IMG/VR virus record: IMGVR_UViG_3300002898_000054 | Coordinates: 1-30,364 of that record | Reading direction: 5' to 3' (one strand) | Source: a virus | DNA: 30,364 bases | Part shown: in pieces, positions 1 through 30,364 of the stretch | Layout: each line of letters opens with the position of its first letter | How positions within the stretch are numbered: position 1 is the stretch's first letter | Notes under the pieces: model-generated | Told to the model about the DNA's origin: nothing | What the model saw: only the letters and a program-made list of their open reading frames with translations | Database searches by the model: none | Translations under genes and position numbers: made by a program

Positions 1-390
1 TCACTTAAAACGTTCCAACAGAACATGAAAAGGTATCTACCATTTCGCCAAGCAGTAAAAAAGGGGAAGGAAGTTGCAGACTTTGAAGTGGAGAACGCAC
101 TCTATAAGCGAGCAAAGGGATATTCTTATGAAGAAATAACAAAAGAACTTATTATAATTGACAACGAAACGGGAGAGAAAGAGTTAAGAGTAACAAAAGT
201 AATAACAAAGCATCAAGCACCGGATAACGTGTCAATGATATTTTGGCTTAAAAACAGAATGCCACAACAATGGAAAAACAACCCTGATGGAGATAATACA
301 GACGATAGAGCGTACAAAGCACTTGATGATTTTACAAAGGCTTTAGGTAAAACACCAATCCCAAGCAGAGAACAGGACGAGGATATCTAA
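1..390 (+). CDS. terS: terminase small subunit, C-terminal part (gene starts at 30160 and continues across the circular junction; the ORF-track start at 25 is internal)
   Basis: The frame is open from base 1 and in phase with ATG 30160 (30286 equals base 1). The ALYKRAKGYSYEE...IFWLKNRMPQQWKN pattern is typical of Gram-positive phage TerS. It lies directly upstream of terL. Confidence 0.8.
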   Translation, partial: SLKTFQQNMKRYLPFRQAVKKGKEVADFEVENALYKRAKGYSYEEITKELIIIDNETGEKELRVTKVITKHQAPDNVSMIFWLKNRMPQQWKNNPDGDNTDDRAYKALDDFTKALGKTPIPSREQDEDI

Positions 391-1635
391 ATGGATCTAT
401 CAGAAAAACAAGTTGAATATATAAACAATGCTAATTGCAGGTGGAACTTCAAAGACGGTGCAACACGTTCAGGAAAAACACATTTAGACTATCATTTGAT
501 CCCAAGACGAATAAGAGAGCGAAAAGGTTTGTCAGGGCTTAACGTAATACTAGGCACAACGAAATCTACAATTCAAAGAAATATAATCGTTCCTATGCAA
601 GATATGTATGGAATTTCCTATATATCATCAATCAAACAGGACAACACAGCAACAATCTTTGGCGAAACCGTTTACTGTCTAGGTGCAAACAAATCGAATA
701 GTGTAGACGTTATTCGTGGTAGTTCGTTTAAATATATTTACGGAGACGAAATTACAACATGGCACGAAGAAACATTTGAAATGATAAAGAGTAGACTAGA
801 CAAAACATATTCATTGTTTGAGGGAACGTGCAATCCAAAAGAGCCGAGCCATTGGCTGTGTAAATTTATGAACGAAACAACCGTTGACATATACAGACAG
901 AACTACACGATATTCGACAATCCATTTTTACCGATAGATGTGTTAAGGGATATTATAAACTCACATACTGGAGTTTTTAAACAACGATACATTTACGGTT
1001 TGTGGTGTGTGGCAGAGGGAATTATATTCCGTAACTTTGCAGATCATACAGACGAATATTTGTTCGAACACACAAACGAAGAATACAACAAGTTTGTAAT
1101 GGGTGTAGACTTTGGTGGTACAGGAAGTAAAACAACCATGACGTTAACTGGTTACAGAAAAGGTTATAAATATATAGACGCACTAGAAAGTAGTGGACTT
1201 CCAATCAACCAAACAATTGACGCTGCAGACATAGGACAAACATTCGTAGAGTTTTGTAGTCGCATAAACAACAAGTACGGACTCCTCGGAAAAGGGCAAA
1301 AGATATATGTGTTTGCAGATAACGCTTCGCCTACAATGATAAACACACTTCGAACATACGCAAAGAACAACAGTTTGTTTAACGTTATGATTAGTGGGTG
1401 CAAGAAAACGGAGTTAGTAGATAGACCAAGATTTATTGATCTAATGCTTACAACACATAAATTGAGAATAGAAAAGAACAACACAGAAATAATCAATGCA
1501 CTTTCTAAATTGCGTTGGGGAAAAGATAGTTCAATTCCCGAAGATTTAAACATAGAAAACATAAACGACTGGTACGATGCGTTTTGCTATTCGTTTACAA
1601 CCTATCAACCATATATCGAACAGGAGAGAATGTGA
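391..1635 (+). CDS. terL: terminase large subunit
   Basis: 414 aa with Walker A GATRSGKT, Walker B-like YIYGDE, and a C-terminal nuclease-sized domain. It lies between terS and portal. Confidence 0.9.
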   Translation: MDLSEKQVEYINNANCRWNFKDGATRSGKTHLDYHLIPRRIRERKGLSGLNVILGTTKSTIQRNIIVPMQDMYGISYISSIKQDNTATIFGETVYCLGANKSNSVDVIRGSSFKYIYGDEITTWHEETFEMIKSRLDKTYSLFEGTCNPKEPSHWLCKFMNETTVDIYRQNYTIFDNPFLPIDVLRDIINSHTGVFKQRYIYGLWCVAEGIIFRNFADHTDEYLFEHTNEEYNKFVMGVDFGGTGSKTTMTLTGYRKGYKYIDALESSGLPINQTIDAADIGQTFVEFCSRINNKYGLLGKGQKIYVFADNASPTMINTLRTYAKNNSLFNVMISGCKKTELVDRPRFIDLMLTTHKLRIEKNNTEIINALSKLRWGKDSSIPEDLNIENINDWYDAFCYSFTTYQPYIEQERM

Positions 1636-3002
1636 TGTTAGAAAAAACAAAAAAGTATCTTCAACAAAAAGGTTATAACGTAAACGAAAAGGCACAAGAA
1701 AACATCAGAGAGTGCAACGCATGGTACGCAAGCAAGGCATTGCCATTTCACTTTAAGCAAACACTCGGTGGAACAAACTATCAACTAGAGCAGTTAAACT
1801 TTGCAAAGCGTATCTGTTCAGACGAAGCAAACCTTTGCGAGATTATCGACATTAAAAGCGAAAGCGAAAGCAACACAGAATTAATTAACTCGGTGTTAGA
1901 ACTCAACAGATTTGACACCCAGTACAGAAAGCAATTAGAACACATGAGTGCGACCGGAACAGTTGGTGCTTATATTTATTTAAAAGATGCAGAACTTTAT
2001 GACAACGGAGAAGTTAAAAACGGAAGTATTAAAATCAACTACTGCACAGCAGAAAACATTATTCCTTTGCGAGTAGAGAATGACGAAGTAATTGATTGTG
2101 CTTTTGTAGGAACAAATAAGTTGAACGGAAAACAACAAGATATAATCGTTGCATATAAAAAGATAGACAAGAATTACCAAATGACAATCGCACACGTTTT
2201 TGAAGAAAAGGATATGCCGACCGAAGAAGAAACTACACAACTCGGAGAAGTAAAACCTTTTTCAATTATGACAATTGCAGAAGTAAACAACTTTGATAAC
2301 ATGACAGGTTACGGATTGCCAAAGTTGATAAGTGCAATTCCATTTTTGAAAGGGTTAGATTTAATTTACAACGTACTGTATGGAGATTTAGATAAAGCAG
2401 AAAAGATTGTCCTGATAAACGAAATGTTCTCGCAAGTCGATAAGAACGGAGTGCATTATCTGACAGACGAACAAAGAAAGTATTTTTTACTAATGGGCGA
2501 GAAACTACCTGAACAACAAAGCCTTATTCAAGAGCATAACCCAATCATAAGAATTGACGTGTTGAAAGAAGCCTTTGAGTTGTTGTTTAGTTTACTTTCA
2601 CAAAACTATGGGTACGGAAATAAAAAGTATTCATTTAATCAAGGAACAGTAACAACAGCAACACAATATATTCTTGAGAAGTCAGACGAAATGCAATCAT
2701 TAAACAAGCAGAGATTTCAAAGCGAGTTGTATATAAAGGAATTGATAAATGGGATTGTGTGGTTTAGCAACACATACAATTATACAAATCTAAACGTTGG
2801 CGAAGAAATAAGTATAGACTTTGACGATAGTGTTATTACGGATAGACAAACAAAATTAGACAGTATGAGAACAGACGCAATTACATTTGATATTCCAATG
2901 CTTAAAATAATGTATTTAGTTGAGAAGTATAACTTCACAGAGGAAGAAGCAGCAACCTATTTATCCGAAGCGTTTAGGGAAAACGAGGACAACGAAGATT
3001 AA
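1635..3002 (+). CDS. portal protein (SPP1 gp6-like)
   Basis: About 455 aa. ATG 1635 follows the GGAGAG RBS and overlaps the terL stop by 1 nt; the ORF-track start at 1584 lacks an RBS. Position after terL and size are typical of a portal. Confidence 0.85.
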   Translation: MLEKTKKYLQQKGYNVNEKAQENIRECNAWYASKALPFHFKQTLGGTNYQLEQLNFAKRICSDEANLCEIIDIKSESESNTELINSVLELNRFDTQYRKQLEHMSATGTVGAYIYLKDAELYDNGEVKNGSIKINYCTAENIIPLRVENDEVIDCAFVGTNKLNGKQQDIIVAYKKIDKNYQMTIAHVFEEKDMPTEEETTQLGEVKPFSIMTIAEVNNFDNMTGYGLPKLISAIPFLKGLDLIYNVLYGDLDKAEKIVLINEMFSQVDKNGVHYLTDEQRKYFLLMGEKLPEQQSLIQEHNPIIRIDVLKEAFELLFSLLSQNYGYGNKKYSFNQGTVTTATQYILEKSDEMQSLNKQRFQSELYIKELINGIVWFSNTYNYTNLNVGEEISIDFDDSVITDRQTKLDSMRTDAITFDIPMLKIMYLVEKYNFTEEEAATYLSEAFRENEDNED

Positions 3003-3015
3003 GGTGGTGTAAGCA

Positions 3016-4221
3016 ATGTTAACAGAACAACAAATGGAACATATCGCAAAACCATTAACAGAGCATTATCAAAGACTTGAGAATGAAATCTTGTCCAGCA
3101 TATCAAACGGAATATCGAGAACGCTAAAAGTAGCAGATACAATTGTAGAAGAAAAGATAGTTCATTTGCAAGAATTAGGTTTCGAAGATAACAAGGTGCG
3201 TTCAGAAATAAACAAACAACTTTCAACCTCTGCAACATTCAATCGCAAGGCAGGAGAGAACGCAGCACAAGTTAAAAAAGATATAGATCATGCAATAAAA
3301 GTATCGCAATCAAATTATAAAACATTGTTAGACGAGACGGTGCAAAGAGCAGTCGCAGAAACGTGGAAAAATGAAACGGAACTTTATCTTGCGAATGGTT
3401 TGAAAGTTGCAAAGAATATGCCGAAACAATTCCAACAAGCATTGGTAAAAAATATAAGCGGAGACTTGAAGAATTTAACAAAGACATCAGCACTAGGAGT
3501 AAAAACATCGGCAGGAAAGATTGTCGCAGTTCAAAAGGTTTATCAAAAGGAACTGGATTATGCGTTGATAAAATATACAAGTGGAACGGAAACGCTGAAC
3601 GAAGCAATTAAGGGGACAGTTAAAAACCTTTCAAAAAGTGGTGTTCGTTCTACTGGTGGGAGTAAGGTAAGTTATCGAACAACAACAAGACAACTAGACA
3701 GTGCAATCAGGAACTCACTAATTACAACAAGCAATCGAATTGCAGGGAATGTTACACAAAGCAACATTGAAGATTTAGGTGTTGAATATGTGGAAGTATC
3801 AACTTCTATGTCTCCAAGACCAAGCCATGCAGATTGGGAAGGGCAAGTCTACACGCTAGAAGAATTTAAAAGAGTTTGCCATTATGGAGACGAGACAAAC
3901 CCTGATGCAATCTATTCTTATAATTGCCAACACAACCATTATCCGTATTTCAAAGGAACAAAGAGAATGGACAAAGGCTTTCATTATTCGCCTAAAACAA
4001 TTGACGGAAAAGAATATCAAGCGTTTGAATTAACACAAAAGCAACGGAATATGGAACGTGGTATCAGAGATTTAAAGAGAGAGAACAACATACTAAAAAG
4101 CATAGGGGCAGATAATAAAGACGTTTCCTTGCAGATTATGAATAAGACGGACAACTACAAGGCTTTTAGCAAATCAATCGGAATAAGTGCCAAAACGGAC
4201 AGATTAAGGGTATATAGTTGA
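3016..4221 (+). CDS. head morphogenesis / minor capsid protein (Mu F / SPP1 gp7-like)
   Basis: 401 aa with the RPSHADWEGQVY...YNCQHNHYPYF motif characteristic of the Phage_Mu_F domain. It lies immediately after portal. Confidence 0.85.
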   Translation: MLTEQQMEHIAKPLTEHYQRLENEILSSISNGISRTLKVADTIVEEKIVHLQELGFEDNKVRSEINKQLSTSATFNRKAGENAAQVKKDIDHAIKVSQSNYKTLLDETVQRAVAETWKNETELYLANGLKVAKNMPKQFQQALVKNISGDLKNLTKTSALGVKTSAGKIVAVQKVYQKELDYALIKYTSGTETLNEAIKGTVKNLSKSGVRSTGGSKVSYRTTTRQLDSAIRNSLITTSNRIAGNVTQSNIEDLGVEYVEVSTSMSPRPSHADWEGQVYTLEEFKRVCHYGDETNPDAIYSYNCQHNHYPYFKGTKRMDKGFHYSPKTIDGKEYQAFELTQKQRNMERGIRDLKRENNILKSIGADNKDVSLQIMNKTDNYKAFSKSIGISAKTDRLRVYS

Positions 4222-4319
4222 CAAACAACCAACAGAGTATTATTATTAAAACATAATAACAACCTAGCGAGTATCGTGTGAAACTCGTAAAACAAGCACG
4301 TAAAAGGGAGAAACGAAAA

Positions 4320-4859
4320 ATGGAAAGAAAACAGTTAGAAGATATCGGTCTTGAAAAAGATATAATTGACAAAGTAATCGCATTACATCAAAGCGAAATT
4401 CAACCAGTAAAAGCAGAACTTGAAATTAAGAAAACAGAAGTTGAAGCATTAACACTTTCAGAGGCAGAGACAAAAACGAAAATAGACGATTTGTCTAAAC
4501 TTGCCGGAACGAGCGAAGAAATCAAAAAAGCGTTTGACACTTATAAGGAACAGGCAGAGATTGAGAAATCAACATTGCAAACAACACTAGATAAGCAAAA
4601 GTTAAACACACTAATTGATGCAGAAATAGTTAAAGCAGGTGGAAACAAACGAATTGTAAAAGCGTTAATCAATGTAGACGAGTTAATGCAATCAAAAGAC
4701 AGAAGTAATGATGTAATCAAAGCAATTAAAGGTCTTTCAGAGGACGAGGAGACAAAAGTACTGTTTGAAGCACAAAAAGTAGGAACTTATAACGTAGGAG
4801 AAGGAATTGACAATGGTGGAGAGCCAAAGCCAAAACCAGAAGCAAATATCTTCTTCTAA
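4320..4859 (+). CDS. scaffolding protein (GP20-like)
   Basis: Charged, coiled-coil-rich protein directly upstream of the major capsid gene. ATG 4320 is preceded by AAGGGAG; the ORF-track GTG at 4278 has no RBS. Confidence 0.65.
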   Translation: MERKQLEDIGLEKDIIDKVIALHQSEIQPVKAELEIKKTEVEALTLSEAETKTKIDDLSKLAGTSEEIKKAFDTYKEQAEIEKSTLQTTLDKQKLNTLIDAEIVKAGGNKRIVKALINVDELMQSKDRSNDVIKAIKGLSEDEETKVLFEAQKVGTYNVGEGIDNGGEPKPKPEANIFF

Positions 4860-4877
4860 TCAAAGGGAGAATAAAAA

Positions 4878-6005
4878 ATGGCAAGAATAGAATCATTATC
4901 ACAATTATCGTCAGCAGGTGGGTACGCATATCTATCAGAAACTTATGGAAAAGTAATTGAAAACGTACAACAAAAAACAATCGCAAGTGTTTTAAAAAAT
5001 CAAGATTTATCAGGAACACCAATAAAAGGTGGCTCATTAGAAGCAACAAGATTTACAAATACAGAAGCAAAAACTTATGGAACTGCAAGAAGTGGTTTTG
5101 CAGGACAAAAGAACACAGTTGAAACAGTAACGGTTAAAATCAATAAAGACATGGAACTTATTCATGAAGTTGAACAAAAAGACACAATGCTTTATGGAGT
5201 AGAAGGACTTATTGAAAGAAAACAAGCAGCAGACGCAGGCTCAATGGAAAGAGATTTAGAAAGAGACTTCTATAAAGAAGCATCATTAGAGGGCTCAAAA
5301 CTTTCTTTAGTTGGAACAACAGCAATTGCACAGTTTGAAGAATTGGTTCAATCATTAAGTACAACACAAAATGATTATGTTGACGGAGTTCCGGACGAAC
5401 TTATCCATGTTGTAATGGACGCAAAATCATATGGAGATTTAAGAGTATATATTGACAGCGTACAAAACGCAAACGTAAATTCAGGTATCGCAGAAATGGG
5501 TACATTACATGGAATTAAAGTTTACAAATCAATTTATATGCCTAAAGGAGTAACAAGGATCGCAATGTGTCAGGGATCAGTTGCACAACCAGTTATTACA
5601 TCACTAGACCAAGCAGACAAGTTCCCAGCATCAGACGCTTACCATTTTGGTTTATTCTATTACACCGGAACAAAAGCAGTTATGGCAGACTTAATCCAAT
5701 ACACAGCAGACGCACTTGCAAACTTGACTGTAACATCAGCAACCAAAGTTGCAGCAACAAGCACAGAGTTAACAGTTACTGAAATATCAACAGCATCTTC
5801 ATATGCTTACAAAATTGCAGGAGCATCAGCAGGAACAGTTCCAAGTTTTGGAGAAAAAGTTGCCGGCTATACAGATGCAACGTTGGTGGCTGGAAAAGTA
5901 ACTATTGCAACAACAAATGACCATTACATTATCGTAGTTGCATTAAACGGAGACGATAAAGTAATTGCAGGAAATCAAGTAAAAGCAGTAATCGCATCAC
6001 AATAG
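4878..6005 (+). CDS. major capsid protein with C-terminal Thr/Ala/Val-rich beta (Ig-like) extension
   Basis: 375 aa with a strong RBS (AAGGGAGA) and the position after scaffold. Composition suggests high expression. Confidence 0.8.
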   Translation: MARIESLSQLSSAGGYAYLSETYGKVIENVQQKTIASVLKNQDLSGTPIKGGSLEATRFTNTEAKTYGTARSGFAGQKNTVETVTVKINKDMELIHEVEQKDTMLYGVEGLIERKQAADAGSMERDLERDFYKEASLEGSKLSLVGTTAIAQFEELVQSLSTTQNDYVDGVPDELIHVVMDAKSYGDLRVYIDSVQNANVNSGIAEMGTLHGIKVYKSIYMPKGVTRIAMCQGSVAQPVITSLDQADKFPASDAYHFGLFYYTGTKAVMADLIQYTADALANLTVTSATKVAATSTELTVTEISTASSYAYKIAGASAGTVPSFGEKVAGYTDATLVAGKVTIATTNDHYIIVVALNGDDKVIAGNQVKAVIASQ

Positions 6006-6022
6006 AATATAAGAGGTAAAAA

Positions 6023-6217
6023 ATGAAAATCTTAAAAAACGGACATGAGTATAATGTTACAAATAAAAATGTAATTGAACAAATGTTGAAATATGGTGGC
6101 GTAAAGATTGAGGAAGAAGTTATAAAAGAAGTAAAAAAAGAAGTAAAAAAAGAAGTAAAAAAAGAAGTAAAAACCGAAACTAAGAAAGCACCAGCAAACA
6201 CAACAAAGAAGAAATAA
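6023..6217 (+). CDS. small Lys-rich protein with KEVK repeats (head-associated?)
   Basis: 64 aa behind an AGAGG RBS. The C-terminal half reads (KEVK)n...KKAPANTTKKK. It lies between the capsid and connector genes. Confidence 0.55.
   Translation: MKILKNGHEYNVTNKNVIEQMLKYGGVKIEEEVIKEVKKEVKKEVKKEVKTETKKAPANTTKKK
6125..6172 (+). repeat. perfect 12-bp tandem repeat aaagaagtaaaa x4
   Basis: Read directly from the sequence. It encodes KEVKKEVKKEVKKEVK. Confidence 0.95.
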
Positions 6218-6233
6218 AAAAGGGGGAAGCGTA

Positions 6234-6599
6234 ATGTCATATGTAAATTATGAGTTTTACACTTCCCATTTTTCTAAATTGTCAGAAAGTAATTTTAATA
6301 AAAGAATTGATGAAGCAGAAAGTTTTATAAATACAATGGGGAGAATAAACGTAATAAACGACTTAAAGAATAATGAATTATTAGAAGTAGCAGACATTCG
6401 TATTCTTCCCTATAAATTAGCAATTTGCAAGGTGGCAGAAAAACAACACGAACTAGAAGGTGCCGCCGACAACCTAACATCAATTAGCAACAATGGTTAT
6501 TCAGAGAGTTATGCAGTAAGTAATAAAACAGAGATTGTCTCAAGCCTTGCACGTAACAGTTTAGCAGGCACAGGAATTTGGGGTGTTCAGTATGTTTGA
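6234..6599 (+). CDS. head-tail connector/adaptor protein
   Basis: 121 aa. Called from position in the conserved head-to-tail joining block and a GGGGGAAG RBS. Confidence 0.5.
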   Translation: MSYVNYEFYTSHFSKLSESNFNKRIDEAESFINTMGRINVINDLKNNELLEVADIRILPYKLAICKVAEKQHELEGAADNLTSISNNGYSESYAVSNKTEIVSSLARNSLAGTGIWGVQYV

Positions 6600-7017
6600 T
6601 GAAACAATAACAATCTATAACTATTCAAAATCTGGCACAGTAGAGAAATGGTTTCGAAGTGAATTGGCAAGGTGTTGTCAATGGAATGAGACACAAGAGA
6701 AAACAATTACATCAGATAGAAAAATACAGATCGCACAGTCGGTTGATGTTTGCATTGTGACAAAGAAACTTCTTAAACCATTCAAGCCATTAAAAGAATG
6801 GAACAAGCAAACAGACGCACAGAAGAAAGATACATGGACTATCGACCATATAAGCAACAAAGACATTATCGTGTTAGGAACATGCGAAAAGGAAGTAACG
6901 TCAGCCTATACTATCACAGACATAAAGAAAGATTATCAAGACGTTATGACCGTAAGTAGTTTCATGGATAATACGAAGTTGAGAGGTTTGCCTAATTACA
7001 GGTTAGGTGGTAAATAA
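6592..7017 (+). CDS. head-tail joining / minor capsid-type protein
   Basis: About 141 aa. ATG 6592 overlaps the upstream stop by 8 nt. The MFDETITIYN start resembles Minor_capsid_1-type proteins of Gram-positive siphophages. Confidence 0.5.
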   Translation: MFDETITIYNYSKSGTVEKWFRSELARCCQWNETQEKTITSDRKIQIAQSVDVCIVTKKLLKPFKPLKEWNKQTDAQKKDTWTIDHISNKDIIVLGTCEKEVTSAYTITDIKKDYQDVMTVSSFMDNTKLRGLPNYRLGGK

Positions 7018-7343
7018 TGAGAGCAGAATATGATGTAAAGCAAATCATTAAAAATCACAACATGGAAAAGGGTGGAAAAGCACAGAAGTACATCGACAGC
7101 GAAGTGTTAAGATTATCCGACCCAAGAACACCAAAAGACACAGGCGAACTAATCAATAGTGGAGTTCGTGCAACAAAGATTGGATCAGGTAAAGTTGTAT
7201 ATGATGCAAAGTACGCTAAAAAAATGTGGCAAGGAGATTATAAGTTCGAAGGCGCACCAACACGAGGAAGTTATTGGGCCATTCACGCAATGAATGACGG
7301 TGGAACAAAATCTATATTAGAGGGGTTGAAAGATTTATTATGA
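7017..7343 (+). CDS. minor capsid / tail-completion protein (HK97 gp10 / Minor_capsid_2-like)
   Basis: 108 aa with the pattern DSEVLRLSDPRTPKDTGELINSG...YAKKMW. The start is coupled to the upstream stop. Confidence 0.55.
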   Translation: MRAEYDVKQIIKNHNMEKGGKAQKYIDSEVLRLSDPRTPKDTGELINSGVRATKIGSGKVVYDAKYAKKMWQGDYKFEGAPTRGSYWAIHAMNDGGTKSILEGLKDLL

Positions 7344-7804
7344 CAGTAGGACAAAGCATAAAAAAATGGTTAGAAAAATACAATGTTATAATAGTTGACG
7401 TTGACGAGAACGGAGAGGTTTTAATAGAGCCAGAAGTTACTGTAACGTTAGACATTGACCTAGACCAACTCGGTGCAGGGAATGAAGAAAGTGGAGTGTT
7501 TAAATTACCGAACAGCATTGTAAGAAAACACATTGACGGAAGTTCCCACCACACAGAATATTACTTGTTCGCAATAAGACAACCTACACAGTTATCGAGT
7601 GAAAGAATATCCAACGCAAAATGGCTTGAAGAATTAGAAACATGGGTTGATGAAAACAATAACAACGGAGTTGTACCAAATTTAACAGATAAAAGATTTA
7701 CAACAAACATAGAAATATCGTCTACTTATTATTTGTCAGAAAGTAGCGAAGAAAACGGAGTGTATCAATTATCACTCGAAATTCAATACGAAAAGGAGAT
7801 TTAA
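7340..7804 (+). CDS. tail terminator / tail-completion protein
   Basis: 154 aa with an ATGA overlap to the upstream gene. It lies immediately before the major tail gene. Confidence 0.45.
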   Translation: MTVGQSIKKWLEKYNVIIVDVDENGEVLIEPEVTVTLDIDLDQLGAGNEESGVFKLPNSIVRKHIDGSSHHTEYYLFAIRQPTQLSSERISNAKWLEELETWVDENNNNGVVPNLTDKRFTTNIEISSTYYLSESSEENGVYQLSLEIQYEKEI

Positions 7805-7807
7805 GAA

Positions 7808-8299
7808 ATGGCAGAACTAACAAGATTGAAAAAAACAGGTACTATGTTATTTTTAGATACACAAGAGGCAGACGGAACTGTTGCAGTATGGAGCAGAATA
7901 GGAAAATCAACTATGTTCGACCTTGCATTAAACGCTAGTGTAGAAACAAATGATTTTATTGAAAACGATATGCCGACAGAAGACGTTAAGTTTTATTCGC
8001 CTGAACTCGCACAAGAATTGCAATGTAATAAAGGAGACCCAGCGTTCGATTACTTATATGAAATGTTAAAGTCATTGCCAACAGGGAACGATGTAGAAAA
8101 AAGTGTTCTTATTGTTTTTGCCGGTAATACAGCAGCAGCAGAAGATCCAGTTGCATTTGACGGCTGGGAAACAAAATCAACACTTATCATTGAAAACTTT
8201 AACTCAGTAGAAGAAAAAATTAAATTCAAGTTAAAAATATCTTCTAAAAAAGACGTAACAGTAACCGTAGACGCAGGAGTGCCAACAATAGAAGTCTAA
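7808..8299 (+). CDS. major tail protein
   Basis: 163 aa behind a GGAG RBS. It precedes the chaperone pair and tape measure. Confidence 0.65.
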   Translation: MAELTRLKKTGTMLFLDTQEADGTVAVWSRIGKSTMFDLALNASVETNDFIENDMPTEDVKFYSPELAQELQCNKGDPAFDYLYEMLKSLPTGNDVEKSVLIVFAGNTAAAEDPVAFDGWETKSTLIIENFNSVEEKIKFKLKISSKKDVTVTVDAGVPTIEV

Positions 8300-8318
8300 A
8301 AACAAAAGGAGAAATAAA

Positions 8319-8672
8319 ATGGAATACACGAGAAACGATGGAACAGTAATTCAATTAACAAAATATACAAGCAAGGTAGCAAAGTTAAATGAAGATGCAG
8401 AAAACGCCGAGGGAATGGAAAGTTACAAGAAAGCATATCTTTTTTTAAGAGAAGCAGTACCAAAAGAAGAACTTGAAAATATCCTAGACGGAAAAACATT
8501 TGAAACGGTGGACTTGCAAGAAGTAAATTTGCTTTACGGAAAAATAGTTGACGCATACAGAAAGAAAGTTGACGAATATCAAGAAGAAAAAGCAAACGAA
8601 GTATTATCAAAATTTGACGGAATATCGAAAGCACTCGAAACCGTCGGAAATGCACAACAATTTAAAAAATGA
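8319..8672 (+). CDS. tail assembly chaperone (gpG-like)
   Basis: 117 aa, acidic. It lies two genes upstream of the tape measure and ends in TTT AAA AAA TGA. Confidence 0.6.
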   Translation: MEYTRNDGTVIQLTKYTSKVAKLNEDAENAEGMESYKKAYLFLREAVPKEELENILDGKTFETVDLQEVNLLYGKIVDAYRKKVDEYQEEKANEVLSKFDGISKALETVGNAQQFKK

Positions 8673-9202
8673 TAGATTTAACACTAAAAGGCTTGCCTAA
8701 TACCATTTTGGTAAATGGTAAGTCTTTTTTTATTAAAACAGATTTCAGGGAGTGGATAAAGTTTGGCGAGATATTGAGAAATGATTACTATAAAAAAGAA
8801 TTATTGTATCTTTTTCCAGAGTGCAAGCCGACAGAAATCCCAACAAAAGAAATGATTGAGTTTTATAACAATAAAAACGCAACACCAAACGGAGACGGTG
8901 GAAGTGGCGAAAGAATACTAGACTACATTTTAGACGGAGAGTTTATCTTTGGATCGTTTTATCAATCATATGGAATAGACCTTACCGAATGCGATATGCA
9001 TTGGCACAAATTCAAAGCATTGTTTTTGTGTTTGCCTGAAACAAGTAAGATAACAAGTATCATGCAAGCGAGAAGTTACACAAAGCAAAATGTTACGTAT
9101 GAAGAACAACTTGAGCGAAACAAAAGAGCATGGGAACTTCCGTATGAATTAACAAATAAACAACAAAGCGAACTAGACGAACTAGACTATTATTTTAAAT
9201 AA
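8669..9202 (+). CDS. tail assembly protein (Phage Gp15-like; gpT-equivalent)
   Basis: 177 aa with an N-terminus (GLPNTILVNGKSFFIKTDFREWIKF) typical of the Gp15 family. It is in the -1 frame relative to the upstream chaperone. Confidence 0.6.
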   Translation: MIDLTLKGLPNTILVNGKSFFIKTDFREWIKFGEILRNDYYKKELLYLFPECKPTEIPTKEMIEFYNNKNATPNGDGGSGERILDYILDGEFIFGSFYQSYGIDLTECDMHWHKFKALFLCLPETSKITSIMQARSYTKQNVTYEEQLERNKRAWELPYELTNKQQSELDELDYYFK

Positions 9203-9216
9203 AAGGAAGTGAGAAA

Positions 9217-11319
9217 ATGGCAGACTTTAAAGTTATAGGAAATACAGAGTTAAATACCGATGGCGTACAAACCGGAATGCAGAAAGTTGGATCCATAGCA
9301 AAAAAAGGCTTTGGGATCGCAGCAGGGGCAACGGTTGCAGCGACAGCAGCGGTTGTTGGTTTGACTAAAGCGGCGATTAGTTCTTATGCAGACTACGAAC
9401 AATTGACCGGTGGAGTTGAAACACTTTTCAAGGAAAGCAGCGTTGATTTAATAGCCTATGCGAAAGACGCTTACGTTACCGCCGGTATGTCTTCGAATAA
9501 ATACATGGAAATTGTAACGGGCTTTTCGGCTTCGTTGCTACAAAGTTTAGAGGGAGACACAGCAGCCGCAGCAGAAAAAGCAGATCAAGCAATGGTTGAC
9601 ATGTCAGATAATGCAAATAAAATGGGAACCAGCATGGAAAGTATTACTAACACTTATCAAGGGTTTGCAAAGCAAAATTTTACAATGCTAGACAATTTGA
9701 AATTAGGGTATGGAGGAACGAAAACAGAAATGCAAAGATTGCTTGCCGACGCAAGCGCAATTTCCGGGATCGATTACGACATTTCTTCTTATGCAGATAT
9801 AGTAGACGCAATTCACACCGTACAAACGGAAATGAATATAACCGGGACAACAGCATTGGAAGCTTCCACGACAATTTCGGGATCCTTTACTTCAATGTCA
9901 GCAGCTTGGGCCAACCTACTAACCGGAATGGCGGATCCATCACAAAGCATTGAGAATTTGATTGGCGACTTTGTCGGAACAGTAGAAACTTTCGCAGATA
10001 ATTTAATTCCGGTAATAGCTTCGACGTTGCCGAAGATCGTTTCGGGTATAGGATCAATTGTAAATCAATTGGCCGCAAATATCCCGGCAATTTTAGCAGA
10101 ACTATTGCCAGCATTTGTTGAGAGTATAAATTCATTAGTTACAACTTTAGCAGAAAACTTACCGGCGATTTTACAAATATTTGTCGATATGATCCCACAA
10201 ATTATTGATGTAATTATTACCGTATTACCTTTATTAGTGAAAGCCGGAATTGACATTGTGGTTAGTTTGATTAAAGGATTGGCAGCAGCATTGCCGGATC
10301 TAATACCAACTATGGTTACAGCACTTTTGGACGTGATCGACGCAATAATTGAAAATTTAGACGTTTTCATTGAAGCGGGAATAAGTATTATACTAGGTTT
10401 GGTAGATGGTTTAATTCAAGCAATCCCAGTTATAATTGAAGCGTTGCCTAGAATTATAGGAAGTATTATAACAGCAGTTATCGAAGCCATACCACTTTTA
10501 ATCGAGGGTGCAATTGCTCTTGTTCTTGGTTTAGTCCAGGCATTGCCACTTATCATTATGGCATTAGTCCAGGCATTACCAACGATAATCATTGCAGTTG
10601 TTGAGGGGTTAGTAAACGCAATCCCAATTTTAATACAAGGTGCTATTGCTTTAATAATGGGGTTAGTTGAGGCATTACCACTTATCATTATGGCGTTAAT
10701 CGAAGCAATCCCACTTATTATTACATCAGTAATTGAGGCACTAATAACAGCAATTCCAATGTTAATTAAAGGTGCAATCGAACTTGTTATCGGAATAGTT
10801 AAAGCACTCCCACAGATTATTCTAGCACTAATTAAAGCAATTCCTACAATTATAGTTGCTATTATCGAAGCATTTGCAAGCATGGGAACAGACTTCAAAA
10901 ATATGGGAACAGATTTAGTTGTCGGATTGTGGAATGGTTTAAAAGAAAAATGGGAATGGTTAAAGGATAAAGCAAAAGAACTTGCGACAGGATTGATTGA
11001 CGGTTTCAAGGGTATTTTTGGGATAGAAAGTCCATCAAAAGAGTTTGCTTGGATTGGCAAAATGAACATGGAGGGATTGGAAAAAGGAATGGAAGACAAC
11101 AACCCTTTCGACCAAATGAAACAAAACCTAAAGGCTGGACTAGGAAGTCTACAAAATGTTATGCAACTTGAACTGAACGGAAGCGTAAGAGAAAATTCAG
11201 CAGTTGCCGGAACGAGTGGAAGCATAATAAATAACTTTTACGATACACAAACAAGTCCTGATGCAATTGCAAGGACGGTAGGAAAGACCATGACGTTTGG
11301 TCTAGCGAGGGCATTTTAA
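9217..11319 (+). CDS. tape measure protein
   Basis: 700 aa and the largest gene. It has an N-terminal helical region and a long central ALPxIIxALxxAIP hydrophobic repeat region. Synteny supports the call. Confidence 0.9.
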   Translation: MADFKVIGNTELNTDGVQTGMQKVGSIAKKGFGIAAGATVAATAAVVGLTKAAISSYADYEQLTGGVETLFKESSVDLIAYAKDAYVTAGMSSNKYMEIVTGFSASLLQSLEGDTAAAAEKADQAMVDMSDNANKMGTSMESITNTYQGFAKQNFTMLDNLKLGYGGTKTEMQRLLADASAISGIDYDISSYADIVDAIHTVQTEMNITGTTALEASTTISGSFTSMSAAWANLLTGMADPSQSIENLIGDFVGTVETFADNLIPVIASTLPKIVSGIGSIVNQLAANIPAILAELLPAFVESINSLVTTLAENLPAILQIFVDMIPQIIDVIITVLPLLVKAGIDIVVSLIKGLAAALPDLIPTMVTALLDVIDAIIENLDVFIEAGISIILGLVDGLIQAIPVIIEALPRIIGSIITAVIEAIPLLIEGAIALVLGLVQALPLIIMALVQALPTIIIAVVEGLVNAIPILIQGAIALIMGLVEALPLIIMALIEAIPLIITSVIEALITAIPMLIKGAIELVIGIVKALPQIILALIKAIPTIIVAIIEAFASMGTDFKNMGTDLVVGLWNGLKEKWEWLKDKAKELATGLIDGFKGIFGIESPSKEFAWIGKMNMEGLEKGMEDNNPFDQMKQNLKAGLGSLQNVMQLELNGSVRENSAVAGTSGSIINNFYDTQTSPDAIARTVGKTMTFGLARAF
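10486..10872 (+). repeat. three tandem ~132-bp (44-codon) repeats inside the tape measure gene
   Basis: Units start at 10486, 10618 and 10750, each opening with AIP(L/I/M)LI(E/Q/K)GAI. Weaker related ~11-residue repeats lie upstream. Confidence 0.85.
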
Positions 11320-12185
11320 TGAATAATTTAACAATAACACTAATTCGTTCAGACGGACAAACGTTGATACTAGGCGGCGAGACGTGGGGCGTTACGTTTT
11401 TAAGTGGCATAGACGCACCAAATATGAGCGTATATTCTGAAAATCTAGCAACGGAAGATGGAAACTTTGTTACCGGTAAACGAATTGGAGACAGAACAAT
11501 TAAAGTAAAGTCACAACTAAAAAATAGACACAACAACAATCTTTTCAGAAATAAAACAGTTTCCTTTTTCAACCCAAAGAAAACATATAAGTTCATTGTA
11601 AAATTTCAAGGAACGGAACGCTGGATAAATTGTGAGTTAGACAAAGTAATTATACCATCAGCACAAAATTATAAAGCGTTAGAGTTTGCAATTGATTTAT
11701 ACTGTGCAAACCCATTTTTCAAGTCAATGGATAACTTTGGGAAAAACCTTGCGTCAGAACAATCAGGCTTTGCATTTCCTTATATTGACTTTGACGGAGA
11801 CGAAGAATGGAAAGCAATAAAACCGTATGCGAGCGTTTATAACTTTGCTTCAGAAACAATCATTGTAAATAACGGAGACGTTGACACGTTTTGTATTGCA
11901 GTAATTGAGTTTACATCAACCGTAACAAACCCAAAAATAACAAAAGACAGTGGTTTTGTTCGTGTAGTAGGAACATTTGAAGTAACAGACGTTCTTGTTA
12001 TCGATTTTGAAAAAGGCTCAGTTGAAAAGAACGGAATAAACGTTTCAAATATGGTAGACAGAATGTCAACGTTCTATGGAATGGCATTGAACATTGGAGA
12101 CAATACAATCGGCTATGACGCAGACGACGGACAAAACGCAATGGACGTTACGGTCTATTACAATAATCAATATTTGGGGGTGTAA
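11319..12185 (+). CDS. distal tail protein (Dit)
   Basis: 288 aa. Its start overlaps the TMP stop. This is the canonical position after the tape measure. Confidence 0.7.
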   Translation: MNNLTITLIRSDGQTLILGGETWGVTFLSGIDAPNMSVYSENLATEDGNFVTGKRIGDRTIKVKSQLKNRHNNNLFRNKTVSFFNPKKTYKFIVKFQGTERWINCELDKVIIPSAQNYKALEFAIDLYCANPFFKSMDNFGKNLASEQSGFAFPYIDFDGDEEWKAIKPYASVYNFASETIIVNNGDVDTFCIAVIEFTSTVTNPKITKDSGFVRVVGTFEVTDVLVIDFEKGSVEKNGINVSNMVDRMSTFYGMALNIGDNTIGYDADDGQNAMDVTVYYNNQYLGV

Positions 12186-13195
12186 TGATGGAAATTTATG
12201 CACTTGCAAATGGTGGCTCGATTATTAAAAAACTTAAATGTTTAAACATACAATGGACTAGGCGTTATTATTCTTGCGGCGAATATTCAATTCAAATTCC
12301 ATTAAGTGAATTTCAGGGTGGAATTTATTGGATATATTCAAGGGGTAGAGAAGAGCTTGGACTGGTGCAACAAATGCAATATGTAGAAACAAAAGCAGGA
12401 AACCTTGTTCAAATATCAGGCTATTTTTATGAGTTTAGTTTAACAAACGAAATTCTGTATCCTAGATTTTATCGAAGTGGTAAGATAGGACATATAGCAA
12501 ACGAGATTGTTGGAAGTTCAAACACAGAAAACGCAAGCAAAGGTATATGGACAAGAACAGACGTTCTGGGTGCTGAAAAATCAACAACTCTTTATCGCAT
12601 ACTGCAAACGCAAGAGTTTTCTTATAAATACAAATTTTCTCAAGAAACCTTTTCAACAAGTTTTATTGTGTGGCAAGGAAAAGATAGAACGCATAATCAA
12701 AATATTAACACTTATGCAAACTTTTCTGAAAACCTGAAGAACATAGAAAACATAAACTATTTGCAAGACAATTCAAACAGAAAGAATTATTGTATTGTTG
12801 CAGGTGGTGTAGGCGAAGAAACAAACATTTTTGAAGAAGTAGACCAAAGCAATGGAGACATAAAATATAAAACATACGTTGACGCAACCGAAAAAATAGA
12901 CGTTGAAACGCAGACACTTGCAGAATACAAAGAAGTTTTAAGACAACAAGGACTAGAAGAACTAGACAAGTTCAGGCTAATTCAAACATTAACGTGTGAC
13001 GTTGTTCCTGCAAATCTAAAGTATATGATTGATTATGATTTAGGAGACAAATGCGATATTGTTCTTGACACGTTGCAAATTTCGTTTTCTGCTCGTATAA
13101 TTGAAATATACGAAGTTTTTAAAAACAACACGCACAAGATACAGTTAACATTTGGAGAACGAATTCCAACCATATATACGAAAGCGAGGTTATAA
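12185..13195 (+). CDS. tail-associated baseplate protein (Tal-like, Gp37-type N-terminal domain)
   Basis: 336 aa, positioned after Dit. No recognisable lysin domain. Confidence 0.55.
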   Translation: MMEIYALANGGSIIKKLKCLNIQWTRRYYSCGEYSIQIPLSEFQGGIYWIYSRGREELGLVQQMQYVETKAGNLVQISGYFYEFSLTNEILYPRFYRSGKIGHIANEIVGSSNTENASKGIWTRTDVLGAEKSTTLYRILQTQEFSYKYKFSQETFSTSFIVWQGKDRTHNQNINTYANFSENLKNIENINYLQDNSNRKNYCIVAGGVGEETNIFEEVDQSNGDIKYKTYVDATEKIDVETQTLAEYKEVLRQQGLEELDKFRLIQTLTCDVVPANLKYMIDYDLGDKCDIVLDTLQISFSARIIEIYEVFKNNTHKIQLTFGERIPTIYTKARL

Positions 13196-13197
13196 AT

Positions 13198-14178
13198 ATG
13201 ATTTCATTTCCATTTACAAGCAAGAAAACGTTTGATACATTCGGACAACCAGTATTCGACAGAGCAGTAAATAGTAAAATCTTAAGAGATTTAATAAAAC
13301 AATATTTCACAGATGGAGTTTTCCCAAATCCATCAACGAATTTTCAAGTCGTAGAAGATGCTGGGATGAACGTTTTAGTACATTCAGGTGGTGGAGTTTT
13401 AAATGGTGCAACATTCTTTGAGGAAAACGATCGAGTTATTAAACTTGAAGCAGCAAGTTCACTTGATCGAATTGATTTAGTTATTGTTAGAATTAACGAG
13501 ACGGAAGCAGTAAGAAGTGTCGATTTGTATATCGTAAAAGGAACACCAGCAACAACACCAGTCGCACCATTCCTAACGAGAACAACATCAATAAAAGAGA
13601 TTGCAGTAGCAGAAGTTTTTGTTCCAGCGAACACATCACAAATCACTCAGTCGAGAATTACAGACACGCGTTTAAACATTGAAAAGTGTGGATATGTGAC
13701 GCCCATTCAAACAATAGACACAACAACACTATATAATCAAATTCAATCCGATTTATCAGATTTCAGATTAGAAGAACAACAAGATTTCATTATTTGGTTT
13801 GACGCAATTAAAGACCAACTTTCCGAAGATGCTGCGGGTAACTTGCAGTTGCAAATAGTTGATATAATGGAAAACATTGGTACTGATTTAGGTATAATAA
13901 ATGATAAAATAGCAAAACTAGGCACACAGTACACCTTATCCGTACCAACCACAGGCTGGACTGCTGAAACTGGCGGATATTATGCAACAAAAACTTTGAC
14001 AGGAGCAACGCCAAGTAACAAACCTCGTGTATCACTTAGAAGTGCAACAAATTATCCAACCGATGACGAAATAGCAGATTCTTCTTTGATTGTTAGTGTA
14101 ATTGCTGGAACAGATACAGTTACTTTCCACGCAACCGCAACACCTAGTGCGACTGTAAACTTGGAGGTGAGGTTATAA
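13198..14178 (+). CDS. baseplate upper / tail fibre protein (BppU-like)
   Basis: 326 aa with an N-terminal FD...DRAVNSKILRDLIKQYFTDGV pattern seen in Gram-positive phage fibre/baseplate proteins and a central coiled segment. Confidence 0.55.
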   Translation: MISFPFTSKKTFDTFGQPVFDRAVNSKILRDLIKQYFTDGVFPNPSTNFQVVEDAGMNVLVHSGGGVLNGATFFEENDRVIKLEAASSLDRIDLVIVRINETEAVRSVDLYIVKGTPATTPVAPFLTRTTSIKEIAVAEVFVPANTSQITQSRITDTRLNIEKCGYVTPIQTIDTTTLYNQIQSDLSDFRLEEQQDFIIWFDAIKDQLSEDAAGNLQLQIVDIMENIGTDLGIINDKIAKLGTQYTLSVPTTGWTAETGGYYATKTLTGATPSNKPRVSLRSATNYPTDDEIADSSLIVSVIAGTDTVTFHATATPSATVNLEVRL

Positions 14179-14179
14179 T

Positions 14180-14692
14180 ATGGCTTTAGTAAATTGGGTT
14201 TATGGAGTGAATTGGACAGACAAAAAATCAACAGAACTTGTCATTTATAATAATGGAGTTTATAAAGACGGATATAGTTTGTTTGTTGCTAGGAATGTAT
14301 CTCCATCAAACACCAGCAACGTAATAAGTTCTACGGATTATTCCACGTATATATTTTTAAAAGCAAACACTTTGGCAGATGCCGTCTATGCAGATTATAC
14401 GATGGGAACACTTATTGATTTTTCTAAATATTCAAAAATAACAGTTACATATGGAGAAACAAAGAATGAGGGTTTAAGCGATTCAGTGCTTAAGATTGGG
14501 TATAGACCAACAAATACAAGTTTATATGATTTTACAAGTTTGGCAATAATTACAGAATCATCAAATTTAGGCGAGGTTACTGTTGATATTAGTGGACTAA
14601 CATCTTCTGCATATTTATCATATTATATAATTAATCGAAGCGCGATAAATGCTTCTGCAAATATTGTTATTAAAAAAATTATTTTAAGTTAA
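14180..14692 (+). CDS. putative receptor-binding / distal fibre protein
   Basis: 170 aa, Ser/Thr/Asn/Tyr-rich with beta-type composition. It is the last structural gene before the lysis cassette. Confidence 0.4.
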   Translation: MALVNWVYGVNWTDKKSTELVIYNNGVYKDGYSLFVARNVSPSNTSNVISSTDYSTYIFLKANTLADAVYADYTMGTLIDFSKYSKITVTYGETKNEGLSDSVLKIGYRPTNTSLYDFTSLAIITESSNLGEVTVDISGLTSSAYLSYYIINRSAINASANIVIKKIILS

Positions 14693-14706
14693 AATAGAAA
14701 AGTAAT

Positions 14707-14735
14707 TTGACACCACAGACACACAAGAGTATGTA
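14707..14735 (+). promoter_or_regulatory. possible promoter for the lysis cassette
   Basis: TTGACA (14707-14712), a 17-bp spacer, then TATGTA (14730-14735). Confidence 0.3.
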
Positions 14736-14788
14736 ACGAAACTAGGAATTAAAAACTTATATTTAGAATAAAGAAAAGGAGAAACAAC

Positions 14789-15094
14789 ATGACACAAATA
14801 TTTGCACAACTTATCACAGCAATAGGAATTTTAGCATTTTTAGTAACAGTAATAATCGAGGTAATAAAGGGTGTATCTTGTTTTAAGAAAATACCTACAA
14901 ACTTGATTGTTTTAATCTTGTCGATTATTTTAACCGTAACAGGTGGAGTAGTCTACATTCAAATTCAAGGCATACCATTCTTATGGTTTTATGCAATCGC
15001 ACTTTTAATCTTAGGTTTTATCGTATCGTTCCTGGCAATGTTTGGGTGGGATAAACTAAGCGAATTATTTAATCGGTTTAAGAAAGGGGAATAA
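14789..15094 (+). CDS. holin
   Basis: 101 aa with three hydrophobic segments and a charged C-terminus (NRFKKGE). It lies directly upstream of the endolysin behind an AAGGAG RBS. Confidence 0.75.
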   Translation: MTQIFAQLITAIGILAFLVTVIIEVIKGVSCFKKIPTNLIVLILSIILTVTGGVVYIQIQGIPFLWFYAIALLILGFIVSFLAMFGWDKLSELFNRFKKGE

Positions 15095-15895
15095 ATGAAA
15101 CAACCAGTGAATTATAAACAGTTTGATAAACGATGGAAGAACGTTTCCTATTCAACGGTAGGAGAAAGCACTACGATTGGTAGAGCAGGGTGTGGAACAA
15201 CTTGTTCTGCTATGGTAATCGCAACACTCAAGGATAAGTCCGTAACACCAGTAACAACGTCAAAATGGAGCGTTTTAAACGGTTACAAATATAAGGGTGG
15301 TGGTACACATTACGGTTATTTTGTACCACAACTTGAATTGTATGGAATAGGGTGTGAGCGAATTAACACCACAAATAATTATGGCAATAAGTGTGGATCA
15401 TATTCAATGAAAGCACAGAATGCGTTGAGAGAACGCAAATGGCTAATTTGTTGTGTTGGGAAAGGCGTTTGGACAAGTGGTGGACACTACATTTTAGTTT
15501 ACGGTTTATTGAACGGAGAAGTGTATGTAAACGACCCTGCGTCTAATTCTTCAAGCCGAGCCAAAAACAAGTGGAGTAATTTAGAAAACCAAACTAAATA
15601 CTATTGGATAATTGATGCGCCTGAATTTCCAAGAGAAACAAACCCATACAAAGAGCCGAGCATAACACTTAAAAAGAATTACATTCGTGGAATTAAAGCA
15701 AGTGAAGGTGTTAAGTGGTTACAATGGGAGTTACAAAGAAAATCTTTTTATCTAGGAAAAGTCGATGGATACTTTGGTCCACAAACAGAGTGTGCTTTCA
15801 GAAAATTTCAAGAAACAAACCCGGGGAGTTATTATCCAAGCAAAACACCTGATTTGAAGTGTGGAAAAAAATCGAGAGCATTATTAAAACTATGA
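15095..15895 (+). CDS. endolysin: N-terminal cysteine peptidase (C39-like/CHAP-like) + C-terminal PG_binding_1 domain
   Basis: The YKQFDKRWKNVSY...IGRAGCGTTCSAMV catalytic-Cys motif is followed by a C-terminal GKVDGYFGPQTECAFRKFQ peptidoglycan-binding motif. Confidence 0.85.
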   Translation: MKQPVNYKQFDKRWKNVSYSTVGESTTIGRAGCGTTCSAMVIATLKDKSVTPVTTSKWSVLNGYKYKGGGTHYGYFVPQLELYGIGCERINTTNNYGNKCGSYSMKAQNALRERKWLICCVGKGVWTSGGHYILVYGLLNGEVYVNDPASNSSSRAKNKWSNLENQTKYYWIIDAPEFPRETNPYKEPSITLKKNYIRGIKASEGVKWLQWELQRKSFYLGKVDGYFGPQTECAFRKFQETNPGSYYPSKTPDLKCGKKSRALLKL

Positions 15896-15906
15896 AAGAG
15901 GAAAAC

Positions 15907-16176
15907 ATGAATGATAAGAACGATTGTCCTTTCAAAGAAATGATTGAACGAAATCAAAAAGACATTTGCGAATTAACAAACGAAATTAAAAATCTCACAA
16001 AAGGGCAGACAAAAATTGAAACGTTGTTTTCTTACATTATGACTAGCATGGATAAAATGCAGGGGCAACTAGAATTTCTAACATCAGCAGGGAACAGGAA
16101 GTGGGATAAGTTGGTTTGGATAATTATCGGTGCAGTTGTCGGCATATTGTCAGGAGTTATTGCAGGTGGATCGTAA
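15907..16176 (+). CDS. XhlA-like lysis accessory membrane protein
   Basis: 89 aa with an N-terminal coiled region and a single C-terminal TM (LVWIIIGAVVGILSGVIAGG). It is the last gene of the lysis cassette. The start is ambiguous: ATG 15907 follows AAGAGG, and ATG 15892 forms an ATGA overlap. Confidence 0.6.
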   Translation: MNDKNDCPFKEMIERNQKDICELTNEIKNLTKGQTKIETLFSYIMTSMDKMQGQLEFLTSAGNRKWDKLVWIIIGAVVGILSGVIAGGS

Positions 16177-16185
16177 CACATTTCA

Positions 16186-16226
16186 AAAGCACTTACTGTA
16201 AAAGGTAGGTGCTTTTGTTTATTTTT
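16186..16226 (+). terminator. rho-independent terminator ending the late operon
   Basis: An 11-bp stem (AAAGCACTTAC / GTAGGTGCTTT, one G-U pair) with an 8-nt loop, followed by TGTTTATTTTT. Confidence 0.8.
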
Positions 16227-16273
16227 ACCAATAAAACCGTGTAAAGTTTAGTGCTTTTTATGTTCCTTTTGTA

Positions 16274-16301
16274 TTGCTTTCGTATTGCTATATGCTATAA
16301 T
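16274..16301 (+). promoter_or_regulatory. probable promoter (extended -10)
   Basis: TTGCTT, a 16-bp spacer, then TGcTATAAT (TATAAT at 16296-16301). Confidence 0.4.
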
Positions 16302-16339
16302 GGAATTACCAAACAACCACACAAAAAAGGAGGTAACAA

Positions 16340-16549
16340 ATGTATTTAGAAGATTTGCTAGAAACGATATGTGCTTTGCAGATAGTAGAAATCGAAGATA
16401 CAAACGGAAAAGTTTTATATCATGGAGAAAGAAAGAAATTTGAATATTCAGACATGATCCCTTTTTCTGATGATACAGTAACTGGAGTTGCAACAAACCC
16501 AAGAGACGATGTTTTGTATATCGAAGTTGAAGTAACTCATAACATTTAA
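16340..16549 (+). CDS. hypothetical protein
   Basis: 69 aa behind an excellent RBS (AAAGGAGGT). No recognisable motif. Confidence 0.6.
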   Translation: MYLEDLLETICALQIVEIEDTNGKVLYHGERKKFEYSDMIPFSDDTVTGVATNPRDDVLYIEVEVTHNI

Positions 16550-16563
16550 TAGGAGATTTAATA

Positions 16564-17133
16564 ATGAAATTTAAAGTTTTAATAATATTCGAAGTTCTAA
16601 TTTTTCTAATATCCATCATATTACTAAGTTTAACGATTAAAAGTTCAAAAGTAGAAGTAATTGAAATCGAGCGAATAAGAGCAGATAAATTATTCAACGA
16701 GCAAATTAACGAAGAAGTGGAAGAAGTTGCTCAAACAGAAGAAAATCGGCTCACGATTGCGTATCAAGGAGAAGATTATACACTCACAATCATAAGCAAA
16801 GAAGATTTAGACGTGTTAGAGCGATGCGTGGAAGCAGAAGCAGGCAATCAAGGTCTACTAGGAAAGCAATATGTAACAGATGTTATTCTAAACAGAATGT
16901 ATAGTGACGATTACCCAAATTCAATAACAGGTGTTATTTATCAAGAAAACCAATTCGAAGTTGTGAACTGTGGAACGATCGAAACCATAAATGTTAGCGA
17001 AGAAACAAAAGAAGCAATCCAACTTGAATTAGAGAGTAGACTTGATGAAAGCATTATCCATTTTAAGACAAAAGACTACCACAAGTTTGGAGAGCCAATG
17101 TTCCAACACAAAGACCATTACTTTAGTAAATAA
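16564..17133 (+). CDS. membrane-anchored cell wall hydrolase, SleB/Hydrolase_2 family
   Basis: N-terminal TM (VLIIFEVLIFLISIILLSL) followed by LERCVEAEAGNQGLLGKQYVTDVILNRM...VIYQENQFEVV, characteristic of SleB-type hydrolases. Confidence 0.8.
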   Translation: MKFKVLIIFEVLIFLISIILLSLTIKSSKVEVIEIERIRADKLFNEQINEEVEEVAQTEENRLTIAYQGEDYTLTIISKEDLDVLERCVEAEAGNQGLLGKQYVTDVILNRMYSDDYPNSITGVIYQENQFEVVNCGTIETINVSEETKEAIQLELESRLDESIIHFKTKDYHKFGEPMFQHKDHYFSK

Positions 17134-17136
17134 GTA

Positions 17137-17166
17137 TTGACAATGTATTTCATCGTGGCGTATAAT
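17137..17166 (+). promoter_or_regulatory. sigma-A type promoter
   Basis: TTGACA (17137-17142), an 18-bp spacer, then TATAAT (17161-17166). The ORF-track start at 17137 lies inside this promoter. Confidence 0.6.
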
Positions 17167-17190
17167 GTAAATATAGAAAGGAGTGAGAAA

Positions 17191-17343
17191 GTGAGAACAG
17201 ACAAAAGGAAATATACAATGCAGATTTTAAATGAACGAGTGGAAAATATCGATAAGATCGCAAAAGAAAAAGACAGAAGCAGACAGTATTTAGTCGGAGT
17301 AGCAATTGAAGAATATTGCAAACGAGAAAGTGAGAAGAAATAA
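17191..17343 (+). CDS. ribbon-helix-helix (CopG/Arc-like) DNA-binding protein
   Basis: GTG 17191 lies 7 nt after AAAGGAG. The 50-aa product has a KRKYTMQILNERVENIDKIAKEKDRSRQYLVGVAIEEY strand-helix-helix pattern. Confidence 0.6.
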   Translation: MRTDKRKYTMQILNERVENIDKIAKEKDRSRQYLVGVAIEEYCKRESEKK

Positions 17344-17344
17344 A

Positions 17345-17626
17345 ATGGAAGAAAACTGGAAAGACTTAGGAAACGCAGTAATTATTAAAGCAGTTTATGA
17401 CTACCGGCACGCAAGAAAGGTTTATGAAAAGAACAAGAACAATTATGAAGCTAAAAGCACAATGGAAGAAGTGGAAACCTTTTTATTGTCAGATCATTTT
17501 AAGTTGTTTAGTGGTAGTAGTGGCAAAAGTTTATTAGAAGAAATAAAAAAAGAAGATGCAAATATTAAAAAAGAAGATGCAAATATTAAAATCAGAAGAA
17601 CAGAGCGAGCAGGAAGACAACAGTAA
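17345..17626 (+). CDS. hypothetical helical protein
   Basis: 93 aa. ATG 17345 follows the RHH stop immediately. It contains an internal KEDANIK duplication. Confidence 0.55.
   Translation: MEENWKDLGNAVIIKAVYDYRHARKVYEKNKNNYEAKSTMEEVETFLLSDHFKLFSGSSGKSLLEEIKKEDANIKKEDANIKIRRTERAGRQQ
17549..17590 (+). repeat. perfect 21-bp tandem duplication aaagaagatgcaaatattaaa x2
   Basis: Read directly from the sequence. It is in-frame (KEDANIK x2). Confidence 0.95.
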
Positions 17627-17643
17627 TCTAAAAGGAGGTATTT

Positions 17644-18309
17644 ATGTTTAGAATATTAAAAGCAGAAGAAATTGAGTGCAGAGTTGCAACGATAAACGAA
17701 AAAGGGTGTATGTTGCTTTTATACAAAGACGCAAGGGTTGACGCAAACATTCTTGATGAGACAGTTGGTGCTATGAATTGGCAAAGACATCACACTAGAG
17801 ACAATGCAAACTGTATCGTTTCGATATGGGATAAAGAAAAATCACAGTGGATTGAAAAAGAAGATACCGGAAAAGAAAGTTTTACAGAAAAAGAAAAAGG
17901 TCTTGCTTCAGATAGTTTCAAACGTGCTTGTTTTGTATGGGGTATCGGCAGAGAATTATATACTGCACCATTTGTCTGGATAAACGCAAGTGACTTTATT
18001 ATGAAAGAAAACAAAGGTAAAAAAATAACGTATGACGATTTTCAAGTAAAAAATATTGAAGTAACAAATGGAGTAATAACTGGACTATCTATAATAAACG
18101 CAAGCAATAAAAACAAAGAAGTGTTTTTAATGGGAAAACAAACCACACAAGCACCATTAGTTCAAAAACTAACGAAAAAGCAAGTTGATGTTATGTTAAA
18201 AATGTTTGAGGAACAGAAGCGTGATCCATTGAAATTATTAAGTGGAAAGAAGATTGAAGAACTTTCAATCGAGCAGTACGGAATTGTTATGGAAAAATTA
18301 AAAAGGTAA
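17644..18309 (+). CDS. single-strand annealing protein, Rad52/Sak family
   Basis: 221 aa with the motif GLASDSFKRACFVWGIGRELY and N-terminal ECRV...LLLYKDAR typical of Rad52-like phage recombinases. RBS is AAAGGAGGT. Confidence 0.8.
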   Translation: MFRILKAEEIECRVATINEKGCMLLLYKDARVDANILDETVGAMNWQRHHTRDNANCIVSIWDKEKSQWIEKEDTGKESFTEKEKGLASDSFKRACFVWGIGRELYTAPFVWINASDFIMKENKGKKITYDDFQVKNIEVTNGVITGLSIINASNKNKEVFLMGKQTTQAPLVQKLTKKQVDVMLKMFEEQKRDPLKLLSGKKIEELSIEQYGIVMEKLKR

Positions 18310-18328
18310 CTTAAAACGGAGGAAAAAA

Positions 18329-19228
18329 ATGAACGAATTAAAAGTGGTACAAACACTAGGAACAATCGAGTGTAATTTTGAAGAAACAAGGATTAAGGTG
18401 CAAAGTATTGCAGATGGTTACATTGACGCAGTTTTTCACGAGGACACAGTTGCAGATGCCAAAAAGCACGTTGCAACACTAAGGAAGTTTAAAAAGGCAT
18501 TAAACGACAAGAAAATTGAAGTCGGCAAAGCATATAGTTTGCCACTTGCAGAATTTGAAAGTAAGGTAAAGGAACTACAAGCATTGATTGACAAGCCAAT
18601 TGAAGAAATAGGACTGCAAATCGAAGTGTTTGAAACTGCAAGAAAAGAAAAAAAGAAAAAAGCAATTGAAGAAATATATAACTCGCTGCTTGACGAGATA
18701 AAAGAAGTTGTTACTCTTGGCAGCATTTACTTAGACAAATGGGAAAACAAAGGCTGCCTTTTAGACGATATTAAAAAAGATATTGAAGAAGTCGCAGACA
18801 AAGTTCTCGCAGAAATCACACTAATAAAATCTATGAAGTCAGACGTTGAAAAGAAAGCCCTTGATATCTACAAAATAAACAGAAATCTAGCGAGTGCAAT
18901 TGAATATATCAACGACGATATTAACAGAAAAAGGGAAATTATAGAGCAAGAAAAAGAACGGACAAGACAAGCAGAAGCCGAACAAATAAGAAAAGAAGAA
19001 CGTTTGAAAATTCAACAAGAGCAACAAATCGAAAAAGAAGTAGCAGATGCAAAAGAAGAAACAACAAACGATTTAATAGAAAGTTTAACTCCTGTATTTG
19101 ATACCGAAGAAGAAATGGAAGAATTAGTTTATAAAATTAGGCTGAACAAAGACGGAAAAAATAAACTTGAAATGTTTATGGATAGTGTAGGGATTGATTA
19201 TCAAGAGGAGTGCGAAGCGTGGCTGTAA
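18329..19228 (+). CDS. DUF1351-family protein (recombinase-associated)
   Basis: 299 aa with the N-terminal pattern IECNFEETRIKV...DAKKHVATLRKFKKALNDKKIEVGK...FESKVKEL, located next to a Sak-type annealase. Confidence 0.6.
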   Translation: MNELKVVQTLGTIECNFEETRIKVQSIADGYIDAVFHEDTVADAKKHVATLRKFKKALNDKKIEVGKAYSLPLAEFESKVKELQALIDKPIEEIGLQIEVFETARKEKKKKAIEEIYNSLLDEIKEVVTLGSIYLDKWENKGCLLDDIKKDIEEVADKVLAEITLIKSMKSDVEKKALDIYKINRNLASAIEYINDDINRKREIIEQEKERTRQAEAEQIRKEERLKIQQEQQIEKEVADAKEETTNDLIESLTPVFDTEEEMEELVYKIRLNKDGKNKLEMFMDSVGIDYQEECEAWL

Positions 19229-19743
19229 AATCGAAAGGTTTTCTAACATCAATTACAAAACTTTTTAATGGTAAATATCAGGTGGTTTTTGAAATGGAAA
19301 AGCCACTTGATCATAAGTCAGACGAGTTGTTGAATATTGAAGTTAAGAAATACAGAAAAGGTCGATCACTAAATGCAAACTCTTATTTCCATTTACTTTG
19401 TGATAAAATAGCTAAAGAAAGAAATATAACAAGCACAGCATCAAAAAATATCTTGTTAGGTTTTTACGGAACAATTGACGAAGAAGTAAATGCAATCTTG
19501 ATGCTGGATAACATTGAGTATTTAGAAATGGATAACTTGCATTTAAAACCAACGTCACGAACAGAAGCCTTTGAAAGTGGAAAATTATACCGAGTTTACC
19601 ATGTTATAAAACCCACTCATTTATACGATACAAAAGAAATGGCAAATTTGATTGACGGAACGATTAACGATTGCAAAGAGTTGGGGATTGATACATTAAC
19701 ACCAACCGAAATTGAGCGAATGAAAGGAGCGTGGCTTGGCTAA
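19219..19743 (+). CDS. NinB/Orf-like or HNHc_6-type N-terminal-domain recombination-associated protein
   Basis: About 174 aa with the RKGRSLNANSYFHLLCDKIA motif (the RSLxxN motif shared by NinB/Orf and putative HNHc nuclease families). The start is uncertain: GTG 19219 is 8 nt after GAGGAG, and GTG 19210 abuts the RBS. Confidence 0.5.
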   Translation: MAVKSKGFLTSITKLFNGKYQVVFEMEKPLDHKSDELLNIEVKKYRKGRSLNANSYFHLLCDKIAKERNITSTASKNILLGFYGTIDEEVNAILMLDNIEYLEMDNLHLKPTSRTEAFESGKLYRVYHVIKPTHLYDTKEMANLIDGTINDCKELGIDTLTPTEIERMKGAWLG

Positions 19744-19819
19744 AAAATTATGGTCTATATTTACAAAAGATATGGATACGTGTATCTATACAGGTTCTAT
19801 CCAAGTGGAACTTACATAA
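19736..19819 (+). pseudogene. 27-codon 5' remnant of a Cys/His nuclease-like gene (paralogous to 20435..20731)
   Basis: AAAGGAG, 6 nt, then TTG 19736 gives the same RBS geometry as the intact copy. It encodes MAKKLWSIFTKDMDTCIYTGSIQVELT* and aligns to ...DDMRYCLVCGSPYPEVHH, ending just before the His-His motif. Confidence 0.5.
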
Positions 19820-19840
19820 CAAACATATTGATGGTATAAT
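19811..19840 (+). promoter_or_regulatory. possible promoter (extended -10) for the homing endonuclease gene
   Basis: CTTACA, an 18-bp spacer, then TGgTATAAT (TATAAT at 19835-19840). Confidence 0.35.
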
Positions 19841-19845
19841 GATCT

Positions 19846-19931
19846 CATAGGTGTGCGAGATCTATACAAACTTTAATTTGCTGATTACCATCATGGGACC
19901 AATGTATGCACTCGCACTGTATACACCTATG
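19846..19931 (+). other. long-range stem structure in the leader upstream of the HNH gene
   Basis: CATAGGTGT-GCGAG (19846-19859) is complementary to CTCGC (19911-19915) and ACACCTATG (19923-19931). It is followed by GTGGTTTTTATAATTT. Confidence 0.45.
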
Positions 19932-19959
19932 GTGGTTTTTATAATTTAAAGGAGAAATA

Positions 19960-20475
19960 ATGAAAGAAAAATGGAAGAAGATTGACGGATATGATGGAGG
20001 CTATGAAATTTCTAATCTTGGCAGAGTAAAAAGTATGTGGAGATTCAGGAGTTTGCACGGTAAAATTGTTAGGGTTAGCAAAGAACACATGATGACGCTA
20101 TCAGACAATGGAAATGGGTATTTAATTGTTTCATTGAAAAATAACAATGCAAGAAAAAATTATTATGTTCACAGGCTTGTGGCAACTTATTTTCTGAAAG
20201 AAATAGATGGTAAAAATGTTGTTAATCATATTGACTATAACAAAAAGAATAATAATGTATTAAATTTAGAATGGTGTACTCAATTAGAAAACACTAGACA
20301 TTCTATAAAAAATATGAAGAAAAAGGGAACAAGAACTGAAAATATACCATATATAAGAGATCGTGGATCCAGATTTGAGATTTGCATCAAACAAAAATAT
20401 TATGGTAGGTTTAAAACTTTAGAGGAGGCTATCGTTGAAAAAAGAAAAATACTTAAAGAACTCAATTATTATTGA
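19960..20475 (+). CDS. HNH homing endonuclease (NUMOD4 + HNH_3 type)
   Basis: N-terminal WKKIDGYDGGYEISNLGRVKS (NUMOD4) followed by NGYLIVSLKNNNARKNYYVHRLVATYF...VNHIDYNKKNNNVLNLEWCTQLEN (HNH_3). RBS is AAAGGAG. Confidence 0.85.
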   Translation: MKEKWKKIDGYDGGYEISNLGRVKSMWRFRSLHGKIVRVSKEHMMTLSDNGNGYLIVSLKNNNARKNYYVHRLVATYFLKEIDGKNVVNHIDYNKKNNNVLNLEWCTQLENTRHSIKNMKKKGTRTENIPYIRDRGSRFEICIKQKYYGRFKTLEEAIVEKRKILKELNYY

Positions 20476-20731
20476 TGACATGAGATATTGTCTAGTGTGT
20501 GGAAGCCCATATCCAGAGGTCCACCACGTGTTGTTCGGTCCTAACAGAAAGAATAGCGATAAATATGGGTTAATCATTCCATTATGTGCAGAACATCACA
20601 GAGGAAACAATGGACCACATATGAACAGAAAAATAGATTTAAAGTATAAAGAAATGGCACAACGTAAATTTGAAGAAAAACATGGAACAAGAAAAGAATT
20701 TATTGAGTTATTTGGAATGGGGTATTTATGA
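20435..20731 (+). CDS. Cys/His (HNH- or NinG/Rap-like) nuclease-like protein
   Basis: GAGGAGG, 6 nt, then TTG 20435 (alternative ATG 20480). Motifs are CLVCG...EVHHV...PLCAEHH...GPH. Its 5' end overlaps the HEG 3' end by 41 nt. Confidence 0.6.
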   Translation: MKKEKYLKNSIIIDDMRYCLVCGSPYPEVHHVLFGPNRKNSDKYGLIIPLCAEHHRGNNGPHMNRKIDLKYKEMAQRKFEEKHGTRKEFIELFGMGYL

Positions 20732-21204
20732 ATGAGGGTAAAAGATTTGAAAACAATGTTAAAAAGTCGGTTGACGCAAATACTTATTTCTTGCGATTGA
20801 ACGATAGTTCCCCTGCAGGATACGGAGACCAAAAAACAATGCGTTTTTCTTTACAATCTCCTTATGACATTATTCTTTTTAAAAACAATAAAATGTATTC
20901 GGTGGAACTGAAAAGCACAAAAGCAAAATCAATTTCGTTTGACGGTAGTTCGCCAATGATAAAAAAGCACCAACTAAAAGAACTTGAACGTGCGTTGTGC
21001 TATGGAATAAACGCAGGCTTTCTGCTAAACTTCAGAACATCAGAAACAACGTACTATGTAAAACTAGAAGATTTAAAAACATTTATAAGTAGCACAGACA
21101 AGAAATCAATCAATGTAAAGGAAGTCAAAGAAATAGGAATAGAAATACCAACTCAAAAACTAAAGGTAAATTACAGATATGATCTAAGTGTATTTGTAAA
21201 ATAG
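20728..21204 (+). CDS. recU: Holliday junction resolvase RecU-like (PD-(D/E)xK)
   Basis: 158 aa with the pattern GKRFENNV...PYDIILFKNNKMYSVELKST...KKHQLKEL...GINAGFLLNF, matching the RecU D...E.K core and HQ motif. Confidence 0.7.
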   Translation: MNEGKRFENNVKKSVDANTYFLRLNDSSPAGYGDQKTMRFSLQSPYDIILFKNNKMYSVELKSTKAKSISFDGSSPMIKKHQLKELERALCYGINAGFLLNFRTSETTYYVKLEDLKTFISSTDKKSINVKEVKEIGIEIPTQKLKVNYRYDLSVFVK

Positions 21205-21214
21205 GAGGAATAAT

Positions 21215-21616
21215 ATGAACAAAGTAATTCTTATCGGTAGATTAACGAAAGACCCAGTAATTTATGGAAATGTTGCAAAGTATACGCTTGCAGTAGATCG
21301 AAAGTTTAAACAAGAGGGGCAGCCGACAGCAGACTTTTTGCAATGTGTAGTATTTGGCAAACAGAAAGATTTTGTTGAACAATATTTGAACAAAGGAATG
21401 AAGATTGCTGTAACTGGAAGAATACAGACTGGAAGTTATGATAAAGACGGTCAAAAAGTTTATACAACAGATATTATTGTCGAAGATCATGAATTTTGTG
21501 AAAGTAAGCAACAAGGAAACTCTGCATATAAAAATGATGATCCGTTTAACAAAGATAGCAAAGACGATTTTGTTAATATTCCTGATGGAGTAGATGACGA
21601 AGTCCCATTTCTATAA
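21215..21616 (+). CDS. ssb: single-stranded DNA-binding protein
   Basis: MNKVILIGRLTKDPV OB-fold start and an acidic C-terminal tip (DDEVPFL). Confidence 0.9.
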   Translation: MNKVILIGRLTKDPVIYGNVAKYTLAVDRKFKQEGQPTADFLQCVVFGKQKDFVEQYLNKGMKIAVTGRIQTGSYDKDGQKVYTTDIIVEDHEFCESKQQGNSAYKNDDPFNKDSKDDFVNIPDGVDDEVPFL

Positions 21617-21705
21617 TCGACGGTTTAAGCAACAACAACAATGTAGGCAAGGAAATATAGGACAATGTAATGTAAGTTGTCCTAAATGGCTAAAAGGAGG
21701 CAAGT

Positions 21706-22041
21706 ATGAGCAATAAAGTAATAGATATAATAAAATTTATACCATATGGACACGAAAACGGAATAACAGGTAGAGAATTACAAAATATTACACACTTAAA
21801 TAATCGCAGAGTTCGAGAGTTTATCGAAACCGAACGAATGGATCATGTTATTTTAAACATGCAAGATGGAAAAGGATATTTCAGACCGACCGAAGCCGAG
21901 ACAGATTTAACGAAACGTTGGATATTGCAAGAAATGTCTAGGGCAAGAAAAATAATGAAACGCACAATGTTTACAGTTAATATGACACAGAAAGAATTTG
22001 GAAAGATTATTGGATTGACACAATCAAAAAAGCTTTACTGA
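21706..22041 (+). CDS. putative winged-helix DNA-binding protein
   Basis: 111 aa behind an AAAGGAGG RBS. It has a GITGRELQNITHLNNRRVREFIE wHTH-like segment, and its C-terminal MTQKEFGKIIGLTQS looks like the first half of an XRE HTH. Confidence 0.5.
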   Translation: MSNKVIDIIKFIPYGHENGITGRELQNITHLNNRRVREFIETERMDHVILNMQDGKGYFRPTEAETDLTKRWILQEMSRARKIMKRTMFTVNMTQKEFGKIIGLTQSKKLY

Positions 22042-22072
22042 TACGGAACGATTATTTTTTAAAAAATTTACT

Positions 22073-22297
22073 ATGCAATTTGCAAAAGCCACAACAAGAG
22101 AAATTCACAAAGCACATTTACACCATGAAATAGATTCTGAAGATGTGAACGGAAGCATGGTAAGAACCTTGCCGAGTGGAGTAACAAAAGATATATACCA
22201 CAAAGAGCATGGTTGGATAATGAGTTGTGAAAGATTTGTGCTTTTTGAATACGATCACAAGCATTTAAAATCAATACATTATATAGACAGAGTATAA
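22073..22297 (+). CDS. hypothetical protein (weak call)
   Basis: A 74-aa ORF with coding-like composition but no obvious RBS. Confidence 0.35.
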   Translation: MQFAKATTREIHKAHLHHEIDSEDVNGSMVRTLPSGVTKDIYHKEHGWIMSCERFVLFEYDHKHLKSIHYIDRV

Positions 22298-22332
22298 CCA
22301 TCACAGTTTATATCAACCAAATATAACCAATT

Positions 22333-22358
22333 AAGACATCAGAAATGGTGTCTTTTTT
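22333..22358 (+). terminator. rho-independent terminator
   Basis: AAGACATCA-GAAA-TGGTGTCTT hairpin (9 bp, one G-U pair, GAAA loop) followed by a T-run. Confidence 0.75.
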
Positions 22359-22395
22359 GTATGCAAATAAAAACAATAAAAATACAATTTAAGTG

Positions 22396-22424
22396 TTGAC
22401 GTGACACGTGCCATGTGGTATACT
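22396..22424 (+). promoter_or_regulatory. strong promoter (module A), paralogous to 29061..29089
   Basis: TTGACG, a 17-bp spacer, then TGgTATACT. The flanks and downstream leader are nearly identical to the 29055-29119 region. Confidence 0.65.
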
Positions 22425-22467
22425 TTACTTAGAAGTTAAGAAAACCAAGCACACAGGAGGAAACACA

Positions 22468-23100
22468 ATGAACAATTTTAGAAAGTACTGTCCTAATGTA
22501 TGGATAGCAGAATGCGAAGAAGAATACGAAAAAGGAGATATTATACAACTTGAAACAAAGTATGGAAAAGAAGTTGATTGCGAAGTTTATAACTTAGTTT
22601 TGGAATCTAATGAAAAATATTTTTACTCTATCATAAAAATAGAAGAAAAAACATATGCAGAAAGAAAAGCAGAAAAATATAGTAACGCAATGACTAATAG
22701 TATAAAAAAAAGTAATGAGAAGATGAACGCAGCACAAGAAGGAAGGGAATTTTTATCACTAGCAGAACCAATAAAAATAGGGCATCATAGTGAGGGGAGG
22801 CACAGAGCGTTAATAGAAAGAAATAATGGAAGAATGGAAAAGTCAATGGAATATTACAACAAAGCAGAAGAACAAAAACAAAAAGCAGAATATTGGGAAG
22901 AAAAATCAAAAGATATAACACTTGCTATGCCTTGTAGCTTAGAATATTTTCAACGTAAATTAGAAAAAGCAATTATATATCACAAAGGATTAAAAGATGG
23001 AACTATTGAGAAAGAGCATTCATACTCTTTAACATATGCTAAAAAAGATGTAAATGAGTTAAAAAAGAAAGTAAAAATAGCAAATTTACTTTGGGAATAA
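22468..23100 (+). CDS. DUF3560-like protein
   Basis: ATG 22468 follows CAGGAGG; the ORF-track start at 22408 lies inside the promoter. The 210-aa product has an IKIGHHSEGRHRALIERN motif typical of DUF3560. Confidence 0.6.
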   Translation: MNNFRKYCPNVWIAECEEEYEKGDIIQLETKYGKEVDCEVYNLVLESNEKYFYSIIKIEEKTYAERKAEKYSNAMTNSIKKSNEKMNAAQEGREFLSLAEPIKIGHHSEGRHRALIERNNGRMEKSMEYYNKAEEQKQKAEYWEEKSKDITLAMPCSLEYFQRKLEKAIIYHKGLKDGTIEKEHSYSLTYAKKDVNELKKKVKIANLLWE

Positions 23101-23110
23101 AACAAAAAGT

Positions 23111-23133
23111 TTGGCGGTAAACCTAAACCGCTA
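23111..23133 (+). other. conserved stem-loop (module A copy)
   Basis: TTGGCGG, a 10-nt loop (TAAACCTAAA), then CCGCTA. There is no U-tract. Its paralogue is at 29174-29197. Confidence 0.45.
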
Positions 23134-23147
23134 GAAAGCGAGGGAAA

Positions 23148-23360
23148 ATGAGCAGTTTTACATTAGCGTCAATTATCAATTCAAGGCGAGTAAATGTTGG
23201 ATTAACACAAGAAGAACTAGCAGAGAAAGTGGGAACAGTCAGAACAACAGTTACAAAGTGGGAAAATGGAACAAGAGAACCAAGTTGGAGTAATTTCGTT
23301 AAGTTATGTGAAGTATTATCACTAGAAGTAAATGACTTTTTAGAAAAGGAGGAAATTTAG
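23148..23360 (+). CDS. XRE-family HTH regulator (Cro/Aca-like), paralogue of 29517..29735
   Basis: 70 aa with a GLTQEELAEKVGTVRTTVTKWENG HTH_3 motif. Confidence 0.8.
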   Translation: MSSFTLASIINSRRVNVGLTQEELAEKVGTVRTTVTKWENGTREPSWSNFVKLCEVLSLEVNDFLEKEEI

Positions 23361-23362
23361 AA

Positions 23363-23533
23363 ATGGGCGAAGTAAAAGAAATAATGGGCGAAAATCAAAG
23401 TCTTAATCAACAATTAGAAAAATCAAAAAAAGAATTTAGAGATTTTCATAGTGAGTACACAAAAGAGTTACTAGAAAAACAAGAACTTCTACATAGAATA
23501 AAAATGTTAGCAAAATTATATTCAGAAAATTAA
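23363..23533 (+). CDS. small coiled-coil protein (not in ORF track, 56 aa)
   Basis: ATG 23363 follows AAGGAGG. The product is MGEVKEIMGENQSLNQQLEKSKKEFRDF...KLYSEN. It fills an otherwise empty 180-nt gap. Confidence 0.45.
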   Translation: MGEVKEIMGENQSLNQQLEKSKKEFRDFHSEYTKELLEKQELLHRIKMLAKLYSEN

Positions 23534-23542
23534 TTAAGAAAG

Positions 23543-24316
23543 GTGGTGGACATTATCGCAGAACGCAGAATGTTTGCAAAAAAGATTACAGAAAGTGACG
23601 CATTTCTTGATATGTCAATGAGCGCACAAGCATTATATTTTCATTTGAACATGGCAGCAGACGATGACGGATTTGTAAATAATCCAAAGAAAATAATTAG
23701 AATGATCAATGCAAATGATGATGATTTTAAAAATTTAATAATGAAATCGTTTATCATATCATTTGAGAATGGAATCATAGTTATTAAACATTGGAAGATG
23801 CACAACTATATTCAGAAAGACAGATATAAGCCTACTGATTATTTAGAAGAAAAAGAAATGCTTGAAATCAAGGGAAACAAGGCATATACACTAGGAAATA
23901 ACACAATGTATACAGAATGTATACAAGATGTATCCGTAGGTAAGGTAAGAGAAGAGGAGGTAAGGTTAGTTAAGGTAAGTGAAGAAGAGGTAAGAGAAGA
24001 TAAGAGTAAGAAAAATACTATTGATTATCAAATGATAATCGACCAATACAACAAACGTTGTTCCAAACTTCCAACATTACAAAAACTTACGGACAAACGA
24101 AAAACATCAATGCGAACATTCTTAAATGATTATACTTTTGATGAAATGCTAGAAGTATTTGACAGAGCAAATGAAAGTGAGTTCCTGACGAACGGAACAT
24201 GGTCTTGCAATTTTGACTGGATCATAAATAAAAACAACGCAGCGAAAATATTGGAGGGTAACTATAAAAACAACAAGCAAACAGAATCCAAGTCCATAGG
24301 ATTTATGGATTCTTAA
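23543..24316 (+). CDS. replisome organizer (Phage_rep_org_N; SPP1 G38P-like)
   Basis: The N-terminus ERRMFAKKITESDAFLDMSMSAQALYFHLNMAADDDGFVNNPKKI is diagnostic. There is an internal DNA repeat region. Confidence 0.8.
   Translation: MVDIIAERRMFAKKITESDAFLDMSMSAQALYFHLNMAADDDGFVNNPKKIIRMINANDDDFKNLIMKSFIISFENGIIVIKHWKMHNYIQKDRYKPTDYLEEKEMLEIKGNKAYTLGNNTMYTECIQDVSVGKVREEEVRLVKVSEEEVREDKSKKNTIDYQMIIDQYNKRCSKLPTLQKLTDKRKTSMRTFLNDYTFDEMLEVFDRANESEFLTNGTWSCNFDWIINKNNAAKILEGNYKNNKQTESKSIGFMDS
23906..24010 (+). repeat. iteron-like repeats inside the replisome organizer gene (candidate origin)
   Basis: ATGTATAC(A) occurs at 23906 and 23917 and ATGTATCC at 23928, an 11-bp phasing. GGTAAG then recurs at 23944, 23959, 23974 and 23989, forming two ~30-bp units. 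Confidence 0.6.
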
Positions 24317-24326
24317 AGGAGAGAGT

Positions 24327-24557
24327 ATGAATGTAGGGTTAGGAGAAGTTTGCGATAAAGAAATTATAAGTGTTCTTTTTGCAGACAATACAATATTTAA
24401 CACGCCATTTATAGTTTTGGGGAACAAAGGAATTGATAAAATTTTATATCATGAACCTAATGGAGATGGAGATAAACATTTTGTAGATGTTTTTTCAGAC
24501 AACAGAAGAATAAGAATGTTTAATATGGTTTCGATAGAATTCGAGGAGAATAAATGA
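24327..24557 (+). CDS. hypothetical protein
   Basis: 76 aa behind an AAAGGAGAG RBS. Confidence 0.55.
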   Translation: MNVGLGEVCDKEIISVLFADNTIFNTPFIVLGNKGIDKILYHEPNGDGDKHFVDVFSDNRRIRMFNMVSIEFEENK

Positions 24558-25144
24558 CAAGAGAAGAAGTCCAAACATTACTTACAAGATTATTTACACT
24601 ATATCCACTAAGTTTTAGCAAACTAACGCAATCCGAAAAGTCCGTAACAGTAGATTCGTGGTATATGTTCCTAGAAGAATATGAGAATGATGATATTGTA
24701 ACAGCCCTTAGAATTGCTGTAAAAGGGAATAACAGTGGTTTTGCACCAACAGTAGGGGAAATCATAGACAAACTAGGAACAGTGGCAGAATACAAGCAAA
24801 TTAGCGAGCCTGAGGCATGGGATATGGTAAACATAGCATTAAGAAGTAGCAGCCGAAACGCACGAGAAAGTTTTGACAATTTCCCTGATGAAGTAAAAGA
24901 CGCAGTGAGAAGCCCTAGCCAATTAATTATGTGGGGGCATACAAGTCTTGAAATGATTGAAACATCAGTAAGAAAAACATTCCGTGAAGCATATGAAAAC
25001 GCTTGCAAGAGAAGAAAAGAGTTTGGAAAGTTGCCTAAAGAAGTGAAAGCATTGATAAACAATGAAAAGCAAGCACCTAGAATTGAACAGCCTAAATATG
25101 ACATTAAGAAATTAACAGATGAAGCATTAAGTAAGTTACATTAA
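24554..25144 (+). CDS. helicase loader-like protein (SPP1 G39P family N-terminal domain)
   Basis: MTREEVQTLLTRLFTLYPLSF...VDSWYMFLEEYENDDIVTALRIAV...APTVGEII matches the G39P-type pattern. It follows the replisome organizer. Confidence 0.6.
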   Translation: MTREEVQTLLTRLFTLYPLSFSKLTQSEKSVTVDSWYMFLEEYENDDIVTALRIAVKGNNSGFAPTVGEIIDKLGTVAEYKQISEPEAWDMVNIALRSSSRNARESFDNFPDEVKDAVRSPSQLIMWGHTSLEMIETSVRKTFREAYENACKRRKEFGKLPKEVKALINNEKQAPRIEQPKYDIKKLTDEALSKLH

Positions 25145-25145
25145 G

Positions 25146-25193
25146 GGTGGAGATACAATAAAAAAATTAAAAAGCAAAATAGGAGGAAAAGAA
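25146..25193 (+). repeat. 48-bp perfect direct repeat, copy 1 (intergenic)
   Basis: ggtggagatacaataaaaaaattaaaaagcaaaataggaggaaaagaa is identical to 26155-26202. Confidence 0.95.
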
Positions 25194-25195
25194 AA

Positions 25196-25492
25196 ATGAA
25201 AAAATTTATAGGAAAAAAGGTAATAATTAGAGCAGACAGAGCAGGTGTGTTTTTTGGAACATTATCAGAAAAAGATGAGCGAGAAGTTGTATTAAAAGAT
25301 TGCAGAAGAATTTTTTACTGGGATGGTGCTGCTAGTATTTCACAACTAGCGAAAGATGGAACATCTAAACCAGAAAATTGCAAATTTACAGTAATTGTTG
25401 ATGAAATTCAAATAATGGGTGTTATTGAAATTATCCCATGCACAGAAAAAGCAATTAAATCTATTGAGGGGGTTAATATATGGATAAAATAG
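25196..25492 (+). CDS. conserved phage protein of unknown function
   Basis: 98 aa. The RBS is supplied by repeat copy 1. The pattern is IIRADRAGVFFGTL...RRIFYWDGAASISQLAKDG...CKF...IIPCTEKA. Confidence 0.6.
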   Translation: MKKFIGKKVIIRADRAGVFFGTLSEKDEREVVLKDCRRIFYWDGAASISQLAKDGTSKPENCKFTVIVDEIQIMGVIEIIPCTEKAIKSIEGVNIWIK

Positions 25493-26205
25493 AAAAATTT
25501 TTGAAAGTTGTCGATGGCTATGGCGATGGCGATGGCTCTGGCGATGGCTCTGTCTATGGCGATGGCTCTGGCTATGGCTCTGTCTATGGCTATGGCGATG
25601 GCGATGGCTCTGTCTGTGGCCCTGGCAATGGATCTGGCTCTGGCTATGGCTATGGCTCTGGCGATGGCGATGGCTCTGGCTATGGCTCTGGCTATGGCGA
25701 TGGCGATGGCTATGGCTCTGGCTATGGCGATGGAATTAAAGAGTTCAACAAAATAAAAATTTTTAATATTGACGGTGTTCAAACTGGAATTAAGCAAATT
25801 AAAGGAAATGTAGCATTTGGGTTTATATTGAACAATGATTTTACAACAACAAAATGTTATACCGTAAAACAAAACAATTTATTTGCACATGGAAAAACAA
25901 TTCGTGAAGCAATGAACGCTCTATCAGGAAAACTTTTTAACGATATGCCAGAAGTCGAAAGGATAGAAAAATTTATTGAATATTTCACAGACATTAAAAA
26001 AGAATATCCATGCTTAGAATTTTATGAGTGGCATCATAAACTGACTGGATCATGTGACATAGGAAGAAAATCATTTGCAGAAAACAACGATATAAATATT
26101 GAAACAGACAAAATGACAGTTTTTGAATTTATTAAACTAACTGAAAATCAGTATGGTGGAGATACAATAAAAAAATTAAAAAGCAAAATAGGAGGAAAAG
26201 AATGA
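25480..26205 (+). CDS. protein with N-terminal Gly/Asp/Ser/Tyr repeat region and a globular C-terminal domain of unknown function
   Basis: 241 aa. Residues ~12-85 are (G-D/S/Y)n repeats. The C-terminal domain contains AHGKTIREAMNAL and WHHKLTGSCDIGRKSF. Confidence 0.65.
   Translation: MDKIEKFLKVVDGYGDGDGSGDGSVYGDGSGYGSVYGYGDGDGSVCGPGNGSGSGYGYGSGDGDGSGYGSGYGDGDGYGSGYGDGIKEFNKIKIFNIDGVQTGIKQIKGNVAFGFILNNDFTTTKCYTVKQNNLFAHGKTIREAMNALSGKLFNDMPEVERIEKFIEYFTDIKKEYPCLEFYEWHHKLTGSCDIGRKSFAENNDINIETDKMTVFEFIKLTENQYGGDTIKKLKSKIGGKE
25513..25734 (+). repeat. degenerate hexanucleotide coding repeat (ggc-gat / ggc-tct / ggc-tat)
   Basis: 222 bp built almost entirely from GGC/GGA plus GAT/TCT/TAT codons. 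Confidence 0.9.
26155..26202 (+). repeat. 48-bp perfect direct repeat, copy 2 (coding 3' end of 25480..26205)
   Basis: Identical to 25146-25193. Here it encodes GGDTIKKLKSKIGGKE. Confidence 0.95.
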
Positions 26206-26327
26206 GTGCAGCAATTATAGTATTATTAGTAATATTAGTTTTAATGACAACAAGTGTGCATATGAAAGTAGCAATATTAGAAACACAAATAAAGAATCTG
26301 CAAAGGAGAAATGATGGAGTTTGAAAA
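26202..26327 (+). CDS. small single-pass membrane protein (41 aa, not in ORF track)
   Basis: ATGA overlap with the upstream stop, and the RBS comes from repeat copy 2. The product is MSAAIIVLLVILVLMTTSVHMKVAILETQIKNLQRRNDGV. Confidence 0.45.
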
Positions 26328-26535
26328 TTCAATAGAAAGTATGATTGCAAATTTCCCAATAAACACAAAAGTAGAATGGACTGAATGTATAGGGGATAAA
26401 GAAATAATAGTAACGGATATTGTAGACGGCTATTCCACAGTAGGAAACGTGTGCAACGTGGTTTTAAAGGAAAACGGGAGAGTGAGTTACAAGGGATTGT
26501 TTGTTGCGACAGAAAAACATAAGGAGAACAAATGA
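26311..26535 (+). CDS. hypothetical protein
   Basis: 74 aa behind an AAAGGAGA RBS. Confidence 0.55.
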   Translation: MMEFENSIESMIANFPINTKVEWTECIGDKEIIVTDIVDGYSTVGNVCNVVLKENGRVSYKGLFVATEKHKENK

Positions 26536-26750
26536 GAGAAGAAGCAGAGTGTATATCCGACAGATTTGAACGAGCCGAAGAAGAAAAAGAAAGGAGAAGA
26601 AACAAAATGTTAAAATGTGATATTTGTTTAGATCCGATAGAAACAGAAAAGTATTACGAATTTAAGAATGAAAAATATTGCGAAATGTGTTGGGAAGATT
26701 TTAGTTTGGAATGTGAAAGACAGAACTTATTTGAAGAAGAAGAATTTTAA
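26532..26750 (+). CDS. small zinc-ribbon-like protein
   Basis: It has CDIC...CEMC cysteine pairs. The start is either ATG 26532 (ATGA overlap) or ATG 26607 (after AAAGGAGA). Confidence 0.5.
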   Translation: MREEAECISDRFERAEEEKERRRNKMLKCDICLDPIETEKYYEFKNEKYCEMCWEDFSLECERQNLFEEEEF

Positions 26751-26820
26751 CCGAAGCAGGAGGAGAAAGAATGAACTTAATTGAATTTACAGGAGAAGAA
26801 CTTGATGGAGAAAAAGAGTA

Positions 26821-27039
26821 ATGCGATATGGACTAATACTTAAAAGCGGAGAATCACTAACAGTTCATTACGAAAAAGATATTGGGAATCTACAACAAGA
26901 ACTAGAAAAAGCAAAATGGATATCGTTTGACCTGTGTGGAACAACAACATTCCAAGCAGGAGAGGAAGGAAAAGCAGTATTCATTAAGAACTTATTACTT
27001 AGTGATTCAATAGAAAGCATTTACTACGAAGAAAAATAA
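26821..27039 (+). CDS. hypothetical protein
   Basis: 72 aa. The start overlaps the stop of a 16-codon upstream mini-ORF (TAATG). Confidence 0.5.
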   Translation: MRYGLILKSGESLTVHYEKDIGNLQQELEKAKWISFDLCGTTTFQAGEEGKAVFIKNLLLSDSIESIYYEEK

Positions 27040-27073
27040 TAGATGGTTTACATAATTAATAAAAAGGAGGAGA

Positions 27074-27709
27074 ATGATGAAAGTATTAGAACTTTTTGCA
27101 GGAACAAAGTCGATAGGAAAAGAGTTTGAGAAAAAAGGGCATGAAGTGTTTTCTGTTGAGTGGAGCAAGGATTTTGAAAACATTGATATGTATGTTGATA
27201 TATCAGAACTAAAAGCAAAACAGATAATGAAAAAGTTTGGAAAACCTGATATAGTTTGGGCAAGTCCTGATTGCACAACATATTCCATAGCAGCAATATC
27301 ACACCACAGAACAAAATCGGAAAGTGGAAATCTTGATCCTAAAAGTGAATATGCAAAGTTTTGCGATAAAACAAATAAGCACGTTTTAGATTTAATACAA
27401 GAATTAAAACCTAAGTATTATTTTATTGAAAACCCAAGAGGTGCAATGAGGAAAATGGACTTCATGAAAGGTCTGTATAGATATACAGTAACTTATTGTC
27501 AATACGGAGACACGAGAATGAAACCGACGGATATATGGACAAACCACCCAAATCCAAGTTTTAAGCCTATGTGTCATAACGGAGACAGTTGTCATATATC
27601 AGCACCACGAGGAAGTAAAACTGGAACGCAGGGTTTAAAAGGAAGCAAAGAGCGTTCAATAATTCCACAGAAATTGTGCGAACATATTGTAGAAATAAGT
27701 GAGGAATGA
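27074..27709 (+). CDS. orphan DNA (cytosine-5) methyltransferase, compact phage type
   Basis: Motif I is LELFAGTKS, motif IV-like is ASPDCTTYS (catalytic Cys), motif VI is ENPRG, and the C-terminus has RSIIPQKL. No adjacent restriction endonuclease. Confidence 0.7.
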   Translation: MMKVLELFAGTKSIGKEFEKKGHEVFSVEWSKDFENIDMYVDISELKAKQIMKKFGKPDIVWASPDCTTYSIAAISHHRTKSESGNLDPKSEYAKFCDKTNKHVLDLIQELKPKYYFIENPRGAMRKMDFMKGLYRYTVTYCQYGDTRMKPTDIWTNHPNPSFKPMCHNGDSCHISAPRGSKTGTQGLKGSKERSIIPQKLCEHIVEISEE

Positions 27710-27727
27710 ATTATAAACAAAAGGAGA

Positions 27728-28177
27728 ATGATGATAAAAGATAGTGGAGAGCGTACAACATTTAAGACAGGTGCAAAAAGAGACGTGCAAAAAGGTAAAG
27801 GAAGAAATGATCTAATGCCATTGATAGAACTAGGTGCAGTATTAAATGATGAAATAGTTTTATCAGTAGGAGAGTATAACAAAAATAGAAAACTGTCAGT
27901 ATTAGTGAATACATTGAAAATATACATTGAAAAATACATGATGTATAAAACCGAATATGAAATGGCAATTGATTTATCGAAACACTTTGAAAACGGTGCG
28001 AAGAAGTATGGCGAGAGGAATTGGGAAAAAGGAATACCAAAAGAAAGATATGTAGATAGTGCAATCCGTCACTACTTAAAATTCAGAGACGGACAAGAAG
28101 ACGAAAACCACGAAATCGCATTTGTTTGGAATGTAATTTGTTTGATGTGGACAGAGAATAAGGAGAAAGAAGAATGA
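27728..28177 (+). CDS. MazG-like nucleotide pyrophosphohydrolase (DUF5664 / dATP-dGTP diphosphohydrolase-type domain)
   Basis: The pattern is KGKGRNDLMP...HFENGAKKYGERNWEKGIP...AIRHYLKFRDGQEDENHEIAFVWNVICL. Confidence 0.6.
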   Translation: MMIKDSGERTTFKTGAKRDVQKGKGRNDLMPLIELGAVLNDEIVLSVGEYNKNRKLSVLVNTLKIYIEKYMMYKTEYEMAIDLSKHFENGAKKYGERNWEKGIPKERYVDSAIRHYLKFRDGQEDENHEIAFVWNVICLMWTENKEKEE

Positions 28178-28341
28178 ACGTGAGTAAAATAAGGAGAGAA
28201 ATTAAATTCAGGGCAAAAGGGCAAACGGATAATAATTGGCACTATGGACTTCTTTCCTTTAAAAGTGATACACATTGTAAAATCAAAGAAAGTTCATACA
28301 GAACGTATGTTTGTGATAAAATAAAGGTAGATACAAACTAA
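28174..28341 (+). pseudogene. YopX-like N-terminal fragment (55 codons)
   Basis: REIKFRAKGQTDNNWHYG resembles the start of YopX-family proteins. The ORF stops after about one third of the usual length. Confidence 0.35.
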
Positions 28342-28369
28342 CGCACACACACAGAAAGGAAAAAGAAAA

Positions 28370-28582
28370 ATGATTTTAAAAGTTAAAGAAAATGGAGTAT
28401 TCCTATTTATAGACAAGGTGCTAAGTTGCACAACGTCAGACAAAGAGTTTCATATTGATTATGAAAGAGAATGTAGAAACGGGAAAACTGAATATCTATC
28501 ACTTAACATCAAAGGTAGAGAAGCATATTTGCTAAATGACAATGGTAAAACATTATCTGTACTTAGCAATGAATTGATGTAA
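28370..28582 (+). CDS. hypothetical protein
   Basis: 70 aa behind an AAAGGAAA RBS. Confidence 0.5.
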   Translation: MILKVKENGVFLFIDKVLSCTTSDKEFHIDYERECRNGKTEYLSLNIKGREAYLLNDNGKTLSVLSNELM

Positions 28583-28598
28583 AAGAATAGGAGGAAAA

Positions 28599-28940
28599 AT
28601 GAAAAATAAAGTAAAGGTATTAGGAGTAGAATACAAAATAGAGTATCATAAACTAGAAGACGATAAGAACCTAGAAAAAGCAGACGGATATATGGATAAG
28701 ACAAAGAAGTTGATAGTTGTAGAAAAAGACTTTAATTCAAACTTAGGAAATCCGAAGAACTATGCAGAAAGTATACTAAGACATGAACTAATACACGCAT
28801 TCTTATATGAAAGTGGAATGTCAAGTAGTAGTTTAAACGCAGACGTTGCGTGGGCAATGAATGAAGAAATGGTTGACTGGTTTGCAATACAAAGTCCAAA
28901 GATATTCAAATGTTTTAAAGAATTAGGGATAGAAAAATGA
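28599..28940 (+). CDS. small HExxH zinc-metallopeptidase-like protein
   Basis: 113 aa with ILRHELIHAFLYESG (HExxH). RBS is TAGGAGGA. Confidence 0.55.
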   Translation: MKNKVKVLGVEYKIEYHKLEDDKNLEKADGYMDKTKKLIVVEKDFNSNLGNPKNYAESILRHELIHAFLYESGMSSSSLNADVAWAMNEEMVDWFAIQSPKIFKCFKELGIEK

Positions 28941-29060
28941 TGAATTGATTAAAATAAAAGAATTTATTGAAAAGCAAAGCGAGGAAGAAAAAAGAGGTGG
29001 TCGCAAGGCTGCCTTGTTACTAAAAAAACAATAAAAGTACAATAAAGTTATAAATAAGTG

Positions 29061-29089
29061 TTGACAAGTGTGTAATACAATGATATAAT
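29061..29089 (+). promoter_or_regulatory. strong promoter (module B), paralogous to 22396..22424
   Basis: TTGACA, a 17-bp spacer, then TGaTATAAT, which is consensus at both hexamers plus an extended -10. Confidence 0.7.
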
Positions 29090-29173
29090 TTACTTAGAAG
29101 TTAAGAAAACAAGCACACAAGGAGAACAAAATGAAAGAAATGAATTAAAAGTATTATTTAATTAAATAAAGGG

Positions 29174-29197
29174 TTGGCGGCAATCCATAAACCGCCA
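29174..29197 (+). other. conserved stem-loop (module B copy)
   Basis: TTGGCGG, an 11-nt loop (CAATCCATAAA), then CCGCCA. One G-U pair in copy A is a G-C pair here. Confidence 0.45.
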
Positions 29198-29217
29198 TTA
29201 AACAAGGAGGAAACAAT

Positions 29218-29535
29218 ATGAGAACAGAATATACTGAAATAAGAAATTTAGCATTTATGCTATGGAACGAAGAAATACCTTTTGAAACCCGTTTTATAAT
29301 GAATGGAATGCAAGTAATATATCCAAATAACAATCTAGAAGAAAGAATTTGTGATGCAATAGAGCATGACGGAAGTTACGGAAGAACAGAAGATAAACTT
29401 GAACTTATGGGGTTGCTTACAAGCGAAGAAAGAAAAAATGATAGCGTAGTAGGAAATTTATCAGCACAAGAAGTATTTGATAGAATAAAAAAACATTTTG
29501 AGAGCGAGGGAAAAGAATGGGAAAATACGATATAG
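29218..29535 (+). CDS. orphan 105-aa protein (candidate anti-defence/early effector)
   Basis: It has an AAGGAGGA RBS and no motif I recognise. It is the first real gene behind the consensus promoter and is followed by an overlapping XRE gene. Confidence 0.6.
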   Translation: MRTEYTEIRNLAFMLWNEEIPFETRFIMNGMQVIYPNNNLEERICDAIEHDGSYGRTEDKLELMGLLTSEERKNDSVVGNLSAQEVFDRIKKHFESEGKEWENTI

Positions 29536-29735
29536 CATCAATCATTAAATCAAGAAGAAAAAACATAGGCTTAACACACAGACAGCTAGCCGATAAATTA
29601 GACGTAACAGTTACCACAATTTCAAGGTGGGAAAATGGAGTAAACGAGCCAGACTCTAGCAAGTTTATCAAAATCTGCAAAGTACTAGCGTTAGAAGTAA
29701 ACGACTTTTTAGAAAGCGAGGAAGAAAAAAGATGA
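29517..29735 (+). CDS. XRE-family HTH regulator (Cro/Aca-like), paralogue of 23148..23360
   Basis: 72 aa with a GLTHRQLADKLDVTVTTISRWENG motif. Roughly half its residues are identical to the other XRE by eye, and both share the C-terminal LEVNDFLE. Confidence 0.8.
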   Translation: MGKYDIASIIKSRRKNIGLTHRQLADKLDVTVTTISRWENGVNEPDSSKFIKICKVLALEVNDFLESEEEKR

Positions 29736-29944
29736 ATTGTAAAAAATGTGGAAGTGATAACGTAACAGTACAGTATAGCGAATATGAGAAATCGAAAAGA
29801 AGATCTGTTTTGTGGAACTTGATGATGATACTATTAACTGGTGGTTTTTGGATTGTTTGGATATTGCTAAGAAACAAAAAGACAAAGACAGTTAAAAACA
29901 AATATGCACTATGTCAGGATTGTGGAAATAGTTGGAAGTTATAA
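29732..29944 (+). CDS. zinc-ribbon membrane protein
   Basis: 70 aa: CKKCG, then a TM segment (LWNLMMILLTGGFWIVWILL), then CQDCG. It has an ATGA overlap with the XRE gene. Confidence 0.55.
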   Translation: MNCKKCGSDNVTVQYSEYEKSKRRSVLWNLMMILLTGGFWIVWILLRNKKTKTVKNKYALCQDCGNSWKL

Positions 29945-29988
29945 GTTTGCAATATGCAGATAGTAGTTGTATAATTAAAGGGAGGTAT

Positions 29989-30117
29989 ATGAAAAAGGTT
30001 TCCAGTATTCCAAATATAGAGGACAGAAAGTCGCAGCAACCTCCTTTCAAAAAAAATAAAAGTTGTGGCTTTGCTGTCTGTTTGAAAAAGGCAATCAATA
30101 AAATAAAAGATACATAG
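29989..30117 (+). CDS. small basic protein (42 aa)
   Basis: ATG 29989 follows AAGGGAGG; the ORF-track start at 29932 lacks an RBS. Confidence 0.4.
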   Translation: MKKVSSIPNIEDRKSQQPPFKKNKSCGFAVCLKKAINKIKDT

Positions 30118-30140
30118 AGAGTTAACGCTCTCTATTTGTG
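30114..30140 (+). terminator. possible terminator / hairpin before the packaging genes
   Basis: ATAGAGAG-TTAACG-CTCTCTAT hairpin followed by a weak TTGTGT tail. Confidence 0.4.
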
Positions 30141-30159
30141 TATAGAAAAGGAGTAGCAG

Positions 30160-30364
30160 ATGGCGAGAGTATCAATATACGATCAATGGAAAGAAGACGA
30201 TGAACTAGAAAACATATTGATTAAACTTGAAGGGTGGGCAAGGCAAGGACTAAGCCAACCACAACTATCTAAAAACTTGGGTATATCACTTAAAACGTTC
30301 CAACAGAACATGAAAAGGTATCTACCATTTCGCCAAGCAGTAAAAAAGGGGAAGGAAGTTGCAG
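30160..30364 (+). CDS. terS: terminase small subunit, N-terminal part (continues at base 80 of the window after the duplicated 79 bp)
   Basis: AAAAGGAG, 6 nt, then ATG 30160. The product begins MARVSIYDQWKEDDELENILIKLEGWARQGLSQPQLSKNLGISLKTFQQ (HTH). It is in frame with 1..390 and gives 171 aa in total. Confidence 0.8.
   Translation, partial: MARVSIYDQWKEDDELENILIKLEGWARQGLSQPQLSKNLGISLKTFQQNMKRYLPFRQAVKKGKEVA
30286..30364. repeat. 79-bp exact repeat of bases 1-79 (circular-closure overlap)
   Basis: Direct comparison of both window ends. Confidence 0.95.

Follow-up and report, generated by a model that had tools for sequence, protein, structure and literature searches.

Between a gene for a NinB-like recombination mediator and one for a RecU-like resolvase, a 30,364 nucleotide stretch of viral DNA (the window, by which the whole analysed stretch is meant) carries a 27-codon open reading frame, a homing-endonuclease gene and a complete small HNH gene (Table 1). 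How did this arrangement arise in a phage genome that belongs to the siphophages of low-GC Firmicutes and is of the temperate type? The original prediction had read the locus as a record of intronless homing, and this reading gained support from relatives that lack the endonuclease and carry an uninterrupted gene at this position, from matching gene ends and from the lack of an intron signal. In our view, the locus probably arose through gene replacement associated with a homing endonuclease. Intronless homing is an already known process, as are co-conversion, nicking HNH endonucleases and hairpin control (reviewed in PMC2988022), and the locus is an unusually clean natural record of such homing.

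Table 1. Features of the locus between the NinB-like and the RecU-like gene, in positions of the window.
Feature	Position	Strand	Basis
NinB/Orf-family recombination mediator gene, left homology arm	19210..19743	+	phrog_72 4e-12
27-codon ORF, 5' stump of an ERHH-type small HNH gene (phrog_7566)	19736..19819	+	profile match, synteny
Segment differing from endonuclease-less relatives	19775..20671	+	blastn and alignments of L015, L145
Promoter-like site CTTACA-18 nt-TGgTATAAT	19811..19840	+	consensus match, 10/12 + TG
Long hairpin in putative 5' leader of the endonuclease gene	19871..19951	+	folding
Free-standing homing-endonuclease gene, 171 codons (NUMOD4 + HNH_3 + C-terminal helix)	19960..20475	+	Pfam, phrog_59/959
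Native 3' tail of the endonuclease gene	20421..20475	+	alignment to C-termini of endonuclease homologues
Intact 98-codon small HNH gene, zinc-finger (CxxC…CxxHH) subfamily of phrog_7566	20435..20731	+	profile
RecU-like Holliday-junction resolvase gene, right homology arm	20728..21204	+	PF03838 3e-9

As originally described, the 27-codon ORF opens with a TTG at 19736 that follows an AAAGGAG ribosome-binding site (19723-19729) at a distance of 6 nt; it encodes MAKKLWSIFTKDMDTCIYTGSIQVELT and stops at TAA 19817-19819, and all sequence statements made about it were confirmed. It is in syntenic position after the NinB-like gene, whose stop overlaps its start, and it shares this start with the gene of an endonuclease-less relative (L015). 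When the 1132 stop-to-stop ORFs of the window were scored with the profile of a small HNH subfamily, here called ERHH type, the 27-codon ORF obtained 41.9 bits (E = 6e-12, positions 1-25) and the runner-up only E = 0.46. All invariants of the family (K3, L5, S7, T10, C16, G20 and E25) are present. The homology reaches its limit at 19811, one base into the Arg codon of VERHH and before Arg-His-His; the RHH and LHPNG motifs are absent, and the ORF ends after codon 27 with nothing recognisable further downstream. By its sequence, the ORF is a fragment of the ERHH-type subfamily, not a member gene. A continuation past 19811 in the +1 frame ('LHNKHIDG', resembling 'RHH*HIYPG' of L150) was rejected, since 87% of shuffles scored as well in local alignments to 13 family segments.

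The intact gene downstream is of the Cys/His type and was correctly predicted to start with GAGGAGG (20422-20428), 6 nt and TTG 20435 and to overlap the endonuclease ORF by 41 nt. It scores 156 bits on the profile of the CxxC family, retains every invariant of this subfamily and is 90% identical to the gene of a relative without endonuclease (L003); its best-fitting family is phrog_7566 (1e-25), the function of which is unknown. At the N-terminus, homology to family members extends over residues 10-28. The CxxC…HH…CxxHH HNH pattern resembles that of P1 Ref (PF16786), DUF968 and HNHc_6, with weak Pfam matches below the gathering thresholds (RecA_dep_nuc 19.2 vs 26.9 bits, DUF968 22.7 vs 27.8 bits, HNHc_6 14.5 vs 26.6 bits), and comparison of the CxxC type with solved structures gave weak matches only, to the HNH domain of IscB. 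The ERHH type is a widespread small HNH subfamily (consensus MAKKLWSIFT…C..TG…VERHH) for which neither a Pfam nor a PDB match was obtained.

Remnant and intact gene had been proposed to be similar to each other. Their direct similarity is not significant (stump on the CxxC-family profile: 7.7 bits, E = 0.26); the relationship holds through the sister subfamily, as the ERHH and CxxC types are homologous (hhalign probability 99.9%, E = 8e-34). The two subfamilies differ in their zinc ligands, which the CxxC type has and the ERHH type lacks. Of the proposal that two alleles of one Cys/His gene are present, the homology therefore stands, whereas the genes belong to two sister subfamilies and the resident type is zinc-less. 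The strong divergence originally noted at DNA level was confirmed, the two gene types being ~51% identical in the replaced part. Both types occur directly after NinB-like genes in other phages; a NinB-like gene directly followed by a small HNH gene is present in Lactobacillus delbrueckii phages, MT835516, L015 and L145, and natural fusion proteins of NinB and small HNH exist as well (e.g. P0172).

Such fusions suggest that the N-terminal region functions beside NinB, and the stump might thus be maintained as something useful, for example as a short peptide with retained binding to the NinB-like protein. Its start codon is preceded by a strong ribosome-binding site, all invariant N-terminal residues are present, and it is kept, with one amino-acid change, in a second contig with the same arrangement (L016). 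We regard this as very unlikely when compared with a dead stump: the catalytic motif is missing from the ORF, no further example was encountered among about 100 family loci, and the stump is known from one lineage of near-identical genomes only, so that its retention is uninformative on selection. A survey of 118 IMG/VR loci with an ERHH-type N-terminus yielded no other case of a stump plus endonuclease and, apart from that, only two genes with a frameshift (L056, L091) and a single locus (L131) in which a relative of the endonuclease lies downstream.

The endonuclease is absent from L015, which stems from a food metagenome, and from L145, a contig binned with a Sedimentibacter MAG, both of which match the flanks of the window with 99.0-99.7% identity on both sides (blastn). 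Relatives of this kind had been expected to carry a single uninterrupted gene from the equivalent of the TTG at 19736, and both indeed harbor one of 100 codons between the NinB-like gene and RecU, located at 5255-5557 in L015; the RecU-like gene is 99.5% identical in L015. The cassette is present in L016 and L001/L002, and the endonuclease of L016 (99% identity, same arrangement) was the only close copy found. A search for near-identical phages in GenBank found none. In the window, ~895 nt replace ~200 nt of the resident gene (L015 5294-5494), with the left junction at 19774/19775 and the right junction between 20669 and 20684, to the right of which the DNA equals that of L015 except for one SNP at 20671. 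The last ~20 codons of the intact gene equal those of the L015 gene at the protein level. Background divergence between the genomes amounts to 0.3-1%, with much the same level within the cassette as beyond it, and is therefore uninformative on the timing of the transfer. Two SNPs (19646 and 19731) considered as a co-conversion gradient at the left junction were discarded, as window-specific SNPs occur throughout the window.

Within the stump, codons 1-13 match the beginning of the L015 gene without a difference (39/39 nt), while codons 14-25 match the P0146/L136 allele (gene at L136 529-819; 32/37 nt) and not that of L015, indicating that the truncation predates the transfer and that the 3' half of the stump travelled with the cassette. 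The predicted truncation of the resident allele near the His-His codons is thus upheld as to its place, with homology ending just before Arg-His-His, and has to be revised in that it predates the present background. The replaced tract, running from 19775 to about 20671 and bounded by homology, appears compatible with preferential inheritance and co-conversion of flanks. Taken alone, the outer junctions could also be obtained by ordinary mosaic recombination at conserved gene ends, for which no cut is needed.

The stop of the stump coincides with the position of the His-His motif in the downstream gene and a structured RNA precedes the endonuclease ORF, both of which would suit an endonuclease encoded within a self-splicing intron, with exon 1 (19736 to about 19811) spliced to about 20520. 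This is extremely improbable, because Rfam gave no group I or group II intron match at gathering scores or even at E<=10, and only about 45 nt would be left for the 3' half of the intron core. Moreover, what lies downstream is not a 3' exon but a whole gene that has a ribosome-binding site and a start of its own; no 3' exon of the stump's gene type was found, and comparison with the uninterrupted L015 gene showed the 3' part that the stump lacks to be absent altogether.

Gene replacement by a free-standing endonuclease agrees with the gene that lies between remnant and intact copy. Pfam matches to NUMOD4 (9e-14) and HNH_3 (1e-10) bear out its original assignment, and it forms its own ORF with its own translation signals (AAAGGAG at 19948-19954, 5 nt, ATG 19960). 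All columns that are invariant among 18 homologues are retained, so the ORF is intact and the enzyme presumably active; it is the single member of its family in the window. Its 3' tail is, judged by alignment, native to the endonuclease family: the tail adds 8.6 bits to the family score, and 1/300 shuffles reached the native score. Read in the other frame, it provides the downstream gene with ribosome-binding site, TTG start and first 13 codons, and the GAGGAGG motif corresponds to Glu-Glu-Ala codons within the conserved LEEA motif of the endonuclease. The N-terminus of the downstream gene scored no better than shuffles (67/300). The same overlap of endonuclease and downstream gene was observed in L148, L153, L150, L138, L154 and L156. 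In L003 the endonuclease is lacking and the tail is still present (L003 3716-3772), which indicates both gain and loss at this site.

A promoter-like element and a structured leader in front of the endonuclease gene had also been proposed, and both were recovered. The promoter-like site, a consensus match only, is the best match in the region and starts where the homology to the stump's family stops; such sites are not enriched overall in the region (7 found vs 10.4 expected). The hairpin region folds with -40 kcal/mol (z = -3.5, 0/200 shuffles as stable) and base pairs with the first bases of the endonuclease ribosome-binding site AAAGGAG. In L016 the sole substitution in the stem (19944 A>G) converts a U-A pair to U-G. 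Among the sequences compared, no copy of the hairpin was detected outside cassette-bearing contigs; likewise the leader (19812-19959) showed DNA or translated similarity to cassette-bearing contigs only, and the donor was not found.

The genomic surroundings of the endonuclease clade proved to be specific. The nine closest inspectable relatives (38-51% identity), which come from unrelated phages, are all located immediately upstream of a small HNH gene and most of them overlap its start. Endonuclease genes directly 5' of a phrog_7566-type gene were found in L148/149, L150-152, L153, L138, L154-157 and L214, an association seen in only 13 of the best 80 IMG/VR relatives. A metagenome scan for the endonuclease in other contexts gave only relatives of <=47% identity. 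Insertions of 6-7 nt directly after the His-His codons are found in three alleles linked to an endonuclease, those of L150, L155 and L157, and in 0 of about 95 complete ERHH alleles (IMG/VR loci, none with a gene of the endonuclease family directly upstream). Across the insert, the sequence reads CAT CAT TGA CAT ATC in L150 and CAC CAT TAGC CAC ATC in L157. Together with the breakpoint of the stump at the Arg-His-His codons, these insertions and the locus specificity of the clade indirectly support the idea that the endonuclease cleaves at the His-His codons of the ERHH-type gene and that the zinc-finger-type gene linked to it is resistant. Stop-codon reassignment was considered as an explanation for the in-frame stops of L150, L155 and L157; an ORF-length test of it was crude and uninformative, and standard-code gene calls tile L150 well.

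The same observations bear on ordinary phage mosaicism, in which illegitimate and homologous recombination unrelated to cleavage would have placed the cassette, the endonuclease being a passenger ('moron') or inactive. The 5' and 3' ends of the gene are its most conserved parts and contain the two outer junctions, so that homologous exchange would be expected there in any case, and L003 has an unrelated 70-codon Cys-rich ORF in the same slot, indicating that the slot is generally variable. We nevertheless judge mosaicism unlikely, as the inner breakpoint falls exactly at the catalytic Arg-His-His codons, the endonuclease ORF is intact, its clade is tied to a small HNH gene in many unrelated phages, and lesions affect the same codons in endonuclease-linked alleles.

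Based on the observed structures, homologies, presence/absence polymorphism, junctions and locus specificity of the clade, we propose the following course for the gene replacement. The mobile unit would comprise two genes, the free-standing endonuclease gene (NUMOD4/HNH_3), preceded by a short leader with the promoter-like site and the hairpin, and the zinc-finger-type small HNH gene. During co-infection, the endonuclease would nick or cut a phage bearing a zinc-less ERHH-type small nuclease gene, at or beside its conserved Arg-His-His codons. Homologous repair of the right end would then have used the conserved 3' region of the gene, and the left end would have been joined illegitimately because no homologue exists upstream of the endonuclease, so that codons 1-25 of the old gene stayed behind as a stump. 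This illegitimate join on the left is reconstructed, as searches turned up no donor context for the cassette. Later, as comparison of the genomes indicates, the whole arrangement would have entered an L015-like background by ordinary homologous recombination, crossing over at 19774/19775 within the first 13 codons and at 20669-20684 within the last ~20. At present the stump would be a dead 5' fragment and the zinc-finger-type gene would supply the function, next to an intact endonuclease. The window probably arose by gain of the cassette and not by loss, transfer having proceeded in this direction; alternatively, L015 could descend from a cassette-bearing ancestor and have regained the ERHH-type segment through recombination.

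A more far-reaching and rather unlikely scenario is an obligate selfish module of two genes, the endonuclease gene and the zinc-finger-type gene, the former encoding in its tail the start signals of the latter. The endonuclease clade would be specialised for another HNH nuclease gene, recognising its catalytic Arg-His-His codons, and would drive replacement of the ERHH type across unrelated phages. Carriers with a cleavable linked copy might then escape via the stop-containing 6-7 nt insertions that directly follow the His-His codons, with read-through or ribosome hopping (CAU-stop-CAU/CAC) making these tolerable.

Free-standing homing endonucleases are considered a factor that shapes the mosaicism of phages, with evidence mostly from T4-like and ICP1 phages. 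Here, uncultured Firmicutes phages provide an empty site, a filled site and a stump at the probable cut site, and the same record includes a relative without endonuclease but with its tail (L003). The cassette exemplifies a selfish element that exchanges one nuclease subfamily for another, with the ribosome-binding site and start codon of the downstream gene made out of endonuclease coding sequence. The zinc-less ERHH subfamily of phrog_7566, newly defined here, is widespread and unannotated, and the Arg-His-His codons of the small HNH gene are a predicted endonuclease target that is directly testable.

Among known systems, the locus resembles the T4 cases of SegF, SegG and MobE, with marker exclusion between T4 and T2 (PMC2988022), in having a free-standing endonuclease gene between or beside conserved genes, presence/absence polymorphism among close relatives, recipient flanks replaced by donor sequence and a hairpin near the ribosome-binding site. 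It differs from them in its Firmicutes siphophage host and NUMOD4/HNH_3 architecture, in being known from sequence alone, and in that the co-converted gene comes from a different subfamily than the gene replaced. Unlike in clean two-sided co-conversion of the T4 type, a stump of the old gene survives. As in the case of T4 MobA with the gene 60 bypass insert and of Aeh1 MobE splitting nrdA, an HNH endonuclease is tied to a functionally critical gene region. In T4, a short insert near the site shields the carrier from its own endonuclease (PMC2988022; bioRxiv 10.1101/2022.08.31.505936). The 6-7 nt inserts of L150, L155 and L157 are reminiscent of the insert in gene 60, and if they act as proposed they would be a miniature analogue of the MobA/gene 60 bypass cassette; unlike T4 gene 60, the window itself has no bypass insert. 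Its interrupted gene has been replaced by a complete second copy and is not reassembled from halves, in contrast to nrdA of Aeh1. With I-HmuI, I-HmuII and I-BasI of Bacillus phages, which nick one strand and exclude flanking markers (PMC2988022), the endonuclease shares an HNH catalytic domain, DNA-binding modules of the NUMOD type and a Firmicutes phage host, but these enzymes are encoded by group I introns, whereas the one described here is free-standing with no intron detected. Finally, the 'HEG islands' of ICP1 (Barth et al., 2023; PMC10448857) likewise place an endonuclease gene at the exact edge of a recombined block between near-identical phages; they span >10 kb and involve a different endonuclease family, whereas the cassette studied here is a single-gene cassette of ~0.9 kb.

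In the window, a siphophage-like genome with its genes on one strand and a G+C content of 34%, a 27-codon ORF (the stump) starts within the end of a NinB-like gene, so that its start overlaps the stop of that gene. An endonuclease ORF follows, which overlaps the downstream intact small HNH gene by 41 nt; 3' of the latter lie a RecU-like gene and then an SSB gene. The original prediction had described the ORFs, their ribosome-binding sites, a promoter-like element, a leader and the overlap, and all of this proved correct on re-reading. No tRNA gene and no Rfam match was found in the window, and a close relative of the window was not found in GenBank.

Features of the locus, aligned flanks of endonuclease-less relatives and stop-containing inserts in related loci
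Feature	Sequence	Position	Strand	Remarks
NinB/Orf-family gene	window	19210-19743	+	phrog_72, 4e-12
Stump ORF, 27 codons, MAKKLWSIFTKDMDTCIYTGSIQVELT	window	start TTG 19736, stop TAA 19817-19819	+	AAAGGAG 19723-19729, 6-nt spacer
Endonuclease ORF	window	19960-20475	+	NUMOD4 9e-14, HNH_3 1e-10
Intact gene, 98 codons, CxxC…HH…CxxHH…H	window	TTG start 20435	+	GAGGAGG 20422-20428, 6-nt spacer
Left flank (window 16323-19774)	L015	1865-5293		98.99% identity
Right flank (window 20669-21823)	L015	5495-6649		99.48% identity
Both window flanks	L145			99.0-99.7% identity
Insert CATCAT-TGACAT-ATC	L150	3587-3604		in frame
Insert CATCAT-TAGCCC-GTC	L155	2549-2566		in frame
Insert CACCAT-TAGCCAC-ATC	L157	3090-3108		+7, frameshift

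Relatives lacking the endonuclease had been expected to carry a single uninterrupted gene starting at the TTG equivalent to 19736. This was found on two contigs, L015 (6.6 kb, food metagenome) and L145 (5.9 kb, binned with a Sedimentibacter MAG, such binning being weak host evidence), in which the NinB-like gene is followed by one uninterrupted 100-codon gene from this TTG and then by RecU. Between the matching flanks, ~895 nt of the window (19775 to ~20671, the cassette) stand in place of ~200 nt of L015 (5294-5494), with the right junction between 20669 and 20684. The filled site was also obtained from the Logan assemblies L001 and L002, both identical, and from L016 (99.1% identity, 5 substitutions within the cassette). 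An intron carrying the endonuclease ORF is hardly conceivable; it was excluded as far as the sequence allows by the missing Rfam match, the complete downstream gene and the uninterrupted L015 gene. The genomes also differ elsewhere. At window 16323-16326, L015 (1598-1864) and L145 (869-1135) have 267 nt extra with an 84-codon ORF, missing in the window and L016; this difference co-varies with the cassette, the endonuclease-less genomes having the extra stretch. An A-rich stretch (17546-17588) just upstream of a 221-codon gene (17644-18309) shows a 21-22 nt deletion in L015/L145 and a 23-nt insertion in L016, which further has a 9-nt insertion at 21968.

The product of the uninterrupted L015 gene, P0021 (100 residues), was recovered by protein search; its first 13 residues are those of the stump and its last 20 those of the end of the intact gene. 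P0021 is a member of the ERHH-type subfamily, while the intact gene is of the CxxC-type. Both subfamilies match phrog_7566 and are sister groups (hhalign probability 99.9%, E = 8e-34); compared with the CxxC-type, the ERHH-type lacks three of the four zinc ligands and keeps the His-His pair and the later His. The ERHH-type is well conserved (consensus MAKKLWSIFTxDMDxCxxTGxxxVERHHVFG…PLxPxLHPNG…FEExHGTRExFIxxFGxSYL) and is represented by 30 clusters of the protein collection, by 221 entries (E<=0.001) of the cluster-representative library and by ~100 IMG/VR contigs; neither a Pfam entry nor a solved structure of a relative exists. When all 1132 stop-to-stop ORFs of the window were searched with its profile, the stump scored 41.9 bits (E = 6e-12, profile positions 1-25) and the runner-up ORF E = 0.46. 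All N-terminal invariants of the subfamily (K3 L5 S7 T10 C16 G20 E25) are kept in the stump. The view that the stump is a genuine gene fragment was thus borne out by way of the ERHH-type profile, whereas the direct similarity to the intact gene that had been claimed was not significant (7.7 bits, E = 0.26 with the CxxC-type profile). For a function of the 27-residue stump peptide itself, which we consider very unlikely, no supporting evidence was found. The members of this widespread sister subfamily, exemplified by the gene at L015 5255-5557, are putative nucleases. A natural fusion of a NinB-like N-terminal part (~180 residues) with an ERHH-type C-terminal domain was confirmed in P0172, and the same fusion was deduced for P0177 from length and match position, suggesting that the adjacent window genes work together.

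The stump itself is composite. Its codons 1-13 are identical to L015 (39/39 nt), whereas codons 14-25 are not those of the L015 allele and match P0146, encoded on L136, at 32 of 37 nt. Homology to any ERHH-type member stops at 19811, the base that opens both the Arg codon of V-E-R-H-H and a -35-like hexamer; further family similarity downstream of 19811 was tested for with negative outcome. Since codons 14-25 are P0146-like and not L015-like, an ERHH-type gene was truncated at an earlier stage, in a phage carrying a P0146-like allele. The proposed truncation of the resident allele therefore holds in that an ERHH-type gene was cut short, but not in the present L015-like background. A segment comprising the 3' half of the stump, the leader, the endonuclease and three quarters of the CxxC-type gene appears to have entered this background later, through homologous exchange in the gene's conserved ends. 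The last step may also have run in reverse, with L015 regaining an ERHH-type segment; this still requires the earlier truncation.

The stump breaks off (inner breakpoint) immediately 5' of the CGN-CAY-CAY codons. In three small HNH genes linked to a homing endonuclease gene (HEG; L150, L155 and L157), inserts of 6-7 nt with a stop codon at their start directly follow the His-His codons; past the insert, the frame is open to the native stop. None of ~95 complete ERHH-type genes from IMG/VR, all without a HEG-family gene directly upstream, contained such an insert. Breakpoint and inserts bracket the nine Arg-His-His bases, the most conserved DNA of the gene, which, judged from the sequence, make a plausible site of recognition or cleavage. 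By analogy, these inserts may represent scars of self-immunity. A His codon spaced for a short ribosomal hop (CAU-stop-CAU/CAC) follows the stop in L150 and L157 but is missing in L155, and such a hop would restore the protein in the former two only. Separately, an ERHH-type gene on L056 (minus strand, 7019-7866) has a frameshift within or beside the Val codon that immediately precedes Arg-His-His, near the position at which the window's stump breaks off; this 13.6-kb locus contains no endonuclease gene.

The endonuclease family comprises 1690 proteins at E<=1e-5, with one member in the window that keeps every family-invariant residue. Outside this phage lineage, the closest member shows 51% identity. 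All close relatives with readable context are encoded immediately upstream of a phrog_7566-type gene: P0024 (L148/149) and P0028 (L153), both directly after a NinB-like gene, P0025 (L150-152), a 47% identical relative (L138), four full-length IMG/VR matches (L154-L157) and a further one (L214). Most overlap the start of the downstream gene, and the small-HNH association holds for 13 of the 80 best IMG/VR relatives. A conserved insertion site across diverged hosts is expected for a homing endonuclease, and the site observed here conforms to this. Mosaic recombination without endonuclease action accounts for the outer junctions; it is nevertheless an unlikely explanation of the locus as a whole, leaving unexplained why the inner breakpoint falls at the catalytic codons, why the clade is locus-specific and why HEG-linked alleles carry lesions. 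Other arrangements occur as well. On L156 two endonuclease-family ORFs (2435-3031, 3288-3896) flank and overlap one CxxC-type gene (2950-3324), and on L131 (2244-3909, minus strand) a relative covering the N-terminal 124 positions lies immediately downstream of an ERHH-type gene, in the order opposite to the window. More distant relatives (L181, L185-L187, L189, L191, L192, L211; ~41-46% identity to the window's endonuclease across its N-terminal ~115-135 residues) are encoded directly 5' of a gene for a larger HNH protein (~220-240 residues) that shares the CxxC…HH…CxxHH core; the association with HNH genes may therefore predate the small-gene family.

The C-terminal 17 residues of the endonuclease (LEEAIVEKRKILKELNYY) can be aligned with the ends of homologues encoded in unrelated contexts. 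Its family score of 226.5 bits fell to a mean of 219.2 when the last 14 residues were shuffled and to 217.9 upon truncation, and 1 of 300 shuffled tails reached the native score, while the first nine residues of the intact gene were no better than shuffles (67/300). As the tail scores with the endonuclease family and the N-terminus of the intact gene does not, the start region of the intact gene is native endonuclease sequence used in another frame; this holds for its first 13 codons, its TTG and its ribosome-binding site, the last formed by the Glu-Glu-Ala codons of the conserved LEEA motif. L003 (identity to the window 68% for NinB, 90% for the CxxC-type protein) has no endonuclease; its slot (3516-3772, ORF and tail together) holds an unrelated 70-codon Cys-rich ORF without Pfam or PHROG hit. 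At L003 3716-3772, extending from before the CxxC-type gene into its start, 55 nt of endonuclease tail are kept, with the last ~14 codons and reading IEKRKILKELNYYR and a stop in the endonuclease frame, which indicates that the endonuclease was formerly present in this lineage and then lost. The CxxC-type gene of L017, in a context without endonuclease gene, has a different start (MAKTKSIIIEDM). On these comparisons, endonuclease and intact gene appear to form one unit.

Between the stump stop and the endonuclease ORF lies a 140-nt non-coding stretch. Of the promoter-like matches in the region, the best (CTTACA, 18 nt, TGgTATAAT; 19811-19840) is a consensus match only, with 7 such sites found versus 10.4 in shuffles. 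A hairpin at 19871-19951 is predicted to pair with the first bases of the endonuclease ribosome-binding site (region -40 kcal/mol, z = -3.5; 0/200 shuffles as stable). The sole hairpin substitution between two cassette-bearing lineages, 19944 A>G (L016 3796), is predicted to change U-A to U-G with the stem kept.

Intronless homing could have shaped the locus as follows. In a co-infecting phage, the HNH endonuclease would nick or cut the ERHH-type gene close to the Arg-His-His codons; the HNH homing enzymes MobA, MobE and I-HmuI nick one strand (PMC2988022). The break would be repaired by copying the donor, with the conserved 3' region of the gene and RecU as right-hand homology. Because the donor would have had no left homologue, the resected end would in the first event be joined to donor DNA just upstream of the endonuclease leader, leaving the stump. 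Later, the stump would serve as left-hand homology and the cassette would spread by ordinary two-sided conversion, as seems visible in the window/L015 junctions.

Intronless homing, marker exclusion and gain/loss cycles are already known. New are the host group and target gene family, the exchange of a subfamily for its sister, the origin of the intact gene's start signals in the endonuclease tail, and the survival of a stump indicating a putative cut site. The predicted hairpin over the ribosome-binding site and the predicted private promoter are reminiscent of how T4 endonucleases are controlled (PMC2988022). The most promising lead to something truly new is offered by the stop-containing inserts of the related loci, which recall T4 MobA/gene 60, where an insert protects against self-cleavage (PMC2988022; bioRxiv 10.1101/2022.08.31.505936).

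Follow-up and report, generated by a model that had tools for sequence, protein, structure and literature searches.

The PeSLs (promoter-early stem-loops) of T4-type phages lie between a stop codon and the next SD sequence and start codon, and join an early promoter of sigma-70 type to an AT-rich tract and a GC-rich stem-loop; they adjoin ORFans and accessory genes, and the insertions, deletions and replacements that distinguish close relatives end within them (PMC2839356; PMC4122927). They number about 50 per genome, occupy hyperplastic regions of large myoviruses, and their stem-loop is a tested terminator situated in or next to the promoter (PMC2839356; PMC4122927). The window, by which we mean the whole 30,364-nt stretch of viral DNA analysed here, contains two copies of a scaffold, modules A and B, that has these three components too, next to ORFans or accessory genes, and the window differs by a replacement from a sibling phage, L318. 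The principle is alike, but the replacement in the window ends at SD/ATG junctions, a different repeat, and the window carries two or three promoters and two stem-loop motifs where PeSLs occur in dozens of copies. Moreover, its terminator, promoter and intercistronic motif are separate entities, the motif lacks a U-tract, and a gene for an XRE regulator belongs to the unit.

A second alignment is with the Cro-type early regulators of lambdoid and Firmicutes phages and the C proteins of restriction-modification systems, with which the two XRE products share a single HTH_3 domain, a length of 70–72 aa and a position at the 5' end of the presumed target operon. Unlike in those systems, no divergent CI gene, integrase or operator repeats were identified in the window, and its two paralogues head two co-directional operons. 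Pfam searches of the ORFs from 16340 to 30117 detected neither an integrase nor a CI-type/peptidase-S24 repressor, and the window does not display the divergent CI and integrase/lysogeny module of a lambda-type switch. A recombinase gene was also lacking among the scanned ORFs, which sets the window apart from integron-type gene cassettes (IntI with attI/Pc and attC), to which its resemblance is topological only.

Morons in the classical sense come with a promoter and a terminator of their own. The two accessory genes of the window, one encoding a DUF3560 protein and the other a protein of 105 aa, resemble morons in being dispensable, in occurring in many unrelated contexts and in taking up different positions in near-identical phages, but they depend on the promoter of the scaffold, and their limits are set by SD junctions and an RNA motif. 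For that motif two further comparisons are instructive. The SAS/ESAS of Cluster K mycobacteriophages, reportedly described by Pope et al. in 2011, are said to be short motifs that stand ahead of the start codon in some of the genes; the window motif is likewise short, conserved, of single orientation and placed just 5' of start codons, but its sequence is unrelated, the host phylum is different, its helices covary and it recurs in several unrelated phages. Intercistronic processing or stabilizer hairpins are known from the RNase III sites of T7 and SP82 and from the RNase Y site, with a 5' stem-loop, of Bacillus subtilis cggR-gapA. Like these, the motif is repeated, structured and located between early cistrons, with A/U-rich sequence upstream and an SD downstream; unlike RNase III sites, its helix is far too short to serve as a substrate, and the element is absent from Rfam 15.

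Anatomy of the two modules

The window is a circular assembly, positions 1–79 being identical to 30286–30364, and is the genome of a siphovirus-like phage of about 30.3 kb from a low-GC host; all of its convincing genes, and all parts of the two modules, lie on the + strand. A search of IMG/VR with terL gave no close relative, and BLASTN of modules A and B against 50,697 GenBank phages returned no match. An alignment search with the XRE proteins reached at most 38% identity in GTDB genomes, in each case in Clostridia/Bacillota MAGs, and yielded only three informative matches among metagenome contigs (L206–L208).

Each module is placed directly 3' of a terminator-like hairpin, at the head of an operon. 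Module A heads a replication operon (DnaD-like gene at 23543–24316 and G39P-like gene at 24554–25144, by PHROG matches), and module B a short operon with a Zn-ribbon gene and terS downstream; a further terminator-like hairpin lies at 30114–30135, before terS. The hairpins sit 40–45 nt 5' of each -35 element. The first is a predicted intrinsic terminator that would close the upstream recombination/SSB operon (22333–22354; 9-bp stem followed by TTTTTTG; RNAfold dG -13.1, z -5.9). The second, which would close operon A (28994–29015; dG -11.7, z -2.4), has the core GGTGGTC-GCAA-GGCTGCC at 28997–29014, extended in the fold by one pair per side, and a weak T-tract, TTGTTAC. In a relative, L156, the block comprising terminator and UP-tract is 95% identical to that of module B but has a proper T-run.

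Between hairpin and promoter lies an A-rich, UP-like tract common to both modules by alignment, AAAAACAATAAAARTACAAT, in the version AAAAACAATAAAAATACAAT at 22369–22388, shared with L156 as well, and in the version AAAAACAATAAAAGTACAAT at 29024–29043. The exact B version is present in L001 and L156, and a pattern search of IMG/VR recovered the known relative and AT-rich noise only. Promoter A (22390–22424; promoter scan and alignment) consists of the flank TAAGTGTTGAC and TTGACG-17-TGgTATACT (22396–22424), and promoter B (29055–29089) of the same flank and a perfect TTGACA-17-TGaTATAAT (29061–29089) that matches the consensus at 12 of 12 positions with the TG present, so that both have an extended -10. 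The 17-nt spacers are unrelated to each other. The earlier note had presented the 11-nt flank as common to the two modules, and it is indeed identical at 11 of 11 positions (22390–22400 and 29055–29065), but a third strong promoter, at 17137–17166, also carries it (AAATAAGTRTTGACAA) and the flank is therefore not specific to modules A and B.

Whereas three promoters of the window carry the flank, the leader is found twice and the motif twice. The 22-nt leader tttacttagaagttaagaaaac is identical at 22424–22445 and 29089–29110; as a 21-mer it has exactly two matches in the window even with three mismatches allowed, and two matches were obtained in none of 100 shuffles. Leader A (22425–22467) reads TTACTTAGAAGTTAAGAAAAC, then CAAGCACACA and the SD GGAGG, and is predicted to be unstructured (fold dG -0.2). 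Leader B (29090–29130; alignment and pattern count) repeats the +1 region, being the same from about -6 to +15, and continues with CAAGCACACA and the SD AAGGAG, so that both 5' UTRs end in this word, GGAG and ATG. Primary transcripts probably start near 22431 and 29096, about 7 nt past each -10, these starts and the operon ends of both modules being predictions from sequence.

Slot 1, which follows the leader, holds in module A the gene for the DUF3560 protein (22468–23100; 210 aa; Pfam PF12083 at E 1.9e-28 and 99.5 bits against a gathering score of 27.2; phrog_17519 at E 2.8e-85). This protein has 3047 homologues in many contexts and no match in PDB or PADLOC. In module B the ORF list gives only five codons at this place, MKEMN* (29131–29148), most simply the start codon of the scaffold without cargo; it is possible that module B is a deletion remnant of a DUF3560 gene, an alignment of the 45-nt gap with the gene being uninformative. 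Attenuation by this leader peptide was considered and rejected, since a distance of 26 nt separates the end of this ORF from the motif, too far for coupling. Slot 2 of module B encodes the 105-aa protein (29218–29535), which overlaps the start of XRE B by 19 nt and has no match in Pfam, PHROG, PADLOC or PDB; its homologues P0004–P0006 are 54–56% identical, and the homologue in L213 also has an overlapping HTH_3 gene 3' of it.

The modules close with XRE A (23148–23360; 70 aa; HTH_3 at E 2.8e-13), a Cro/C-protein-like regulator, and XRE B (29517–29735; 72 aa; E 2.9e-15). Both exceed the gathering score of HTH_3 (PF01381) and match PHROG transcriptional repressor/regulator families as well as PADLOC 'control protein' models. 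They are preceded by the junction/SD sequences GAAAGCGAGGGAAA (23134–23147) and AGCGAGGGA (29503–29511), located by word count. The underlying word AGCGAGGRA occurs four times in the window against 0.28 expected, always within modules A and B, and is also found at gene boundaries in L156, L208, L318 and L320. One occurrence, AGCGAGGAA at the 3' end of XRE B (29715–29723), doubles as the SD of the following gene; another of the same sequence, in non-coding DNA at 28978–28986 (word count and sequence inspection), reads like the relic of an XRE 3' end (..SEEEKR).

Self-BLASTN aligns the promoter blocks at 78% over 112 nt (22366–22472 against 29030–29135). The similarity is not attributable to chance and far exceeds a generic promoter/RBS consensus, and the elements listed in the earlier note (-35 flank, -10, 22-nt leader, RBS, hairpin, XRE gene and cargo) were all found here in their places. 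By sequence comparison the promoter/leader regions (22390–22467 and 29055–29130), the motif copies and the XRE genes are paralogous.

Scaffold, cargo and crossovers in related phages

The same parts recur in other phages in the same order, from the terminator and sigma-70 promoter through a CA-rich leader bearing an SD to slot 1, then the GC-rich motif, slot 2, the GAAAGCGAGG junction and finally XRE (source records: L318, ERZ12298798; L319, SRR34068986; L320, ERZ28668902). L320 has promoter, 77-aa ORF, motif, DUF3560 gene, motif, ORF and XRE; in L320 and L321 slot 1 holds the 77-aa ORF, slot 2 holds the DUF3560 gene and an ORF of about 92 aa, and the XRE is 54–58% identical to A and B. L319 presents promoter, DUF3560 gene in slot 1, motif, 52-aa ORF and second motif, and the leader element CAAGCAMACA with an SD is found in both L319 and L320. 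In L156 and L208, terminator, promoter and a related +1 region (GTTACTTGAAAGG and GTTCCTAGAAAGG, respectively) are followed directly by XRE, with neither motif nor cargo between promoter and XRE. These two are the only relatives with a +1 region related to that of the window; a second L156 operon opens with a 57-aa ORF that has a weak HTH_3 match. The exact 21-nt leader is absent from 2.9 million IMG/VR contigs and, at up to five mismatches, from 131 related loci, and on these comparisons the promoter-proximal leader is lineage-specific.

Cargo is demonstrably variable in this set. As L319 and L320/L321 carry the scaffold with other cargo, leader and hairpin do co-occur with variable payloads, which disposes of the counter-case raised in the earlier note, that they never do so. 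Its picture of a modular chassis with different payloads is borne out to that extent, but the tie between DUF3560 and the chassis is not, leader or motif being present in 0 of 51 IMG/VR loci with DUF3560.

The most direct view of turnover comes from L318, which is 99.0–99.8% identical to the window on both flanks of a replaced block. In this sibling the segment corresponding to 26778–29709 (2.93 kb, including all of module B) is exchanged for a 54-aa ORF, a motif copy and a DUF3560 gene, with crossovers at RBS/ATG junctions, on the left at ..GGAGGAGAAAGAATGAAC and on the right at TAGAAAGCGAGGAAGAAAAAAGATG (29710). The replacement ends at SD/ATG junctions (TAGAAAGCGAGG...ATG; GGAGGAGAAAGAATGAAC) and not within promoters. 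From the alignment of L318 with the window, it is genes and not the scaffold that move, by crossover at short conserved RBS/start junctions. Module B, missing from a sibling of about 99% identity, is dispensable.

In a strong form of an idea from the earlier note, the whole chassis (promoter, leader, hairpin and XRE) would instead travel between sites and genomes as one portable expression cassette and gain payloads. Two copies within one 30-kb genome, the presence or absence of module B in a 2.9-kb block between phages of about 99% identity, and the ordered parts in L320, a phage of different terminase type, would all be expected of such a cassette. Nevertheless, this reading is improbable: the exact leader was not recovered in the searches above, and the parts do not travel together, the motif occurring without promoter or XRE in L215–L217 and L241, and promoter and XRE without the motif in L156 and L208. 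There is no recombinase among the scanned ORFs, no terminal repeat and no target duplication, and the crossovers fall at single gene boundaries and not at chassis ends.

The intercistronic GC-rich motif

The hairpin that the earlier note had counted as part of the chassis proved to be an independent entity. Copy A (GTTTGGCGGTAAACCTAAACCGCTA; 23109–23133), a hairpin or candidate H-type pseudoknot (RNAfold dG -11.6, z -2.3), lies 15 nt 5' of the XRE A start, and copy B (GGTTGGCGGCAATCCATAAACCGCCA; 29172–29197) lies 21 nt 5' of the next start codon. Their common pattern, TTGGCGGYAAWCC(N)TAAACCGCYA, is found at 23111–23133 and 29174–29197 against a chance expectation of 0.00, and model R1 scores the copies at 47.5 and 45.5 bits and found no further copy in 1.25 Mb of other loci. 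In total the motif is represented by 16 instances on 10 contigs, several of them retrieved with patterns or a model built from the motif itself, and an SD and ATG follow 13–28 nt downstream in all 16. It also lies between unrelated genes distant from any promoter (three times in L215, once in L216, twice each in L217 and L241) and, for this reason, is to be regarded from its distribution as an independent intercistronic element and not as a chassis part.

Across the instances 90% of cells are paired and four pairs have changed on both sides, with one or two sequences per covarying pair, a degree of covariation reached in 0–1 of 500 shuffles; it fits a small pseudoknot. In five copies U faces U at the fourth position of the main stem, and the minimum free energy fold of copy B favours an alternative helix, GGGUUG/CAAUCC. 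Outside the motif family, a scan with the stem left free gave 4/4 pairing at about chance frequency.

Searches for a known counterpart were negative: Rfam 15 gave no match at E<=1 for the whole window and nothing at the motif sites of eight relatives, and short stretches reached at best 16–18 bits against thresholds of 41–150. The 16-bit matches at copy B to 'DUF2815 RNA' and 'CRISPR-DR7' were rejected as chance. A 33-nt motif query of GenBank phages produced chance matches only, the best within unannotated, coding-like DNA. A solitary CRISPR-repeat mimic (GTTT...GAAAG ends; ATAAACCG resembling a type I-E handle) was dropped because the 3' parts vary among copies, and we know of no CRISPR repeat that matches the motif. 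A minus-strand terminator was also dropped, there being no minus-strand genes and no T-run abutting the stem.

Might the motif act as duplex DNA, as an XRE operator or as a recombination hot spot or crossover site? Its inverted repeat, TGGCGG...CCGCCA, is of a size bound by HTH dimers, both the window and L320 have the motif beside XRE genes, and it marks cassette boundaries at which recombination is evident. Yet most copies have no adjacent XRE (L216, L217, L241, L319), and the two half-sites are separated by anything from 7 to 11 nt. In the variant TTGTCGG...CCGTCA both arms have changed to T on the same strand, so that the DNA dyad is lost, whereas in RNA the two form a U-U pair. It is pairing and not a fixed sequence that is kept by the compensatory changes (C-G to G-C in L215c, G-C to A-U in L217b), and the strict orientation and distance to ATG point to a role in mRNA. 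A DNA site is accordingly an unlikely explanation.

A far-reaching interpretation, which we offer only tentatively and consider rather doubtful, is that the motif represents an undescribed H-type pseudoknot RNA of about 25 nt, with the consensus GGUUGGCGG-UAAACC-(U)UAAA-CCGCC, that would serve as a universal cistron front end in a group of low-GC phages and govern processing, stability or translation. Together with the SD junction it would form a homology patch for accessory-gene exchange between unrelated phages, and would then be the equivalent, in phages of Firmicutes, of the T4 PeSL system, with a further activity at the RNA level.

Constraint on the copies and a proposed role

The two XRE proteins, judged roughly half identical by eye in the earlier note, are 57% identical, with a third-codon identity of 49% and the same codon at 22 of 39 identical residues. 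Their distance from each other equals their distance to the XREs of L156 and L320 (54–60%), which lends no support to a recent duplication within this genome. Because third-codon identity is so low and the spacers are scrambled, while -35 flank, -10 and the stretch from -6 to +15 remain identical, the sequences point to old copies kept under constraint and not to recent copying.

The same pattern makes it very unlikely that a promoter region was copied not long ago, by segmental duplication or as a gene-conversion patch, and that the similarity is a neutral relic with no function beyond that of a promoter. Phage genomes are mosaic, and the window does contain another exact repeat, of 48 nt, at gene boundaries (25146–25193 and 26155–26202). 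Conservation between the modules is nevertheless patchy in the manner of functional sites, with scrambled spacer and identical flanks, the adjoining coding DNA is near synonymous saturation, and corresponding blocks are conserved in other phages.

The explanation that we favour, and hold to be somewhat better than evenly balanced, is that in this phage lineage operons are headed by an early-transcription scaffold, of which the modules are two diverged copies, with early firing, tuning by XRE, the motif as a separate RNA element and cargo turnover by junction recombination. The terminator hairpin would insulate the scaffold from the upstream operon; the A-rich UP-like tract and near-consensus, extended -10 sigma-70 promoter would be read by host RNA polymerase; and a conserved stretch at the start of the transcript and a CA-rich 5' UTR, free of structure and equipped with a strong SD, would lead into optional accessory genes and then the small Cro/C-protein-like XRE regulator. 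Both operons would fire on entry of the DNA into the cell, and the genes in the 5' slots, for DUF3560 and the 105-aa protein, would consequently be expressed ahead of the rest and at a high level.

The XRE products may bind operator-like sequences identical in both copies and so tune or shut off early transcription. A candidate operator, as judged from the two copies and two distant relatives, is the pseudo-palindrome TTACTT-AG-AAGTTAA, which spans about -6 to +10; the -35 flank possibly contributes, but as it is also present at the third promoter, which has no XRE, it may simply reflect promoter strength. XRE B is not essential, since L318 lives without module B, and its regulatory role may be minor.

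For the motif, the favoured scheme envisages a GC stem of 5–6 bp and a second helix of 4 bp (H-type pseudoknot), 13–28 nt before the next start codon, whose most likely place of action is the polycistronic mRNA, where it would mark a processing site, stabilize the 5' end or control translation of the cistron that follows. Bacteriophage lambda has one nut site per early transcript, nutL and nutR. A nut/boxB-like antitermination site, bound by a factor and allowing read-through of terminators such as that at 30114–30135, would suit the two window copies, one downstream of each homologous early promoter like nutL and nutR, and the terminator-like hairpins downstream, but is very improbable given that the motif recurs two to three times in successive gaps about 300 nt apart and distant from promoters (L215, L217, L241, L319), is tied to the next start codon in 16 of 16 cases as nut sites are not, is retained in L318 without promoter B, and is accompanied by no N-like or Q-like protein in Pfam and PHROG searches and no visible boxA.

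Cargo turnover under the favoured scheme would proceed by inter-phage recombination at the SD and ATG, at the TAGAAAGCGAGG word and at the motif, in a manner analogous to PeSL-mediated shuffling in T4-like phages. The copied promoter and Cro-like regulator are themselves ordinary phage biology, and the whole amounts to ordinary phage mosaicism together with a seemingly undescribed intergenic RNA motif. What the window affords is a concrete view of how accessory genes are connected to the earliest transcription of a small phage, and how they are exchanged: three near-relatives share the scaffold and differ in cargo, and one sibling of about 99% identity gives the crossovers to the base. As their position in the scaffold marks the DUF3560 and 105-aa proteins as probably first-expressed, they are sensible candidates for tests of host takeover or anti-defence activity. 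The motif is the most original item: it is short, highly conserved between unrelated phages and coupled to start codons, its helices covary and Rfam lacks it. Should it prove to have a function, it would add a new cis-regulatory RNA and could mark cassette boundaries in metagenomic phage genomes. Finally, the ORF behind the third promoter at 17137, for which Pfam gave no match, reads by eye as a small RHH DNA-binding protein.

Duplicated promoters, leaders and XRE genes in a circular phage genome

Bases 1-79 of the window recur exactly as bases 30286-30364, a terminal repeat that identifies the sequence as a circularly assembled phage genome of ~30,285 bp; an identical phage (100% identity) is present in the Logan assemblies SRR2917896 and SRR2917897. 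All convincing genes lie on the + strand: terS (30160 across the junction to 390); terL, portal, and head and tail genes (391 to ~14.7 kb); holin and endolysin, followed by a terminator at 16184 (~14.8-16.2 kb); cell-wall hydrolase, DUF1351, HNH, RecU, and SSB genes (16.3-22.3 kb); a replication/DNA-modification block with DnaD-like, G39P-like loader, C5 methylase, and dATP/dGTP diphosphohydrolase-like genes (22.4-29.0 kb); and a short block ahead of terS (29.0-30.2 kb). Neither an integrase nor a CI-type repressor was detected among the window ORFs scanned, and a lambda-type switch is absent from the window.

The genome is best described as carrying twice a lineage-typical scaffold of early promoter and Cro-like regulator, within which accessory genes are swapped at conserved Shine-Dalgarno (SD) junctions, and a small conserved RNA motif that marks the front of many cistrons. 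Module A comprises a promoter/leader (22390-22467), a DUF3560 gene, a GC-rich motif (23109-23133), and XRE A (23148-23360); module B comprises a promoter/leader (29055-29130), a mini-ORF encoding MKEMN, a second motif copy (29172-29197), a 105-aa gene (29218-29535), and XRE B (29517-29735). Each promoter is directly preceded by a terminator-like hairpin, and the two have in common an A-rich tract upstream of the -35, TAAGTGTTGAC around it, and TG-extended -10 hexamers (TATACT in A, TATAAT in B). Starting at the last -10 base, 22 nt are identical (tttacttagaagttaagaaaac), and CAAGCACACA, an SD, and an ATG close both leaders. The duplication of promoter/leader, motif, and XRE gene proposed in an earlier note is thus a real feature: the leader 21-mer occurs exactly twice in the window with 3 mismatches tolerated (two matches in 0 of 100 shuffles), the motif pattern exactly twice (0.00 expected), and the XRE proteins are 57% identical. 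The DUF3560 identity of the module A cargo is likewise solid. AGCGAGGRA, a junction word that provides the next gene's SD, is present four times in the window (0.28 expected), each time inside a module.

From their sequences, the two modules appear to be old copies under constraint rather than a fresh duplication. The XRE genes share 65% nucleotide identity in an ungapped codon-by-codon comparison (BLASTN, 69% over 194 nt) and only 49% at third codon positions; identical residues use the same codon in only 22 of 39 cases, and the A-B distance equals that of either protein to the XREs of the metagenomic contigs L156 and L320 (54-60%). The 17-nt spacers between -35 and -10 are unrelated and the flanking elements identical, the pattern expected from purifying selection on discrete sites; a recent copying event or conversion tract would have brought the spacer along. 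With +1 placed at about 7 nt past the -10, the identical block would span roughly -6 to +15; the 5' UTR is predicted to be unstructured (dG -0.2). Within the block, the pseudo-palindrome TTACTT-AG-AAGTTAA is the best candidate for an operator of the XRE proteins, which by domain fit small autoregulators of the Cro/C-protein type.

The -35 flank is not confined to A and B but recurs at 17137, in a third consensus promoter. This region (17137-17343) has a perfect consensus, TTGACA-18-TATAAT, with the common flank AAATAAGTRTTGACAA, followed by a ~41-aa ORF (ATG at 17218) that is RHH-like by eye and had no match in Pfam; here a third operon would seem to begin with the gene for a small DNA-binding protein. 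Downstream of the 16184 terminator, a promoter-like site at 16270-16340 (TTGCTT..TGcTATAAT) has a CA-rich leader (ACCAAACAACCACACAAAAAAGGAGG) similar to the CAAGCACACA-GGAG stretch in leaders A and B; this phage seems to favour CA-rich leaders ahead of strong SDs.

Exchange of cargo among related phages

Cargo exchange can be seen directly in L318 (ENA ERZ12298798 NODE_844), a sibling phage in which one segment is replaced and both flanks match the window (25755-26776 and 29710-30364) at 99.0-99.8% identity. In the window this segment (26778-29709, 2.93 kb) holds the methylase block with the C5 methylase and dATP/dGTP diphosphohydrolase-like genes, a terminator, promoter B, the mini-ORF, motif B, the 105-aa gene, and XRE B. 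Its counterpart in L318 is a 0.84-kb stretch that contains a variant of the motif alongside a 54-aa ORF and DUF3560 (84% nucleotide identity). The crossovers lie at ..GGAGGAGAAAGAATGAAC on the left and TAGAAAGCGAGGAAGAAAAAAGATG on the right; at the latter, the junction word begins with the stop codon of DUF3560. It follows that module B is dispensable, and the crossovers indicate that genes are exchanged at SD/start junctions.

Elsewhere in the window, a 48-nt exact direct repeat (25146-25193 and 26155-26202; GGTGGAGATACAATAAAAAAATTAAAAAGCAAAATAGGAGGAAAAGAA) borders a 1009-bp segment with the DUF6948 gene and most of a 241-aa gene. Copy 1 is non-coding, lies downstream of the G39P-like gene, and provides the SD of the DUF6948 gene, whereas copy 2 encodes the C-terminus of the 241-aa protein (GGDTIKKLKSKIGGKE) and the next gene's SD. 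These repeats are another boundary-repeat signature of cassette gain.

More distant relatives carry other arrangements. In contig L319 the order is terminator, promoter, CAAGCAAACAAGGAG, DUF3560, motif, 52-aa ORF, motif, and next ORF, with 78% nucleotide similarity to the window beginning 22 nt upstream of the ATG and extending through the motif. Contigs L320/L321, obtained via a protein-database search for closer DUF3560 homologues, have a terminator, TTGACA-17-TAATAT, a leader with CAAGCAAACA and an SD, a 77-aa ORF, motif, DUF3560, motif, a ~92-aa ORF, ATAGAAAGCGAGG, and XRE. Relatives thus bear out the idea of slots that hold different payloads.

XREs of the A/B family at identities of at least 48% were found in four other metagenomic contigs (L156, which equals L001/L144/L207; L206; L208; L320). 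In two of these four, L156 (XRE identity 60%) and L208 (48%), a terminator precedes an extended -10 promoter of the sigma-70 type, the +1 region is a related one (GTTACTTGAAAGG; GTTCCTAGAAAGG), and the XRE start comes directly afterwards, with motif and cargo absent between. The L156 terminator and UP tract are 95% shared with module B, and DUF3560 is the sixth gene of its XRE operon. The L156 replication genes are served by an unrelated promoter, together with another small ORF that gives a weak HTH_3 match. The 105-aa protein has few homologues; in contig L213 one is likewise followed by an overlapping HTH_3 gene. DUF3560 is not linked with the chassis: across 51 IMG/VR loci its genes occupy many different contexts, and none of these loci carries the leader or the motif. 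Portability of the chassis itself finds no support.

A conserved intercistronic motif

The hairpin that had been counted as a chassis part is present in both modules and is an independent, conserved intercistronic motif, lying between genes that are unrelated from phage to phage. IMG/VR pattern scans, and then a covariance model derived from the copies that these recovered, yielded 16 instances on 10 contigs, including the window (2), L215 (3), L216, L217 (2), and L241 (2), and further L311, L318, L319 (2), and L320 (2). In every instance a stop codon and an A-rich stretch lie upstream and the next ATG 13-28 nt downstream, with an SD between. Across 1.25 Mb of other loci the covariance model matched only the two window copies, no Rfam family matched, and a sequence search found the motif absent from GenBank phages.

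Successive intergenic gaps are marked in L215, L217, L241, L319, and L320. Consecutive copies, about 200-335 nt apart (L215, reverse-complement coordinates 9656, 9959, and 10257; L241, 5323 and 5658; L319, 4647 and 4855), bracket single small ORFs in two or three consecutive gaps, a spacing at which homologous recombination could excise or duplicate them. In contig L323, from another phage, a hairpin of a different sequence (AAAACCTAAG...CTTAGGTTTT) is repeated on both sides of the DUF3560 gene (2420-2500 and 3134-3190), each copy followed by an SD and ATG; repeated intercistronic hairpins beside DUF3560 may be a general theme that comprises more than one sequence family.

Two helices, S1 (GGUU paired with AACC in the loop) and S2 (GGCGG paired with CCGCC), would together form an H-type pseudoknot. 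In the 16-sequence alignment, some of whose members were recovered with motif-derived queries, 90% of cells were paired, and double-sided changes occurred at four pairs (G-C to A-U, U-A to A-U, C-G to G-C, and G-C to A-U), each resting on one or two sequences. The observed pairing and covariation values were met in 0-1 of 500 shuffles, and every slid control was far lower. RNAfold z-scores of single hairpins were modest (-2.3 and -1.5), and in a stem-free pattern scan, matches outside the motif family showed pairing only at chance level. A further caveat is that five copies have U-U at one stem position. The same-strand U-U variant and the compensatory changes speak for an RNA role rather than a duplex-DNA site, as do the fixed orientation and start-codon distance. 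Our best guess, guided by Bacillota mRNA biology, is a processing/5'-stabiliser or translation-control element for the downstream cistron.

Known systems and other features of the window

Among described systems, the PeSLs of T4-type phages come closest: repeated units of stop codon, AT-rich tract, sigma-70 promoter, stem-loop, SD, and start codon that adjoin ORFans and mediate modular shuffling (PMC2839356; PMC4122927). The window scaffold works similarly; however, it has 2-3 copies rather than about 50, its parts lie apart and are not embedded in a single unit, it includes a regulator gene, and the phage type differs, all of which place it outside the PeSLs. Readings of a nut-like, integron-like, or CRISPR-repeat kind were also weighed and rejected. 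The scaffold resembles known kinds of system, and the motif is the part that deserves follow-up.

Several further features were observed. At 19811-19962, an extended -10 promoter-like site (CTTACA-18-TGgTATAAT) precedes a ~120-nt strongly structured leader that ends in a long hairpin and U-run (dG -37.2, z -5.0) just upstream of an HNH/NUMOD4 endonuclease gene; it had no Rfam match and could be an attenuator or regulatory RNA. A perfect 9-bp palindromic hairpin at 30114-30135 (ATAGAGAGTTAACGCTCTCTAT; dG -12.9, z -3.9), 25 nt upstream of the terS start, has a weak T-tract and a promoter-like site upstream (29946-29975), and could either gate late genes as a leaky terminator or be bound by a protein. 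In-frame tandem repeats comprise 12/18-nt units in a G/Y/D/S-rich low-complexity stretch of the 241-aa protein (25473-25760), 12-nt units (KEVK) in a 64-aa head-region protein (6103-6191), and three 132-nt units in the tape-measure gene (10486-10881).

What the first reader, a model, noticed from the sequence alone, without database searches (positions are those of the whole stretch)
29055..29944. Acr/aca-like operon: consensus promoter, 5-codon mini-ORF, hairpin, orphan 105-aa gene, overlapping XRE regulator, Zn-ribbon membrane protein
Seen in sequence: the strongest-looking promoter in the genome is TTGACA, 17 bp, then TGaTATAAT (29061-29089). Its leader has GGAG plus an ATG that encodes only MKEMN* (29131-29148), followed by a stem-loop at 29174-29197. 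Next comes AAGGAGG-ATG 29218 for a 105-aa protein with no motif I can place. A 72-aa XRE HTH gene overlaps that gene by 19 nt, and an ATGA-coupled CxxC-TM-CxxC protein follows. Established knowledge: phage anti-CRISPR and other anti-defence operons are typically small orphan genes behind a strong promoter, followed by an HTH autorepressor (Aca). Inference: 29218..29535, and possibly 29732..29944, are candidate immediate-early anti-defence or host-takeover effectors controlled by the XRE protein. I cannot name the target.
Basis: partly seen in the sequence, partly recalled or inferred. Interest (0 to 1): 0.7.

Follow-up and report, generated by a model that had tools for sequence, protein, structure and literature searches.

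The report
Swappable early phage cassette with regulator
A small, dispensable gene cassette in a gut phage pairs a very strong promoter with a protein of unknown function and unmatched predicted fold plus a small DNA-binding regulator; it is built like known phage counter-defence operons, but nothing yet shows that it blocks a host defence.

Summary
The promoter is far beyond chance: 0.001 such sites are expected per genome.

Comparison with sibling contigs changes what the features mean.
- The real unit is a 717-bp cassette, 28996-29712: terminator-like hairpin, promoter P2, leader, gp105 and XRE-2. It is flanked by a 20-nt direct repeat and absent from sibling phages.
- The 5-codon mini-ORF is the relic of a deleted 71-aa gene.
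- The "hairpin" is a conserved 25-nt element that recurs just upstream of ribosome-binding sites in this lineage.
- gp105 is not an orphan. It belongs to a large uncharacterised family of gut Clostridia phages (647 cluster representatives). Its predicted fold is confident (pLDDT 93.5) and has no PDB match.
- gp105 is exactly the extra DNA between the Shine-Dalgarno (SD) sequence and the XRE start codon, relative to a 98%-identical relative.
- The Zn-ribbon membrane gene is not cargo. It belongs to a conserved block with terS.
- Family-wide, gp105 sits among DNA-metabolism genes, not next to HTH genes. No operator repeat is detectable in P2, and a paralogous XRE-1 lies at 23148.

Verdict: an accessory early operon that resembles an acr-aca or Cro-type unit in architecture only. 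Anti-defence function is possible but untested.

The parts
28976..28995 (+). Left copy of the 20-nt direct repeat (linker) AAAGCGAGGAAGAAAAAAGA that bounds the cassette.
   Evidence: Exact repeat with 29713-29732. Sibling contig L115 carries a single copy, joining window 28612-28995 directly to 29713 onward. The core motif RAGCGAGGRA occurs 4 times in the genome against 0.28 expected.
28994..29015 (+). Terminator-like hairpin (9-bp stem) that closes the upstream early operon. It is the first element of the cassette.
   Evidence: dG -11.7 kcal/mol, z = -2.2. It is 95% conserved with L085, where a T-run follows it.
29061..29089 (+). Promoter P2: TTGACA, 17 nt, TGnTATAAT. The transcription start is predicted near 29096.
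   Evidence: Homologous promoters precede XRE in L085 and L119 and precede a small-ORF operon in L116.
29096..29217 (+). 5' leader of about 122 nt, a mosaic of segments shared with L086.
   Evidence: blastn against L086: 29096-29124 matches 29/30 and 29164-29217 matches 53/54.
29131..29148 (+). Mini-ORF MKEMN*: relic of the start of a deleted 71-aa 4-Cys gene.
   Evidence: L086 has the same leader, SD and ATGAAA, followed by an intact 71-aa ORF. L086 has 224 nt where the window has 39 nt.
29172..29196 (+). Conserved 25-nt hairpin element GGTTGGCGG[Y]AATCCATAAACCGCC, immediately 5' of the SD. It is a cassette boundary and a candidate regulatory RNA or DNA site.
   Evidence: The same element occurs in L086 and L110 and twice in L116. 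It is always on the + strand, 0-12 nt upstream of an SD. A variant lies at 23111-23132.
29218..29535 (+). gp105: an acidic 105-aa protein (pI 4.6) from a large uncharacterised phage family, with a predicted alpha/beta fold that has no PDB match. It is the cargo gene.
   Evidence: It is exactly the DNA present in the window and absent in L086 between the SD and the XRE ATG.
29517..29735 (+). XRE-2: 72-aa HTH_3 regulator. It overlaps gp105 by 19 nt and has its own SD, GAGGG 29506-29510.
   Evidence: P0155 is 99% identical and P0156 is 60% identical. Four XRE forms share the C-terminal tail LEVNDFLE.
29713..29732 (+). Right copy of the 20-nt direct repeat. It encodes the XRE C-terminal tail (ESEEEKR) and the SD for the next gene.
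29732..29944 (+). Zn-ribbon/TM protein (CxxC, TM, CxxC). It is not part of the cassette; it is the first gene of the conserved block ZnR-TM, P3, orf42, terS, terL.
   Evidence: The identical protein occurs in 8 contigs with six different upstream neighbours. The LITAF-like Pfam hit is below threshold. The AF2 single-sequence model is poor, at pLDDT 56.
29947..29975 (+). Promoter-like site P3 (TTGCAA, 17 nt, TATAAT). It lies in the conserved block and is a candidate late promoter.
   Evidence: The block is 99-100% conserved in L109-L113.
29989..30117 (+). 42-aa basic ORF between P3 and the terminator, conserved with the block.
   Evidence: No family hit.
30114..30135 (+). Terminator-like hairpin 24 nt upstream of the terS start at 30160.
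   Evidence: dG -12.9 kcal/mol, z = -4.1.
23111..23132 (+). Variant copy of the hairpin element (TTGGCGGTAAACCTAAACCGCT), followed by the linker GAAAGCGAGGGAAAATG.
   Evidence: 3 differences from the core. At the looser cut-off of 5 differences, shuffled windows gave 0.05 hits each.
23148..23360 (+). XRE-1: paralogue of XRE-2 (57% identity) inside the early operon, upstream of the DnaD-like replication gene.
   Evidence: HTH_3 E = 2.8e-13. BLASTP E = 5e-31.

Best explanation
Window 28996-29712 is a self-contained, dispensable accessory transcription unit, of the 'moron' or acr-aca type in architecture. It sits in the hypervariable slot between the last early gene and the conserved ZnR-TM/P3/terS block of a 30.3-kb siphovirus. 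The phage has no integrase and probably infects a gut Clostridia host.

Shown:
- The unit is bounded by a 20-nt direct repeat and is absent from sibling phages.
- Cassettes in this lineage are joined at reused linkers: GAAAGCGAGGAAGAA..., which encodes ...ESEEEKR tails and the next SD, and a 25-nt hairpin followed by an SD.
- gp105 was slotted in exactly between that hairpin-SD and the XRE start.
- An earlier 71-aa cargo gene was deleted, leaving the 5-codon relic.

Inferred:
- The consensus sigma-A promoter with an extended -10 fires on host RNA polymerase as soon as the DNA enters the cell.
- It produces a burst of gp105 and of the translationally coupled XRE-2.
- XRE-2 then feeds back negatively. 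It would act on P2 DNA, on the conserved hairpin just 5' of the SD, or on both, in the way Cro, Aca1 and Aca2 act. This would stop the very strong promoter from running into the packaging operon.

gp105 is an acidic, well-folded protein with a fixed set of conserved polar residues (E7, Y35, S53, E62, E71, R89). It most likely binds a conserved host or nucleic-acid-related target early in infection. An anti-defence or host-takeover role is the leading guess, but it is only a guess.
For: Promoter uniqueness and chance expectation.

Cassette boundaries: the 20-nt direct repeat. L115 joins window 28612-28995 directly to 29713 onward. L109, L111, L112/L113 and L114 join other genes to ZnR-TM at the same linker. 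L110 is identical to the window over 1539 nt.

Cargo swap: three blocks of 97-98% identity with L086 bracket gp105 (298 nt against 0 nt) and the 71-aa gene (39 nt against 224 nt).

Relatives: P2 plus the terminator are shared with L085, and a similar terminator-promoter-XRE arrangement occurs in L119. In both, XRE is the first gene behind the promoter.

Coupling: 19-nt overlap with its own SD.

Hairpin element: recurs in front of SDs and in front of XRE-1 and XRE_A.

Published precedent: Aca proteins bind inverted repeats in the core promoter (PMC9410906). Aca2 and Aca1 bind conserved 5'-UTR hairpins, and for Aca2 this blocks ribosome binding to the RBS (PMC13551039).

gp105 is a real, constrained protein: 647 relatives, pLDDT 93.5, conserved columns, pI 4.6.

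No integrase or CI was found among all large ORFs.
Against: No inverted repeat beyond chance lies in or around the P2 core promoter. The best is 7/8 at 29089-29109, equalled or beaten in 121 of 300 shuffles.

The hairpin is not thermodynamically exceptional and shows no covariation, because its stem is invariant.

XRE relatives L085, L117 and L119 lack the hairpin.

The gp105 family is normally not next to an HTH gene and normally lacks its own promoter. It lies among SSB, SNF2 and methylase genes. The pairing seen here may therefore be an accident of cassette shuffling.

The L115 junction rests on one 797-nt contig. L109 and L111-L113 independently lack the cassette, but an assembly join at a short repeat cannot be fully excluded.

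No expression or binding data exist.
Confidence: 0.5

Rival explanations
1. Core temporal regulator with a hitchhiking gene. P2 with XRE-2 is the lineage's ordinary Cro-like head of a second (delayed-early) operon. XRE-2 and XRE-1 time the early-to-late switch just upstream of terS. gp105 is a DNA-replication, recombination or nucleotide-metabolism accessory that landed there, with no link to host defence.
For: In L085 and L119, the terminator-promoter-XRE arrangement heads long operons of ordinary early genes (DUF4406, YopX, DUF3560 and others) that run up to the terminase. A paralogue, XRE-1, lies in the replication operon. The commonest gp105-family neighbours are SSB, SNF2 helicases, DUF551 and methylases, with single cases such as a DNA ligase. 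Some family members are fused to MazG-like or dATP/dGTP-diphosphohydrolase-like segments. P3 and a terminator lie directly downstream.
Against: The cassette is absent from several siblings that keep the same ZnR-TM/P3/terS block at 99-100% identity, so it is not needed for late-gene control. The fusions are heterogeneous and mostly have no Pfam hit. No homology links gp105 to any replication or metabolism family.
Confidence: 0.25
2. A genuine anti-CRISPR/Aca, or other anti-defence, operon. gp105 directly inhibits a host immune system and XRE-2 is its dedicated Aca-type repressor.
For: Architecture: strong promoter, small acidic cargo and a coupled HTH. The cargo is variable in front of a conserved HTH. 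The unit is dispensable. A conserved 5'-UTR hairpin recalls the Aca1 and Aca2 RNA motifs. A DNA methylase and a dNTP-diphosphohydrolase-like gene lie just upstream.
Against: No similarity to any known Acr or anti-defence protein was found by sequence (Pfam, PHROGs, NCBIfam, tblastn against 50,697 phage records) or by fold. No promoter inverted repeat was found. Family-wide, there is no HTH association. The family is broad and well conserved (40-55% identity across Oscillospiraceae, Lachnospiraceae and Acutalibacteraceae prophages); in my experience that breadth is unusual for Acr families, which I did not check here. The host and its defence repertoire are unknown.
Confidence: 0.15
3. A reverse-order type II toxin-antitoxin pair of the HigBA or MqsRA type, with gp105 as toxin and XRE-2 as antitoxin.
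For: Overlapping gene pair with a roughly 100-aa protein upstream of an XRE HTH. XRE-2 has weak sub-threshold NCBIfam hits to HipB, Y4mF and MqsA antitoxins.
Against: gp105 relatives almost never have an adjacent HTH: 2 of 131 neighbours, and 44 contexts checked. A toxin could not tolerate that. L086 has the same XRE without gp105. All antitoxin hits are far below the curated cut-offs. XRE-2 is a bare HTH domain.
Confidence: 0.03

Closest known systems
acr-aca operons (Aca1, Aca2 and Aca10-type autoregulated anti-CRISPR operons)
   Same: A strong consensus promoter, one small acidic cargo gene and a short HTH gene translationally coupled at the 3' end. The cargo is swappable in front of a conserved HTH. 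A conserved hairpin lies in the 5' UTR next to the RBS, as described for Aca2 and Aca1 (PMC13551039). The unit is dispensable.
   Different: The cargo has no homology to any Acr, and no inverted repeat lies in the core promoter. The XRE belongs to a subfamily that also heads ordinary early operons and has a paralogue in the replication operon. The cargo family is not HTH-associated elsewhere. No link to a CRISPR or other defence system is known.
PeSL cassettes of T4-type phages (promoter-early stem-loop; Arbiol et al. 2010, PMC2839356)
   Same: Strong sigma-70-type promoters combined with stem-loops flank small non-essential ORFs in hyperplastic regions. Recombination between repeated short motifs creates insertions, deletions and replacements between close relatives.
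   Different: This is a different phage type: a small siphovirus of Gram-positive gut bacteria. The repeated motifs here are a coding linker (ESEEEKR tail plus SD) and a 25-nt non-terminator hairpin, not a promoter-terminator composite. Mini-circles have not been shown.
Lambdoid 'morons' and the PR-cro arrangement (from my own knowledge)
   Same: An autonomous promoter-gene unit inserted between conserved genes and preceded by a terminator. A small Cro-like HTH in the operon behind a strong early promoter is expected to shut it off.
   Different: There is no divergent cI or lysogeny module, and no integrase in the genome. There is no terminator at the 3' end of the unit, so it reads into ZnR-TM. 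Classical morons are expressed from prophages, whereas this phage appears to be virulent.
HigBA/MqsRA-type toxin-antitoxin pairs
   Same: The gene order: a roughly 100-aa protein followed by an overlapping XRE-HTH gene.
   Different: The partnership is not conserved in the gp105 family, and the same XRE occurs without gp105.

Membership tests
acr-aca operon | An HTH (Aca) gene lies in the same operon, directly downstream of a small cargo gene, behind a recognisable promoter. | tested here: met
   P2 at 29061-29089; gp105 at 29218-29535; XRE at 29517-29735 overlapping by 19 nt.
acr-aca operon | The cargo is, or is homologous to, a protein shown to inhibit CRISPR-Cas or another defence. | tested here: not met
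   No hit in Pfam, PHROGs or NCBIfam, the PDB by sequence profile, the PDB by fold (best E = 0.8) or 50,697 phage genomes (one weak uncultured hit). Dedicated anti-defence HMM sets such as dbAPIS were not available.
acr-aca operon | A conserved inverted-repeat operator lies within the core promoter (PMC9410906). | tested here: inconclusive
   The best inverted repeat at P2 is 7/8 at 29089-29109, matched or beaten in 121 of 300 shuffles. None is better in the homologous promoters of L085 and L116. Too few independent promoters are available for motif discovery.
acr-aca operon | The HTH belongs to a described Aca family (Aca1-Aca14). | not testable with these tools
   No Aca HMMs are held. NCBIfam gives only sub-threshold generic XRE hits (RstR, HipB-like, DicA).
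acr-aca operon | The regulator is conserved and the cargo varies between related elements (the guilt-by-association pattern). | tested here: met
   XRE_A is 98% identical in L086 and is preceded there by a 71-aa 4-Cys gene instead of gp105. In the reverse direction the test fails: the gp105 family is not HTH-linked.
acr-aca operon | The HTH represses the operon's own promoter or mRNA. | not testable with these tools
   This needs an EMSA or a reporter assay.
Pfam HTH_3 (XRE/Cro-C1 type) | A score above the Pfam gathering threshold. | tested here: met
   56.5 bits against a cut-off of 23, E = 2.9e-15. The paralogue XRE-1 scores 50.1 bits.
LITAF-like zinc ribbon (PF10601) | A score above the gathering threshold, and the layout CxxC, hydrophobic membrane segment, CxxC. 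| tested here: inconclusive
   19.6 bits against a cut-off of 23.8. The CxxC/TM/CxxC layout is visible in the sequence. The AF2 model is too poor to compare, at pLDDT 56.5.
Moron (autonomous promoter-gene-terminator insert) | The unit has its own promoter, is insulated by terminators, and is present or absent between otherwise collinear relatives. | tested here: met
   The promoter and the upstream hairpin are present. Presence or absence is shown against L115, L111 and L109. There is no terminator at the 3' end, so this feature is only partly met.
PeSL-type shuffling cassette | Repeated short regulatory motifs flank non-essential ORFs and mark indel or replacement junctions between close relatives. 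| tested here: met
   The linker occurs 4 times in the window against 0.28 expected. All upstream partners of ZnR-TM join at it, except L112 and L113, which keep only its 3' end (GAGAAAAAAGATGA). The hairpin element is repeated. This is an analogy only; it is not the T4-type motif.
Type II toxin-antitoxin (toxin followed by XRE antitoxin) | Toxin and antitoxin are adjacent across the whole family. | tested here: not met
   Only 2 of 131 neighbours across 44 non-redundant gp105-family contexts are HTH_3, and one of those is the window's own XRE.

The most novel reading that the evidence does not exclude
gp105 founds a widespread family of early phage effectors in gut Clostridia phages, either counter-defence or host-takeover, with a fold that has no solved counterpart. 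In this lineage its production is gated by an XRE protein that, like Aca2, recognises a conserved hairpin placed just 5' of the ribosome-binding site. This would be HTH-mediated translational control in Gram-positive gut phages. The same hairpin would double as a recombination linker that lets cargo genes be swapped.
Probability: 0.17. Interest if true: 0.72.

Novelty: new member of a known kind. Interest (0 to 1): 0.42.

Why it matters
If XRE-2 really gates this cassette, it offers a compact and testable example of Aca/Cro-style feedback in uncultured phages of gut Firmicutes, where almost no regulatory circuits have been characterised.

gp105 represents a family of several hundred sequence clusters with a confident predicted fold, no structural relative and no annotation. 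A function for it would annotate genes in many gut phages and prophages.

The reused linkers and the hairpin show how small genes are exchanged at one hotspot just upstream of the packaging genes. Such slots are useful places to mine for accessory and counter-defence genes.

As it stands, the finding is a good candidate locus and not a demonstrated system.

Tried and rejected
- DNA similarity to GenBank phages found nothing.
- The word-indexed protein search made gp105 look like an orphan (4 hits). The exhaustive search overturned that.
- Fusion partners of long family members, used as functional hints, are heterogeneous. Nine of ten have no convincing Pfam domain, and one is a likely chimeric call with an oxidoreductase.
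- Foldseek and a sequence profile against the PDB gave no significant match. BFVD returned only uncharacterised family members.
- The Rfam scan of 28500-30364 found nothing.
- The hairpin as an intrinsic terminator or attenuator was rejected. It has no U-tract, z = -1.1, and an alternative overlapping hairpin exists.
- The mini-ORF as a leader peptide was rejected in favour of a deletion relic.
- The operator search by inverted repeats at P1, P2, P3 and the L085 and L116 promoters found nothing beyond chance. By eye, the promoters share TAAGTGTTG at the -35 and a spacer motif, but neither tracks the XRE allele.
- The toxin-antitoxin reading was rejected from the family context.
- Scans of IMG/VR with the hairpin found no hits. 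The single metagenome scan gave one contig, L116.
- AF2 of the Zn-ribbon protein without an alignment gave pLDDT 56.5 and was unusable, so no fold search was run.
- A first MAFFT alignment of the window leader against L086 mis-paired the segments. blastn-short gave the correct blocks.
- A covariance model of the hairpin was not built.
Full report
**1. The genome.** The window is a complete circular phage genome. Its first and last 79 nt are identical, which gives 30,285 unique bp at 34.4% GC. All convincing genes are on the + strand.
- terS wraps the ends (30160-30364 plus 80-390; phrog_309).
- It is followed by terL, portal, minor head protein, scaffold, tape measure, Dit and other tail genes, then a lysis region at about 14789-17133.
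- A perfect consensus promoter, P1, lies at 17137. Behind it is an early operon: Erf-like protein, NinB, HNH, RusA, SSB, a DUF3560-like protein, XRE-1, DnaD-like protein, helicase loader, DNA methylase, a dATP/dGTP-diphosphohydrolase-like protein and a small HExxH protein.
- No integrase or CI-type repressor was found among the large ORFs.
- The nearest cultured TerL is from Ruminococcus gnavus phage RG-TP1, at 37.5% identity.

The finding lies between the last early gene, which ends at 28940, and terS.

**2. The observation.**
- TTGACA, 17 nt, TGaTATAAT lies at 29061-29089.
- GGAG is followed by the MKEMN* ORF at 29131-29148.
- The inverted repeat TGGCGG/CCGCCA lies at 29175-29197.
- AAGGAGG is followed by ATG at 29218, opening a 105-aa ORF.
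- A 72-aa HTH_3 gene overlaps that ORF by 19 nt.
- A 70-aa gene with the layout CxxC, TM, CxxC is coupled to it by an ATGA overlap.

P2 is the only site in the genome that combines 12/12 hexamer matches, a 17-nt spacer and an extended -10. The expectation for such a site is 0.001 per genome.

The hairpin is not a terminator and is not unusually stable. Rfam has no match.

**3. The real unit is a 717-bp cassette.** The Zn-ribbon/TM protein is 100% identical in 8 contigs from independent samples. In all of them that extend far enough, it is followed by the same orf42, terS and terL at 99-100% nucleotide identity.

What lies upstream of it differs:

| Contig | Upstream of ZnR-TM |
|---|---|
| L110 | Identical to the window |
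| L115 | The HExxH gene (window 28612-28995, 86% identity), joined directly to window 29713 |
| L109 | A DUF3560 gene |
| L111 | A 56-aa acidic ORF |
| L112, L113 | A 170-aa protein |
| L114 | Another XRE allele |

In most of these contigs the join falls in the sequence GAAAGCGAGGAAGAAAAAAGATGA. L112 and L113 keep only its 3' end.

In the window this 20-nt stretch occurs twice as an exact direct repeat, at 28976-28995 and 29713-29732. The two copies bracket the terminator-like hairpin, P2, the leader, gp105 and XRE-2. Deleting one repeat copy and the DNA between the two copies reproduces the L115 arrangement.

The core motif RAGCGAGGRA occurs four times in the genome against 0.28 expected. Three of the four copies lie just before a gene start, and the fourth is the left repeat copy at 28977.

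The cassette is therefore a discrete, dispensable module. The Zn-ribbon gene belongs to the conserved packaging-proximal block, not to the cassette.

**4. The inside of the cassette is also a mosaic.** L086 carries an XRE that is 98% identical at the DNA level (207/211). blastn finds only three shared blocks:
- the leader, 29096-29124 (29/30);
- the hairpin plus SD, 29164-29217 (53/54);
- the XRE itself, 29516-29726.

Between blocks 1 and 2, L086 has 224 nt that encode a 71-aa 4-Cys protein. The window has 39 nt there. The window keeps that gene's SD, ATG and first Lys codon and then stops, so MKEMN* is a deletion relic.

Between blocks 2 and 3, L086 has nothing: the hairpin-SD runs straight into the XRE ATG. 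The window has the 298 nt of gp105 there. The 3' end of gp105 itself carries a linker-like SD (GAGAGCGAGGGAAAAGAATG) that serves the XRE.

The same regulator is thus preceded by different cargo genes in near-identical phages.

In the more distant L085 (XRE 60% identical), the terminator and promoter are homologous to the window's (53/56 over the hairpin). XRE is the first gene behind the promoter and is followed by an unrelated 69-aa ORF. L119 has the same terminator-promoter-XRE layout, followed by a string of small ORFs.

**5. The hairpin is a repeated lineage element.** The 25-nt sequence GGTTGGCGG[Y]AATCCATAAACCGCC occurs once in the window, once in L086, once in L110 and twice in L116. 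L116 is a 1.16-kb contig with a P2-like consensus promoter followed by small Cys-rich ORFs. Every copy is on the coding strand, 0-12 nt upstream of an SD.

A variant with three differences lies at window 23111-23132, immediately before the linker and the paralogue XRE-1. At the looser cut-off of five differences, shuffled windows gave 0.05 hits each.

The stem is invariant, so covariation cannot be assessed. The loop sequence is conserved as well, which points to sequence-specific recognition or to a recombination role rather than simple folding.

[quoted passage not shown] For Aca2 this blocks ribosome binding to the RBS and so represses translation (PMC13551039). That is a lead for this element, not a demonstration.

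**6. gp105.**
- It has no Pfam, PHROG or NCBIfam hit.
- The exhaustive search finds 647 cluster representatives at E <= 1e-3 and 223 at E <= 1e-10. Most are stand-alone proteins of 90-140 aa.
- Relatives occur in IMG/VR gut phages. They also occur in genome contigs, presumably prophages, of Oscillospiraceae, Lachnospiraceae, Acutalibacteraceae and Ruminococcaceae MAGs.
- No cultured phage has one.
- Eight of 70 family members hit phrog_4074, whose function is unknown.
- With a 70-sequence alignment, AlphaFold gives pLDDT 93.5 and pTM 0.85. The topology is helix, four strands, short helix, strand, long helix.
- Foldseek finds nothing in the PDB (best E = 0.8). In BFVD it finds only uncharacterised family members.
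- The conserved columns include E7, Y35, S53, E62, E71 and R89.
- The protein is acidic (pI 4.6; family median 4.86).

**7. Family-wide context argues against a dedicated HTH partnership.** I surveyed 44 non-redundant loci. The 131 same-strand neighbours within two genes of the family member are dominated by SSB, SNF2/ResIII helicases, DUF551 and DNA methylases. Only 2 are HTH_3, and one of those is the window's own XRE.

The gene directly downstream is extremely variable. In L001 and L003 the gene is embedded in the replication module and has no promoter of its own.

This rules out a toxin-antitoxin reading. It also means that, starting from gp105, guilt by association points to the early DNA-metabolism and accessory region in general, not to Aca-type loci.

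**8. The XRE.** XRE-2 is a bare HTH_3 domain. The window encodes a paralogue, XRE-1, at 23148-23360 (57% identity).

Four XRE forms are known in this lineage: the two window paralogues (XRE-1 and XRE-2, the latter also in L086), L114 and L085. They share the C-terminal tail LEVNDFLE but differ in the recognition-helix region. The last 63 nt of the gene are 95% identical between the window and L085, although the proteins are only 60% identical. The gene's 3' end therefore also acts as a recombination linker.

No inverted repeat beyond chance was found at P2, P1, P3 or the homologous promoters. Autoregulation is inferred from position and precedent only.

**9. Interpretation.** The best-supported reading is an accessory, self-promoted early cassette with Cro/Aca-like feedback, placed at a recombination hotspot. 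The cassette boundaries, the cargo swap and the dispensability are shown. The timing, the repression by XRE-2, the role of the hairpin and any counter-defence activity of gp105 are inferred.

The main rival (0.25) is that P2 with XRE is simply the lineage's second early-operon head and that gp105 is a DNA-metabolism accessory. A genuine acr-aca or other anti-defence operon is possible (0.15). A toxin-antitoxin pair is unlikely (0.03).

**10. Comparison with known systems and verdict.**
- The locus works like an acr-aca operon or a PR-cro unit. It fails or cannot be tested on the membership criteria that matter: a known Acr, a promoter inverted repeat and a known Aca family.
- The shuffling mechanism resembles the PeSL cassettes of T4-type phages (PMC2839356) and lambdoid morons, but it uses different motifs.

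I rate it a new member of a known kind, with moderate interest. Its value is as a well-delimited candidate locus and as an entry point to a large, structurally unmatched phage protein family.

Noticed in passing
window 1-79 and 30286-30364: The first and last 79 nt are identical. The contig is therefore a complete circular assembly of 30,285 bp, and terS (30160 to the end, then 80-390) is split by the assembly break.
   Followed up: yes
window 23111-23360: A second XRE gene, XRE-1 (70 aa, 57% identical to XRE-2), lies in the early operon. It is preceded by a variant of the same hairpin element and by the linker GAAAGCGAGGGAAAATG. Two paralogous small HTH regulators in one 30-kb phage genome with no integrase detected.
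   Followed up: partly
window 23136, 28977, 29502, 29714; also L085, L086, L109-L115, L119: A reused intercistronic linker, RAGCGAGGRA. It encodes C-terminal tails such as ...ESEEEKR or ...ESEDK and supplies the next gene's SD. Gene-cassette junctions fall in it across the lineage, which suggests linker-mediated homologous recombination.
   Followed up: partly
L116 1-1160 (JGI Ga0307992_1101994): A contig with a P2-like consensus promoter (TTGACA, 17 nt, TATAAT at 58-86). Four small ORFs follow, two of them Cys-rich. Two exact copies of the 25-nt hairpin and one GC-rich variant lie between them, each copy just 5' of an SD.
   Followed up: partly
window 17137-17343: P1 is the only other perfect consensus promoter (TTGACA, 18 nt, TATAAT). 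It shares TAAATAAGTnTTGACAA with P2. The first ORF behind it probably starts at the GTG near 17192 and looks like a small ribbon-helix-helix protein. It has only a weak BrnA-antitoxin-like hit (E = 0.0023).
   Followed up: no
window 29947-30135: A conserved promoter-like site, P3, then a basic 42-aa ORF, then a strong terminator-like hairpin 24 nt before terS. Late transcription would need read-through or antitermination here. This region may be the late-gene control region.
   Followed up: no
window 27074-28940: Three genes lie just upstream of the cassette: a DNA methyltransferase (phrog_757), a dATP/dGTP-diphosphohydrolase N-domain protein (PF18909, E = 7.6e-17) and a 113-aa HExxH protein (phrog_1233; weak peptidase-like hits). 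This is a stretch of possible DNA-modification or anti-restriction functions.
   Followed up: no
L086 228-275 and L085 4065: L086 carries its own relic ORF, MTNEEVKKTKHTRRT*. It fuses the start of a gene that is intact in L085 (116 aa, MTNEEAAKK...) to the P2-type leader. L086 has no promoter there, so the leader segment can occur without P2.
   Followed up: partly
window 16248-16697 (- strand): This is one of the largest minus-strand ORFs (149 aa, TTG start). It has no family hit and overlaps a + strand endolysin-like gene (16564-17133), so it is probably spurious.
   Followed up: partly
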